Source: Lophium mytilinum
Lineage: Eukaryota
Direction: 5' to 3'
Length of the DNA stretch: 64,000 nt
NCBI GenBank assembly: GCA_010093605.1
Contig: MU004183.1
Location: 1,178,001-1,242,000, forward strand
Part shown: piece by piece, positions 1 through 64,000 of the stretch
Position numbering within the stretch: the stretch's first letter is position 1
How the letters are laid out: each line of letters starts with the position of its first letter
Notes under the pieces: generated by a model
The model's database searches: none
What the model saw: only the letters and a program-made list of their open reading frames with translations
Told to the model about the DNA's origin: nothing
Made by a program: the position numbers and the translations under genes

Positions 1-197
1 TCTCTAGCTCCCTGACCTATCAACGGCGTAGCAGACATCTAGCCTTTGTCTAAGTTTCATTCCAAACCACAACCCATTGCGGGTTTGAGCCGAGATCACA
101 CATCGCGCTCAAGCAATGGCCTTTTGCTTTAAACGCCTTCAAACGCCAAAACGCCGACACTCCACCTCGCTCCTGTACTAAGGAAATCCGTCACGTT

Positions 198-703
198 TCA
201 AGTCCATGATCGTCCGCTCGGCAATGCAATTAAAGATGTGAAGTTGCACCCCTTCCGCAGGTGGGGCATGGTGAAGTAGTCCGAGAGCTCCATAACGACG
301 AAGATGGAGATACTGAGCCAGCTACACTCGCAGGCCTCGTTGGTCTTAGGGAATCGGTATGAGTTTGTGGTTGATGTGCATTCGCAAGCGCTACTGGCAG
401 CTCAGTTTTTGTACCAGGCTAGGTTACTGGGTTAGACTTACTTGTATCGATGGTGTGTTGCTCTGGTGTGCTGCAGCATCCCTGGTACTCATTTTCCAGC
501 TTCTGCTGTGCTTCCGGATTGTTTGTCTCCCGCCATGGCCAGATTGGGCCGTCCCATTCGTCCCAGCCATCCTCGTAAGCCTTGATGGAAGCCTTCTCCT
601 TCTCAAAGGCAACGGCGCAGTGAGAGTCCATGGCAAAGCGCTGGGCGCGACAGTGGCCCATGCAGCAGCCGGCGTGGCTGCGAACATTTGATTCGGTGGT
701 CAT
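198..703 (-). CDS. Small hypothetical protein, probably two exons
   Basis: ATG at 703 (ORF MTTESNVRSHAGCC...). A GTAAGT donor near 440 and a CTGCCAG acceptor near 394 splice in frame to a second exon ending TGA at 198-200. No recognisable domain. Confidence 0.35.
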
Positions 704-2204
704 TTCTTGTGTTGGTGTTGAGGTGTTTTCTGATTGATTGATGCGACTAATTGATATTGTCGATGATAGTAGGTCGTACTGATCGATCTCGTCTGAGGTC
801 TGGATGCTTTACAATTCGATTTTGTACTGAATGGTTGTGGACTCCTACAAGACGACTGCGAGACAGCCTTTATAGCACCGCGAGGTCATGGTGTACACCC
901 AGCCGCGATCTGTCCACTGTAGAAAGCGCTCGTCACATTACTCGAATTTGATTATCATACGTCCTTTCATTCTTGCGATCACGCAACAAAATGGCCGGCA
1001 AGGAGTCCCATTCGACGCTGTGTCAGGGGCGCAGCCAGTGGCGCGGTGTGTCGATTACTGTCACGCCACATTATCAGCCCTACTTCGTACCTCGATAGCA
1101 CCCCATGGCGAACATTCTCAACCAGCAATACCATGAACGTAACAGCAGCTCCCATGATTCGTGACTGCCGTATCTCTCCTAAATACCAGGCGGCGAGTTC
1201 TAAAGTCAGAGTCTCCCAAGCTTGGGTCTAGCAGTCGAGCTGGCAACGCTCGGCCGGGTGACAATCTGATGATTTCGCACGTCTGTCAAGAGGGATGCCT
1301 ATCATTCGAACGAGCGGTAAGATGCTGTTCTGCAGATCAGATAGAATAATGCTTGGACACATCATAAGATTGTTCGAGATCGTTCCTTTCAGTCCCTTTT
1401 CGGCTTCCATCTGGATGCGCGGAAGCCGCCGAAAGTGGCGTGTTCCTGCAAGCCCACGCCGGCACATTATCTACCCCCACACAAGCGTGGGAATACGAAT
1501 TGTCGCTTTCCGTTCTCTGTATACGCCAACATCAGTGTAAAGGCAACCCGCTAATTGGGGCAGAGTTCAATCCCTGGGTGGAAGTACCTCATATCAGAAT
1601 ACAGAAGGCCCATTCTTAAGCCAAATTTTACTTACGCTGAGTGGGTTGGCTAAACCTTCGGTAACACAAAGTGTTACTTTCCATGTATCCCTCTTTTGCG
1701 GCTAACTTCCTCCCTCCTTTGCAGCTAACTTCATGGCTTAACATCTGCGCTAGACCGGCGGACATGTATTGATGCTCTTTAGTGTAAATAGGCAAAATAG
1801 CACAAAGACATTAGCTTAGGAAGCGCACCTTTAGTATCTATCCGGCTTTTACAGGTAAAGCTTAATCTAAATAGCTTACCTACTAATATATATACTAGGG
1901 GGACTAATATCTATACCCCTTTTTTTCTCTATATATACTCTATCTATTTCCGTTATCTATATATACATCTTATACCTAATCTTCTAATTACCTAGAATAG
2001 CTTAGAGCCTTATTTCGAGCTTAATTCTTATATATATCTAGGTGTCTAACACTACTACTACCCCTAAATAAGACTAAGAAGAAGATTAAGTACTAATTTA
2101 GTATTATATAGTGTTTGTTTTTTATAGTATTATATTATTCTATAGGGCTAAATTAATAAAGTAAGTAAAAGTAGAGCTATATTTATTATAGTATACTAAT
2201 TTCT

Positions 2205-2620
2205 TAGATCTATCTATCTATCTATTCTTACCCTAAAGCTATGCCTTTAATATCTATCTATCTATCTATCTATCTATCCATCTATCTATCTTTTAGCTAT
2301 CTATCCATCTATTAAACTATCTATCTAATTACCCCTTTTATAGGCTTAACTATTTATCTATCTTAAGATTAACACTAATCCTAACATATTAATAGCTTAT
2401 AATAGCTATAGTAAAATAATTAGCCGGGTTAGGCTTAGTTTTACTTCCAGTATCCTATTTCTTAAAATTATAATATATCTAAATAGACATGTATTTCTAG
2501 TAAAAACTACTTTATATAGACCCCTAGCCTCTATTTCTTTAAAGAATAAAATGTAATAAAAAAAGATAGAAATAAATCTTTTCTCCTGTATAATACTGGT
2601 TAGGTCTAATTACTTTACTA
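2205..2620. repeat. Degenerate repeat with TATC tract; related copy at ~6237-6650
   Basis: Both copies have a (TATC)n tract followed by 'tacccctttt..taggcttaactattta...ataatagcta.agtaaaa...aggctta.ttttactt'. Confidence 0.6.
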
Positions 2621-2901
2621 GATTCTAATTTTCTTAGATTACTCCTCTAGAGCCTTTACTTTATCCGCTTACTTTATTAAAGATACCCTCTCTAATTATA
2701 GTATGTATTGTTATGCTCTATTTTCTATAATCTGCAAAATCTATAGGGACTAGAGTAGATGCACATAAAGGCTCTATTCCTAGTCGCAGCGTAAAAAGGT
2801 TTAGATGCTAATAAAGTAGAAGAGGCTTTCCCTAATTAAAAGTAAAAAAGGTATTATAGCTCTCCCTATTATTTTTAAAGAGACTATTAAATTTTAATCT
2901 A

Positions 2902-3179
2902 TATATATACTGTATAGAGTTAGTTTAAGAATAGATAGCTAGATAGATAGATAGATAGATAGATAGGAATTATATTACTTAAGATCTAGTCTATACTAAT
3001 AGTAATAGAGTTATATATATACGCTATTTAGTGCATTATAAGAAGCTCCTCTAATTTCTTTTAATATTTTCTAATAAATATTATATTATAATATAAGGCT
3101 TATAGCATTATTCCTATTATAAGGTTTTTAAGCCTATTAAAGGCAAGAATATAGTAGTTCTACTTTTATAAAACTTATA
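2902..3179 (-). mobile_element. Solo LTR, older RIP-degraded copy of the ~260-bp family
   Basis: Aligns by eye to the other copies (gatagataggaatt...aggttttta.gcctatta). ATCTA flanks both sides (2897-2901, 3180-3184). Confidence 0.65.
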
Positions 3180-4211
3180 ATCTATATCTTATCTAGATTT
3201 AGGGGGATACTAAAATTAATAAGTTAGACTGGCCGCTTATAGTGCTTCTACACCTCTTAATAGGCAGCCTACCCGTTGCACTCCTTATTTAAGATAGGGT
3301 GTGGTCCCTAGTATTCTTTTTTAAATAACGCTAAGGGCTAGATACTAAGTACAGCTATAGTATTCCTGAAGCCTTTAGTGAACCTAGATTTAAAGACTAC
3401 TAATAAAGCTTTAAGAGTTTAGAAACAGTTATTTTTAAGATCTTATAAAACTATTAATATTACTTTAGTCTATAGGCGTTTAGCTGGAAGTAAGAATCTT
3501 ATAAAAGGATATAATTTATCCTATAGCACCTTAGAGGATTCTAGTAGCGTTCCACCCTAATCGCGCTTTAAGTTTACTATCTCTTATAAAAAATTAAGTA
3601 ACATGCTAGTAAGGTAATCTACTACCTTGCACTAATTTTAAGTTTTCTAATAAATATTTGCCCTACCTTAATAGGCCTAAGGGCTTCTATAGCTATAAAA
3701 CCCTAAATTCTATATTTATAGAGCTATAGGTGGGCAAGATAGTAGAATATTACTAGCTAGGTAGTAACTACTAGGGGTTAGCTAATAAACCTTAGTAGTA
3801 CTTCTACAAATTATTTATAGTTTAAGGAGTATTTTATGTAGCTAAGAGTCCCTAGTAATAATTACTATTAAAATATTTACTAAAAGTAATATATCTAACT
3901 TCCAGCGGCATACTTATACTAGATACACTAGCTAATTCTAAAAGACTTAGATTAGTATAGTTTCTAGTTTCTAAAGTTTCTTTAGCAACTTAATGAAGAA
4001 AACACTAAATACTATTTAATATAAATTTATAAGTAGTTAAAATATTTTAGGGTTAGTAATCTAGATTTCTAGTCCTTGAAATTTTCTATCTAAAAATACT
4101 ATCTACTAGATAGAGAGATTAAGTATATAGCACAGCTATTATTATAATAATTTCCTACTATCTAATACTACTTCTACTAATACTTCTATTATAACTAATA
4201 TAGTATCTTTA

Positions 4212-5058
4212 GGGGAGCGCTACTGCCACGCCCCCTTTTATTAGCTACCACACCCCCTTTTGGCTACAGGCACGCCCCCCTTACGTCTGATCACTTCACC
4301 ACCTTCTAATTGGCTCGGATCACTGCTCCGGAGCCTCCGAGTGGCTCGCTTAGCTCGCGCGCAGTTTCTAAATGCTCTCTCCAAGTGCGGCGTGGCTACA
4401 AACAATCACATCCTTATCCTCTACTTCCACAATACACTCACCATGGCCCTCCAGCCACCTCCAGCACGGGCGTACAACTCTATTAAGGAAGCTGAGGAGG
4501 CGCTTACAGCGCACGCAAAGGCGCAGGGCTACGGAGCTCCGACGTTAGATGGCATTGTACGATCAGTATCTGGAGGGGTTAATGGATCAGGATAGCCAAG
4601 GAGGCGCGGCGGCGATGTAGGGGGGCCAGGTTTGATGCGGAGAGGCCGTAATAAGGTGAGGATTTGACTGTTTTGGCATGCTCATAGGCACGTAGGCACG
4701 TAGGTAGCATTACAACGGCCTATATACACTGTAGGAAACGGGAAGTATGCATAGTAAAACGGTTATGCTGTACAGCCTTGCCATAAGCAGCCTTACGTAC
4801 GGCCTCACGTACGGCCTCACGTGAGGCCTTACGTGTAGCTGGCCTATATATATAGCCTCACGGAAACGGTAAGAATGCACGATGAAATGGTGAGGCTGCA
4901 CAGCCTTCCCATGGAACACGGATGCGCGTGAGAATTGAGCGCCGGAGCTTCCTCCGAGCCCTCCGAGCCAATCAGAAGATCAGACGTAAGGGGGGCGTGC
5001 CTGTAGCCAAAAGGGGGTGTGGTAGCTGATAAAAGGGGGCGTAGCAGTAGCGCTCCCC
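4212..5058 (+). mobile_element. Non-autonomous Mutator-like (MULE) DNA transposon, internal-deletion derivative, 847 bp
   Basis: Long terminal inverted repeats (GGGGAGCGCTACTGC...CCTTACGTCTGATC, ~80 bp plus subterminal similarity). 8-bp direct repeat TATCTTTA at 4204-4211 and 5059-5066. The internal peptide MALQPPPARAYNSIKEAEEALTAHAKAQGYG resembles the N-terminus of fungal MULE/Hop transposases. Confidence 0.85.
4788..4835. repeat. Short 12-bp tandem repeat (GGCCTCACGTAC-like) with palindrome, inside the MULE
   Basis: 'cagccttacgtacggcctcacgtacggcctcacgtgaggccttacgtg' read directly. Confidence 0.8.
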
Positions 5059-5403
5059 TATCTTTAAACTTCTTAAAGTAATCTAATTTATTAATATAAG
5101 CTATTTTATTATTAGAAACTAAAGCTTTATATAATTTATCTAAAATACAAAGAAGCTTATTTTAGTATTATATAACTAAAGCAATACTAAGATACTCTTA
5201 ACTTTTATATAATGCACCTATACCCTTAGATAAAAGAAAGAATAGCTATAATAATAGCTAAATATATAATTAGAATAAATCGAGCACTTCCCGTAATTTA
5301 CTTAGGCTTATAGTAGATACTAGAGGTTAGTAAAATAGTTATTTAGTTTTAGTAAAATATTACTAAAAACGCGCTCCTTTATAAATGGCCTAGATATATA
5401 TAA

Positions 5404-5660
5404 TGTAACAATTATAATAGCATAAGCGTTATATCCTTACGCATAATAGGCTCAAAAGCCTTTAAACGGGACGAAACCGTGAGCGTTTGAACGTGATACA
5501 ATAAACGCTGGATAACGTTATAAGAACGTTAGAGAAACGTTTTATAATGCATTAAATGCTGTATATATACTCTGTTGCTGTTAATGTAGAATAGAACTCA
5601 AGTAATACAATTCCTATCTTTCTATCCATCTATTCTTATATTAACTCTATACCTTTGACA
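5404..5660 (+). mobile_element. Solo LTR (TG...CA), copy A
   Basis: Starts TGTAAC, ends TTTGACA; near-identical to the copies at 7042, 18730 and 21375. Flanks are TATAA (left) and TCTAT (right). Confidence 0.9.
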
Positions 5661-5787
5661 TCTATACTATATGTAGATGAAACTATTTAAATACCTAAAA
5701 GAAAAGGTAAAATCTTAAGATGATTTAGTATATTATTCTCTATAGAATACAGAGATGTAAAAGAATATATAGCTACTATAATTTACT

Positions 5788-6051
5788 ATATAAAGGTATG
5801 AATTAGTGTAAGAATAGATAGATAGATAGATAGATAGGAATTGTATTGCTTGAGTTCTATTCTATACTAATAGCAATAGAGTTGTATATGAACGCTAATT
5901 AATGCATTTTTAAACGCTTCTCTAATGTTCTTCTAACGTTATCTAACGTTTATTATACTACGTTTAGATGCTCATGGTTTTGTTCCCATTTTAAGGCTCT
6001 TAGGCATAGTATGCGTAAGGATATAACGCTTATACTATGATAAACCTTACA
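5788..6051 (-). mobile_element. LTR copy B (diverged subfamily)
   Basis: Reverse-complement match to copy A (ggaattgtattgcttgagttctattc...gcgtaaggatataacgcttat...ttaca). Left end and TSD not resolved. Confidence 0.8.
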
Positions 6052-6236
6052 CTAAAGAGTCTATATAGTACCTCTATTAGAGTTAATCTATTTCTAAGAC
6101 TTTAAGTACGTAACCCTCTGTATTTCTAGTATTAGAGTTTATACTAGAATATTTTAAAATTAAGTTAACGTTTACTAATAGGTTAGAAAACAAATAAAGG
6201 ATTTCTAGGTAGTAAAGTAGATATAATATATACACC

Positions 6237-6327
<91 letters not shown>

Positions 6328-6342
6328 CTATCTGTCTATCTA
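6237..6342. repeat. (TCTA)n microsatellite
   Basis: More than 20 near-perfect TCTA units read directly. Confidence 0.97.
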
Positions 6343-7041
6343 TTTATAAAAGTTTATTTATCTATTTACCCCTTTTTTAGGCTTAACTATTTACCTTCCT
6401 TGTATGTAATACTACTTCTATATACTAGTACTGTATAATAGCTAAAGTAAAAAAACCAGCCTAATCAGGCTTACTTTTACTTACTTGCAATACATCTTAT
6501 TTTAAATATATATTATTTTAGGCTTCTAGCTCTAACTACACCTATATTTCTATTTAAAATTACTCTATCTTCTATTTCTTATAAAATAGAATAATATAAA
6601 ATTAAATAGGGATATATTTTCTATCCTATATAGCACTAGTAATACTCTTTAGCTGCCCTAATATTACTGCGCTTATGCAAATAGTTCTAGAAGATAGTCC
6701 GCTTCTAGTTATTAAAGCACTTACTAAAGAGGGGATTTAGAAATGTCTAATAATATAAATTAATATTTTAGTAGAAGATAAGTACCTTCCTATAAGTATA
6801 TTAACTATACACCCTATTTCTAGTTTATTTAATAGAGTGGATATTATCTTTCTTTAGGCTAGCCTTATAATAAACTCCTTAAGTTAATAGGACTTATACT
6901 ATCTAGAGGAATTAGGAGGTTTTTAAACGTTATTATACCTAAAAATCTTACAATAATATACTAGAGAATTATAGTACCTATTAAGTATTCTAATATAGCT
7001 TAGCGTAACCTAGTAAAGAACGCTATATAATAGGTTTTATA

Positions 7042-7298
7042 TATTAAAGGTACAGAGTCAATGGGAGAATAGATACATAGATAGATAGGAATTATATTGC
7101 TTAAGTTCTATTCTACATTAACAGCAACGGAGTATATATACAGCATTTAATGCATTATAAAACATTTCTCTAACGTTCTTATAACGTTATCCAGCGTTCG
7201 TTGTATTACGTTTAAACGCTCACGGTTTTGTCCCGTTTGAAGGCTTTTAAGCCTATTATGCGTAAGGATATAACGCTTATGCTATTGTAATCTTTACA
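7042..7298 (-). mobile_element. Solo LTR copy C, inverted relative to A
   Basis: Reverse complement of copy A, with RIP-type transitions. Flanks are TTATA (left) and ATAGA (right). Confidence 0.9.
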
Positions 7299-7671
7299 AT
7301 AGACTGTATAAAAGATAAGTAACTAGTTCTAGTATTACGTTATATCCTTTAAACATTAATACTTAGATATAAAATTTTAAGCTTCTAGCTTATTTATATA
7401 TGGGGCTAACAAGGGAAAGGCAGAACTTACATACTAGTATTACTAGAGAAGCTAGTAATTATGGTAATAGAGAACCCCTTTACAGTTAAAACTAGTTAGA
7501 TTTGCGTCATGCGGCATTCTTAGGATTTGTGTGGTTTCTGCCCCAAAGAAATACTTAAGCTCATTATCATACTTCGACAACCTAGGGATATTGAGATTTG
7601 GAACAAGACGATGATAATAACAGGCCTGGATAAAGACCCTGATGCATTTTCCGATCACAGGCTACAGGTAA

Positions 7672-10064
7672 CTAGTCTAACATCGCAGTGTCTCTTCCGC
7701 CGTATGCCCCAGGCCCAAACTTCCATTTCACTAGGCCTCTATCTGTCCACGCCCAGAGCTCGTCCTCCTCTCGGAAAGCAAGCTCGAAAACCACCCCAGC
7801 CTCGGGCAGTTCGACCGGATGCAGCTCAACCATCTCTTGATCGAGTGGGTTGGACTGATAATAGCGATATCCACATCCCTCTAGATATGCATAGTCCCCT
7901 GGCACCGTTCCCTCTGGCAACGTACCGGGATCCAAGAAAGCTTTGCTGTCGATCGCCCATACGAGGACCCGTTTCCAGGATGTCATAGCAATGCGATGTG
8001 AATGGGGAGATACCGCCATTCGCACCCCAAGAGAGGACAGATTGAATAAATCTAGACCGACAAGTCTAGCAACGAAGACGTGGTGCAGATTCGAATAGTC
8101 TTTCTCGAGGTCGAATGTGTCGCAGCTAGAATCTGCACAGTAGTGGATTGCCTTGAGGAGGAACGCGCCTACGCGTCCTGGCGTAAGCCAACGAGGTGTG
8201 GTGCAATTGTGCTCCTCGCGTCTGAGCATGACTTCGAGAGCCGTATTCAGGCACGTTGGAGCACCATCATTGAGCTGCGGATCTGTGACACGATGGTGGT
8301 GATGGAAAGCAATGGCCTTTCCCAGAGAAGGCGAGCTGAATGCCTCGACGTCGTCCGGAAGGTAGTTATTGCGACGATGAATCTCTAGGCGACTCAGGAT
8401 GTTACTGACCGTCCACCGTGGAACGGGGAGGCAAGACTGGAAGAGGTGCAGTCTCTTGCCCCTGACTTGCATTGAGGAAATGATCTCATCTGCGTGGGAT
8501 TCGAGCAACGTCGAATTTGCCGGAGGTGGAACGTCTGATTCGATTAGCTTGAGACAAATCGAATTGGTGGGATATGCAGATCCTCCACAAACTGGTGGAC
8601 CGGCGACTATATGATAGGGAGCAGAGAGAGTGCTGGGAGGAATCTCATACCTTGATCGTAACGTTTACTGTACTTTGTTAATTTGTGCTTCGGATGTCGT
8701 CCTTCAAACCATCGAGTCAATACAAGCGATGTGCCAGATTTTGAGACCGCCACAGCCACCACATCGTTAGGCGTTTCGGATTCCATTTCCATCTCGAAAA
8801 CATCCAAAACTATAGGACCGAACTGTTCGTCCAACCTGAAAGTTACAAGTCGAATTGGTTCCGGAGAAGACGATGGACGCTCTTGAGCGCTACAGTGTGT
8901 TCCCCTCGTGGATTTGGATCTTTTGGAACGGTAAAGAATAGCTATCGTATGAGCGGAGTTTCCTTTAGAGCTCATCACGTCAGGTTCGCAGACCGCAATC
9001 TTGACAACTTCACAGTCAGGCCAGGCAAACGTCGAACCATGGCCCAGTGACAAGCCATACGGATCGATGATGTGAGAAAGCCTTGGACTGGCCTCGATGA
9101 TCCTATAGATTCGCACCACACCAGTATCTGCACAAACGTTTGCAAGCATGAGACCATGTCCGCTTTCTCCAGGAGAGGAAATGAGGGTGCTATTTTTCCA
9201 GTCGGTCTTCGTTGTAGGGAGGTAGGAGTAGACATCAGACAAGAAAGCGGCGCCACTGTGAAGATGTCGAGTGGCCCGTTGAGAGAAAAGTGTGACTAGG
9301 CTTGCTGCGTCTTGCTGGGAACTAGAAACGGGGTCTTGGAGACCGGGCATGCGTCTCAGCTGGTCCTTGAGAAGGGCTTTAGAGTTCAGAGCATGCTCGC
9401 GGAAGGTTTTGCAGGTCACGAGGCAGACGTAGAATGATTCGGCATCGAGTGTATGTAGTATTTGGCGGAGCAGCTCTGGGGGTAGATCGAGGAGCATCAT
9501 GCGCGGGCTCGAGGGGAAGTGAGAGCTTGCTGCCACACTCGGCGGTGATAGTCCACCTCCGGTGCGATCTACATGTATGGCATTACTGCCGATACGCTGC
9601 ACTTCTGCTTCAGAAGATCCAGAAGAACGCGATGACAAAGGAGATCGTGGGAGGGAGTCCGACATGAAATGAGGGTAGCGTCGCTCTGCCTCGTGAAAGA
9701 CGTCTGTACACTGCTGTTGAAACCGCTCAAGAGACAGTGACGCGAGCTTTTGTCGGGCCACGTTGCGCTTCTGCTGATAAGCGGGGTTCGGATGCAAGAA
9801 CCGTGGCACATTGGATGTCCTCGAGCTGCCTTTGGTCGACCACTGTTCCCGACGCAACGATTCGTCATATACATCAGTACTATGGTCCTGAAACTGAGCT
9901 TGGGGAAGTCGCGTGAGCCTGTCTTTCGTCCGGTGCGATCGACGCTGCGCGCTCTTCCGTTCTCGTAGGTGCGGGCCCAGGTATGCTTTCAGGAATGCGT
10001 AATGTTCCAAGAGTATGTCTTCCGGCCTAGGCGTCTTCCGGTTCATGGTTGTAGCGTCTGCCAT
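7672..10064 (-). CDS. F-box protein with N-terminal tandem Spa2/GIT homology (SHD) repeats, ~782 aa, 2 exons (10064-8651, 8606-7672)
   Basis: SHD-like motifs RLTRL..QFQDHSTDVYDESLRR and KRNVARQKLASL..ERFQQQCTDVFHEAERRYP; F-box LLDLPPELLRQILHTLD...LVTCKTF. A GTATGA...TAG intron (8650-8607) joins the two ORFs in frame. Confidence 0.8.
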
Positions 10065-12006
10065 GCTTGAGCATATGTCAAGTTCGATGTAGGTTCGGTC
10101 GGTTCTAGGTATGCTAGCTTGAATTAGTCAGTATATCTCGACGAAATAGAGATCTCGTCTCACAGGGAAGATTCGTAGCCCCGACACGGCAAGGCTGTGT
10201 GGGGCAGTCTCTCTGTTCGTTGCCCTGAACGTCCCCAGTAGCAGTGTCAGAGGAAAGAGTGGTGTCTAGGATGCTGTGGTGGGCGAAGTTTGCATTCAGT
10301 AACTGTTACTGTGATGGGGGCTGGAATAGAAGCCCTCTGAAGTGCCTAAGTTTATATATAGGCGGCCAGCCTTGCACACCGGACAATAGAGTGTGGATGC
10401 CTGCTCGGCCAGAGAGGAGCTGAGTCCAGCACGCGCCGTCGCCCTCAGGAGGTCAGCACTTAGGGGGAATGTACTATTGGGCGTAGACACATAGATTGGG
10501 ATGGACGCCGGCGGTGGTTTTTGCTGGTTCAATTGAGGTTCTTGTTGTTGAAGTGCTTCGGCGGGACGTTGACCTTGAAACGCACGTGCCGCCATGACGG
10601 ACACGATGAATCCAGGGTCGTGCCAAGACCTCGACATCCCGCATTTTCTGGATTATGGCAGAGGAAGCCAAAGCTGTCCACCTTTTGAGCGCGAATGTCA
10701 CATTGCTGGCCCTGGGCATTCGTATAGACCCAGTGCCAATTCTAGGCTCCTAGACATACTGCTCCGTTGGCCGCATCTTGGACTCTGTTATATATTTACC
10801 GTTTATGACCACCTTCACAAACGCATTCACTGTGCCACCATTCCTAATGGACGATTCAGCGACCTGCATGCCCCACACTGCCCACACTGGCGAGACCACG
10901 AGCGCGGGCATGGAATGGCCACACTTGCAGCTCGCCGGATTGGGGGTTTCTCATCGCCATCGCCAGCTCTTGCCCGTCGCCCTATGCATCCCGGCTCTAG
11001 CGTCGGGAAACAGATGGGGGCAGCCGTGTACAAAGGTAGATCGATAAGGGAGCCTTACAAATGCATGTGAGACGGCCATCGAATTGTCCTTGAGCTTCAC
11101 AGGCCAATGCCCGCGTCGACGTGCGTACCGACATCGCCGTTGACCCTCGTGCCTCCGACACCATCTCGCCCTCGCAGCAGCATCTCGTCGAGAACAGCTT
11201 TCGTCACACCGCAACCAGGACCGTGGTGTCCGCGGGGGGCTCGTTTCACGGGATGATAGCCGCAGAAGCGCGATGCTGCTCCGAGGGGTCCGCGCTGGCG
11301 GCGACGTTCCAGACTCGTGATCCAGCTTTGTTCCCAGCTAGTAGGCGTGACAGCAGCCGGCGGCCGTTGCATCGGGCTGGCGCGTGGTAATGGGTTCAGC
11401 GATGTCGCCAGGTACTTGAGGCCGATGATGCCACGAGGGCTGGGACAGGCGGTGTGACTCTGGACGACGACTTGGGACGAAGCTGAGGACGAAAGACTTT
11501 GGACGAAGGCCTCAGCTGGCACTTGGAACCTTAACCAGCCTCGCCGGCGCCCCTGCTCCCCGCTTGCTGCACCCTGCATGACCAGCCGTCACGAAAAACT
11601 TGCTGCTCGCCCATCGCGAGTGCCATCGGCCCACCATCCCCGTCGACTCGCTGGACAGCCTCCTGATCGAGCGTGCGCTGCTTCAATTGCGACTCTGGCT
11701 CCCCTCTGCGTGCTGCGCAGACCGTAATCCAGACGCCTCGCGTGCCCGGCCCCGCGACGGTTGCGCTGTTCTTTGATCATCGCCCCTGCTTCGCCGCGCG
11801 ACGTCATCGCAGCTGAGCGAGCACTCAACCTCACCTCGATCCACCGCCTCCTGGCCACCACCTCGCCCTCTTCGTCCTCCTCGTCCCCATCGCTACCTCG
11901 CCGCACCTCCCGTCTCATTGATGTCCCCTTCCGACATCACGCATTTCCAGCTACTGCTGGCTTTCCGGCACGCTGCCCACACTTTGCCGACACCCGCTTG
12001 AGGACA

Positions 12007-14641
12007 ATGTCGGCTACGCCCACCTTCTCGCCCCGTCTGCGCGATGCAGCGCCCCAGCTGCGCTCTAGTAGACCTACCGCTGCCCGTACCAGTACACCCG
12101 CATCTGTAGGCCAGGCATTACCGCCGATGCGGCCTCACGATAGTCGAACACCCGCCGTTATCCCTCCAACGCCCCAGACACCGAGCCCCAATTACTTCGG
12201 CCTGACGGTGGACCCCGCCGCCGACTGCTTCTCCTCGAGTGCTGCGCAGCACGTTCGAGGCAACTGGAGCCCTCCCACGTCCAACGTACGGTCCACTGTC
12301 GCCGCATCGCCCCGTGTGATCCCTGTTGATCAGAACCCCGAATTCGAGCAGTTTCGGCGGCAGTCTGAGAACAGCACGCAATTCAATCTGGGGCGTCTCT
12401 CCGATTTTAGTGTGGGCCAGCCGCCGACCTCGATACCCTCGAACCGTACAGCCTTCTTCGCGGCAGATCCCGCCCCGTCCCCGAAAACCGCTCCCCCAAC
12501 ATCGCCGAAAGCGTCGTCAAATACTGAAAGTGGGAGGGCAGTAGGCCACCTTGCGAAACCCCGGTCGCCCAAGCGTCTGCTCTCCTCCGATTCATCACTC
12601 TTCCCTGATCGCCCCCGACGCAACTCCCCCGCTAGTTTTACCGATGAATCGTCACGATCCGGAGAGGAAGCCGCTTTCTTAGACGCAGGCCAGCAAAGGC
12701 CGTCCCTCCCCGCGTCGAAATCTCACCTTGCCTTTTCTCTCTCGCACCACCGGGCCGAGACCCTGCCAGCTCATCCCGAGTCTGATGGCAAGGTCCAAGG
12801 TCCAGTCTTCGTGACCCCACAGCATGTAGTGAACCTTCTGGATTCGGCAGAAGACGAGATACTACTCCTAGATCTGCGTGTTTCTACGCAGTATGCACGC
12901 TCTCGGATTGTAGGAGCCTTGAGTCTCTGTATCCCGACCACTCTCCTCAAACGAGCCTCTTTCAACGTTCAGAAACTTGCCGAGACTTTTAAAGATTACG
13001 ACCACAGAGAAAAGTTTGAAAGGTGGAGGAGCAGCAAGTACATAATAGTTTACGACTCCGACTCCTCACAATTGAAAGACGCCACAGCATGTGTCAATAC
13101 TTTGAAGAAATTCACCAACGAGGACTGGAAGGGCAGCTCTTATATCATTCGGGGTGGCTTCTCCGACTTCTTCAAAAAGTTCCCATCACTTGTAGCAAGC
13201 GATTCGTCCCGTGGTTCGACGTCTTCGTCATCGCCTCTCAGTATAGACTCTAATGGGCCCGCCGTCGCGCCTGTCGTGGGAGGTTGCCCTCTGCCCGCTA
13301 CCCAGAACGCCGCGAATCCTTTCTTTGGAAACATCAGGCAGAACATGGATCTCATCGGCGGAGTGGGCCAGATGCCGATAAAGCACCCTGCGGCAATGAC
13401 CGCGCAAGTGGAAGACGAGTTGCCAAGTTGGTTGCGGAAGGCAGTGGACACACACGACAATGGGAAACTCGTATCGGACAAGTTCCTACAAATCGAAAAG
13501 AAAGAGCAGAAAAGAATGCAAGAGGCATTATCCAGCAAAGTAGTCTACGGTACTCCGACCCCTGACGTTGTTAGTGCCGTACGGATTGCGGGTATAGAGA
13601 AGGGGTCAAAAAACCGTTACAACAGCATATGGCCATATGAGCACTCCAGAGTCAAATTACAGGGTGTCTCCGAAGGTGCTTGTGATTATGTCAACGCAAA
13701 TCACGTCCAGGCCACTTGGACGAACAAGCGTTACATCGCAACACAAGGTCCCCTACCTACTACCTTCAATGTCAGCTCTGCCCATCCAACAGAAGATATA
13801 TGTACTAACTAGTGTTTAGGACTTCTGGAATGTCGTATGGCAGCAAGATGTCCGCGTCATTGTTATGCTCACAGCCGAGCAAGAGGGAGGCCAAGTCAAG
13901 GCGCATAATTATTGGGGAAGTAATCAATATGGCCATCTGCAATTGAAGTTCCTTGGCGAGCACCGAGCATCGCTAGAGCTTTCCAAGATTCTTCGGCATA
14001 AAGACAGACCTTCGCTGGGTCAGCGGCGTTCCACAAATCCGCCGCAATTGGGAAGAGCACCGAAAGAGTCACCGTCCCCAAGCTCCGACTCGCCTTATGT
14101 CATCATCCGCAAGTTTACGTTATCGCACGCTGACCATCCGTTTGCGCGCATGCGAGAGATTACCCAGTTGCAATATTCGAGCTGGCCTGACTTCGGCGCA
14201 CCCGCTCACCCAGCGCATCTCCTTGGTCTCATTGAGCAATGCGACGCGGTCGTACGTCAGGTTAATGGCGGGCAGCCTTCAGGCCCGGACCCTCCCAACA
14301 GCCGGCCCGTCCTTGTGCATTGTAGTGCAGGCTGCGGCCGGACCGGCACCTTTTGCACTGTCGACAGCGTCCTCGACATGCTGAGGCGTCAAAGGCAAGA
14401 CCGCAACACGCGCCAAGGCACCCCGATGGATGTAGACTCAACACAGAAGAGCAGTGACTTCCTTGGTGGTTCGGGAATCAAAAGCAACGAGGAGGTCATG
14501 GACGAGAGGGACCTTGTCGAAAAGACGGTCGAAGATTTCAGGCTTCAGCGCCTTAGCATGGTCCAGAGCTTACGGCAGTTCGTGTTATGCTATGAAAGCG
14601 TTCTAGAGTGGCTTGTTGAACAACAGCCGAAATCCGCATAG
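12007..14641 (+). CDS. Protein tyrosine phosphatase with rhodanese-like domain (Pyp1/Ptp2/3-type MAPK phosphatase)
   Basis: Rhodanese-like LLLDLRV...IPTTLLKR, plus KNRY, DYVNAN, YIATQGP, WPDFG, VHCSAGCGRTG and QSLRQF motifs. Intron 13771-13819. Confidence 0.93.
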
Positions 14642-15147
14642 GTATGCATTATGGTTTTCTCAACGGCGACAGGATATTTTCATGAAGGTATGATGGGCAT
14701 GGCATGGACGGTTACGTTGGCCAACTCGTATTGAGTTTTCCTCACTCATTGGGACGGCGTTATGTGCTTCAGAACGCACCCAGCATCTTATATATGAAGG
14801 AAGCGCGGTCTTACACCAGTGCGAGGGTCGGTGTGAGACATGAAATGCATAGAATATAGACCCGGTGTCTTTCTCAGCTATTCGCCCAAGCTGTCTTTAT
14901 GTGTAAAACACAAGACTCGACTACGATGGAATGAGTACTGCGCGATGGATTGAAGGTCTGAAACTGAACTACTTCTACACGGTAGGCGTGAAATGAGTGG
15001 CACACTCTTCAACCGCGCTCTGTCTTCCGTACACCTGTCCGCCACTGCTTGAAGTCCTGCAACGAGTTTTCATGTTGCCTAAAGTGAAGAGCTTCTATCT
15101 TGTGTAGTTAGACAACTTGTAGCAACCCAGGCAGTGGCATACACGCC

Positions 15148-15265
15148 ACGCGTACACATCCACCGCGAGTAGTTTGAAATAAGAGTGCCGCCTTCATTCT
15201 GCCCCGCGTGTTCTATTCTATCCATACTCAACTTCATGTGACCGCGCGTTAAGCGAAGACGCGCT
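15148..15265. promoter_or_regulatory. Cluster of MCB-like (ACGCGT/CGCG) elements upstream of Nse1
   Basis: ACGCGT at 15148-15153, with further CGCGT/ACGCG cores near 15205, 15245 and 15259. MCB sites typify G1/S replication and repair genes in ascomycetes. Confidence 0.4.
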
Positions 15266-15566
15266 CCGCCTCGCGAGGACCGCCGCCAACCCCTCCAGTA
15301 GGTATTCTACGTTCACAATTCACAGTCCACAATTCTACCGCCGAACAAGCAACTGGGTCTCCTACTCTACAAAAGAAGCTTTTCCCGACAAAACGGCTCT
15401 TATCACAATCCACCTGCCGACATCCATCGTTCCTCTAGTTGTCCGAGATCAAAGTGCTGCTCGTAGAACGGAAGGAAGGGAGAGTTCCCCACCCGCGCTC
15501 TACCTCAGCTTGTCAAGGTCCTCTCGCTCCACTGGTATCCTCTTTTCTTCAACAGTCTTGTTGGCC

Positions 15567-16673
15567 ATGGCCGACGTAGAGGACCCTTACAACCACAGCC
15601 ACCGCGCATTCCTACAAGCTTTCCTTGCGCATTCCATCCTCACTTTTGAGGAACTAAAACCTATCTTGGCCGCCATTCTATCGGTGCACGGCAAGTGAGA
15701 ATGTGGCTAAGATAGTTCGTCCTTCTGACAATTCTCTAGATGACCGCGAGGTTCTCCCCAACGACATCACCGAGCCTGATGTCTCGACCTACTTACACAC
15801 GCTGAACTCCAAGCTTGCCCCAGTCGACTACGAGATACGACCAGCGCGATCTCAAAAAGACCATTCCACCAGCTATGTGCTCGTGAATCTGACCTCAGAC
15901 GCTGTCACCCAGCTTGCAACAACACACTCGCCGGACGAAATCGCCTTCGTGAAGCGGGTCTTGGACGCCATGTTCGAGACACATAATACGCGCAATCATG
16001 AGGTTATGGCTATCACAAGAATGCAAGCGCGTCACTTGTCTAAAGCTCCTCGCACCTCCATTGCCAACGAAGACGGCGGAACGCAGACTCAGAGTGTAGC
16101 TGCGCAAGGCCTCACACTTCCGCAAGCAGAGAAAATGTTGGACGATATGGTCGAAGAAGGCTGGTTTGAAAATAGTGCGGCAGGCTACTATTCCCTTAGC
16201 GCGCGTGCGTTGGCGGAGCTCAGAGACTGGCTCAGGGAGACATACAACGAAATGCCTGGAGAGGGCGACGAGGATGAGACTGTGATTAGAATCAGGAACT
16301 GTGAGGCATGTACCGAGATTGTGACTATTGTAAGTGTTTTGCGAGTCTACCCAATACAGACTGTACTCTGTTCAACTTCGTATGGCCCGTTCTCCACGAT
16401 CGCTAACCTGCTGCTCACCAGGGTCAGCGCTGCTCAAACCATGCCTGCGCGTGCCGGCTTCACGACATCTGCACACAACGCCTGTTTAGATCACAGGCTG
16501 CGAACGCGCGGCGGTGTCCAAAGTGTAAGGAAGAATGGACGGGTAAGGACTTCGTGGGCGAGAAAGCTGCTAAACGAAATGGCGGCTCCCGTCAACACGG
16601 ATCCACGGCATCCTCGAGGCAAGTCACTCAGAATGGAGCGAGAAGGGACAGCAGCGAGGACGACGGGGAGTGA
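15567..16673 (+). CDS. NSE1: Nse1, non-SMC subunit of the Smc5/6 complex (3 exons)
   Basis: N-terminal YNHSHRAFLQAF, LVNLTSD..TQLAT.HSPDEIAFVKRVLDAMF, and a C-terminal RING-like CEAC...GQRC...C..RLHDIC...CPKCKEEW. Introns 15691-15739 (GC-AG) and 16330-16421. Confidence 0.9.
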
Positions 16674-17099
16674 TAGAAGCTGCGGCATGTGCGCTAAGCT
16701 TCCTATTAGGTGTAGTTTTACCCTGTTGGTACTGAATATCAAGTCTGCACCACCTGTCACAGGATGCGTTTAGATCTGATTAGAGAAAGACCTTTTAGCG
16801 TGCTTGTAGTTTCCTACTTAGCAAAAGGATTACCATGTTCTATATAGATATGAGTTTAAAGCGTGTAGGTGGATAAATGGAAGTTACACCACTCCAATGT
16901 GCACAACAGGTGATTTACAAGACGTTAAGATAAAGGATGGAGTGCAATTCTATACAGGACATGACAGGAACGTGCGCAGATAGGGGTACAGTAAGCTAGC
17001 TAGCTAGAACAGAACATGAGCCGTAAGCTAATACTGTGACAATCTCTTGCTAAAGACTTTATAGCTAATCTATCTTTTATTAGAATCTAAGTCCCTTCT

Positions 17100-19385
17100 A
17101 CTACACCATTAACCGCATTAGAACATTTCTCCTATTAAGTCGCGTTGCTATTTAAGAATATAAAGGCTAGCTAATCTAGACCTGGCTGCGGATCATTAAG
17201 TATTGAACATTAGGATTCAGCCTATTAGCCCTAAGCAGCAGATCGAATCTCTAGAAGTATTCGATCCACATCGCCGTTGCGCACAGATCGGTATATAACA
17301 GCAGAATGTCGCCTAAGGGTGAAGATTCAGCCAAAGAAATACAAGAAATAAATAACGTTTCCGGTTACGGTCACTGTGGCGGCTGAGTATGGAACATCAA
17401 AAATCACACCCATGAAAATCGAGATCACCAAAAGAAACAGGAACCACGCAATCGCTCTAGATGTCATAGGCGGAAGGTAAAAATTTCAACGGCTTTGAGG
17501 CGCTGGGAAGATACCAGAATTTGTCTTTTCGCGCATAGGATATCCCGCATTTTGTCGTTGGTTGCGGCAGCCTACCGAGCCTGTTGAACTTTCTTAGTTT
17601 CGTGGTAAAACAAGCTTTGGATTTGTGAAAGCTGAAGGTCATATGCTCGACCGACATCTTCGAGGCATGTAAGGTCTGAAACTATGCCAATTGGAGAAGT
17701 AGGCCTGATAATTGATTTGTTACAATTATAAGTAATTGGATTTGGCGCCGCACTGTTTGTGTTTTGCTGATCTTGAGCTAGGCTGCGAGTTTTAGAGTAT
17801 GTTTCCTATTAACAATAAGAACAGGAACAGAATTATAATTCATTGTCATAGAATATCTCTGCAGCTGCAAGTAACGGCAGTATAACGAGAAGCAGTAGAG
17901 TAATCTGGCCAAAACTCATTCCAGTCTATATGAAGAGTATTCGAAATGCTCCACCGGAAGTACGCCACCTGAGCAAGCCCGTAGGACACCATCAAGATAT
18001 TTTGAGGTAATAACGAAAGAAATAAGCCCTGGTAGAAGAGTGGGATTATGGATTCTACTGAGTTTTTCGAGCGCTATACATCGATATCGCGAAGATTCTT
18101 CGGTGCTGCTGGTCTCATCTCCAACATTGTGCCACTCCAGTCTTGTTATTTGAGCCTTCCTAAACCTGAATTTCGCTAGCATCCATATAAAACCGTGGAC
18201 ATCTATGAATTAGGGATATTCGCCAGCTGTCCAATACGACCGTTCAATTTTCTCGGCATAAATGAAAATAAGTAACACTATTAGTAGGATCCAGAAAAAA
18301 ACCATCAGTCCAGAAGAACTTTTGCAGAATTCAACTCCGGGTTTGCCGTAGAACAAGCACTGAACCAGCATCCACGGTTCCAAAGGTCACAGTAGCATGG
18401 TGATAATGAAGCAGAATACAAGTACACCGAGAATCATAGCCATACCAAAGACACGCCAATTGCGAATTTTGCCATGGGAGATGAAGTAGTCCTGCAGACA
18501 ATCAAGTATTGCAAGGTGGGTGGTTGCTGAAAACCACACCAGGCTCAATGTAATCCTCCACTCCTGCACTGAGAGTGTACAAGGATTGGCCACGGCTGCA
18601 AGCAAACAGCCAGGCCCGTAACAAGTTGCTGATCGCTGAGCACAAGGATAAAGCGTAGCGTGGCCTCCTGCTGTTTCTCCCGAGGCAACCTTTGTTTTGT
18701 TGTGCAGGATGTTTTTTAGATGCAAGTAGTGTAAGCTTTACAATAGCATAAGCGTTATATCCTTACGTATAATAGGCTTAAAAGCCTTTTAATGGGACGA
18801 AACTGTAAGCGTTTAAACATGATACAATAAACGTTAGATAATACTATAAGAATATTAGAGGTATATTCTATAATACATTAAATACTATATATATACTCTA
18901 TTACTATTAATATAGAATAGAACTTAAGTAATAAAATTCCTATCTATCTATCTAACTATTCTTATATTAACTCTATACCTTTAATAAGTAGGGCTAGTTA
19001 TAGACTTTAAAGACTCCTTTAGAAAAAACTAAGTAGATAGATTAGACTATCTTAGAATCCTTAACTATTAAGATACTATTTAGGGAATAAGTTAGATAGG
19101 TATTTATATATAACTATAAATACAGTTATAATTACTAAAAGGAGAAAATAGACTAGAACCTATATATTTTATAGGGAGGATATTTAAAGGGTATACTAAG
19201 CGCGATAAAAGAAACTAAAAATAATATATAACTATAGCATAAGAAATGTAATTATTAACTAACATTCTAGAGGTAGAAAATTAGCAGGTTAAAAAATTAA
19301 TCTTAGCTTACTCTATTCTAATAATATCTATACTAACTTATACTAGACTCTATATAGAATAGTTAAGGCTTCTACTATATTCTAT
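17100..19385 (-). pseudogene. Pseudogene of a fungal multi-pass membrane hypothetical-protein family, split by a solo LTR
   Basis: Family motifs LSDQQLVTGLA / (frameshift) / LLAAVANPCTLSVQEWRITLSLVWFSATTHLAILDCLQDYF...RNWRV, and MSFGQI..LL..LPLLAAAEIFYD, with stops and frameshifts. A RIP-degraded 5' part (LxxS...DIxxI, intron, VLVYFLL) lies beyond the LTR. The 3' boundary is approximate. Confidence 0.7.
18730..18986 (+). mobile_element. Solo LTR with 5-bp TSD AGTAG
   Basis: TGTAAG...CCTTTAATA (RIP form of CCTTTGACA). AGTAG at 18725-18729 and 18987-18991. Confidence 0.92.
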
Positions 19386-20576
19386 TATTATAGCTTAGGT
19401 TTATATTTCTATTTAATACCACCATTAAGACTTAGAAAGTTACTAATAATAAGAGATAATATTTTGTAATCTATAGTAGAAAGGATATAGTAATTAGAAA
19501 GAGATAAGGGTAAGTTTTACTAAGTTAACTAAGGCTACTATAGGCGTAGCAGCAATATACTAGGTAGCTATAGTAAGGCTAAAACCTTTATTATTTTAAA
19601 TTATAAGATAATATAGTAGTATAGGCTAGGAAGTTATAATAGTAAGGAAATATACTTACTACCCTTAGAAGAGAGAGAGTAGAGAAGGATAGTCTTAAAT
19701 ATATTATATAAAAAATAAGACTATAGGTACTATACTATATAGAGTAGACTTTATAAGAAGGAAAGATAATAAATAATAAAGTACTTACCTCTATAATTAA
19801 AAAGAGGCCTAATTACGCACTATATACCGCTTATATATCTATACTAATATACTTTACTTTAATAAACCTAAGTATATAGAGGGTATTAGGAAAAAAGAGC
19901 TAGATATTTTATAGTATAAGTAGAGTAATAGAACCTTTATAATTAAAAAGAGTACTTAATTATATAATAATGCTAACCGGTAACTAAGAATTTCTAACTA
20001 CTAATAATTATTAGGAATTTAAGGGGCTAAGCTACTAGTCTAAGTTCTTTTAAGCGGAACTAGATTTACTTATAAAATACTTTACTTATTCTTACTAATA
20101 GGTAATTTCTAGATGCCGGTGGATAGTGTTAGCTCTATTCTAGGCTAATATAAAAATAATTTATAGTAGACCTAGGTAAAAGTCTAGTTAAAATATATTT
20201 AGACTAGATATAGATATAATTATACTAACTCTACTATAGGTATCTAATATTAAGTATATATATTTATTAGGCTAAAACAGAAATAGAATTTAGATAGAAG
20301 AGTATTAATTATATTATTAATCTATAAATAACTCTAATACTAGATAGGCCTTCTAAAGTAGGTAAAAACTCTAGTATTAATAATACTTATTAGATACCTA
20401 GCCTAAAACTAAGTTCTTCTTAGCTTTTTAATATAAGCTTAGAATATCTATACTCTAGTTAATTTATAGCGTAGGCTTAAACTATAAGTAGCTTACTTCC
20501 TTCTCTAAATTACAAAGGAAACTATCTATATATATATACTAGAATAATATATCTATAAAAATAAATTTATATCTAG

Positions 20577-20631
20577 TACTAAAGATATAAAGTTAGTATA
20601 AGTATAGATAAATAGATAGATAGATAGATAT

Positions 20632-20667
<36 letters not shown>

Positions 20668-20960
20668 GTAGGTAGATAGGTAGATAGGTAGATAGGTAGA
20701 TAGGTAGATAGGTAGATAGGTAGATAGGTAGATAGATAGATAGATAGAAAGGTAGAAGAAGCCTTTATTAAAGTATCTTTTAATATTTTAGTATATATAG
20801 CTTCTTAGCGCCTTCTAAAGCTTATAATCTCTATAAATATTATTTAATAAAAGCTATTTAATCTAGTTAAACCTATTCTAGCTTTTATATTTCCTTTTAT
20901 TAGCTTTTAATAGCGTATTCTACCCTTATAGCTACCTATATGCATATTATAATATATAGC
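20577..20960 (-). repeat. Compound (GATA)n/(GGTAGATA)n microsatellite (~20605-20748), probably within a highly diverged LTR relative
   Basis: Microsatellite read directly. It is preceded by 'tactaaagatataaagttagtataag', which resembles the reverse-complement LTR end 'tgtcaaaggtatagagttaatataag'. Confidence 0.6.
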
Positions 20961-21193
20961 TAAAAGTTATAATTATACTCTAGGCTTATTAGACTCTATA
21001 TACCCCTACTTTACTATATAGCTAATATTAACCCTACCTATTATTTTATAGTATTTTTAACTATATATTTCCTTTCCTTTATATATATACCTATTCTATC
21101 TTTAATCTTTAAATTAGCTTTAAGTGGGCTTAGATTACTACTTTAGCGCTTAACTCTTATATATATCTATACTATATAAAAAGGCTATACAGC

Positions 21194-21215
21194 CTCTCTC
21201 TCTCTCTCTCTCTCT
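21194..21215. repeat. (CT)n microsatellite
   Basis: About 11 CT units read directly. Confidence 0.9.
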
Positions 21216-21374
21216 ATTTTCTATAAGAGTTTAGTCTATATATAGCTGGTTCTAAAGCTATTTATATAGCTATACTAAAGGCTATATATAAGGTAAGGCT
21301 TTAGAGTATAGTATAGAAAGGCTATTATAAAAAGGCTATTATATTATTACCTATATGCCTATAGGCCTATAAGC

Positions 21375-21639
21375 TATAAGGTTTACAATAGTATAAAAGC
21401 TATATCCTTACGCATAATAGGCTTAAAAGCCTTTAAACAGGACAAAACTATAAGCGTTTAAACGTAATATAATAAATATTAGATAATTTTACTAAAATAT
21501 TAGAGAAACATTTTATAATGCATTAAATGCTGTATATATACTCTGTTGCTGTTAATGTAGAATAGAACTCAAGCAATATAATTCCTATCTATCTATCTAT
21601 CTATCCATCTATTCTCCCATTAACTCTATACCTTTGACA
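21375..21639 (+). mobile_element. Solo LTR with 5-bp TSD TAAGC
   Basis: TATAAG (RIP form of TGTAAG)...CCTTTGACA. TAAGC at 21370-21374 and 21640-21644. Confidence 0.92.
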
Positions 21640-22250
21640 TAAGCATGCTAAAACCGTTATGCCCACACTTTAATTTAGCTCCTTTACAGTACTCCTAACG
21701 CTTCTCCATTGCCCCTGCCTCTACCAAGCATGAGAATAGAGCACCAAATGAAGTTCCGGGCCTTTCTGGCTAATCAGGAAATCAGACGGGAGGGGGGTGT
21801 GCGTGCAGAGATGACGGGTTGTGCGTGCAAAGGAAAGGGGGTTGTGTAGTTGACGCCCTTGTTTTACTACTTCTGTTACTATATTGAGGTAAGTTTATGT
21901 CCTCTATAGAAGTTGCATGCGAAACATCTTTATACAAGTGCTGTGTAGTGATCTTTCGCGCTCTTACTTAGCAGACAGGGTGGGGGACGGACAGACTATA
22001 GGGGAGGGTTATAGGATGAAAGCTTCAGAGCTTAGCTCATGCTTCTCCTCCTTGAAATTCTACTAAAAGACGGAAATCTCGGTTTGTAAATACAGTAAAG
22101 GAATCTCGTCCTTGATTCATATATAACCTCGCTGGCTGGGCCGTTACTCACAACCTCCCATTGTTCACAAGACCCAGAACACCCCTAATTCCACGCCAAT
22201 GCTATGCAAAATCCACGCTCTCATAGACCACTCATAAAGGCTGGGTACAG

Positions 22251-23241
22251 CTACCACATGTCCCCCATTGCTTCCAAGTCGGCCGCAAAATCGGCCGCAA
22301 ACTCGTCCTCCTGTGGTGTCGATAGCTTCGGAGGAGCTTTCGAAGGCATGCCCGAAGAAGTCCTCGTCGCCGAGACAGCCTCTATCGTCATAGCGTCCTC
22401 CTCCGCGAGCAGAGCGTCAAGTTCATCATCTTGGGGGGTCATGGGTCTCGCGGGTCGTGAGGCGACCTTCGGAGTATCCTTCGACATAGATTCTGCTTCC
22501 ATCATTATGGCGTCTTCCTCAGCAAGCAGTGCATCCAGCTCATCCTGATCGGGTACATCATCTCTTTCTGGGGTCGCACGCCTTTCCGATGAAATTATGG
22601 CCCCCTCACTTCCTAGATTTCGGTCTCTTGACACTGCAGCTAAGTTCGCCTCTGGTAGATTTTGGTTGGATGATTGATTTCTAGGCAAATCATATTCGAT
22701 GTCTTCATCTGACTCGGCAGTAGCCTTAGGCTTTCCCTCCTCTATCCAGACTTTCCGCATCATTTGTATTTGCTTCGAATGTCCAAGCTTCTCAATTATC
22801 GTGAGAGCATCGGCGAATTTTGCGCGAGGATAGAGATCGTCCAGCCAAAGCTGATACGTATTGAGGAGGCGAGCGACATCTGAATACTGCGGAACACATT
22901 AGCATATTACAGTGACTGGTGTCGTCGCATCATGTACGCACTTCGTGACCTTTCCCCTTGAACTTGAGGCGATCTTTGGATATCCTCCTTAGTTTGGGTA
23001 TGCCCGCAGGGGAAAGCAGCAATGGAGCGTCCAGTTTCGGAATTGGCTGTCTCTTCTTAACGATCTTGATCTCCTCATCAATCGCTGCATCCGCAGACGC
23101 TGCGTTTCCGTTGCCCGCTGTATCTCTTCGCGAAGCCTGAGCTGCAGCGTTCGCGTCGAGCTCCCGAAATGCTGCCTCCATAGCAGGATCATCGAGAAAC
23201 AAGTCGTCGAAATCATCTACAGGGGGGCTCTGTGGAGCCAT
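22251..23241 (-). CDS. CSM3: Replication fork protection complex subunit Csm3/Swi3 (Tipin), 2 exons
   Basis: Swi3 domain: PKLD..LLSPAGIPKLR...LKFKGKGHE|YSDVARLLNTYQLWLDDLYPRAKFAD...IEKLGHSKQ..MMRKVWI. Intron ~22941-22887. Confidence 0.9.
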
Positions 23242-23654
23242 TTTTACAACTCGTTCAACCTGTCTTTAGTTGCGTTGAAAGGGACTTCTTGGTGAGGACT
23301 TCGTTCGTCATTAATCGCATGTAAACTTTGGTGTTGGCGGAAACGCGCTGCGGAGGAAAGCGCGACTGACGCTAACACTAAAGCGAGCTAGCGTGTAACC
23401 TTAATCGGAACTTCCTTCACCTTGCTGCATAGAAAAGTTGTAGCAAACCAACAGACCGAACTACGACAAAACCCAATTCCTTCCTACCACGAGACCGATC
23501 GATCACCCATAGACCCCCCAATTACATTGTTCTCCTTTCCTACCTAGCATTTCTTCAACCGACCAGCGGCTGCGCCCGGTCATGCGCATCAATAGCTTCC
23601 CGTGATTTCACAGCAACCCCAGCAATTCCAGCATCATTTCCTCAACGCAGCGAC

Positions 23655-25952
23655 ATGGCGGTTCGCGACATCGAGCCAGCGCTCGCTATGACAGGTCGGC
23701 TACAGGGCCTTCTTAAGCGTGCGTCTCAAATCAAAGCGTCGACTGCCATCGACCCACCGCTGCAAGTATCGGAGCTCAGCAGTGAAGATGAAATGCTCCT
23801 GGGCCCTATTACTGGAGACGCGGAACTGCATAAATCAATAGTCGATGCAGCTGCACGGAATATATTCTACAACATATTGGTAATTATGACTACCCTGTAG
23901 GTCTTCCACCGCTGACCGTATCCAAGGCAACTACTTCTATCGAAGATCCATCTTTTGTTCAAGTCTGGAATCTTCTTGACATACTACAGTATTGCGGAGA
24001 CAAAGGTACGCTTGACTTTAGTTTGTCTGTCTTACCGCGTTTGAACACCTGGTTCTTTCCCTACGCAACTCTTCCTATATGATTGGCGTTTCCTCGTGTC
24101 TACATTCCTTGTTCTCGTCTCTTCTGAAAAGGAGAGTGCTTTTTGTTTAGAGCAACCGCCATCATCCCTGATTTGTCCCCTTTCCCGACCCTGTTCTTTC
24201 ACGTCGCTGTCGCAAACTTACGGACCCAAATGCTGACGTTGTCTAGACCAGTGTTACTCAGGCTTAGTGTTTCTCCTTGTCGAGGAACTTCTCGACAGTC
24301 AGAGTATAGACGGCTGTAGGATCATATTCGACTTTTTGGAGTCGAGAAGAGAAGCTCTTATTGCTGTAGGTAATCTAGTGAATTGCAGTATTCTGGGTCC
24401 TTGCTAATGTGGGGTGGACAGAACGGCTCCAAGAATAAGGATTTGGTGATCCTACGATCATGCAACGAACTTCTCCGGCGTCTCTCGCGCGCAGAAGATG
24501 CCGTCTTCTGTGGAAGAGTATACATTTTCCTTTTCCAGAGCTTCCCTCTCGGCGACAAGAGTTCGGTAAACTTGCGAGGAGAGTTCCATGTCGAGAATGT
24601 GACCACATTCGAAGATTCCGTACAGGTGGCCGAAGACCCTCAAGATAGGATGGAAATTGATGCAGATCCAACGGAGGAGACGGCGCAGGCGGACGATAGT
24701 GCAAAGCCCGAGCAAGACGCCGTGAAGACAGCAGAGTCAGATGCAAGCCAAAAAGCTGGCCAAAAGACACTGACTATCGACACTCTATACCCGATATTCT
24801 GGTCATTACAGCAGGCCTTCTCAAATCCGATCAACCTATTCAACGAGGACCACTTCGCAGAATTCAAAAAAGGGTTGGAAGCTACTTTGACCAAATTCAG
24901 AGATGTTCCAAAAGTTATCCAAGCTACAAACGCTGAGAGCAGCCGTGGCCTCAAGCGAAAGCTGGAGGAGACGTATGATGAGTTTGCCAGTACTTTCAAC
25001 CCCAAATACCTCACCAGCCGTGATCTCTTCAAGCTCGAGGTAAGAAGCCCACGCCGGCACAACTTCAGCATGATGCTAAGCGCGTATAGTTGAGCGACCT
25101 AGCGTTTCAGAGGCACATCCTGGTCCAGGCCCTGATCCTGATCGACTTTATTTTGTCGTTGACGGAGAAGTCCAAGAAGAAGCCGTATCAGACCAACGCA
25201 CAAAAAGCACTGCAGTACAACTTCACTCTTAGTGAGCAAGATGTGAGTCCCGTTATCCTTTCTGACTGTGCTACAAGACGTTGGGCTGACGGCAGGGACA
25301 GGCGGAGTGGGCATCGGGCATCAAGAACACCATCGCAAATTACCTGCAGGATGCACCGGATGGCAAGTTCTACTACCGCATGGTCGACACGGTCCTGTCA
25401 CGAGATAAGAACTGGGTACGGTGGAAGATGGAGAGCTGTCCACCCATCATCCGTGACAGGGTCTCCACAAAGGACTCCCAGGACGCGAAATCCGGGGCGC
25501 GGAGAGCTTACGCTAGCAAGCGGATCAAGGTCAATGCTATGGGATTGGACTTGACCTTCCTCTCCGACACGGATGGCTCCAGTGGCCTCGAGCGGCTGAA
25601 GGATGGAGAGAGGTGAGTTTCTCCGCTCGCCCGAAACGCATGTCACGTTGAGTGCTCACGAGAGATCAGATACGTCGTACCCGGAGCGGAGTCATTTGCA
25701 AAGGAGGTGGCCGGCATCGACTTGGACCTGGAGATGGCCATGACGGAGCAGGAAAAGGAAAACCTGGGGGCGGCCAAGGCTAGCCAGACGTGGAGAGCGC
25801 TTCGCGTCGCGTCCAAGGACAACCTGAGCCGGTTCGACCAGCTCGAGGGCAGTTCGCTGGAGAAGCTCTTTCAGCCGGATGCGGCCGAGCAGACAGCAGA
25901 AGAGCATGCACCGGAGGGCAGGGATGCAGAGCCGGACGACGTCAAGGCATAG
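23655..25952 (+). CDS. THOC1: THO complex subunit 1 (THOC1/Hpr1), multi-exon
   Basis: LVILRSCNELLRRLSRAEDAVFCGRVYIFLFQSFPLGDKSSVNLRGEF, LYPIFWSLQ, FNPKYLTSRDLF, FQRHILVQALI and RMVDTVLSRDKNWVRWK motifs. About 6 GT-AG introns. Confidence 0.9.
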
Positions 25953-28900
25953 GCGTGGATGAGCGGGCCGTCCAGGGCGTCAAGTGACGGCGGAGCGCCG
26001 GGGCAGGACGGGCTGTGGGGTGTGGCAGAGGCACGGGGGCAGCGTGCGAAGAGGGCCAGGCAGGCAGATATCGTCGAAGCGCGACCATAATGCAAAGGGC
26101 CAGAGGCCGTTGAACGTGCCGTTGGATGTGCAGCTTGTTCTGATGATGTGCAGCCGCGGAGCAGGCTGTGGCGTTCGCTAGCCCTTCTCACCAGCCTACT
26201 TCGTCTACTTCGTATCTACTGTACCTAACCTTAACGCAGGTGGGCACGATGCGGGTGAACTAGGGCGCGATGATCTATCCGCATCGGCAACTCCCATCCC
26301 ACACACCTACCACGGTGCCACCACATGCAAAGCCGCCACCACGAAGCCCACCACCCGCCATGGAACGTCCGGAGAAGAATCGACGGCCGCCCCCAGCCTC
26401 GGCCAACTGCTGTGCAACCGCACTGCCAGGCTCGTCGCCGTCGCAGTCGGGCCGACAGCCTGACGGCGCACGGCAGCCTTCGCGGTGACGGCGACACAGG
26501 CTGTCAGCGACAACTTGGACGTGCTGTCACGATCCGTCGCTGCGGGCAGATTCTGCAGAGTCCCGAAGGAAATGAAAGGGCGGCGTCGAGAGCGCGTCGC
26601 CCGTCGGCCTCAAGTATCCATCCATGCGAGCATCAAACCTCTGCGACAAGGCCGCGCCCAGCGACCCGCCCCGTCCGCCCCGTCCACGCCGCCGCAGTCC
26701 TCCTTCATTTCACAAGGCTGCGGTTCCTGGCCCCATGGCCGTCGCCAAGCCCCGCGTCGTGAGCGCTGTCCGGTGGTGGTGCAGCCATTGCGTACGCCCA
26801 CAAACGTGTTTGCTTGCGAAACAGCAAGCGTCTCTGTCTGCTTCACCGAACTGGAGCCACTACGCATCCTCCCCCGGGCCTCGAGGCCCAGCTTGCCGCT
26901 GCAGCTGCCGTCCTCGGGCTGGTCACGCAGCTGCTGTACATACAGACGTCCGGCCTGCAAAGGCGGAGGAGTCGTCGGCTAGTGCTGGGCTCGGTACTAT
27001 GTAGGTCGTTGTCGGTAGGTCTCGGCCAGGGAGGTAGGTCTGGCTGCATCAATCATGCTCTCGTCGGACACGGCTTCTCTTCTCATTCTGGCACGGGTCG
27101 GCTTCCTTTCTCAGTCGCGCGCACTCGCAGGCCTCCCGGCTGCTGATCATTGCGGAAAGACATCGAAACGCCCGCCAGGGGGCCCACAGCGATCATGGCG
27201 AGAGCTGATCGCCCCTGCGTCCAGCGCGAGTGCGAGGCAGGTCTTACCGCTGGCCGGCGTGGGTTGCTGCGAACTGTCGCCGTCTCGCGGCCTCTCACGT
27301 CTTTTGTGCGCTGCCACGACGTCGTCGCAGGCACGCCCCCGTCCCACGACGTCCCACCCACGGCGACGTGTCCCAGGCCGCCGTCACGTTGTAGTATAAC
27401 GTTACGGCTGTCAGTAGTCGGCGGTGCAGCACGCGTCTTCCAGAAGCAGCGCTTCGTCCGGAGCGGGCCGAGCACTTCACCGTTGGATCGCACATCGCAC
27501 ATCGCCAACGCCAGCACACGATTGGCAGCTTGCCAGCAGCCCGCACCACTAGCCACGGGCTTGACCGATCGTGCATGGCGTGCATCGGCTGGGGCGTCGC
27601 GCCAACCGCCTTCTGTTCGCCGGCAGCTCTGAGCGAGCAGACGGGCGCTGGTGACTTCATGCATCGCATCCCAGGCGACTCCCAGCGCGCTGAGGGCGGC
27701 TCTCTACCCCAGGGCTAGCCTCTGTGTTCCTGACGCAATCTCCCACGGCCCCCAGCTGCGAGCCCGCGCAAATAGCCTCGTCCTCAGCGCGCCCGGATCG
27801 TGGATGAATGCCACAGCAGCCGGATGTGCGCAGGGTGCCACACGCCCGACTGCCCAGGGCCCCTTCCGCACCGCCAGCGCCGGGGCATGTCGCCTGCCAG
27901 CTCCAGCCGCCGTGCTTGGGTGGATGCGGATGCGTGGTGGATGCGTGGAGGGTGCTGATGCTGCTGGTCTGCCGTCGACTGCACCCACCTGCCCTTTAGA
28001 CCCCGCACAAACGGTGCCGAGCCTTGCTACTGCTGCATGCTGAATCCTAGCGACGGCGCTGCCAATGGGCGCGGCGCCTCGAGCAGCCCGGCGACTCTTG
28101 TTCACGCTCCCTGTGCTGTGGCGGCCCTGGCATTGCGGGCGCTCTAGCCTGGAGCTTGTTCGCATCCTCTTTCGAGAACGGCACACCTGGGCCTCACACA
28201 CACACACACCCCCTGCGGCCAGTCGCCAGCCCGCTCCGTTGACGCTCCGTCTCTCTAGGGTCGCGTCCCGAGGTACCGCACCCCTGTGTCCTCAGCGGGC
28301 TCTTCTGCGGTGCTAACCCCCCGAACAGAGTCACGCCTCTCGTGGTGTAACAAACGGCACCCAGAGCCCCAAGGCCATCACCTCCATAACATGGAGCGAG
28401 TCGTCGTGCTGGTCTGACCCCGTCCGCAGAGGTACCTCCCAGCCCTCGATTTACCCGGATCGCCAGCCTTATAGTGCCGACAACTCTACTTCAGTATGAT
28501 TAAACTGTCCCTTTGCGCCCTTGTCTGTTATCGCTGATATAGCCAGCGTGCTGTTGCAGGCCATTACTAGAAAGAACGACGGCGTCGTCAACCCGAGCAA
28601 CGCAAATACTCATATCCGATGCCACCGCGCTGCTGTTCTGTCTCCTCAAGTATCCAACTATCGCCGTTCCGTCTTTATTTGGAAGCCGTGTCGCTGTCTT
28701 GCGGCCTTTCTATTTCCAGTATCGTTACACGGCAATTCTGCGCCCCAACCTGCCTTGACGTGCGACGGACCCCATTCAGCCGTTCTTCTGCGCATTAATA
28801 TCTTAAAACCATTACGAGACGGAAGCGCCCCAGAAGCCCTCTGTAACGGACTGTCGACTACACGATCTTGGATCTTTCGGTTTTGGCGCCATCTTCAAGC

Positions 28901-29293
28901 ATCGCAGAATCTCCATCTCACCACGCCGATCAGCCGTGGCGCCTCCCGCACCCGGCCCTGGAGAACTTTTACTTATCTATACGCAAGTTATTCGCCGGCT
29001 TTGGTTCCTTTCCGGCGCCTCTCAATAGTGTGCGTGTCGTCCAACTGATCGACGGTCGCAGACGAGCATCCGATTCGTTGGGTGCGGTCTGGAGCTGCAC
29101 GCTATTCACAGTTCGACGTAGCCGCAGAACGTCTCCGTAGTCTAGTCGGAAGGAGAGGAGTGTGGTTGTGGTTTATCGACAGGTAGGCGTTGACGTTCTG
29201 TGGGGCGTCAGCCATGCTGACTCTTAATGCTTAGGTGGTTCAGCCACAATATCAAACCGACCAAGCATCTAGGAACCATCGACCAAGACGCAA

Positions 29294-31210
29294 ATGGTGG
29301 ACGGAAACCTCTTCATACCATTGTCTCCGCCTAGCTCGCCGCGCATGTCAGCGTTCAACGCGACCTCACCAGAGAACGAGTGGCAAATTCAAGGCCTCAA
29401 GTCCCTAGACCAAGGATCGGTAAGCTCCAAGAACGACATGGCTTTGCTACACGCCGAGGTCTCTGGCCATCCCATGGACATACACAGGCGTCCAATGATG
29501 CGAGCACACAAGAGCTTCCCGTACTCCTTGAAGCCACCGGGGCAGCCTCTACATCGTCCAACCTCTTCGGTGGATGAACACACCAGTTCACCATCGTCGC
29601 AAAGAGAACGCATTACCATCAGTAACCTTGAGGACCTTGAGTCTAGCGAGCTGCCTACCATGACGTTTGGTGGTTCTGCGCCTGCTAGTCCGGTCTCTAG
29701 ATTGACACCTCCGTCGCTGAGTGGAGAGAAGAGCGATGAACACGGGGACGAGCAGGACGAGCAAGACGAATTCCAAGATGGCGACATCATATCTGGAGAC
29801 GGAGATGACGAGCAAAGACCCGCAATGTCTGCTGCAGAACTTCGCGCTCAAAAGCGCAAGATGAAGAGATTTAGGTTCGTGCTCAATCGATTATCACGCG
29901 GAACTCCAGCTAACACGCCACAAGACTCACGCACAATCAAACACGCTTTCTGATGAGCGAGTTTACACGTCAGGCGCACCCGGATGCGGCCCATCGTGAA
30001 CGGCTTGCCCGAGAAATACCGGGCCTAAGTCCTCGACAAGTCCAAGTTTGGTTCCAGAATCGGTGAGTGATCGAGATATCTCGAATGCATAGCGTATTAG
30101 ATTGCAATAGGTCTAACGTGAGATTAGGCGGGCGAAGCTAAAGCGACTAACGAGTGATGATCGCGAAAGGATGATGAGATCAAGAGCCTTGCCAGACGAT
30201 TTCGACATGACTCAGGCACTGCACTCACCGTTTGGAACAGCTCACGCAATGGGAACACCGCTGACGTCCCCCGGCTCATATACACCTTCGTTTCCTGAAG
30301 CGAACATGATGCGGCCGCTCAGCATCGATACTCTACGACGAATGCCGGACGGAAGCCACATATCGCCTACTGGTATCAGCCCTGCTTTTGGTGGGTTCGC
30401 TTTTACTCCGCCACAATCTGCGACTGAAAACCTATCCCCTGTTTCTACTGGCCACGAGAATTCGTTTGGTTACGGCTCAGGGCAGTTTGATGGAGGTCCT
30501 AGGAGATCCAATCCCTTCATTGGAAGTATGTCGATGAGCACCTCGCCAGCATACGCAGCACATCCTAACATTCCTCGTCTTCAACTTCACGCCGATCGGG
30601 TTTCAAGAACGCGGGCCGAGTCTCTCTCCTCTCCACTAAGGGCGAGTATGACGTATAGCAATGCTGGAACCGATGGTGGACTCAATGCGTCGAATGTCCA
30701 CTCCCACCACCAGATGGAAAGTTCGCACATGGGCGATGAACAGTCTCAAAGACCTTTCTCGGGCTCCATGATGCCGTACGGACTTGGTTATTCCTGTAAG
30801 TGAAGGATTGTGACTAAATTCTACATACTTGCTGACTTTCCAAAGACTCTCAGATTCCAGGCTTTCAAGCAGGAGCCACAACACGAGTTCGTTCCCTGTC
30901 TGGTAGCGTACCCAGGCGAATAGAGCTCAGCACACATTACACACCAAGCCGCAGTGCAACAACGCCACAAACGGCGACGTTCCCCAACTATACAAGCTCA
31001 CCACTTATTACACCGCAAAGCTTCCAGATCCCCCACATGAGTGCGCCACACCATATTACCTCATTCCAGAACTCTTACCTGCGTCAGGACGCTGGCCACG
31101 GCGATTCGTATCCACAAGTCGGGGCAGTAATAGGAGAAGTCCTTGAAGGGCCGAACCAGGAGAACGAAGAGTCGAATGATAACTCGGCACAACTCCAGCA
31201 ATCTTTTTGA
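29294..31210 (+). CDS. Homeobox transcription factor, 4 coding exons
   Basis: Spliced homeodomain KRKMKRFR|LTHNQTRFLMSEFTRQAHPDAAHRERLAREIPGLSPRQVQVWFQNR|RAKLKR. The last intron (30796-30846) leads to TGA at 31208-31210. Confidence 0.92.
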
Positions 31211-34200
31211 CGTTAGGGAGCAACATAAGTACTGAGACAAGCCTGCGTACACCAGTCTGCAGGGAGCTCTCCAATACAATTACGCAGAGCTGCACGAAAC
31301 CTATACAGGCCTTTTTAACGATCTATGAGGTCGGCAGGCCACCTTATATGGCACCACCCATTACTACACAGCATACACGTTACCATGCTTGCTTCGGACC
31401 ACTGGTAGTTTACGGAGCTACTTCATGCACTGGCAACGGAATTCAAACAGAGTTTCGTCCCAGAACTCAAGTCGTTCTTGACGGACGCATCAGAAGAATC
31501 GCATACACATATTTCTACGAGGTAGCATAGGCTTTAGGGCGAGACGGAAGGCAAAATACATATCACGAATCATGCGATGGCATACTACGGTGGAAGCGAC
31601 GGGGAGGATGAATTTACGGCTGTGAATGCTACGTTTGGATAGCGTATGGAGTTTGCATTGCTTTTTATATGGGTGGGTGGCTGTTTCAACGCCCTTCTTG
31701 CTCTCATGGCCGGCCATTCTGCGCATTTGTTTACCCTCCCCAGCAAAGCACCTTGTTGATGAGTTGGGCTGGCCCGCGGCGCAGGACTTATATTGGCTAG
31801 CTTTGCCCCTCTTCTTTCTTGGAAGGTTGCGAATACCCTTCTTGTATCTACTTTAGCATAGGTGTTTGATTTTCTTCTTCGACTGAATGTGAATTTCAAC
31901 AGTTGCGCACGACCTTTGAACCTAGCACTCGCTATCCTCGCGTGTCTACTAGTGGGGCTCTTATCAAATTTTCCGCCATTCAGCACTATATCACAAATAG
32001 CCATAGTGAACATGGATCGCATCAGGTACGGTCCGCACATGTCAGGGACAGCAGTCGGTAGAGCGGGGAGTCTGATGGTCACAAGGTGCGCAGCCCTGGG
32101 TCGTATAGGCAGGGGCGCGGTGGAATATGCGCTTGGTGCATCTGGGATGCGGAGATTGAGCCAGGCGGCATGTGGACTCTTGCGCGAGTCGTTGAGCTAG
32201 CCTTGCGTAAATTGCGAGTTTCCTTGTGGTTGGTGAAACTGGCAGGCTTGCAGGGGCCCGCGACGGTGGGGCTTCTAGAAAAAAGCCGTTGCCGGCGCGC
32301 TGCAGGGCCGATCAGCAGACGGATCGCATGCTCCGAAACAACGTCTCCTCCCGTGAGGCTGGCGAGGGCCCGGAAGCGCGGCTGGTGTTTGGAGTTGAAG
32401 CGGGGACGTGGACAGTCGGTCAGGCATAGCTCGAACGATGCTTCTGTCGGGTGGAGTTTCGATGGGTAGAATAGGAGATTGTGATCTTGGGGAAGATTGA
32501 TCACGTGATGTCTCAAGAATGGCTTCATCGACTTGGCCAGAGCCGCAGGAAGGTTGGTTAGACCAGTCTTGAGGTTTTGTTTCTGACTACTCTCGGCGTG
32601 CGCAAGTCTTCTTGCTGTCCACTCAGAAGGGCATCGTCGTTTGAGGTGGCTGAATGGCCTCATAGCTTGCTCAAGCTGGCCGCTTTTCGTCCAACTCAAA
32701 TGCTGAGAAAGTCGAGGAGGCCTGCCAGGCTACACAATTTGTCACCTGCAACAAGGCAACAGAACAGACTCGTTGGCAGACCTTGATTGTTTTGACACAG
32801 AAAGAAAAGGTACTGCCACCTGCCCAGATATGAGTTCTAGAGTGGTCAGTCTCCAGGTAGGCAACCTCCGACTTTTGCCCAAGACACGCCCGTATCCACA
32901 TACAGCACCGAGGAGCAGGCCTGATATAAATGGACACTTGCACCCATCTTGGAGCCTCTGCATGTGGAGGCACACTGGTGATCCTGTGTTACCCCAACTT
33001 ACTTCAGAAGGCCCATGTTTTCCCAATACGATGGCTTCCTTTGCCACCTTCGTTGCCCTCTCCAATACCTCCTTATCTGTCGCCGTCTCTGGCATCATTG
33101 TAACTCAGAGACGTTGCTTGCGAGCATCCTCGTCTGTGGCTCGCCGCCGGTGAGTCATTGCGTCGCTGCAGCTGTTGTGACATGGGCCCACTGGCAGCGG
33201 TTTGTCGCGCCATGTCCGCTTCTTCGATGAGCTCAGCCTCTCCAGAACAGCGTCATGCCTGCAGTCACCTCGCAGCAACGGCGAGGGAAGGTCGTTGGGC
33301 AATAGTCGAGCCTCCCAAAGGGGCGGCTGGCCACTGGCTGCCTGCGCTGACCGCGGAGACGGAGATAAGCTGAGCGCGGCCAGTCCTGCGAGTGGACCAA
33401 GGGCCCAAGGACGCTGAGATCATTGTGCAGCGGCGAGCGCCCTGGGAGAGTTCATGCCGCGACCTTGAGCCACCAGGACTTGCGCGCCAGGGCAGAGCTG
33501 TTCTTTGAGGCCGTGGTATTGTTCGGGCCCTGGGCTGTCTGTTATTGTTCTCGCTGGACTGCTTGCCAAAGCGCGGGCCTGGCGTGTATTTGCTGCTTTT
33601 TACTGCCTGGGCCACCTGCTTTCTTTTGTTCCAGGAGCGCCGCCTGCACGTGCACGCGGCCTTCTCTGGGAGCAGGACAGACTGCCGCGCGCGAAGGTCG
33701 AAGGAATACGACGTCCACGTCGCCGAACTGTGGTTGATGGACATGCGGCTCACTAGCAGCATCGTCCCATCGCTGGGTGGCGGCCAAGAATCGCATTGAG
33801 CGTGGCCGTCGTGGGACCGCAGATTTGCTTTTGGAGTGGCATCCTGGGAGGATGAGGCAGACTGCCCTGGCTTACCTACCTATTCTATGGTTGCTGGAAG
33901 CAGGTGTCGCCCTCGCCCGCCGAAACAGCGCCCGCGCCCTTACCCGGAGACTGAAATGCGCAAGTACATAGCTATGTACATATCTGCATCTGCTCGATGG
34001 TCGTGCTACAATAAATAGTCGATAGCCAGTGTGGGCGTGCCTCTGGTCCGTTGCGCAGTGAATCATGCCTGACAGGGGCTCTGGCCGCTAGCCGAGAGAC
34101 CGTGAAATAACTTCCAAAAGGTTTTCGCCAGCGACCTCCTCTCTCCATCAAACCTCTTCTTCGTCGCCCCGACAAGAACACCACCATCACCCTCTTCAAC

Positions 34201-34510
34201 GGTACCTCTCTGGTCATCTCCAGAGCCCGTTGTCGATTTCACAGATCCGTCTGTCGAGATCCCCGCTCAGCGGCACTCTAGCACTCACGACACCCGTCGA
34301 CGAGTCGCTCCGACAGCCTGCTCCTGCCAGGACAGTTTTTTCTGTTCACTTGCCCGGTTCTTCAGGCTCCTCACATTCCTTCGCCCCTCTCCGCTCTTCA
34401 GCGACACCTACCTAATACCACCCGCCTCGCGAATCCGTGATTCGACGACGCTCTCTTCTCCGCCGACCGCGAAACAAGGACTCCGCGACAAAAACCCCAT
34501 CAAGGTTCTA

Positions 34511-37500
34511 ATGAGTACTTCTATCTCGACCGCGCCTAATCCCACCGCAATCGCCGCCCAGTCTGCAAACGCCGCGTCTTCGCCCGCCACAGCATCGACG
34601 CCCACCGTGGCCGCTGGTTCGGCTCAGCCCACTGCCCGCTCGTACGCCAACGCGACCAAGAAGCCTGTCTCCTCGCCCGCGATTGCGTCCAGCACAGCGC
34701 CACCCGTGGCAGTGGGAGGCCCAGCACCGCAGCATGGCAAAAGCAGCTCTATCTCGCCTGTGAACGGCAAGGGCCCCATCACGCCCGCTGTTCCCGTCGT
34801 CGGCCCCCCTACAATCGTCAACAGCAGCGCCATTGTGAACGGCGCTCCTGTATCGGGAGACCACGCCCGCAAGCCCTCCGTCACCATCAGCGCGGCGGGA
34901 ACCACTGGCTTCACTCCTAACGGCGGTCCCGTTCCGCCAAACAGCAGGGCGCCCAGCAACATAACCTTCGGCTCCATCGCCCCGGGCGGATCGCCTGCGA
35001 TATCACACAGCTCGCCACATTCACAAGCCGGAAACTTGGCTACGCCCCGAAGCGACCCTCGTATTACATCGCCAGCGCAGTCGCCTTCACCGATACCGCC
35101 GCCAGCATCGAGTGGTGGCCGGCCGCCATCGGGTCTCCAGCCTGGTCAGCAAGGCCTGGTCTTCGGCGGTGTTGGCAACGAAGGCGGAGAGAACAACGTA
35201 AGAGACCACCTGCTCTGCCATGATAATGAACATCCACTGACTGACGCTCTGCAGATGCGACCTGTGTCCATGCCCCCAAACGCAAACCCTCTTCCACAAG
35301 CCCAACACCTTCGACGCGAGTCCTCACAGTCTGCACATAGCGATATGAGCAACTCGAACATGAACAACATGAATCGCGGATACGCACCGAATGGCGGGCG
35401 CGGCCGGGGCTACAATACTGGCTACGCACCTATCGCACACTCCTCGCCAGGGCCGCAATACCGACCTCTTCCGAATCAGCAACGAGTAGCACCCAACATG
35501 CCCCCTCAATTTCAAGGACAAGGCCAGATGGGAAACCCCGCAAACTCTCCATATCGCCAGAACAGAAGCCCTGCCATCACCCCTGCGGCGATGCATCAAC
35601 AGGCTCACATCGCCAACCCCCAGCAAATGCCGTATCCGAACTACCATCCTCAGCATTTCCCCCACCAGCCAGTTGGTTCCCACTCTCATTCCCCTCATCA
35701 ACAAGCTGGACCTCCCAGCAGCAATTTCATTGGCGCCGACAGTTCTCACATCTTCTCACTTTCTTTAACTTCGACAAAACCACCATTTCGTCCTGCTCCT
35801 GAAAGCTCTCTTTCTCGACCTCCTCAAATTCCTGATATCTCCAAGGCAAGTGGCTATGACCAATTTCTAACGGCTTTTGCCCATCAGGGAATGTACGGCA
35901 TGCAGCAAACTGGTCTGGACCCCAACTACGGGTACTACCCACAACAGTACCCAATGCATCAGCAGATGCCATACTCCAATGCTGCTCCGCCAAGCCCGCG
36001 ACCTGGTTACCCGCAGGTAGCTCAAGGCTTTGTGCAAGGAGCTTACGGTAACCCCCCACACGCCCAAGGCATGTCCCGAACATCATCACAAGTATCTGAG
36101 CGCCCTGCTTCGACTATCGCTGCGCCACAAACGCCGTCGCTGTCGAACGCAAATCACGTCTCTCACACTCACACCCCCAGTGTTGGCACAGCTAGTCCGG
36201 CTCCGTCTTCTAATTTTACTATTCCCAAGCCAAAGAGCAAAGCAATTGTCATCAAGAATGCCGATGGCGAGGTTCTGGACTTTGCTAAACAGAAGGCTGC
36301 TTCACCTGCGCCGCCCACAGCACCTAGATCTCCTGCTATCGCCTCTACGCCTACTCCCCCGCCTCGCGCCCCAAGCGCAAATGAGTCTGCTCATAGCAGG
36401 ACGGAAAGCGTTGCCAACAAGACAGCAGAGGAGAGGAAGGCTGAATTCGTAAAGCAGTTTCAAGAGCAAATTCACAAAGATAACGAAGAAAAGGTGAAGA
36501 CAGAAGCTGATGCCAAGGCTAAGGAAGAGAAAGATACCAAGGATAGGGCTGAAGCCGAGGCGAAATCTGCCAAGGAGAAAGAGGAAGCCGACGCCAAGGC
36601 AGCTAAAGTGAAGGAAGACGAAGAGAAGGCTAAAGCAGAAGCGGAAGCTGCCGAGAAGGCCAAGAAAGAGGCAGATGAGGCAGAGAGGCTCAAGAAGGAG
36701 GAGGACGAGCGCATTGAGCGTGAAATCGCCGAAATGGAGGAGCTCGAACGCCAGGAAGAGGAGCGTGAGCGGGCTTTCCAAGAGAAGAGGAAGAAGGAGA
36801 AGGAGGAACAGGCTCGCAAGGAAGCTGAGAAGGCCGCCAATGCCGAAGAAGAGATGCGGAAGGCCGAGCGTGAAGCTGAGGCTCTGGAGGAGGCTCGCGA
36901 GAAGGCCCGGCAAACTACTGTGGAAGAAACACCGGAAGAGAAGGCCGAGAGAGAGGCGCTGTTTGCTTCTTTGAAGAAATCGCCGTTCGCGCCTCCAGCA
37001 ACAGAGAGCCCTGCTACTCCTACCGCTGAGGCAGTAATGCCTCCACCGACACAGCCAAAATCCGCGCCCACCTCGGGCAAGCCAAAGCCTGTCCCTCATC
37101 CGCTCAAGATCGAAACCAACAAGGCCGTTGAGCCCGCACAGCCCACTGCCGGCATGCAGGCACTCAAGTCTGCGAGGTTCTTACAGGTTCGGAACGAGGC
37201 TCTCAACTACCCAGAGGGAATCAAATCGCCAAATCCAGCATTGAACCAAGGTGGCAAGAGCAAGGGCCGTCAGTACGACAAGGACTTCCTGCTTCAATTC
37301 CAGGAAGTGTTCAGAGAGAAGCCTTCCACGGACTGGGAGTTGAAACTCAAGGAAACCGTTGGCGACTCGTCGGACTCGGCTCGTCCTCAGTCAGCTCGCA
37401 CACCGATGGGCGGCATGGGCGGCCGCGGCAGCTCCCGGCCCAGCCTGCCCACAGGTCTCTCTGGAGGCACTATGGGCATGTTCTCCTCCGTGGGTGGTCG

Positions 37501-39258
37501 GACTCTCAGACCAGGAACAACGTCAGAAGAGCGATTCCAGGCCGCAACACAAGGCGGAGCGCCACCTCGTGCTCAGACTATGAGCAACCCTCTCGCGCAA
37601 TTTGCCAACCGCCCTGGTGGTTTCCCAATGGGTGGACCCCCACAGATGGCTCGCACCGGCTCTTTCCAAAACATGTCACAAAACGGCCCCAACTCTCCCC
37701 GAAATGCTAGCTCCAGAGGTAGGGGCAGCAAGCGTGGCACTGGTAACAAGCGGGATGAAGAGATACAGGCGAAACAGATGCCCTTGACCGCCGGCCTAGA
37801 TCTGAAGCCGCTTGAGAAATCGCAGACTGGGTGGAAACCAACGAGCATCGGCGCTCCCCCAGCAACTCAGATCATGAGCGCAGGCCACATGGCCCCAGAT
37901 CTAGTCCAACGGAAGGTCAAGGCTGCTCTGAACAAGATGACTCCGGAAAAGTTCGACCGCATCGCCGATCAGATTCTCGAGATTGCTGCTCAATCCAAGG
38001 AAGAAGCCGACGGGCGAACCCTTCGACAGGTCATTCAGCTCACCTTCGAGAAAGCTTGCGACGAGGCTCACTGGGCATCGATGTATGCTAAGTTCTGTAA
38101 GCGTATGCTGGAGACGATGAGCACGGACATCAAGGACGAAAATGTTCGCGACAAGGCAGGGAATCCTGTAGTCGGTGGCGCACTCTTCCGGAAGTACCTA
38201 CTCAACCGCTGCCAGGAAGAGTTTGAACGCGGTTGGGAGGTCAACCTGCCCCAGAAGCCCGAGGGCGAGAGCCAGGAGGCTGTCTTGTTGTCAGATGAGT
38301 ACTATATCGCAGCCGGTGCCAAGCGAAAGGGCCTCGGCCTGATTCAGTTCATTGGTGAGCTGTACAAGCTGGGCATGTTGACTCTTCGTATCATGCACGA
38401 GTGCGTGTTGAAACTTCTCGACTTCGAAGGCACACCTGATGAGTCTGCTATTGAGAGCTTGGTCAAGCTTCTCAGGACCGTTGGTTTCACCATGGAGAAC
38501 ACGGAGACTGGTCCCAAGATGATCCAATTGTACTTTGAGCGCATCCAAAAGATCATGAGTACCGAGGGCCTCCCAAGCCGTCTGCACTTTATGCTTCTGG
38601 ACACTGTCGACCTACGGAAGAAGGGCTGGCGATCCAAGGATGACCAGAAGGGGCCCAAGACTATTCAAGAGATTCATCAAGAAGCCCTTGCCGCACAGCA
38701 GGCCGCCGAAATGGAGAGGTCTCGGTCGAACCGCGGTGGCGGAGGCAATCGACAGCCCATGGGTCGCGGTGACGCCCGATCTTTCTCTGGAAATAACATG
38801 ATGCCTCCACCCGATTACAACCGCAACCAGCTCGGTATGGATGACCTGCGCAAGCTGACCAAGAATGCTTCCGGTCGGAATCTTAGCAACAGCCCTGCTC
38901 AGCTCGGTCCATCGTCGCTGTTCGGCAGCCGTAGTAGCAGTGGTCGCAAGGGTCTTGGCCCAAGCCTGATGAATCGGACAGACGACTCTGGCGCATCCTC
39001 TCGGACGGGCACTCCACCCGTTCAGAAGGAGAAGGAATCGACAACCCATGTGAACTCATTCAGGTAAACACTCTCCCCGTAAGATTGCATCCTTATCATC
39101 TCTAACTCCATCCTAGTGCACTTGCAGCTCTAGATGCATCCGGCGAAGGCGCTGGCGAAGTTGCTTCTCCCCCTTCTACAACCTCGTCTCCGCCCGTCTC
39201 CAAATCCCAACCACGGGCAGAGGACAAGAAGGACGATGACGCCAAGCCTTCCGAGTAG
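34511..39258 (+). CDS. TIF4631: Translation initiation factor eIF4G
   Basis: eIF4E-binding motif YDKDFLL, MIF4G domain (VQRKVKAALNKMTPEKF...FRKYLLNRCQEEF...FIGELYK...GPKTI) and an E/K-rich coiled coil. Introns 35198-35254, 35672-35887 and 39064-39116. Confidence 0.95.
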
Positions 39259-40801
39259 TGATTAGGTACCCTTTCTTAGTTGGTTTGATGGTACATGCGC
39301 GCGTGTGGATTTTCAAAGAAACCACTCGCGGTAATCTAATCTCTCTGTTGCATAGACCGGGGCATATTCTGCATGCACTGTACTGCATTTCGCGGGGTTC
39401 ACTTTCATTCAATCGTGTCATTACAAGAAGCGCAAAAGTTTAAGTCGTGGGCCTGGGGGAACGGTCAAAAAGAGTGGGGTCGGGAAGCGATGCTGGCTAT
39501 TCCTCCCCTTGTTTTCTTTTTTTGCATGGATTTTATACACATCGGTCGAGGGAGGGGGCTTCCTTTGGCGTTGGGGATGGGTGTTGTGCTTTGCTTTGCT
39601 CATAATTTTCTTTTCCTTTGCGACCAAGCCTTCTTGGGCTTTCTCTGCTCGTCGTGGGACCGTTCACGCTTGTGTACTCGTGTCACTACCGACGCCAGTC
39701 TGTTTCGAGGCATGCCAGGTGGCAATCGAGGCACCTATGTGGTTCCATACCTTTTCTACCTTTTTCCAAGTTCGAGGCTCTTGTGTGCTTGACTTATGTG
39801 TCTTATCCTACAACTTCGGGGTCTTCATTTTTGTCCTTTTCCTTCCACCTGTGCAATCTTTGTTCCGGTTTTCTTGGTTTCTTTTGAGGCTAGTGGGGAG
39901 GGAAGGTCTGGTGCGCTTCCTCTGCCATTCGTTCGTGTCCCCATTTTCTTCTGGGTGGGTGGATGTGATGATAGACTTGACCTACGGGACCCTGTGTATA
40001 ATCTTTTTTAATGCGAGAGACAAACAGAGTTCAAAATATTGCGTACTGCTTGCGTGTATGTGAGGATCAGAAAAAGATCCATGTCTGAACGCCGCGCTGA
40101 GTCGACTTCGCAAGCTTGGTAGCTCTCTAACCTTAGGGACAGAAATCTGGTAGATGACACGAACCGGTGCGCCTGGTCTACCGTGGGAAAGTTATCGGTA
40201 TCTGATGGCAAAGCAACAGCCTCATCGCGAAGATGAAGTTTAGCACACGGCAAGTCACGTCCGACGAATCATCTAACGCTAGAAATTGAACTCGGCATCT
40301 TTCTCTGCAACTCTTCACGCCTCTAATCCAGCAAACTGATCTTCAGGCGGCACGTACAATTGATGGGTGCTGGTCTTAGGTCAAGGAGTCTAGATTCCTC
40401 TCGGTCCTCGCACTCTCCCCTCCGAATTCTGAAGATACCACAGAGCCCACACGACCTGCCGTCCCGTCTAGTGTCAGCGGGGTTGAGTAATGCTGTGGTT
40501 GGACTAAGTCAAAGGGGTGGCGAAAGGTGTATAGAGACTGCAGCCTGATTGGGCAGTTGGCGCGAACGTGGCGCGACCTCCCCTGCTCTGATCAAGCGGG
40601 ATGATGGAATGGGTGCAGGGTTTGGGCATCACTGGGGAGGAGATGTGGCTTTTGTGGGGTCGGACGTCATAACGGCGAGGAGATGTTATATATAAGGACA
40701 GTCGATCGACTCGTGAAGTTAAGGCAACTTGGTTACATTACTGCGTTACCATTATACAGATTTCACTGTCGAAATCGAAACATCAAGTCACATCTAGCAA
40801 T

Positions 40802-41365
40802 ATGGCCGAAGAACAACAAAGCAAGGGTGAGATCGGTCCAAGTTTCCTCTCTACAACCAGCTGAGAAAAGGAAAGGCATGTTCGGCACCGTCACTTCCGG
40901 TCTCGGTATGCATCCACTGTCTTGTTGTTGGATTGGATCTAGTCTCTGACCCTTTCTAGGCAATGTCGGAAGCGGCGTGACGAACACAGTCGGAAAAGGC
41001 GTCGGGGGGGTCACCAATACACTTGGTACGCTGTACCCCAAAGCCTCGTCCCAATGTGGTCATTTAGAGGTCCCATCGTCTAACTCATAACGCTCCTCAG
41101 GCGACACCGTTAGCGGCGTTGGAAAAGGTCTTGGTGACACTGTTGGCGGCGTGACGAAGGGCGTTGGTGATACTACAAAGGGTAAGTTCGAGTCCATGTT
41201 GTGATTGACTAGGTCTGTCTGCTAGGACATATTATTGACAAGATGGTTGTAGCTGCGGGCGGCATGGTCACCAACACAACCGACAAGGCCGGCGAGACTA
41301 TGGGAGGGAAGAAGGCCGACGCGGGAGGGAAGAAATCGGATGACGAGAACCACCTCGGATTGTAA
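40802..41365 (+). CDS. Small Gly/Thr-rich protein with 11-mer repeats (LEA/hydrophilin-like), 5 exons, ~105 aa
   Basis: Splices to MAEEQQSKGMFGTVTSGLGNVGSGVTNTVGKGVGGVTNTLGDTVSGVGKGLGDTVGGVTKGVGDTTK...DENHLGL*. Four short GT-AG introns; TATATATAA near 40687. Confidence 0.75.
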
Positions 41366-41669
41366 GGGTATTTCGGTTGAAATTAGGACATGGAACGCAA
41401 ATTGGGAACACAAGGTGACCGCTTTCTTCAGTCGAAATAATCTAGTCATGTAAGATTAATGAAGTATTATGACAATAAAGTTTGGTGCTGTGATGACTTC
41501 GTCCAGTCCTTTGTTTTCAAAGCTTCCGGTATTTTAGTTTCGTGTCTATGGAGCGTACTGTTTGCCTTGTATCAGGGAATCAGCTGATAATTAGTCATGA
41601 TGGTGGGCGGAAATGACTGAATTGAGAAAGTGCCTGGCAGCTTAGATATAATTTTATTGTTAAGTATGT

Positions 41670-42887
41670 TTACTCGTCGGACCATTTTGGCTTCTCTTTT
41701 GCCGCGAAAGCAGCCATGCCTAAACCATCATTAGTGAACTGAGCTCGTAGAAAGCCCCAATGCTAGATGTACTTGCCGATTTTCTGATCCTTACTTCCAA
41801 ACAAGCTGTGGAAAACCCTCCTCTCGAAGTCCACACCCTCTTTGATTCCTTGGTCCTGGCTTTTGTTTACAACCTCCTTAGCAGCCTTGACGGCGATCTT
41901 GCTATAGCTCGCAATCTTCTCTGCGGTCTCAATCGCTCCGTCCAAACACTCCTGGGGCGTCTCAAACGCCTTTGACGCTAATCCCCACTCGGCAGCCTTC
42001 TGCCCGTCGAAAGTGTCTCCTGTCAAGATCAGTTCCATAGCCCTTGACTTCCCGATCGCCCGCGTCAACCGTTGTGAGCCTCCCGCGCCTGGGATCGTGC
42101 CGAGTTTGATCTCGGGCTGGCCAAAGGTGGCGCTTTTGGAACAATATAGGATGTCAGCCATCATGGCGAGCTCGCAGCCACCACCGAGGGCGTAGCCCCT
42201 GACGGCAGCAATAATGGGCTTTTTGATACGGACGGTCAAGTCGGACCAATTTTCGATAAAGTCGTCGCCGTAGGCGGCGGAGAAGGTCAAGTCCTTCATT
42301 TCCTTGATGTCCGCACCAGCTGCAAGGATTAGTATGACTGACGGGAGTATTTTTGAGCTTTGCATCAGGGCGTCGCACCTGCGAACGCTCGATCATTTCC
42401 TGTTATCACGATGGCGCCTATTGTCTTGCTTGAATCGAGGTCCTTTAGAGCTCCGTTGAGCTCGACGATGAGGGGCGAGAAGAGGGCATTGAGGGCCTTT
42501 GGGCGGTTGACGGTCACTAATATAGTAGCATTGTTAGTGCTTGCTATACTTTGACGAACAGTATGGTGACTCGTCGCAGGTATGCGCACTCTTCTGCCAC
42601 TGCTTGGAGCAGCCCAGCGGGTGCCCGGATTTTGAAAGTATTGGGTAAACCTCCGTCTAAAATGTGAATTGGATGATATATTGAAGAGATGTGAAACCTA
42701 GAGACGAGTGCATTTGAGCAGGCGTTATATGGTTCGAGCTCTTACCTAAACCAACCCCAGCTTTTGGATTCGATACAATGATATGCTCGTATGTGGTCGA
42801 TGAGGTGTAAGACCGGACAATACGGGGAAGTGTGGATGGTAGGAATTGGGAGGAGACCCTCCTCGTTGTCCTGAGTGAAGCAAGCAT
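41670..42887 (-). CDS. echA: Mitochondrial short-chain enoyl-CoA hydratase (crotonase family)
   Basis: Arg/Ser-rich presequence, [31 protein letters not shown] and [20 protein letters not shown]. Three introns, the last GC-AG. Confidence 0.92.
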
Positions 42888-43293
42888 TTCAATTGGGAAT
42901 TAGCAGCAAAAGCGGTGGAATTGAAGGTTGGATGGAGTCGCGTCGCGATGCGGCTATTTCCTAGCTACGGAGGTATTCTACCGAGCACTACCGAAAGCGG
43001 TCAGATAATGCCGTCACGTGCACCGCTAGGGTCGGAAAATTGGTTCCGCCCGCCGATTTTTTGGTCTAAGCCAATACGGGAAGGCGTCAGATTTCCCAAG
43101 GCCAACCTGGTGAATCTGGAGCCAAGGCTGAGCTGCGTGGACACGATCGACGTCGCCAGCTAAACTTTACGTCGCAACAATTCCACCACCAAAACCCCAA
43201 CAACACCCTCCTACACCTACAGCTACCCGAATCACTTCCACCGCGTCTCCCACTCTACACAAATTCAAGGCTCCACCGCCGCAGCCCTCCACA

Positions 43294-44069
43294 ATGGATG
43301 CGCCTGAGCCCGACACCCCTTTCGCCGCCGTCACGGCGCAAACCTCAAAATATGGACGGGTGAGTTGAACATCCCCCTGGGTCTTGCAGTGCGAAGAGAA
43401 GTAGCGCTGACTCTGTGGCATACAGATATACCAGGCCTACCTGGACAAATCCACGCCCTTCATGACCTACCGGTGGGTGGGGACGGCAGCGCTCTTCATC
43501 TTCTTCGCGTTGCGCATCTTCTTCGCCCAAGGATGGTACATTGGTCAGTAATCGCAGTGCAGGTTGTTTGAAAACTAGGTGCTGACTTTCTACATAGTGG
43601 CTTACTCCCTCGGTATCTACCTCCTGAACCTCTTCCTCGCGTTCATTTCTCCCAAGTTCGACCCCTCGTTAGAGCAGGATGAGGGCATGGAGGACGGCCA
43701 AGCCGGCGGCCTACCCACCAAGGAGGAGGAGGAGTTCAAGCCCTTTGTGAGGCGCCTGCCAGAGTTCAAGTTCTGGTACTCGACCACCAAGGCCATCGCC
43801 ATCGGCTTTGTGTGCAGTTGGTTCGAGATCTTCAACCTGCCCGTTTTCTGGCCCGTCCTGGTGGTATACTGGCTTATTCTGTTTGGCCTGACGAGTAAGT
43901 TGAGCTCTAGTCGAGGCTGAACACCGCTTCGGATAATTCCATATGGCATCAGTGCGTTGCGTACAAGGCTGACCGAACCACAGTGCGGAGGCAAATTCAG
44001 CACATGATCAAGTACCGCTATGTTCCCTTCACGGTTGGCAAGACACGGTACCCCGGCGCTGCGAAATGA
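43294..44069 (+). CDS. RER1: Rer1 Golgi-to-ER retrieval receptor, 4 exons
   Basis: YQAYLDKSTP..YRW, QGWYIVAYSLGIYLLNLFLAFISPKFDP, EFKPFVRRLPEFKFW and VFWPVL...MRRQIQHMIKYRYVPF-type C-terminus. Confidence 0.95.
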
Positions 44070-44528
44070 TGAATACCTGCGGCATTATATTTTCTCAGCA
44101 AGTTCATGCGTACGAGTATTGGATCTGTGGTTATAAGGTTATGGACTCGGTTTGCTGGCTCGGATCATAAGCATAGACAGCGCTTAAAGGTTTCACTTGG
44201 CCTATGTTTGGCCCTCTAGGGAGCGGCGTCTGCATCGTAGCAAAGTATCTATTTAACTCTGGGGACTCCGGTGGGTATGAATGGTGGTGTATGCGCCCGT
44301 GTCTGGGGCGCTACGGCTATTAATGGATCAGAATTAGTCGTGTATTAGTCGCCTAGTCACAGTAATAGAAGAAGAACATGGATTAAGTCACTCGAGGGCA
44401 TTATATCGAGCTCTCAAAACGTCTAATTGTTGCTGGTCCACATGCGAAAACGCTGAGAGGTTAAAAACACAAGGCCGAAACTCCGCTTCTCAGGTACTAG
44501 ACCCCTCCCTTTGTGTAACTCACGACAG

Positions 44529-46581
44529 CTACCACCCAAACTTCTCCACCACGACCTTGACGTCTTTCCCTTCCCTTACCCACCCCGCACACACATTCCT
44601 CACATCTCGAATCATGCCATCGGGACCAGAAACAACTACCCCCGACCCAGAGCTGTTGGCTGTCTTTCCAACCCACTCACTCAGGTACCCCTTGACGTCT
44701 GGTCGTCCTGCCTCCATGGTCGGTGCCGTGATCACAACACGCAACCCCCAACTCTTCAGCTCCTTCAATCGCTCTTCTGGTAGCCATGAGAGATGCTCGC
44801 GCGCATGCACGACCCAGAGAAGATGCGCACGTGGTCGCCTAGCCACAATAGTTGTGGATTCGGGATCCGACGAGGAAGATGAAGGAGCTAGGAGGGCCCA
44901 AAGGAGTGGGAATGCGACCGCAATGCCGGAGCCGCCAGCCACTACGACTGCATTTGGAGTTGAGCGGAGCGTTTCAAGAGCGTGTGAGGACCCATATGGC
45001 CCGTCGAGGCGGATAGTGGTGTTGGGATGAGTGCGGGCGTATTTAATGAGAGTATGGGTGAAGCCCGATTGAGCACGGATGAGGAGGTGAAGCCAGGCGT
45101 GAGTTGGGGTATCCGAGGATGCCGAAGGAGATGGAGCGGCCGAGAAAATGGTGTACGGGTGCGCTTGGACCCACGAAAGTGAATGTATAGACAGGAAGAG
45201 GTGATCGGTAGGTGCCCTTTTTCATGCCGATGTTGTCAGCTTGCATTAGTTTGTAGCTCTAGTCGAAAGACGTACCAGCCATGTTCGATAGTTTGTCGCG
45301 ACGGATGAAGAGGATGAGAACTCGGTGGTATGTCCCAATTTGCGGAGACGGATACCGTTTCCCCATCTTCGAGAACGGACAGTGTGGCACGAGTAGTGTG
45401 TGTTTTAAGCCCTAGGCGGAAGACTACACGGTCTAGGAGGAAGATAAGAAGAGCAATACCTTTTCACCGTTAGTCTTCACGAGTATCGACGCAGCGTTCA
45501 ACTTACCGACGTAGGGCTGACTCGTCTTATAGTGGAACCAAAGCAGAACTAGGGCGCTGGCTTGAAGAAACACATGAAGAGCTAGAAAAAGCTCGTAGAA
45601 ACGTCTTCGAAAACTTCCAAGAGATGTAAGGTAGATTAGTTGGTATGCAACGAAAGCCAAAAGCCCAAGGAGAGTAAGTCTATTGAATAGAAACCGTGCG
45701 AGCGAAAATCCAATGTGTCTAAGCATGCCATACCATACTCCTAGCATACCACCAAAATGTAGAAGGGCTGCAAAGCACATCACCTCACCAACCCGACGGT
45801 GAAATATATTCAGAGCTTCGTAAGAGTAGCCAGTCAACCATTTGATTGGTTGATTCTTTGCCGCGAAAAGATACAAAAGAGGCAGATTAGAAACGAATAT
45901 AAGGCCGCAGCGGTCGGCGAAGACGAACAGATACTGCAGAGACATTGGCATCCGATATAACGCGTAAAAGACATTTAGCCCGAGGAATGCAAGGACTACG
46001 AGGGACACTCCATTAGGCGGAAGCGTCTTGATGAATATCGGAATCGGCTTTGGTTGGTACATCAGCCATGCTTGCACATAATGCGATATTCCAGCCGACG
46101 TCGTGGATATCTTTCTCTGTCCTGGCAATAGTGGCTCACGTTCGTCGTCGATCGCTGTTTTCGAGGCATCCGGTGGCGTCGATGTCCCTTCGAGTGTGCT
46201 ACTAGATGATGACGAAGATCCTTCCACAAGTTCTTGCTCTCCTTGCTCTGTCCCTTTGTATTCAAATTCTTGTTCGGCTGCGCTTATCGCCATGGCTCTT
46301 CTCCTTCGGGCCATGGCCACCCGCTCTCCCCAATGCCATATGGCAAATAATAGAAGTAATCCAATGAGAACGACATTGTATGACAAGAGCAGTCTTCTTT
46401 GGTACCGTACTGCCTCTACCAGCTTTCGAAACCGTGGGTCTTTCCCCGGATCCTCTAGGTCTGCACCGCCGTCCAGCGCCCATATACTGTCGTCATCGAC
46501 TCCAGGGATTAAAGGCATAGGGTTGGGCGAGGGAGAAACCCGAAGGACGGCCCGCACCCATTCGAGAGGAACACTATCCAT
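44529..46581 (-). CDS. Ferric/cupric reductase (FRE family)
   Basis: DRCG..FVSNLPLLY..AAKN, LNIFHRRVG...LLH, FYELFLALH, HPFT-like FAD motif, DGPYG, AGGSGIA, VSGP and EKFGW C-terminus. Confidence 0.9.
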
Positions 46582-46743
46582 GGGAATGGATGGGTGCGAG
46601 AATCAGTACAGGTACGAAGTATGAACTTGATGTTGCAGTTGGACAATGACGGCCGCTTTCGCTGGAGGGGTGACAGCGAGTCACGCTCGGATCTCGGGAA
46701 CTCTGCAGTACTCCGGCACGTGGGGTAGGCCCCGCCCATTCAC

Positions 46744-46752
46744 ATCTGATAA
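46744..46752 (+). promoter_or_regulatory. SreA/Sre1-type iron-responsive GATA site (ATCTGATAA)
   Basis: Exact ATCWGATAA consensus about 165 bp upstream of the ferric reductase ATG. Confidence 0.5.
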
Positions 46753-47185
46753 CAAATGTAGATCCATGGAAACCTCCCCGAGAACTTGGCACTGCACTGA
46801 CAGATTTGGTGCAGTTCCCGAGATCCAGATTGGGCATACGCAGTCCACATCAACAAACACAGCAGTTGGTGCAGGTTAGTATTCAAAATGTTAATAATAC
46901 AGAAAATTTCTAGATTGTCACAATGTACGCTAAATACGCCTAATCGCTATACAGACAAAGCAGAAAGCCATTCCACTCGAGCCGGGCCATGCCTTCGATT
47001 CCATAGCCACTTGATTGAACGCCGAGATGCCAGTAGCAGGAAGATATTGCATCGCTAAAGTTAATATAGACGTAGAAAAGACCGAAAGCACCAGTGTGAT
47101 GAGCCTCAGCAACGCACTTATGATACAGAACAACTGGCGAACGAGAAGAAGAAGACTAGCTATGACTTGGTCCTTCAGGGTTTAT

Positions 47186-49965
47186 TCAGTGCAGAAGGCT
47201 ATCGGCAGCCCTGCCTAAGATATCCGCTGACTTCTGCACCTGCTGTTGAGCAAGCTTCCAATCTCGCGCATCAAGAGCATCTCGTACGAATGGGAAGAAC
47301 GCTGCATCGTACCCTGATCCAGACGCGTCGGGGGCAAAGAGGATGTGTTTGTATTGCTCGCGGCCTGGTATCTGTGAGACAAAGTTAGTGTAAGCACCAG
47401 TCTGTGGGCTCACGGATTTTGTCTTACTCCGTGGGGTTTCTTGTCACTTCTGCCCTGCGGCAAGTCCAGCAGATGTGACTCGAAATCGGACATTTTGGCG
47501 TTGAACGCGAGACGATGAACCATTAACGTGTTGCTTTCGAAACCTCCTCCAGTCCCGTATACTTGACCAGACCAGAAATCCTCCCAGTTTGTGAATTCCT
47601 TGGCGTTCTTTTCAAATTTAGACGATGCCTTCTGAAGAGGCATGGCATTGAAGTCGTCGTTTCCGATGCTACGCGCAAATTTCTCCAAGTCGTCGACATA
47701 TCCCTTGATAGCTGCTGCGTAGTCGTCCATGTTGTACGGCATGATAGGTTCCTGGGCAAGTTCGAGAATCAGAAGAACCCAGAGCTCGGCCAGAGTCCGG
47801 TGAAGATTAAAATGAGGGTCTATGAAACGCTCGAGAAGCTCGAACGTTTCGTAACAGCTGTGATAGGGGTATTCGGGTCCTTTGAAGCCAAAGTCGATAC
47901 TTGAGCAGCCCGCCATATCTTGGAATGCCACGTAGTCGCTCCCTGCTCCCAAGCCTCCGAGTTTGCTACCGGTCTGATCCCACACTTCACGCAATGTCTT
48001 GTTGTGGACAGGGTCAGCAACTCGATTGAGAACGCGTAGCCAAGCGTGTTTGAATAATGGTGAGCCATCGGCGTAGAGCTCGTCTCCCGAAACGCCCACG
48101 TCAACGTTGATGTACGCTATAGCATCAGCGCGCAGTGCGTCCATGCGTGACTCGACATATTCCGTAGATCCAATCAAGTTATATTCCTCAGCATCCCACG
48201 ACGCAAATTCAATTGTCCGCAGAGGTCGCCAGCCAGTCGCACGAAGAGCTCCAAGAATGTCAATGACCTCAAGCATCACGGCAGTGCCGCTTCCGGGATC
48301 CACGGCTCCAAAGCACCAGGAATCTCGGTGATTCCCAACGATTATCTTCTTTTCCTTCGATTCAATGCCTTCAAAGGTGCCCATGACATTGTAGATCAGC
48401 TGCTTGTCGGACTCGTCCTGGATATTTTGCAGAAGCACCTTTGGAGAAGTTTTGTCGCCAGACCACCACTCTGCAATGTCTGGAACACCACCAATCCATT
48501 CCGCCGGAAGCTTTTCTCCGTGTCCTTTCAGGGCTGCGAGGAGCTTTTGCGCATCGCTCCAGGATAACGGAAGGCTTGGGATCTTTACGAGGGCAGGGTT
48601 GCCATCTTTGCTGATTCGATCGGCTTCCATAGTACTAGCATACCCAGGAGTCAAGACATCTCCAGCAATCCAGCTAGTGAGGGCCACTGTGCCCCTTTGC
48701 ACGCTATCTCTTGGTCGCCATCGCCCATTCGGCCATGGTGCCCCTTTGATGAATCCGTCTTCTTGCGGGTCCGAATATATAAGACAACCAGAGGCTCCAG
48801 CGTCCTGGGCTGCTTTGACCTTCATGCCCCTGTCAGTCTGTGTTCCACCATAACGCACAAGAATGATGGAGCCGGTGACGTCGATATGGCTGTCAGCCAG
48901 CCTTTTAAAGTCCTCTTTGGAACCATAGTTGGCATATATCAATGGACCAGTAGCATTTCCGGATTTGGAGAGCCCATGGAACACAGGTGTTTGTTGTTGC
49001 TCAGGCGTAGGATGTTCATACACCGATTCTTCTTCCAGTTTTGCTTCCCAAGCCATGTCAGGTGGATCGATAATAGCGACTCGGCGGCCACCCTCCTTAG
49101 GGTAGTTGAGGTAAACGTGAAAACTAGCATTGTTAGCAGTTGTAGTGATGTATCAAAAACCCGAAACCCACAAGTCGTGATCAATGTTGTCCATTCCCGC
49201 GGCCCTGAACCTCCCCTCGATCCACTTCCCCAAATACAAGCTTCCCTCCGACCCGGCCACATGGTCATAAGAAGTTATGTGTCTTAGGTTCTCCACTATC
49301 CGCTCCTTCTTTACGCTCCCTTGAGCAAAGCTCCGCACCCATTCCGGGTTAAAGGGCTGTCCGAACGCATTGTTTCCCACTGGCAGCACCTCCGACACAA
49401 ATAGTAGATATATGAGCGATACAATGATAAACAGCCCTAAGAGTCGTGCGATGACCGACCACCCAGGTCTATACTGCTCCGGTATCCGCGGTAACCGATC
49501 TGTCAACCATTCAAACTTGGGCCAGGGTATGCTGAAGTTGAAGGCCGGCCATTTCCACTTGGTGGTCAGACTCGAGAAGCGTTTCGACAATGTCAAGCGC
49601 ATGCGCGCCCGCCGAGCTGCGCCATCCTCGGCTGCCTCTGCGTCTAAAAAGTCCATTTCCTCGATATCCCGCCGCAGCGCGCCCTCCTCAGCGTCCGCCA
49701 TCACCTCCGGAAGGTCCAGGTCGTCATCGCTATCCTCGCTCGATCGCACGGACTGAACAGATGGCGCGTGGTACCCATTGCGACGGCGGGAAGTAGATGT
49801 ACTGGCGACAGAGGAACCCAGGAGACCCTGCCGTTCCGAATCGTCGCTGATTTCCGAGGGGCCAAGGCGAGATTGCGAGGAGGGGGGGCGTGATGAGGTG
49901 GCCTCTTCGTAGGTGGGTATAGGGAGGTGTTCGTGGGCGTCGTAAAGGTGCTTTTCGTCAACCAT
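47186..49965 (-). CDS. Glutamate carboxypeptidase II / transferrin-receptor-like type II membrane protein (Tre1/Vps70-like, M28B), 3 exons
   Basis: N-terminal PTYEEA (PY-like) motif, single TM helix, PA domain (YANYG..EDF, LIYSDP..DG, SVQRG), M28 motifs GNHRDSW, GAVDPGSG, SWDAEEY and YHSCYE, and a TfR dimerisation tail (KHILFAP...FPFVRDA). Confidence 0.9.
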
Positions 49966-50625
49966 TTGAGGAGTGGTAAGGGACACCAGGTCCCTGGTCG
50001 TTAATGGTTAGACGTTAAATAGCCCGAGGGGTTGGTGGTGAGGTGATTAGATTTGTAAGGGCTACCGCGAGCCCATGATAATTTACAGAGGAAGAGGTAG
50101 ATTATACTGCGGAATAGTCCACACAGAGAAGAAGGTCAAAAAAAGGAGCGGTACATCGATAGCTGGGGGTGGAGTGCTCCTAGTGAGGCTGACGATTGAG
50201 AGGTGTTTGGGAACAGGAGGCCCCGACTTGGATCATCCCGCCAAGCACCACCACTCTTCGATCCAAGCCGATTGCTTTTATCCATCCTTCACGCCTTACT
50301 CAAAACCATGGCCATTTGAAAGATTCCGGTCCAGAATTAATGATCAGAAAACATGATTATGTACAATATCTAGCAACACACTCTTTGGGCCTGCTGATGA
50401 ACTCCTCTCGAATCCAAAGGTCATCATGTAGCTTACTCCTGCCATCAACACCGCCCTTTGCAGCCCTTAGTTTTACATCAACGGCCACCCATTCGAACAG
50501 GCCCTCATCGTCTACACTCATCCACACAGGTCGCGTTCGTCCCATGGCTAGGTCCCAGAACTAATCTGATGATGGGCATTCCCCGTCCTTGAACTCCTAC
50601 AACTACCTGGCAACTTTCTCTGCAT

Positions 50626-51708
50626 TTACATATTGCGACCTCCGGTTACAGAGATTGTCTGCCCATTCACGTAAGCAAACAGAGGCGAGACGACCGCAAG
50701 CACCGCGCCGGCTGCCTCTGTCGCTGTGCCAGGTCTCCTCAGGGGAATATCCGTATATTGTTCTTTAGTTGCGGCAGATGCCAGGGCGCCTTTGCCGGTA
50801 GGTATGCCCAACGCAACCTTCTGACCATCTGGCGTCGTGATGAATGCACCGGCCTCCTTCGCAGCTGTCAGACGGGTCAAGATATGTCCGAACGCAACGG
50901 TGTTAGCTCGAACACCGTATTGAGGACCCCACCTACACAAGTGTTAGTTGGTTTCGCGAGGAGAGAATGAATTCTACGTACTCCTTTGCAATGGTCTTGG
51001 TCAGACCTGTCACACCGGCCTTTGCTAGGGCGTAGTTGGCCTGGCCAGCATTGCCATGAAGACCGGAGGTTGAGGATATGTTGATAATGCAGCGGGGTTC
51101 GCCGTCCTTGACGCGGAAGTAGGGAGCTGCAGCGCGGACTAGCTTGAAAGGTGCGGTGTTATGGAGGGCAATGATGGTGTCCCATTGCTTGTCGGTGGTC
51201 TAGAAAGCAACTGGTCAGTTCTTTCTGGCACTCAAGAAGCCCGAGCTGTTCTCTTAGAGGGAGGTTGATTTACCTTGTGGATTACTCCGTCCCACGTATA
51301 TCCGGCGTTGTTGACGATGATGTGAATCTTGCCATTGCCAAACTCCGCCGTCTTCTTCACAAGTTCATTGATGTAGTTGTCATCGAGCATATCACCGGCA
51401 ACGCTCGTGGCGCTGCCGCCCGCCGCCTTGATGCTGTCGGCAACATCTGACGCCTTTTCTGCAAACAATTCGCGTGATCAGTATGCATAGAAAGATGGGA
51501 GCTCGTGACTTCAGCCTGGAACTTGACTAAACTTACTGCCATCAATGTCAGAGATCACAACCTTTGCGCCCTCCTTTGCGAAGAGTCTCGCAGTTTCGGC
51601 TCCAATGCCTTGGCCAGATCCGGTGATGATGGCCACCTGCCCTGCAAGCAGACCCTTGGGGTAGTTCAAGTGGCCTGCGATCTGGTCAATACGCGAAGAA
51701 GAAGACAT
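50626..51708 (-). CDS. Short-chain dehydrogenase/reductase (FabG-like) with PTS2 peroxisomal signal, 4 exons
   Basis: [17 protein letters not shown] and GQANYALAK (YxxxK) motifs. The N-terminal RIDQIAGHL fits the PTS2 pattern R-[LIVQ]-x5-H-L. Confidence 0.9.
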
Positions 51709-52204
51709 TGTGGAATATGAAGATGGTTCAGAGAAATGGAGCCCAGTTGTAACTAGAAATACTTTGAGGTCGACGCGCCTGCGCGGTGCAACTTATCCAT
51801 ACCCCAGCCGAATCGAAAATGAACCGAGGTTATTGTGATCCCTTGAATTGCCATGGCACGTCAACTAAGAACGGCATCAGCAGGTAAGATATAATGAACA
51901 CTCGGGATATGCTAGTGAGCTCTTGGTTTTATGACCGAGTTTCTCTCAGCTCTGGAGTGTGTTCGGAGCAATTGGTAGAGCGGTGGACTACCTAAGTCGG
52001 CGTTTACCGAGCAACCAGGTCACGTGATTTGATGGTAGAGGAGTGTTTTGTACTTCCGTTCAATGCTCTTCTATGATGCCGTATCACGGATTTATTCCCA
52101 ATTTATTTATGTAATCATGAGCACTACTACTTAGTTTCAGGGTCTCGAGCCAGATGGAAGATGAACTGATGGTGAATTGTATGAGCCATATCAAGTAGTC
52201 TAAT

Positions 52205-53978
52205 CTAAACATCTGCCGCCTGCGACAGCCTCGCGTATCCAAAGCCCGACAGCCTCTTCCTCCTCTCTTTCAAGTCCATGCACTTGGAAAAGTGTATCAG
52301 ATGGCCCCTGCGCTGTCTCACAAACGTCGCGTATAGCCCGCCAGCCATGAATACCGCTGTACAGCTCATCAGAACCGGCCACTGGAACTGATCTGGGCGG
52401 GAGAACACGATAGTCGTAACAAATGAGCATAGCTCGAAGAAGTTCTGCGCTGATGCTTCCAGAGTTGAAAATGACCCTCTGGTGTCGGCCTCGACATCCT
52501 CTTGGACGATAATTTGGGACGAGAGGTCGAACCCCCACAGACCTATCCGACTAAGAATCGTCCCTCCCACAAGTCCGGCAGACGAAAAGATTGGAGACGA
52601 CGCTGTTGTGAAGATGCAAGCTCCAAAAGCCAGGCACGCGATCTGCCAATTGATGAACCAGATACCTGTGCGGATTGGACCAATCCTCGACATCAGAAGA
52701 GGAGTTAGCCAAGTTGCGGAAAGCTCAAAGGCAACCGAGACGGTGCGCATGATGCCAATGTGGAGGGAGCTGTAGCCGGTCGCAAGGAGATATGTGACCA
52801 TCTGGCCGTTGAAGGACAGCACAGTAAAGTAGAGCAGAGCGCCAGCGAAGGAGGGGAGGATAGCTTTATGGGTAAGGTACGCCCTTATCTGTCTTGCTAC
52901 AGCAAGAATGCCGGATTTGCACCGTTGCAAGGTAATCTGGGGACTATTGGTTTCGGTGACCGAAGAAGCATTACGGCCATTTCTGGGTTCTTGAAGTGCT
53001 GGAGTGGTGTTATACACCTATCAAAATTAGCAAAATTGTAATGTTTGGGAACTAAAGCCTTACCTTGGCGATAGCATAGTATTCCACAAGTATAGAAGCT
53101 ACATTCAAAGCCAAGTTTGTAATGATTGCAATCTCAGTCGAGATACCGTCGAGTACGGCGATGAAGAAAGGGCCTGCGAGCTTGCATATCAAGTCAATCC
53201 GGCGCATTTGAGAATTGAGCTCTGGCAGAATGTCAGATAAGATCGGCGGTGGACGACATTGGTACAGATGGATAGGAAGGACTTACCTCTGAGGGTGGGC
53301 TCGTGGCCTTCGGCGATTACAACAACCTAGATCAACTGTTAGGATACTAGAAGCTGGATAGTTCAAGGCAAGCCTACCCAGTCTCTCTCTACCGCAACAA
53401 GGTTCATGATAGACGAGAGCTTCTCCACACAAGCAAGCGCGGAGAGGAATGCTAAAAGCCCAAACTTCCAAAATGGTGGAATTGAACGCCTGGTTATCAG
53501 AAACCAGAACCCTAAACAAGACACTGAGACTACCAATCGCTGTATGACTGAATGATGTTAACCAAGCCTATCAGCGCAGGCTTTTATGGCTGCCAGACAA
53601 CTTACCAATAGAGAGGCGAACAACATCTAGCCTGTTTGTGGCGTCAATGTAAGTGCCGATCAAGGGAGAACAAACGACGGCGGAGACGCCGCGGATCAAG
53701 GCATATATTGACAATGGCATGAGAGTGTTTGGAAAGACTGATGCAAGATACAGGACCGCACCGAACTCGAAAACTCTCGAGTTCCATGTTGAAAGCGCAT
53801 GGGACACGAATAGCCTTCGTTTCACTGCTGCTTGGAGCCGAGAGTTGGTCGAAGGAGAATCTGATGCTGGGCATGGAGCTGGAGAGGAGCATTGAGAGGA
53901 ATGATTGGATGTCACGCGTGTTGACGCCATGGGGTCTAGATGGGACAGCTCTAGGTTCTCGTCTGGCGGAAAGTCCAT
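52205..53978 (-). CDS. Ferroportin-family (SLC40A1/FPN1) metal exporter, multi-exon
   Basis: SHALSTWNSRVFEFGAVLYL, ACVEKL.SIMNL.AVERDWV-type exon, LNSQMRRIDLICKLAGPFFI, LLYFTVLSFNGQM and SRIGLWGFDL..QIIVQE motifs. Confidence 0.9.
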
Positions 53979-54815
53979 GGTCAATTACAAGATTGCGGAC
54001 CCGACGAGACACCAATGACCTCAGTTTTCGATATTCTGCAACCCACTTTTTAGTGGAGTGGGAATCCGTCCGGCGGGTTCCGCTGCAGGACAATAATGGG
54101 GCAAGAATGCCAGTGGACGGAATGGACGGGATTCCGCAGCAAGGACTAGAGATGGCTGCAGACGCACATGGGAGGATGCAAGCCGGGAAGCTTGGAATGC
54201 TCGAGGCCAACCAGCGGCGGGGCGGAGAAATAGTTCCACGGTTCCAGGTGATAGAACAGGCAATCCGACTGCCGCTAAAAGGACGAGCTACCGACCGCGT
54301 GCAGCAACGACGACAAGCTGTCTGTGGCCTGTCTGAAAGAAGCAAAAGCGAGTGAATACACTCGAGTTTCGACGAGTGTGCGATAGAGCGCCCGGCCCTC
54401 GATAATGCAGGCGCAGATTCTGAGAGGCGTCACATGGCCCCATGTTAGCCAAGCCGCCTCATCCTTTCAAGGTTCCCCAGGCCCCCCAGCACGGACTCCG
54501 AGTCTCTCTCTCCATTGTTGACACCCCTCCCTCCCCGAACCTCGACTTGCAACACCAGACCTGCTTCTGCGCGACATAGACAGACACACGCCATGCAAAG
54601 GCCGCCCGCTGTGTTCGCCGTTCCGCTCCCTCTAATCTCCGCCGCCCAGCCGCGTCTGTAGTCCTCGCAGTACAGTACATCTGCCGCGCTACCCTCAGCC
54701 TCCACACCTTGTCCACGCTTTCGCCCGGCTGCTCGCCCACAGGTTCTATTCATAAGCCTCCTACGCGCTCGTACGCGCTTGATCTGTCGCTTAGCATCTG
54801 AAGTTTGTGTTCGCC

Positions 54816-55817
54816 ATGTCCAACAGCCTCGAAGCCAAGATCGTGGTCCTAGGCTCCCAGGGCGTAGGCAAAACGTCCCTCGTGCACAGATATGTGAAGA
54901 ACGCGTTCACGCCGCCGAACACTACCTCCACCATCGGTGCCTCCTTCCTAACCAAAAGAGTGGTGGATATCGATACGTCAACCGTGGTACGGCTGCAGAT
55001 CTGGGATACTGCAGGACAGGAGCGGTTTAGATCCATCTCCAAACTCTACTACAGGGGTAAGCGTACTTTGAACAAACCGTCTACTCTGTTGGGTATGATC
55101 CAGCCCGAGAAAAACGCCCGAACTAATGGACGCCCAGGCGCAAATGCAGGCGTGCTCTGCTACGACATCACAGACCCTCACTCGTTTGAGGAAATGGGCC
55201 GATGGCTGCGCGAACTCAAGCAGAACCTCGGCGACGATATAATCATCCATGTCGTAGGCACGAAGTCTGATATTGTAGCCGAAGACCCCGCGCAGCGCAA
55301 AGTCCCGTTCGATCGGTGCATCGCCTACGTCTCGGAGCACCTATACCCCTCGCAGACAACAGCCCCAGCTTCGACATGGGGTCCCGGATCGGGAAGCGGC
55401 AATAGTCAGAACGGAGGCATGACTTCGCCGCAAAGCAACCGGTCAAGTGGGTTTTGGGGCCAGGACATTGGTTGGGACTGCTGCCACGAGATCAGTGCAA
55501 AGGACGGAGAGGGTGTGGAGGAGGTCTTTCGGGTCATTACGCGGAAGCTGGTTGAACAGCGGAACAAGAGAGTGGAACAAGAGCAACAGTTGATGATGCA
55601 GGCTGGAGCAACACCTCATCAGATCGGCGGGTCGGGCGCTAACGGCTACTTCGACTACCCTGGAGCAGACGGGAACGGCAGCTTCAGGGTTGGCATGGGC
55701 GACAAAAGACGGAGCTGGCTTGGCTTTCCGACGATGCCTGCTGTTGGTGGCGAGAATGAGGAATTCTCCGCAGAGGTGGAAAGGATGGGAAAGGGGAAGG
55801 GAGGAAAGTGCTGTTGA
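54816..55817 (+). CDS. Rab-family small GTPase (Rab5/21/24-like clade)
   Basis: GSQGVGKT, TIGASF, WDTAGQERF, GTKSD (variant G4) and EISAK motifs, with C-terminal CC prenylation site. Intron 55057-55137. Confidence 0.93.
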   Translation: MSNSLEAKIVVLGSQGVGKTSLVHRYVKNAFTPPNTTSTIGASFLTKRVVDIDTSTVVRLQIWDTAGQERFRSISKLYYRGKRTLNKPSTLLGMIQPEKNARTNGRPGANAGVLCYDITDPHSFEEMGRWLRELKQNLGDDIIIHVVGTKSDIVAEDPAQRKVPFDRCIAYVSEHLYPSQTTAPASTWGPGSGSGNSQNGGMTSPQSNRSSGFWGQDIGWDCCHEISAKDGEGVEEVFRVITRKLVEQRNKRVEQEQQLMMQAGATPHQIGGSGANGYFDYPGADGNGSFRVGMGDKRRSWLGFPTMPAVGGENEEFSAEVERMGKGKGGKCC

Positions 55818-56743
55818 GCGATGCACGGTGAGATTCGTTTGCCAGAGGGGCGTCGCACAAGCTAACATGGACCTAGGCCAGTTGCGGCTTTCTCTACTTA
55901 CTTGCGACCATCGCCGGACGGACCACCCCATCTCCTTGATGCCACATCGCTCCGGTATATCTAGTTCACCCGGCGCTGATGTAAGGGAATCACGGAAAAG
56001 GCGGTCAGGTGGAGACTTTCCAGACTGTCGCAAAACCGACGCAAAGTCGAGCCAGTCACCCCGTTTCTCTCCTAGACGGGGCCTAGAGAAACGTGCAGTG
56101 TGATACCACCGGGATCCACACCTCCAGCGACTTGTTGGATATGCCGAAGTCCGGATAGCGGTGTGATATGGACAGAACGGATGCGACGGCTGATGATATT
56201 GCATGGCGTCGATGTGCTGGTGGAGTCCGATACCCTAGATCACAGCTACTTGTAGCTATTCCTAAGCGCTGTTTACATGAGGGTTCTGTCTTGAGTGAGC
56301 TTCCGATCTCTTTGGGTTTTGGGTGCATTGGTGCATTTGGTTCATTTGATGCATTTGATGCGTAGGTAATAGGTATGGAGTTGTTTGAGCATGCGAAGGA
56401 GTCTTCTGATGCATCTTGTCCTGTGGCCCATGTGCTCGGGAATGTTCATGAGCACTCGAGTGATGGATGATATCTCATGGCTGGTGGAACGAAATAATGA
56501 TCCGTGATATGACGAGCCTTGGCTTTACCATACTTCTGCAACAGGGGAGCATCCCAAGCAGTACCACAGTAGTGAAGTCGCACAGAAACACGGCAGTATC
56601 CACTCGACCACTGCGGCGGGTGCGCTTAACCTTAGTGCTTAAAGGTGACAGGGTTGCAGGAGCTTGGATCAACTTTCCCTCCAAAGCTCCAATCGAGCTG
56701 TGCCTCGTGCTCCTTGCATCCCCTCACCTCACCCTCCACCAAC

Positions 56744-58189
56744 ATGGCGAGTGCCGCCGCCTTTTCCTTGTCCAACAGTGTCACCATATCCAAGGCCGAG
56801 CACGAGTTTCTGCTCCGATCAGCCCGCGAATACAGCAAGTAGACCCCTGTCCTGTGCTACACGCCTCTCTTGGTGCTTCCTCTGCCATTACCCTCAATGC
56901 TAACCCGTCTTTTGTGCAGATGTCCTCCGAAGTGCTCTGTTCCGCGGTGGTCTGACTGAAGACACGCTGTTGACCCTTATCAATGGCGAAAATGACTACA
57001 ACAATGGTGAGACAGGCACCTTCAGCATGTGGGACGAGTCCTATACAAGGGCCCCCTCTGTGCCTGTCCGCATGTCTATGCCTCAGAGCAGCGGAGTGTC
57101 GCCAGACACCTCGGACAGCACTGCAGTTGGAGACGCCCGGCCCAAACCACGCCCAACATATTGCATGAATCAGGGCAATGCTTATGGCGTGTCTGAATCC
57201 TACCCAGACACGTCGTACGATAAAGACGAATCTTGTGGTCCCGAACCTGTCGATATCCGACCCTCTCAGTCACATCCACCTTTTCCTCGCAACGATCAGC
57301 GAACAGTCTTGGTGACGAATCTGTCGGACCGGACTACACATAAGGATCTTGTCGATGTCGTTCGTGGAGGCAGATTGCTGGACATCTTCCTTCGAAACGA
57401 CCGCTGCGCCACGGTGTCGTTCGTAGAGGGAGCTCAAGACTTCTTGGCCTATACCAAAAAGAACGACATCTATATTCACGACAAGCGAGTAAGTAGAGAC
57501 CCGTACGCAATGCCTCCTCACTGGTTTGCCTGCACTTTTCTTGCCACTGTCACGGTTGTTTCGACGCACCTTCGGAGATCTGAGCGCGCTGGGTTTCCAT
57601 CCTTGTAGCCAGTCGCCAGCCTCGCTAGGCCATCTGAGAATGTGGCTCAACTCATTGGCCTACGTCTAACATCATACAGATCGAGACGCGTTGGAATGAC
57701 CGACAGTTTCATCTGCCCAATCATGTGGCGAACAAGATCTCTATCGGCGCAACTCGCAATATCGTCATCCGCAGCGCGGTGGGCAAGCTTACTGCTCAAG
57801 GCATCCGCGAAGATCTCGACCATATACATAATCTGATCGTGATCGACATCACCTTCAAAGGCTTCGATGCTTTCATTTCGACCAATTCTGTGCACAACGC
57901 CCTCTTCGCACGGACTTGCATGATGTCGCGAACCGGCTACAAAGGCTTGCGAATTGAGTGGTACCCTGACGAATGTGCTGCACCTATTCCGAGGGGTTTC
58001 AATGCAGCCTGGAATGGCCCCACTCGTGCTGCTAAGGAAGTTCCACCGCCTGCAAAGATCACCAATCGCTTCGAACTTTTGAATATGGACGAGAGCGATT
58101 CGAGGTCAAGCAGCGAAGATGGGGAGGATCTGTACTCTAGTAACGGTGTGCAGCTCACAAGCTGGGCAGATGCTAGTATTCTCGCCTGA
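56744..58189 (+). CDS. RRM-domain RNA-binding protein (Nrd1/Mrn1-like RRM pair), 3 exons
   Basis: RTVLVTNL...LVDVVRGGRLLDI...ATVSF, GATRNIVI...IREDLDHIHNL and NSVHNALFARTCMMSR..YKG..IEWYPDEC. Introns 56835-56919 (GC-AG) and 57489-57679. Confidence 0.85.
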
Positions 58190-58908
58190 GGCTGACTTTC
58201 AAAGGCTCCTGCTGATAGCAGCTGTGGCACGTCTTCGAGGCATTGCGCCACGCCCATGAGGGGGTTCTCCTGCAACTTTCTGCGGGGGCGGGTTTGTGTC
58301 TTAAGATTCGTGGAGCTTCAAGATGGTGATTCATGATGGATAGTTCCCTGTGGGCTAATGTGGTTTCCTATCGGTGTTTAGCGGCCTGGTATGAAATACT
58401 CTAGTGTCCTTTTCCTACCAACTCCTTCAATTCTGACCCTGGGTCCTCGGCTTGGGACATAGCGTTCTGTCATAGGGTTATTTCCTTTGTATAGATACCC
58501 AGTCGAGCATCGGTTCTCAACGAATATGAAGTACTTGGAGTACTTGTTACAAAGTTTCTCACATGCTTCATACTCAAGTGCCCGGGTGAGGTTACTACTT
58601 CGTCAGTTTCAACAGTCCAAAGCCCCAACCAGGTGTCGCATAATTCGTTCACAAACCCCAGGCAGCCGTATTTTGGTCCACGTATCGTAATGACCTGGCA
58701 CCAAAGCATCTCCTAAAGTATGTGGGTTGACCTTCTATTTCCAGAAATCCGATTTGGTTTTTTGATGTGTGTCCAAACAGCCCAGGTAGTGGGATATAAA
58801 CGTAAAAGCTCTTTTGTACTATTTCCAGACCTCTAGGATAATTTCAAAAAACATCTGATGGTGCTACAACATCATACTCTACCTATACAGACCTCAGTTG
58901 TCAATTCC

Positions 58909-60010
58909 TCATAGCCTTTCTTTCGATTTACAGGGCCGGTAATCATAATGCCAGTCGTCTCTCGCCAGGTCGGCCCGAATCTGATAGTTTACTTCAGCGT
59001 CCTCCACGATGGCCATATCGAGTTCAGCGACAGCCATCCCTTCAGCACAAGTGCCTAGCCGTGTCAAAGGCCCAACGTAGGGAGCGACAACCTGTGACAG
59101 GCCGGCGTATCCCCGGCCTGGGGGGCCTCCTGCATTGGCAAACACAATCGCTGTGATGAGAAGTCAGCGACAAATAGAATTTCCCACAAACGAGATTCCT
59201 ACCGCAGGTGTTTTCAAAGGTCCTTGAGGTAAGTGTGCTATCAAGGAACAAAGCCTCGGCGTTCGCATTGTGTGCGATACCGAACTTTGAGCAGTCATTC
59301 AGAGTCCCTTCACCTCAGGTCAGCTTGGCCCCCTGTTTAGTGCGAGCACTTATTTTGGTTCTTACAAAATGTAGGAATGATGACAATCTTAGCTCCCTGT
59401 GATATCATCTCCCTGAAAGCTTCAGGAAAGGCAAGATCCCAGCATATGAGCATTCCGACCTTGCCAAGTGGCGTGTCGAACACGCCATGAACGTCCCGGC
59501 CGGACGACGTTAGATGATCTCTTTCTGGTCCCCTGGGTGCTCTGTTAGCCAGAGCATGATGTTGGTATAAGAGAATATACTCACCATAGGTTCTTCTTTA
59601 CGTATTTCCCAATGATCTCTCCCTGCTGATCAATGAAATACGCAACGTTCAAAAGCCTGTCTCCTTCTTTCTCGGCGCCCCTGTGCCATTCAACGATCGT
59701 TCCGGGCACAATGCATATTCCGCACTCTTTGGCTAGAGCGCGGTACTTGTTGAGGTAGGTTTCCCACTGGCCGCATAGCTCGAGGAATTTGGGGTCTTTC
59801 GGGACCCAATTTGTCAGGTGATATTCTGGGAGGACGACGAGCTCTGCGCCCAGCGTCGCTGCAGAGCGAATGAAAGTCTCTGCTTTACCAAAATTGCTCT
59901 CGATTTGCATGGGCTGGGAAAGGACAGTCAGGGTCAGATATCAGATAACATAGCGGACCATTCACCTTTGGGTAGAGCTGAACAACGGCGATCTTGTACA
60001 GTGGCGCCAT
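58909..60010 (-). CDS. Carbon-nitrogen hydrolase (nitrilase superfamily), 5 exons
   Basis: Catalytic triad motifs LPEY, YVKKNLW and LICWDLAFPEAFR; splices in frame across four introns. Confidence 0.9.
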
Positions 60011-60580
60011 GATTGAAACGAGACTGATCGAAGAGACACAGAGGGCCCACTAAGCTTTTCTTATAAATGTTCCCGCTGAGGTGCTTTTGCGACCTGCTGC
60101 CGCTCCCTGCAGGCATGACTCGGCCGGAGGGGCTTGAGGGGCGATGCTATCGATAAGCCTGACCCGTTTAAGCGATGCCGTGTGAATGGCGTCGTCCGTC
60201 GATGCCACGATGGATTTAATAGCACGCCAGCCGCAAATTTGGACAGGAAAGCATAGTCTGGTGGGTCCGGCACGTCGTTGCCGTTACACGACGCTGGCTA
60301 GGGATGCAGACTGTGGGCGCCATCGCCGCCATAGTGCGGCATATTACTCTCTTTCTCAGACCATATCCGAGGCCGCGAGCGAGGGCCGGTTAAAATGTGC
60401 GGCTCTAACTACGGCCCACCACAAGCCCTATCAGCGCGATATCTCAAAATCCAACGGCACGCTCAGCACGCTTTGACTTGTTGCCCACCGTACTAAACTT
60501 CCACAACCGCGCACGAAATTGCTCCCCTCATCGACAAAGCCGACGACAATACTGCACGCTCTCACCACACCAGCCCCAGG

Positions 60581-62105
60581 ATGAGTTACCGCAACGGAGA
60601 CACCGCCGTCCGGGCCCCGGCCGACGAGTCTGATGTCGAGGAGGAGGCCCTCGTGAACGACTACCGTGAACAGGTGCAGTACGACGGCGGCTTGGACGAG
60701 CTGGACCGCGTCACGTCGCTTTCCGGGAGCGGGCAAGATATTCATGCGCAGCTGGCGGCCGCCGCGACACCGCTGGAGTTTCAAGCGACGCTGGAGACCA
60801 AGTTTGCGAGCTACGACAACTACTGCAGTTTGTTTCACTTCATCCTGAATTCGGACGGGCCTGTGGACCTGGAGGTTCCTTCGGTGAGAAATGTGCTTTG
60901 ACGGCGTAAGATACATACTGACTGTGGCAGTACTACTGGGCATGGGACGTTATCGACGAGTTCATCTACCAATTCAACAGCTTCTGCAGTTATCGCCAGA
61001 AAATCGCATTGAAGGCGGATAATTTGGAGGAAATACAGCTACTAAGGGATAATCCGAATACGTGGGGATGCTACAGTGTCCTCAACGTCCTATACTCCTT
61101 GATCCAGAGGTCGCAAATCAGTGAGCAACTAGCGGCCATGAAGAGAGGAGAGGAGGGAAGTCTATATGCCGGAGAGTACGGAAACCGGCCGCTGTACAAG
61201 ATGCTGGGATACTTCTCCATCATCGGCCTTCTACGGGTGCACTGTCTTCTCGGAGATTTCAGCCTGGCCCTCAAGACGCTCGACGACATCGAGCTGAACA
61301 AGAAGGCCATGTTCGCACGTGTCATGGCCGCGCACTTCACGACCTACTACTACGTCGGATTCTCCTACATGATGATGCGCCGATATGCCGACGCCATCCG
61401 CATGTTCAGCCACATCCTCGTCTATGTTTCGCGGACAAAGAATTTCCAGAAGGGCGCGCAGTACGACTCCATCACGAAGAAGAACGACCAAATGTACGCA
61501 CTGATTGCCATCTGTGTGGCGTTCCATCCGACTAGGTTGGACGACACTATCCACACCGCCCTGCGCGAGAAGTATGGTGAGCAATTCAACCGCCTCCAGC
61601 GTGGAGGACCTGAAGCTCTCCCGCTGTTCGAGGAGCTCTTCCGCTCCGCATGCCCGAAGTTCATTGCGCCCACACCCCCTGATTTCGACAATCCGGAAAT
61701 CAACATCGATCCGGTGGAGCACCATCTCAAAGTCTTCATGGACGAGGTCAAGAACAATATGTGGTCGCCGACTGTCAAGAGCTACCTAAAGCTTTACACG
61801 ACGATGGATCTAAAGAAGCTGGCCGGATTTCTTGAGGTGGAGCCGAACAAGCTGAGGTGCTGGTTGCTTGTGAACAAGCAGAGGAGTAGGCAGGTGAGAT
61901 GGAGCGAGGGAGGCCTTCTTGAGGGCGAGTTGATCAACAGCAGCGATCTAGACTATGCTATGGAAGGGGTGAGTTGCATTCCTTGGCTGTCATCATTCTT
62001 TGATACAGATGCTAACAATCGTAGGATCTTATCCACGTGTCCGAAGCAAAGGTTGGCAGGAGACTAGTGGACTGGTATCTCCGGAATCTGGCAAGAACCT
62101 ACTAG
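60581..62105 (+). CDS. EIF3L: Translation initiation factor eIF3 subunit L, 3 exons
   Basis: SYDNYCSLF..IL, WAWDVIDEFIYQF, LYKMLGYFSIIGLLRVHCLLGD, YYVGFSYMMMRRYADA, ACPKFI and KSYLKLYTTM motifs. Confidence 0.95.
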
Positions 62106-63037
62106 GAACCTCCGTGCTTGTTCCCGATTTTATTACGTATTGCATGGTAAGGGATATTGCGCTACAGAGCAGGCAGTGTGACGGGGATTGGCGTTGGTGC
62201 TGGCTAGCAATGGAATACACCAGAAACATGGGCGAGGCCTGCTGTCGGCCGATTGAGCCCTGGTACCATTAAGCAGGTGGTAACAAGTCTAAAGAGCCAA
62301 CGAGATATCTTGTCGATTCATCCCCTTTGGCTTAGTATCATTGGATGAGATATTAACGCTCGTCGAAGTGAAATGGGAGCAGCCTTACGACACGATCAAA
62401 AGCGGAAACTTGGAGAAGCGAGGGTGAATTGATTTGTTTCTTGGAAGCAAAAAAGAAGGATAAGAATCAAAGGATTGCTGCCTAAAAGTTAGACAATACC
62501 CCTATCTATAGTTTATCTTCGATAAGGCCAGGCTGCTTTTCAGATGCGTGAAAATGAAGTGCTTCACGTTGATGGCGGCTAGACGAGGCGCAGGCCGTGA
62601 GTGGACGAGCCTTGTTCTCACTCAACCTCCACGACAACGCAACAGGCTCCACACATGCTAGAAGGCGCTCAAACTGATACCTTGACCAGCTTCTGGCAAA
62701 CAATAACAGCCACGTAACGCCGCCCTGGGTTTCCTTCTTCTGATCCCCCCGCCGATCTGCTCGACAAGCACGTCGTTTCACACCACCGGAGGTCCCTGCT
62801 GTTGCTGGCGGACCAGATTCCAGATTGCGCGTCTGCCCCCCGCGAATCTGCATGTAAAGCAAGTCATCTGCAGGCCATCTGGAGCATTCCACCAAGCTCC
62901 TGCCCTTACGCTCCAGTATCATCTGGGCATCTTGTCCGGGCGAGAAGAGCATTCGAGCGTGTCATCCCTACATCTAGAATACTCCCCCAACACGTTCCCT
63001 CCAGCTCACGCATTCACGATATCAAACACCTCAAGCC

Positions 63038-64000
63038 ATGGCTCCTGATTTGAATTCCGTTCCCGCTTCACCGCGTCCCGCTGCAAACTCAGTCTCAGCC
63101 CCACAGCAAAGCTCGCAGCAATCCTCCGCTACAACCTCTCGACGCGCATCGCAGATATTCCCAATGAGCCCACCACCACTGCCTCTGGCGTCCCCAGGCG
63201 GCACGATCCTCGCAGCTTCACAGCATGGTCATCAGCCGTTTCCCCCTCTGAGTCCGAGTCTCACGGGGCCGTTTCCCAGCGTCGATGCCAGCGGAGTGCC
63301 GATGAGACATCCCAGGCCTCTGACCGCAGCCGAACTACATATGGAATGCGAGAAAGAGCAGGAAGCCGTCGTATGTATAGAGTCTCTCTATATGCCAATT
63401 TCTTCACACTCATATACCGCCCTTACTATGAAAACAATACTTCTTTAACCCACTTTACCCCTCGCCAACCCCTCTTCTGTATATAACACTTATTGAAATA
63501 CGCGATATCAGGTCAACCGCCTCACTCGGGAGCTATCCAACCTCAGGGCGCACTCTGCGTCCGTCGCCTCCACCGCCAGCTCTACTTCCAACAACCCAGG
63601 CCTCCTCCTTGACACCTCGGACCCCGCAACCACTCACGGTCCGACCCACCCAACAGCCTCGCGCCGCCACCGCAGCTCGTCAAGTGTCAGCCGTACCTCT
63701 GCAGGTATCCCGCTCAACGCTACGACAGTGGGGATTCCACACCAGCACCGGTATTCGGGTGCGGCACAGCAGGAGCGGGATGCGAGAAGTGCGTCGGTTG
63801 TTTCCACGCCCAGGTATGAAGAGGTGGCGCATTACAAACTTGAGCTGGACGATGCAAAGCGGGAGAATGATATGCTGCGGAGGCGTATCAGAGAGTTGGA
63901 AGGGTTGGTGAGGGAGAGGAGGGGGAGCACGAGTGGAAGTGAGGTTAGTCGGAGGGGAAGGAGCGGTGCTGGAGAACGTGTGGCCGCTGATAGAGAGGCT
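63038..64000 (+). CDS. Conserved fungal hypothetical Ser-rich/coiled-coil protein, runs off the window end
   Basis: PRPLTAAELHMECEKEQEAV|VNRLTRELSNLRAHSASVAS...RYEEVAHYKLELDDAKRENDMLRRRIRELE. Intron ~63371-63511. Confidence 0.75.

Follow-up and report, generated by a model that had tools for sequence, protein, structure and literature searches.

Swapped target-site duplications and a strand-switching NACHT pseudogene point to a 1.4-kb inversion between Copia solo LTRs in Lophium mytilinum

Introduction

The signature of ectopic recombination between transposable elements (TEs), as given in passages of Delprat et al. (2009; PMC2775673), consists of copies in opposite orientation with exchanged target-site duplications (TSDs), with reciprocal chimeras as its third hallmark. 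In the same passages, inversion 2z3 of Drosophila buzzatii carries opposite copies of Galileo at its breakpoints with exchanged TSDs, which were read as ectopic recombination. Galileo is a DNA transposon with 7-bp TSDs, the inversion is large, chimeric copies were proven, and non-inverted chromosomes were in hand.

Among fungi, recombination between dispersed TE copies is described in passages of two papers, both based on strain comparison. In the yeast Diutina catenulata, an inversion lies between inverted copies of the DNA transposon Dici1 (PMC13469147), and in Cladosporium fulvum effector genes were deleted through TE-templated non-allelic recombination (PMC10823647). Additionally, passages of a study of NLR pseudogenes in Podospora (PMC13449251) report NACHT genes that were disrupted by stop codons and frameshifts as well as by TE insertions and RIP. 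A literature search found no report of the present locus, and the passages of PMC9674265 and PMC12047244 included no case of a TSD swap.

The window analyzed here is a stretch of 64,000 nt from Lophium mytilinum (assembly GCA_010093605.1, contig MU004183.1, positions 1,178,001-1,242,000, forward strand). It belongs to an assembly of 43.4 Mb in 49 contigs and includes an AT-rich island with RIP-type dinucleotide indices at about 1800-7500, bounded on the left by a region of small ORFs and on the right by an ORF ending at 7672. The gene at 7672-10127 (minus strand) has Spa2 homology (GIT_SHD) and F-box matches, and a contig of run X4 passes directly from 8534 to 8651 over a CT..AC gap, an intron that connects the two ORFs of this gene. 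An Nse1 frame at 15658-16773 has 100% identity over 53% of its length to a Lophium mytilinum protein. Heavily RIP-mutated DNA was also observed at 17100-21644, between direct solo LTRs at 18730 and 21375 whose sequences and TSDs were checked.

Reciprocal exchange of target-site duplications

Two solo LTRs of one family, A and C, lie in opposite orientations within the island. Their positions and flanking words, together with those of two sibling copies used as controls, are as follows.

5399-5403, plus strand: TSD word TATAA, whose partner is 7037-7041, reverse-complemented; read once, it gives an exact codon count over the breakpoint
5404-5660, plus strand: solo LTR A, 257 bp, Ty1/Copia family, TG..CA ends, left breakpoint
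5661-5665, plus strand: TSD word TCTAT, whose partner is 7299-7303, reverse-complemented
5661-7041, no strand assigned: inverted segment, 1,381 bp, from the TSD swap and the strand switch of the NACHT relic
7037-7041, plus strand: TSD word TTATA, the reverse complement of TATAA
7042-7298, minus strand: solo LTR C, 257 bp, 90.3% identical to A, right breakpoint
7299-7303, plus strand: TSD word ATAGA, the reverse complement of TCTAT
18730-18986, plus strand: sibling solo LTR, control, intact TSD AGTAG
21375-21639, plus strand: sibling solo LTR, control, intact TSD TAAGC

LTR A begins with TGTAACAAT and finishes with CCTTTGACA, and the 3' end of LTR C is mutated from TGTCA to TATTA. The alignment of A with reverse-complemented C was ungapped over 257 nt and included 25 differences, 21 of which were transitions. 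Read in LTR sense, A is TATAA-LTR-TCTAT and C is TCTAT-LTR-TATAA, and the reciprocal match extends over exactly 5 nt on each side and no further. A previous sequence-only reading of this DNA had proposed such an exchange and, from it, an inversion of the segment between the LTRs. Its coordinates and flanking 5-mers for A and C were all exact on rereading and its boundaries stand, as do the exchange itself and the intact TSDs on both sides of the sibling copies. It had omitted a third LTR inside the segment (B) and the host gene relic, both of which are described below.

Based on the island's own 5-mer spectrum, two random 5-mers are identical with P = 0.0032, and a double reciprocal match has a P of about 1e-5 per LTR pair, or 8e-5 for TATAA and TCTAT specifically. 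The match could be attributed to chance, with A and C as unrelated solo LTRs that have mismatched flanks in AT-rich DNA and a segment that was never inverted between them. Both words are frequent in the island (about 0.9% each), and five other solo-like copies of the family have mismatched flanks. However, the probability of about 1e-5 to 1e-4, together with a gene relic that changes strand exactly at the edge of C and whose frame resumes, exact to the base, on the left side of A, makes this explanation almost certainly wrong.

The LTR family

The copy census included 37 distinct full-length copies from fetched loci, which are a sample and not the whole family: nine 5' LTRs, ten 3' LTRs, one copy with both flanks, and 17 solo-like copies. 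Termini of the TG..CA type and 5-bp TSDs are present in the family. In the two elements that were read, paired LTRs lie about 5.2-5.5 kb apart, with gag, protease, integrase, and RVT_2 between them in Copia order, and the parent elements in loci L052 and L054 contain Retrotran_gag_2, Pol_BBD, rve, SH3_retrovirus, and RVT_2 (E 3e-46 to 3e-53). The family is Ty1/Copia. Neither the internal-start flank GGTTATGAG of the 5' LTRs nor the PPT flank AAGGGAGTG of the 3' LTRs is present at A or C, and both are hence solo LTRs.

Seven of the 17 solo-like copies had exact TSDs, three had TSDs differing by transitions only, and seven, including A and C, were mismatched. Besides A and C, matching TSDs were kept by 10 of 15 solo-like copies, and some of the other five may be misclassed 5' or 3' LTRs. 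Mutually complementary flanks were found only for A and C among the solo-like copies sampled.

Other arrangements of the family were also observed. LTRs follow a different flank, ending in GGCTAGTAGC, at C6:846407-851966 (L017/L011) and C15:218587 (L009/L063), and one copy with this flank and the internal start together suggests tandem or nested Copia arrangements. Additionally, a young solo-like LTR at C20:45024-45280 (L004/L060), 93% identical to A, has the mismatched flanks ATATA and CTATC, which may reflect a further rearrangement or a deletion between elements.

A NACHT pseudogene on opposite strands

Pieces of a NACHT pseudogene were found on both sides of the breakpoint between LTR C and the DNA left of A, where columns refer to the profile described below.

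6639-7041, plus strand: inverted NACHT pseudogene piece, columns 113-246, one frameshift near 6880
5382-5398, minus strand: NACHT frame resumed past the breakpoint, ISRPF, columns 248-252, in register, alone weak
5059-5147, minus strand: NACHT pseudogene, columns 253-282, best register at column 254
3187-4203, minus strand: NACHT pseudogene, columns 283-610 (phmmer E 2e-9; 238 bits)
2700-2870, minus strand: NACHT pseudogene, C-terminal part to column 679, right limit approximate

A phmmer search against 1.84 billion representatives, with the outside piece alone as the query (3187-4201, minus strand), identified six proteins with a best E of 2e-9. NPHP3_N/NACHT was found in four of these homologues, and a winged-helix domain also occurred among them. 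With the same four proteins, tblastn placed their earlier residues on the plus strand of 6639-7042 (E 9e-12 to 6e-7); the remaining two are short and lack the earlier part. For example, residues 113-247 of the homologue P0122 matched the plus strand at 6639-7041 (E 9e-12), where the match halts at the edge of C, and residues 390-600 matched the minus strand at 3185-3912 (E 2e-12). The own-genome search with P0122 returned 23 matches, including both pieces on opposite strands. Only one further protein came from word-based searches for homologues with P0124 and alignment A1.

A RIP-aware profile was constructed from nine homologues, and each piece between TEs was scored separately on both strands against shuffles. 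The scores were 152 bits for 6630-7041 on the plus strand (reached by 0 of 40 shuffles) and, on the minus strand, 26.8 bits for 5062-5149 (0 of 40), 238 bits for 3170-4205 (0 of 60), and 49.3 bits for 2590-2900 (0 of 200). Under free or position-limited scoring, no score above shuffles was obtained for 5661-5790, 6053-6240, and 7299-7520/7680, where the observed value was reached by 345-487 of 500 shuffles except for one case at 264. Similarly, the scores of 1800-2150 and of a MITE-like insert were not above shuffles, and in a Pfam search with 31 X-read frames from the relic no match was better than E 0.04.

The P-loop was not located by the profile, and the relic matches from the end of the NACHT domain onward. 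Of C-terminal WD40/ANK/TPR repeats and an N-terminal effector domain, the only sign was one weak PD40 match (E 0.08) in one of the six homologues, with none in the relic, which is classed here as NLR-like and not as an NLR.

In own-genome DNA searches, 5061-5403, 3190-4205, and 5140-5390 each matched only themselves, and with 6345-7041 only the repeat end within it was matched (four matches). Because no second copy was found in the genome, the flanks are considered single-copy host DNA; the candidate reading of the flanks as a TE relic was rejected. Open NACHT paralogues at C5:1226443 (L041), C9:490842 (L042), and C16:1073790 (L043) are 25-31% identical to P0122 and are thus too distant to explain the RIP of the window gene through duplication. 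Apart from the NACHT match, loci L038-L042 were not syntenic with the window's first 20 kb.

Reading frame across one breakpoint

Columns 229-246 are the best placement of the block that ends at 7039 (30.5 bits, against 5.5 for the runner-up). For the block that starts at 5143 on the minus strand, the best placement is columns 254-265 (16.9 bits, against 5.0). The gap between these blocks is composed of 2 nt (7040-7041), 17 nt (5398-5382), and 2 nt past a 234-bp insert. The resulting 21 nt equal seven codons, which is what the profile needs between columns 246 and 254. The frame fits base-exactly only if the segment is flipped, TATAA/TTATA is treated as one duplicated word, and the TA-flanked MITE-like insert is skipped.

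The flipped reading, AIXXVL-Y-ISRPF-I-LDKLYKALV, corresponds to AFEWVL-Y-NTRPM-S-APLLHRALA in P0124. The continuation in the present orientation, CIKDK, scores -3.3 versus 2.9 for the flipped one, and the latter alone is weak, at the top 3% of 11,372 island 15-mers. The frame also remained in register across the element at 4212-5058, with the next block best at column 283. At the second breakpoint, the evidence is the TSD, and the adjoining pieces do not beat shuffles.

Judging from the homologue and profile matches, the pieces form one insertion-riddled NACHT gene whose middle part is inverted between A and C, and chance is refuted as an explanation unless the profile matches are spurious. 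The proposed inversion of 5661-7041 was thus confirmed independently, by a relic that switches strand and by a base-exact frame at one breakpoint. When the flanks were read with the segment flipped, a check that had been suggested with the original proposal, one continuous gene relic was obtained with the NACHT homologues and the RIP-aware profile.

Other insertions and RIP load

Besides A and C, the following insertions were identified in the gene and the segment.

5788-6052, minus strand: older solo LTR B, same family, about 80% identical to A, inside the inversion, ends approximate
6190-6638, plus strand: right end of a dispersed repeat, TATC array at about 6237-6330, in the gene, left limit approximate
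5148-5381, no strand assigned: MITE-like insert, 234 bp, TA-flanked, heavily RIP-mutated, in the gene
4212-5058, no strand assigned: young non-autonomous TIR element, 83-bp TIRs 98% alike, 8-bp TSD TATCTTTA, not RIP-depleted, in the gene
2900-3186, minus strand: LTR D, same family, old, heavily RIP-mutated, in the gene, ends approximate

The repeat end at 6190-6638 is related to 2150-2600 and to loci L032 and L033. This repeat spans at least 2.8 kb, is rich in TATC arrays, ends in CACTG, and also occurs in L050 (6392-9239) and L051 (6212-8961). Its two window copies are direct at present and were inverted before the flip. The TIRs of the MITE-like insert are decayed (11 of 20 positions identical, 16 of 20 allowing transitions); the insert is visible only through the interrupted pseudogene frame, and no second copy was found in an own-genome DNA search. 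The TIR element at 4212-5058, which may be hAT- or Mutator-like, judging from its TSD length, has a GC content of 0.55 and a short ORF at 4245-4595 without a Pfam match, and related pieces occur in L015, L006, L009, L023, and L032.

The frequency of CA+TG per 100 nt was 2.2-3.2 in the gene, 2.1 in the TA-flanked MITE-like insert, 1.8 in LTR D, 7.5 in B, 8.9 in A, 8.6 in C, and 12.1 in the element with the 8-bp TSD. The family median was 8.8 (33 copies), and an intact homologue had about 15 (61 in 402 nt). Because CA+TG is far lower in the gene DNA, most of the RIP of the gene predates A and C, and the gene was probably already dead, broken and RIP-mutated, before the arrival of these LTRs and the inversion. 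According to the abstract of bioRxiv 10.1101/2021.04.05.438447, DIM-2-type RIP favours linkers over repeats, and such a preference could blur this order of events. The RIP load is similar inside and outside the inversion and the losses of C and G are symmetric (0.5/0.5 at 6639-7041 and 0.4/0.4 at 3187-4202), so that RIP cannot date the flip; an attempt to date it by RIP strand bias failed on these symmetric losses.

Support for the assembled orientation

Exactly this TSD swap and strand switch would also result from a misassembly in which the assembler jumped from one inverted LTR to the other and reversed the inner segment; the chromosome itself would then carry intact TSDs and a collinear pseudogene. 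The assembly does contain N gaps (in L054), and LTR C is spanned by none of the contigs of the probable source runs. However, a false join needs a long exact shared stretch, and the longest exact run is 37 nt between A and C, and 73 nt (A) and 69 nt (C) with any other copy in 66 loci. Among four runs compared, the Logan contigs at the edges of C came from two runs of one sample, which is probably the source of the assembly and so is not independent of it. These contigs matched 6345-7106 and 7263-12000 with 0 differences, which indicates that both edges of C are real. Of the other two runs, X3 has a share of 0.05 and X4 one of 0.21, limited to gene exons, and neither covers 6345-6911. The sequence-only reading had suggested that the segment may be polymorphic; the one sample that covers it showed no non-inverted allele. 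A misassembly is considered unlikely, and clearly so.

Mechanism of the inversion

The best explanation, in which we place high confidence, is that ectopic recombination between inverted Copia copies flipped a segment of the NACHT relic. A NACHT-domain (NLR-like) host gene ran leftwards through the locus, where several transposons struck it and RIP mutated it. Two oppositely oriented copies of one Copia retrotransposon would later have entered it, about 1.4 kb from each other, with duplication of TATAA by one (at a Val-Leu-Tyr motif of the gene) and of TCTAT by the other. A single intrachromosomal homologous crossover between the inverted copies would then have inverted the intervening DNA and exchanged the inner TSD copies. 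The recombining copies may have been solo LTRs, or full elements that later collapsed to solo LTRs, with an identical end state.

Such a crossover would have made A and C chimeric, as the sequence-only reading had also supposed. While its inversion stands, the chimerism of A and C is putative, as the alignment of LTR copies at diagnostic sites mapped no crossover point. The two share one indel haplotype, and RIP noise hides any switch. At 90.3%, their mutual identity does not exceed that to 31 other copies (median 91.8%), and their best near-identical stretch, 69 nt with one difference, is not unusual, since 26 of the 187 pairs that could be compared also reach it. As no fresh tract of identity was seen, the inversion does not seem to be very recent, and a return flip would by now be improbable.

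The TSD pattern and the lack of a mapped crossover also fit an inversion at integration, in which two Copia events, or one aberrant event, produced 5-bp staggers 1.4 kb apart and the ends were joined crosswise with no crossover. However, two simultaneous nearby insertions would be needed, followed by two solo-LTR reductions, and we know of no coupled integration of this type described for Copia elements. For DNA transposons, aberrant transposition can mimic ectopic recombination, as stated in passages of PMC2775673. Inversion at integration is regarded as quite improbable.

A further reading considers the inverted LTRs as an invertible switch in a then-living NLR-like gene, where the flip killed the gene, both orientations segregate, and the strength of RIP on the gene changed. 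The RIP would be altered because the flip turned the pairs 2150-2600/6190-6638 and LTR D/LTR B from inverted to direct, and the abstract of bioRxiv 10.1101/2021.04.05.438447 reports an effect of orientation on RIP in Neurospora, of which the locus, if this were true, would be a natural test. In contrast, the older insertions and the RIP depletion indicate that the gene died first, and the RIP load is similar on both sides of the inversion boundaries. The switch is given only a slight chance, and ectopic recombination in an already dead gene remains the preferred explanation.

Discussion

The analysis implies that two inverted homologous stretches of 257 bp at a distance of 1.4 kb, or their parent elements, were enough to invert DNA in a RIP-active fungus. 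The inversion is provable from one genome because the host pseudogene acts as a ruler, and swapped TSDs can reliably mark micro-inversions in a single genome, AT-rich RIP islands included. The inversion probably has no fitness effect, and no open question hinges on it.

Compared with the features described in passages of PMC2775673, inverted homologous copies, exchanged TSDs, and intervening DNA inverted relative to the homologue order were all found here. As in Galileo 2z3, opposite TE copies with exchanged TSDs occupy the breakpoints. In contrast to 2z3, the copies are 257-bp Copia solo LTRs eroded by RIP, the TSDs are 5 bp, the inverted segment is 1.4 kb, and the original orientation comes from a pseudogene. 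The locus resembles Diutina catenulata as a fungal inversion through recombination of dispersed TEs, although a DNA transposon and strain comparison were involved there, and it shares dispersed TE copies with Cladosporium fulvum, where effector gene deletions were instead seen among strains. The Podospora pseudogenes are similar in their breakage by stops, frameshifts, TE insertions, and RIP; the word inversion is absent from the main text of that paper, and the present gene has no demonstrated repeat or effector domain. Among these systems, the event is clean but ordinary: it belongs to a known kind of rearrangement, with more support than one genome usually allows.

Follow-up and report, generated by a model that had tools for sequence, protein, structure and literature searches.

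A host gene of Lophium mytilinum has been split by an LTR retrotransposon that now persists as a solo LTR, and the 5′ part of this gene lies in an AT island of 2.9 kb, heavily altered by RIP and bracketed by a pair of solo LTRs, each about 260 bp long. The window, which is the whole stretch of DNA analysed, comprises 64,000 nt (GCA_010093605.1 MU004183.1:1178001-1242000), and all coordinates are counted from its start. The gene, on the minus strand, belongs to a large family of fungal membrane proteins and is found among core genes. The element whose remnant is LTR1 (target-site duplication AGTAG) interrupted it some 60 codons into exon 2, and LTR2 (TAAGC) derives from another insertion, of the same family and orientation, 2.4 kb upstream of the gene and also solo. 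The mechanism and the order of events at this locus are what we infer; the likeliest cause, to which we give an even chance, is that RIP acted on the single-copy DNA linking the two direct LTRs.

The LTR-related features of the island are the following:

18730-18986, plus strand: solo LTR1, 257 bp, starting with TG and ending with TA (a RIP-altered CA), nhmmer E 8.8e-72
18725-18729: LTR1 target-site duplication AGTAG, left copy
18987-18991: LTR1 target-site duplication AGTAG, right copy
21375-21639, plus strand: solo LTR2, 265 bp, starting with TA (a RIP-altered TG) and ending with CA, nhmmer E 1e-75
21370-21374: LTR2 target-site duplication TAAGC, left copy
21640-21644: LTR2 target-site duplication TAAGC, right copy
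20577-20756, minus strand: LTR 3′-end-like fragment of 48 nt fused to an expanded (TAGA/TAGG)n array, nhmmer E 0.0013, inverted repeat of 85%

The LTR boundaries were set by a six-copy alignment together with an nhmmer profile, by which six full copies were found in the window, and the TG...CA termini are retained in the less mutated copies of that alignment. A preliminary description of this DNA had placed an LTR flanked by AGTAG at 18730-18986, interrupting a membrane-protein pseudogene; the alignment, the profile and the duplication on both sides agree with this placement, and the interruption is confirmed by family alignment on both sides of LTR1. LTR1 and LTR2 are direct repeats with 82% identity across 252 nt. 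Since the 5-bp duplications match at each LTR but differ between the two, these LTRs did not form the ends of a single element, and no full-length parent element with the same LTRs was seen inside the 64-kb window.

The LTR family has dozens of copies. In contigs of two runs from one sample, total depth is 3318-13540 in the LTR bins and 130-170 in the flanks, and as many as 53 contigs differ from the letter of the window at a single LTR position. In run X1, LTR copies differed from the window at 105 places, 80 of them transitions, and in 55 of these transitions the window has A/T where G/C is found elsewhere. Mutation affected 42 of 93 informative C/G sites in LTR1 (by context, CpA 15/20, CpG 11/18, CpT 6/28 and CpC 3/13) and 40 of 96 in LTR2, with 5 of 25 in the 3′ third of the latter, so that both are among the most mutated copies, three others having 23-31 such sites. 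A complete third LTR, inverted and extending over 20577-20953, was also considered. It was marginal once (79 versus a null maximum of 74), the transition-collapsed test of its body was negative, with 13-43 of 78 null tiles equally high, and only the 48-nt end stands. LTR homology reaching 19157 or 19805 in a relaxed self-BLAST was likewise discarded, since the flanks are unrelated in the six-copy alignment and such extensions are therefore AT-rich artefacts.

To the left of LTR1, the gene is decayed and still legible:

17250-18729, minus strand: 3′ part of the membrane-protein pseudogene, not RIPped, decayed by stops and frameshifts

When 151 family proteins were compared with the window by tblastn, every match fell inside 17485-18844, and the alignment runs on the minus strand from 18745 to 17485, the frame changing three times and the aligned pieces containing 6 in-frame stops. 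Residues 108-498 of the protein P0011 align to this left half, with tblastn HSPs down to E 3e-47, P0001 gives a match at E 1e-18, and columns 88-132 of the family profile align left of LTR1 at 36.9 bits. The motifs LSDQQLVTGLA, WFSATTHLA and FGQI, reported earlier as readable here among a few stops and frameshifts, are present, in agreement with tblastn; the family that shares the LSDQQLVTG and WFS.TTHLA motifs has 1526 representatives at E <=1e-3. Its membrane nature is predicted from hydrophobic stretches judged by eye, and a C-terminal hydrophobic ORF was read by eye at 17327-17485. Neither the pseudogene pieces nor four family proteins had a match in Pfam, and the search for a close orthologue found none, the best relatives being 44-61% identical in the aligned pieces. 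The composite RIP index of the left half is negative, and its maximum-likelihood RIP rate is about 0.

The composition changes abruptly at LTR1. In the interior (18992-21370), TpA/ApT is 1.63, (CA+TG)/(AC+GT) is 0.13 and GC content is 0.25; the corresponding dinucleotide ratios are 0.83 and 1.37 in 1 kb of left flank, and 0.89 and 1.21 in the right flank. The latter belongs to the core gene at 22.25-23.27 kb, which is homologous to Swi3/Csm3, and core genes located 0.6-2 kb from the island are untouched. The sum of CA and TG is 16 in the final 100 bp before LTR1 and falls in a single step to 0-1 per 100 bp, so that the RIP signature begins at the outer edge of LTR1; it fades out inside LTR2. 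These RIP indices, a check proposed in the preliminary description, bear out its claims that the sequence right of LTR1 is almost saturated with TpA and that the AT-rich zone ends at the second solo LTR. The LTRs themselves have (CA+TG)/(AC+GT) ratios of 0.38 (LTR1) and 0.90 (LTR2) versus 0.13 in the interior, a gap that is partly due to the LTR's own composition. The island therefore presents C:G to T:A transitions, an excess of TpA with loss of CpA/TpG, and duplicated DNA, the LTRs, as trigger, all of which characterize RIP. It also has the geometry of linker RIP, with mutated unique DNA between direct repeats and mutation that stops near their outer edges. As the step at the outer edge of LTR1 sits in a dead gene, selection does not explain it. 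LTR edges are not general RIP borders in the L. mytilinum genome: composition of the RIP type extends 0.2-1.1 kb past the outermost LTR in both remaining islands of the window, where the LTRs are less mutated than the DNA around them and keep more CpA/TpG.

The 5′ part of the gene was sought in the saturated DNA, which was resolved into these features:

18992-19159, minus strand: exon 2, RIP-degraded, with the conserved part at 19159-19067
19160-19311, minus strand: intron remnant GTAAGC...TAG, 152 nt, at the family's conserved phase-0 position
19312-19385, minus strand: exon 1, RIP-degraded, its ...DI.G.G end supported and its start read by eye only
19386-21369: RIP-saturated DNA upstream of the gene, essentially single copy by RIP indices and contig cover
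19689-19858: dispersed patch of 170 nt, in 1-2 further contigs of the same sample at about 85% identity

Exon 2 reads ...YLSNLFPK*YLN, its family equivalent being ...YLSDSLP..YLN. Against profile columns 28-58, a RIP-aware profile dynamic-programming score of 51.0 half-bits was obtained, with a mean of 21.3, a standard deviation of 3.3 and a maximum of 29.8 among 156 controls. This score is that of a log-odds model with a composition null, and the values of 51.0 and 29.8 were obtained at a RIP rate of 0.7. At a rate of 0.5, exon 2 scored 58.1 and the control maximum was 52.1, and at a rate near 0 it scored 19.0, below the control mean of 24.2. An earlier score, in which each codon was given its best reachable residue, ranged from 61 to 93 whatever the frame, and under the transversion control as well; it was uninformative and was replaced. 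In a raw six-frame hmmsearch, exon 2 matched at 4.1 bits (i-E 0.015), and this match is collinear with the main one. Additionally, the codon-level maximum-likelihood RIP conversion rate was about 0.5 on exon 2, where it improves on a near-zero rate by 16.7 lnL, versus about 0 on the left segment.

The codons previously quoted from the minus strand at about 19370-19100 are in the sequence as written, and had been taken as the N-terminus of the family. For exon 2 this reading is supported; for exon 1 it holds when the donor is included and is not significant for the exon piece alone. Anchored and combined with the GTAAGC donor (columns 19-27), exon 1 scored 18.8 against a control maximum of 16.5, a value that 0 of 180 controls reached ungapped and 1 of 174 when gaps were allowed. 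The exon-1 piece by itself was not significant, since 36/92 and 56/92 controls were as high, or 29/180 when it was anchored at the profile column; neither was the start-codon block (69/230 controls as high), where a start codon at 19385-19383 was read by eye as ATA from ATG. The one-base defect noted at the donor is confirmed: exon 1 stops after two bases of a codon, and the family intron is of phase 0. Of 66 family loci, 26 have a split at profile position 27/28, the gap measuring 40-91 nt. The N-terminus of the family thus aligns right of LTR1, exon 2 above all 156 controls and the exon-1 end with its donor above 180/180, and the earlier view of the island as partly an erased host gene is supported by exon 2, by exon 1 with its donor and by the intron position. 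The part of the island shown to derive from the gene extends as far as exon 1, at about 19.4 kb.

Copy number was assessed from the contigs of two runs of one sample at a likeness of at least 80%, a threshold that copies RIPped below 80% would escape. The stretch 18958-20597 is covered by one contig with 0 differences, and its depth in run X2 is 155.8, versus 154-159 in the flanks. The segment 18987-20570, whose presence in several copies would have pointed to ordinary RIP of a repeat, is thus single copy apart from the 170-nt patch. When the DNA upstream of the gene (19386-21369) was compared with the rest of the window with transitions collapsed, nothing in common was found except a microsatellite. 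The earlier proposal that RIP spread through single-copy DNA between linked repeats of about 260 bp is supported by both the copy number and the N-terminal alignment.

In the linker mechanism, LTR1, the linker and LTR2 would behave as a repeat-linker-repeat unit, in which both LTRs would be RIP targets because their family has dozens of copies. During sexual cycles, RIP would change C:G to T:A in the LTRs and in the whole single-copy linker, where it may proceed by a heterochromatin-type branch (DIM-5/HP1/DIM-2), by analogy with Neurospora. Over many cycles the linker would become saturated, with about half of the ancestral G/C and nearly all CpA/TpG lost. The promoter, exon 1, the intron and the start of exon 2 would have been erased and the DNA outside the bracket spared, the 3′ part of the gene decaying by ordinary mutation only. 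Against this mechanism stand the CpA/TpG depletion of the interior (0.13), at least as deep as that of LTR1 and LTR2 although the linker was mutated less than the repeats in the Neurospora cross cited below, the repeats of about 260 bp and the linker of 2.4 kb, which are outside the sizes of the constructs cited below, and the RIP-type composition that overruns the outermost LTRs in two other islands. A more specific proposal, which we regard as tentative and rather doubtful, is that the pair of solo LTRs, each only about 260 bp long, forms a 'RIP bracket', in which heterochromatin-type RIP saturates the 2.4-kb linker to at least the depth of the repeats and halts within about 100 bp of their outer edges.

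The depth of mutation in the interior would also be expected if unequal LTR-LTR exchange had produced a tandem LTR-interior-LTR-interior-LTR array, whose 2.65-kb unit was RIPped as a repeat and later collapsed by recombination. Such a transient duplication would account for the borders at the outer LTR edges without any spreading and for the even saturation over 2.4 kb with an interior at least as mutated as the LTRs, and direct LTRs separated by 2.6 kb offer a substrate for exchange of this kind. In Neurospora, tandem duplications frequently disappear before meiosis. However, no trace of a second unit was seen, 18958-20597 being in one contig at single-copy depth, and the contig joints that 'go back' link different LTR positions with foreign letters and resemble other LTR copies. 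As two additional events are also required, we consider this history unlikely.

It is distinctly improbable that the island is older than its LTRs, with an ancient repeat at right from which RIP leaked into the 5′ end of the gene and LTRs inserted later by target preference or chance. The LTRs of the other two islands keep more CpA/TpG than their surroundings, as expected for insertion into RIPped DNA, the 3′ third of LTR2 is little mutated (5/25), and the DNA at 19.4-21.37 kb, beyond the recognised part of the gene, includes an LTR-end fragment as well as a small dispersed repeat. Nevertheless, if LTR1 were removed, the gene would jump from 16 to 0-1 CA+TG per 100 bp, whereas leakage should fade, and both borders coincide with LTR outer edges. 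Moreover, LTR1 (42/93) and LTR2 (40/96) are among the most mutated copies (23-31 in three others), and the interior has no relative at 80% identity or above except the 170-nt patch. Leakage could instead have been symmetric, starting at the individual LTRs, or at full-length elements once present at both sites, and overlapping in the middle of the island, while selection kept the outer flanks clean. An overrun of RIP into adjoining single-copy genes is documented (PMC3105345), and the right flank here belongs to a core gene, the Swi3/Csm3 homologue. The left flank, in contrast, is dead (6 in-frame stops, three frame changes) and beyond selection, yet its maximum-likelihood RIP rate is about 0, which makes symmetric leakage very improbable.

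RIP is usually interpreted as the mark of a transposon body, and AT-rich islands undergo repeat masking. Here, part of an AT island is a host gene, on statistical support, and two small repeat remnants set the limits of the mutated zone. The locus is a concrete case in which solo LTRs can destroy adjoining single-copy DNA while sparing core genes 0.6-2 kb off, and RIP-aware searches are advisable in annotation before AT islands are named transposon relics. If the RIP bracket were true, pairs of solo LTRs would offer a general, precise way of erasing the single-copy genes and promoters that lie between them in gene-rich euchromatin. With moderate confidence, the locus can be regarded as a clear-cut natural instance of a known process that has so far been demonstrated mainly with laboratory constructs, and as a natural counterpart, at lengths beyond those cited, of the constructs that dissected the RID and DIM-2 branches of RIP.

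The disruption of a gene by insertion followed by solo-LTR formation is ordinary in itself, and the LTRs described here resemble other such cases in their TG..CA termini, 5-bp duplications, lack of an internal region and multi-copy nature. For the linker reading, the closest system is that of N. crassa, in which, according to the experiments cited, an 802-bp direct repeat mutates the single-copy linker only when the second repeat is present, and most linker mutation is due to DIM-2/DIM-5 (10.1101/115501, PMC11969663). In the wild-type cross described there, the linker received 524 mutations per 600 bp, versus about 3160 per 802 bp in the repeats (10.1101/115501). As described, those constructs and the Lophium locus are alike in having two near direct repeats with C-to-T mutation in the unique DNA between them, the outside being mostly spared; such mutation is repeat-dependent in the constructs, and at the LTR1-LTR2 locus, which shares their geometry, dependence on the repeats would hold by analogy. 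They differ in size, the cited constructs having repeats of 802 bp and linkers of 0.2-0.7 kb, against about 260 bp and 2.4 kb in the natural locus. Unlike in these constructs, the Lophium linker is saturated, with a CpA/TpG depletion at least that of the repeats, presumably after many cycles, and its LTRs have dozens of unlinked partners. The RIP leakage described in Leptosphaeria maculans (Rouxel et al. 2011, PMC3105345) and other Dothideomycetes is similar in that a single-copy gene beside RIPped transposon remnants is mutated. However, the genes there are embedded in large isochores built of nested elements and frequently remain functional and under selection, whereas in Lophium a dead gene is found in a 2.9-kb island among core genes, with two solo LTRs as the proposed trigger and step-like borders at the repeat edges.

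The preliminary description had proposed that RIP spread through apparently single-copy DNA lying between two linked repeats and erased part of a host gene there. In the present analysis the observation was confirmed and this reading was supported, foremost by exon 2 of that gene. Three AT-rich islands are found in the window of fungal DNA, all small and set amid GC-normal genes, and the ends of the one considered here are two direct repeats sharing 82% identity over 252 nt. Their boundaries were determined by aligning them with four more copies from the two other islands; in this six-copy alignment the likeness begins at TGTAAG and stops at CCTTTGACA or a RIP-altered form of it, and the flanks are unrelated. 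With an nhmmer profile, six full LTR copies were detected in the window, together with two 3'-end fragments of ~45 nt each. The main features are as follows.

Features of the island, its surroundings and the other LTR pair discussed
18730 to ~21640: the island
18730-18986: LTR1, solo LTR, AGTAG at both sides, as previously described
21375-21639: LTR2, solo LTR, TAAGC at both sides
18992-21370: interior between the LTRs; GC 0.251, TpA/ApT 1.63, (CA+TG)/(AC+GT) 0.13
Left 1-kb flank: TpA/ApT 0.83, (CA+TG)/(AC+GT) 1.37
Right 1-kb flank: TpA/ApT 0.89, (CA+TG)/(AC+GT) 1.21
19159-19067, minus strand: conserved part of exon 2, ungapped on profile columns 28-58
20577-20756, minus strand: 48 nt similar to the 3' end of the LTR (nhmmer E 0.0013), joined to a (TAGA)n/(TAGG)n array
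11728-16773 and 22251-25093: neighbouring core genes
5404-5660, plus strand: LTR, 5-bp flanks TATAA and TCTAT (5399-5665)
7043-7298, minus strand: LTR, 5-bp flanks TCTAT and TATAA when read in the direction of the LTR (7038-7303)

Since each has its own flanking duplication, LTR1 and LTR2 are independent solo LTRs rather than the two ends of one element. The core genes adjoining the island are those of a rhodanese-domain tyrosine phosphatase, Nse1, a Swi3/Csm3 homologue and THO1 (THO complex subunit 1), and the island is a small lesion within gene-rich DNA. Inside it, no LTR body was found beside the 48-nt LTR-end stretch at 20577-20756, where the array of ~150 nt is an expanded form of the short (CTAT)n run present in every LTR copy.

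Sliding RIP indices, as suggested in the preliminary description, revealed a RIPped interior and two outer flanks that are not, the composite index exceeding 1.3 over 18751-21500 and being negative on both sides. The left border is a step, with CA+TG falling from 16 in the final 100 bp outside LTR1 to 8 in its first 100 bp and then to 0-1 per 100 bp. On the right, the signal fades within LTR2 (CA+TG 4, 6 and 10 per 100 bp) and has vanished by ~21740; the preliminary description had placed the end of the AT-rich zone at the second solo LTR. Selection cannot account for the cleanliness of the left outer flank, which is dead DNA. A lower GC (0.39) and a mildly raised TpA/ApT (1.30) were observed at 16750-17250, at the pseudogene's 3' end and past it, 1.5 kb from LTR1. 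When ancestral states were inferred from the six LTR copies, 42 of 93 informative C/G sites were mutated in LTR1 and 40 of 96 in LTR2; the count was 23-31 of 93-95 in three other copies and 48 of 99 in the one at 3178. By context, the mutated sites of LTR1 comprised 15/20 CpA and 11/18 CpG, against 6/28 CpT and 3/13 CpC.

Copy number was judged from contigs of two runs of one sample (X1 and X2) matching the window at a likeness of at least 80%, so that copies below 80% identity are missed. These runs contain 94-96% of the sampled words of 16500-22500, and the sample may be the source of the window assembly. One contig spans 18958-20597 with 0 differences, at a depth of 66 (X1) and 155.8 (X2), flank depth being 130-168 (X1) and 154-159 (X2); a further contig spans 20759/20841-21428. 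Summed over the LTR bins, depth is 3318-5176 (X1) and 8352-13540 (X2), and a single LTR position has another letter in up to 53 contigs; contig depth is not copy number, and more weight falls on how many distinct contigs there are. At this threshold the interior thus appears single-copy, as had been presumed, its sole extra cover being 1-2 contigs at 19689-19858, which over these 170 nt show 25 differences and 2 gaps. The sample thus has 1-2 further copies of this patch at ~85% identity, and a small dispersed repeat may be present here. With transitions collapsed, the interior had nothing in common with the rest of the window but a (TAGA)n microsatellite.

To the left of LTR1, the minus-strand ORF pieces hold the motifs quoted previously, and the frame is legible. 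One piece has as a relative P0001, a 401-aa protein (E 1e-18), and a full HMMER search with P0001 yielded 1526 representatives with E no higher than 1e-3. No Pfam model was matched by the pseudogene pieces or by four family proteins; the family is a large fungal one of putative membrane proteins, in which the SD.QL.TG and W..H motifs are invariant. In tblastn with all 151 retrieved proteins, every match fell within 17485-18844 on the minus strand, the best being P0011 (591 aa, residues 108-498), whose alignment has 3 frame changes and 6 in-frame stops within the aligned pieces. The left half is a decayed pseudogene without a RIP signature.

To the right of LTR1, the family N-terminus does align, and the strongest evidence for the host gene is exon 2, not the stretch quoted in the preliminary description. 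In a pattern shared by complete family N-termini, a Cys-rich start is followed by a DI.G.G motif, a hydrophobic helix and YLSDSLP..YLN, and 30 of them were used to build a profile. In the log-odds score, the codons emitted by each column pass through a RIP channel in which C becomes T and G becomes A at rate r, and the trinucleotide composition of the RIPped islands serves as the null. At r=0.7, exon 2 scored 51.0 half-bits against a control mean of 21.3 (sd 3.3, maximum 29.8; 156 tile-frames of RIPped DNA), and at r=0.5 it scored 58.1 against a maximum of 52.1; with r near 0 there was no match (19.0, control mean 24.2). A top family residue is already encoded by 15 of 31 codons, and most of the others are 1-2 transitions off, including the stop in YLSNLFPK*YLN. 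Even when the 64-kb window was searched in all six frames by ordinary hmmsearch, which makes no correction for RIP, exon 2 was the sole domain besides the main one (4.1 bits, i-E 0.015, profile positions 28-59), collinear with the main match at 18742-18605 (positions 88-132, 36.9 bits). The aligned-codon likelihood of exon 2 peaked at r=0.5, 16.7 lnL above its value at r near 0, and that of 45 codons left of LTR1 peaked at the lower bound of r.

The support for exon 1 depends on its donor site. Taken alone, the quoted piece (19367-19311) is at chance level, with 36 of 92 control tiles as high, and forcing it to end at column 27 left 29 of 180 as high. Metagenome contigs supplied 80 family loci, of which 66 extend over the N-terminus: 26 have a gap of 40-91 nt, starting with GT and ending with AG, precisely between profile positions 27 and 28, 21 are continuous, and 19 begin at positions 16-28 without a recognised upstream exon. 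A phase-0 intron after the N-terminal DI.G.G motif is conserved in the family (26/66). In the window, exon 2 begins at column 28 directly after AG (19161-19160), and the match to columns 19-27 stops at GTAAGC (19311), one base being absent before it, as had been noted. When the column-27 anchor was combined with a donor-like motif within one base, the target scored 18.8, reached by 0 of 180 control tiles (maximum 16.5), and with gaps allowed 1 of 174 reached the target; these tiles overlap, which lowers their effective number. The quoted stretch was not significant by itself but stood out together with its donor, and the comparison with the family loci decided the matter. The predicted intron is 152 nt, as against 40-91 nt in relatives. 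By eye, the ATA at 19385 may be a former ATG start codon and a Cys-rich start can be made out, and this block was not significant (69 of 230 controls as high).

In one of the other islands, the swapped flanks of the LTRs at 5404-5660 and 7043-7298 carry the signature that an inversion of the ~1.4-kb segment between two inverted solo LTRs, through LTR-LTR recombination, would leave. In the islands at 1800-4200 and 5050-7500, RIP-type composition extends 0.2-1.1 kb past the outermost LTR, and the LTR copies retain more CpA/TpG than adjoining DNA. Both features hint at an alternative in which the right 2 kb of the interior is an older RIPped repeat and the LTRs were inserted later; this is quite improbable, since the step-like border falls within a single-copy gene. 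The exact borders and uniform saturation would be explained equally well had unequal exchange made a tandem duplicate of the LTR-interior unit, which underwent RIP as a genuine repeat before it collapsed again, a history that we regard as unlikely.

A spread of RIP into single-copy DNA has precedents. In N. crassa, the single-copy linker of an 802-bp direct repeat is reported to mutate only with the second copy present, RID working chiefly on the repeats and the DIM-5/HP1/DIM-2 pathway chiefly on the linker (10.1101/115501), and this is reported as confirmed with a similar construct (PMC11969663). For mutated effector genes of Leptosphaeria, the accepted cause is given as RIP overrun into adjacent single-copy genes (PMC3105345). 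Among the papers that a limited search on solo LTRs, RIP and pseudogenes together brought up, none concerned such a locus, judged by title and abstract, and no claim is made that it is unreported. The locus fits the repeat-linker-repeat picture of N. crassa, although its repeats are of 260 bp rather than 802 bp, its linker is of 2.4 kb, and this linker is at least as depleted as its repeats. It is a clean natural instance of a known process, not a new kind of system.
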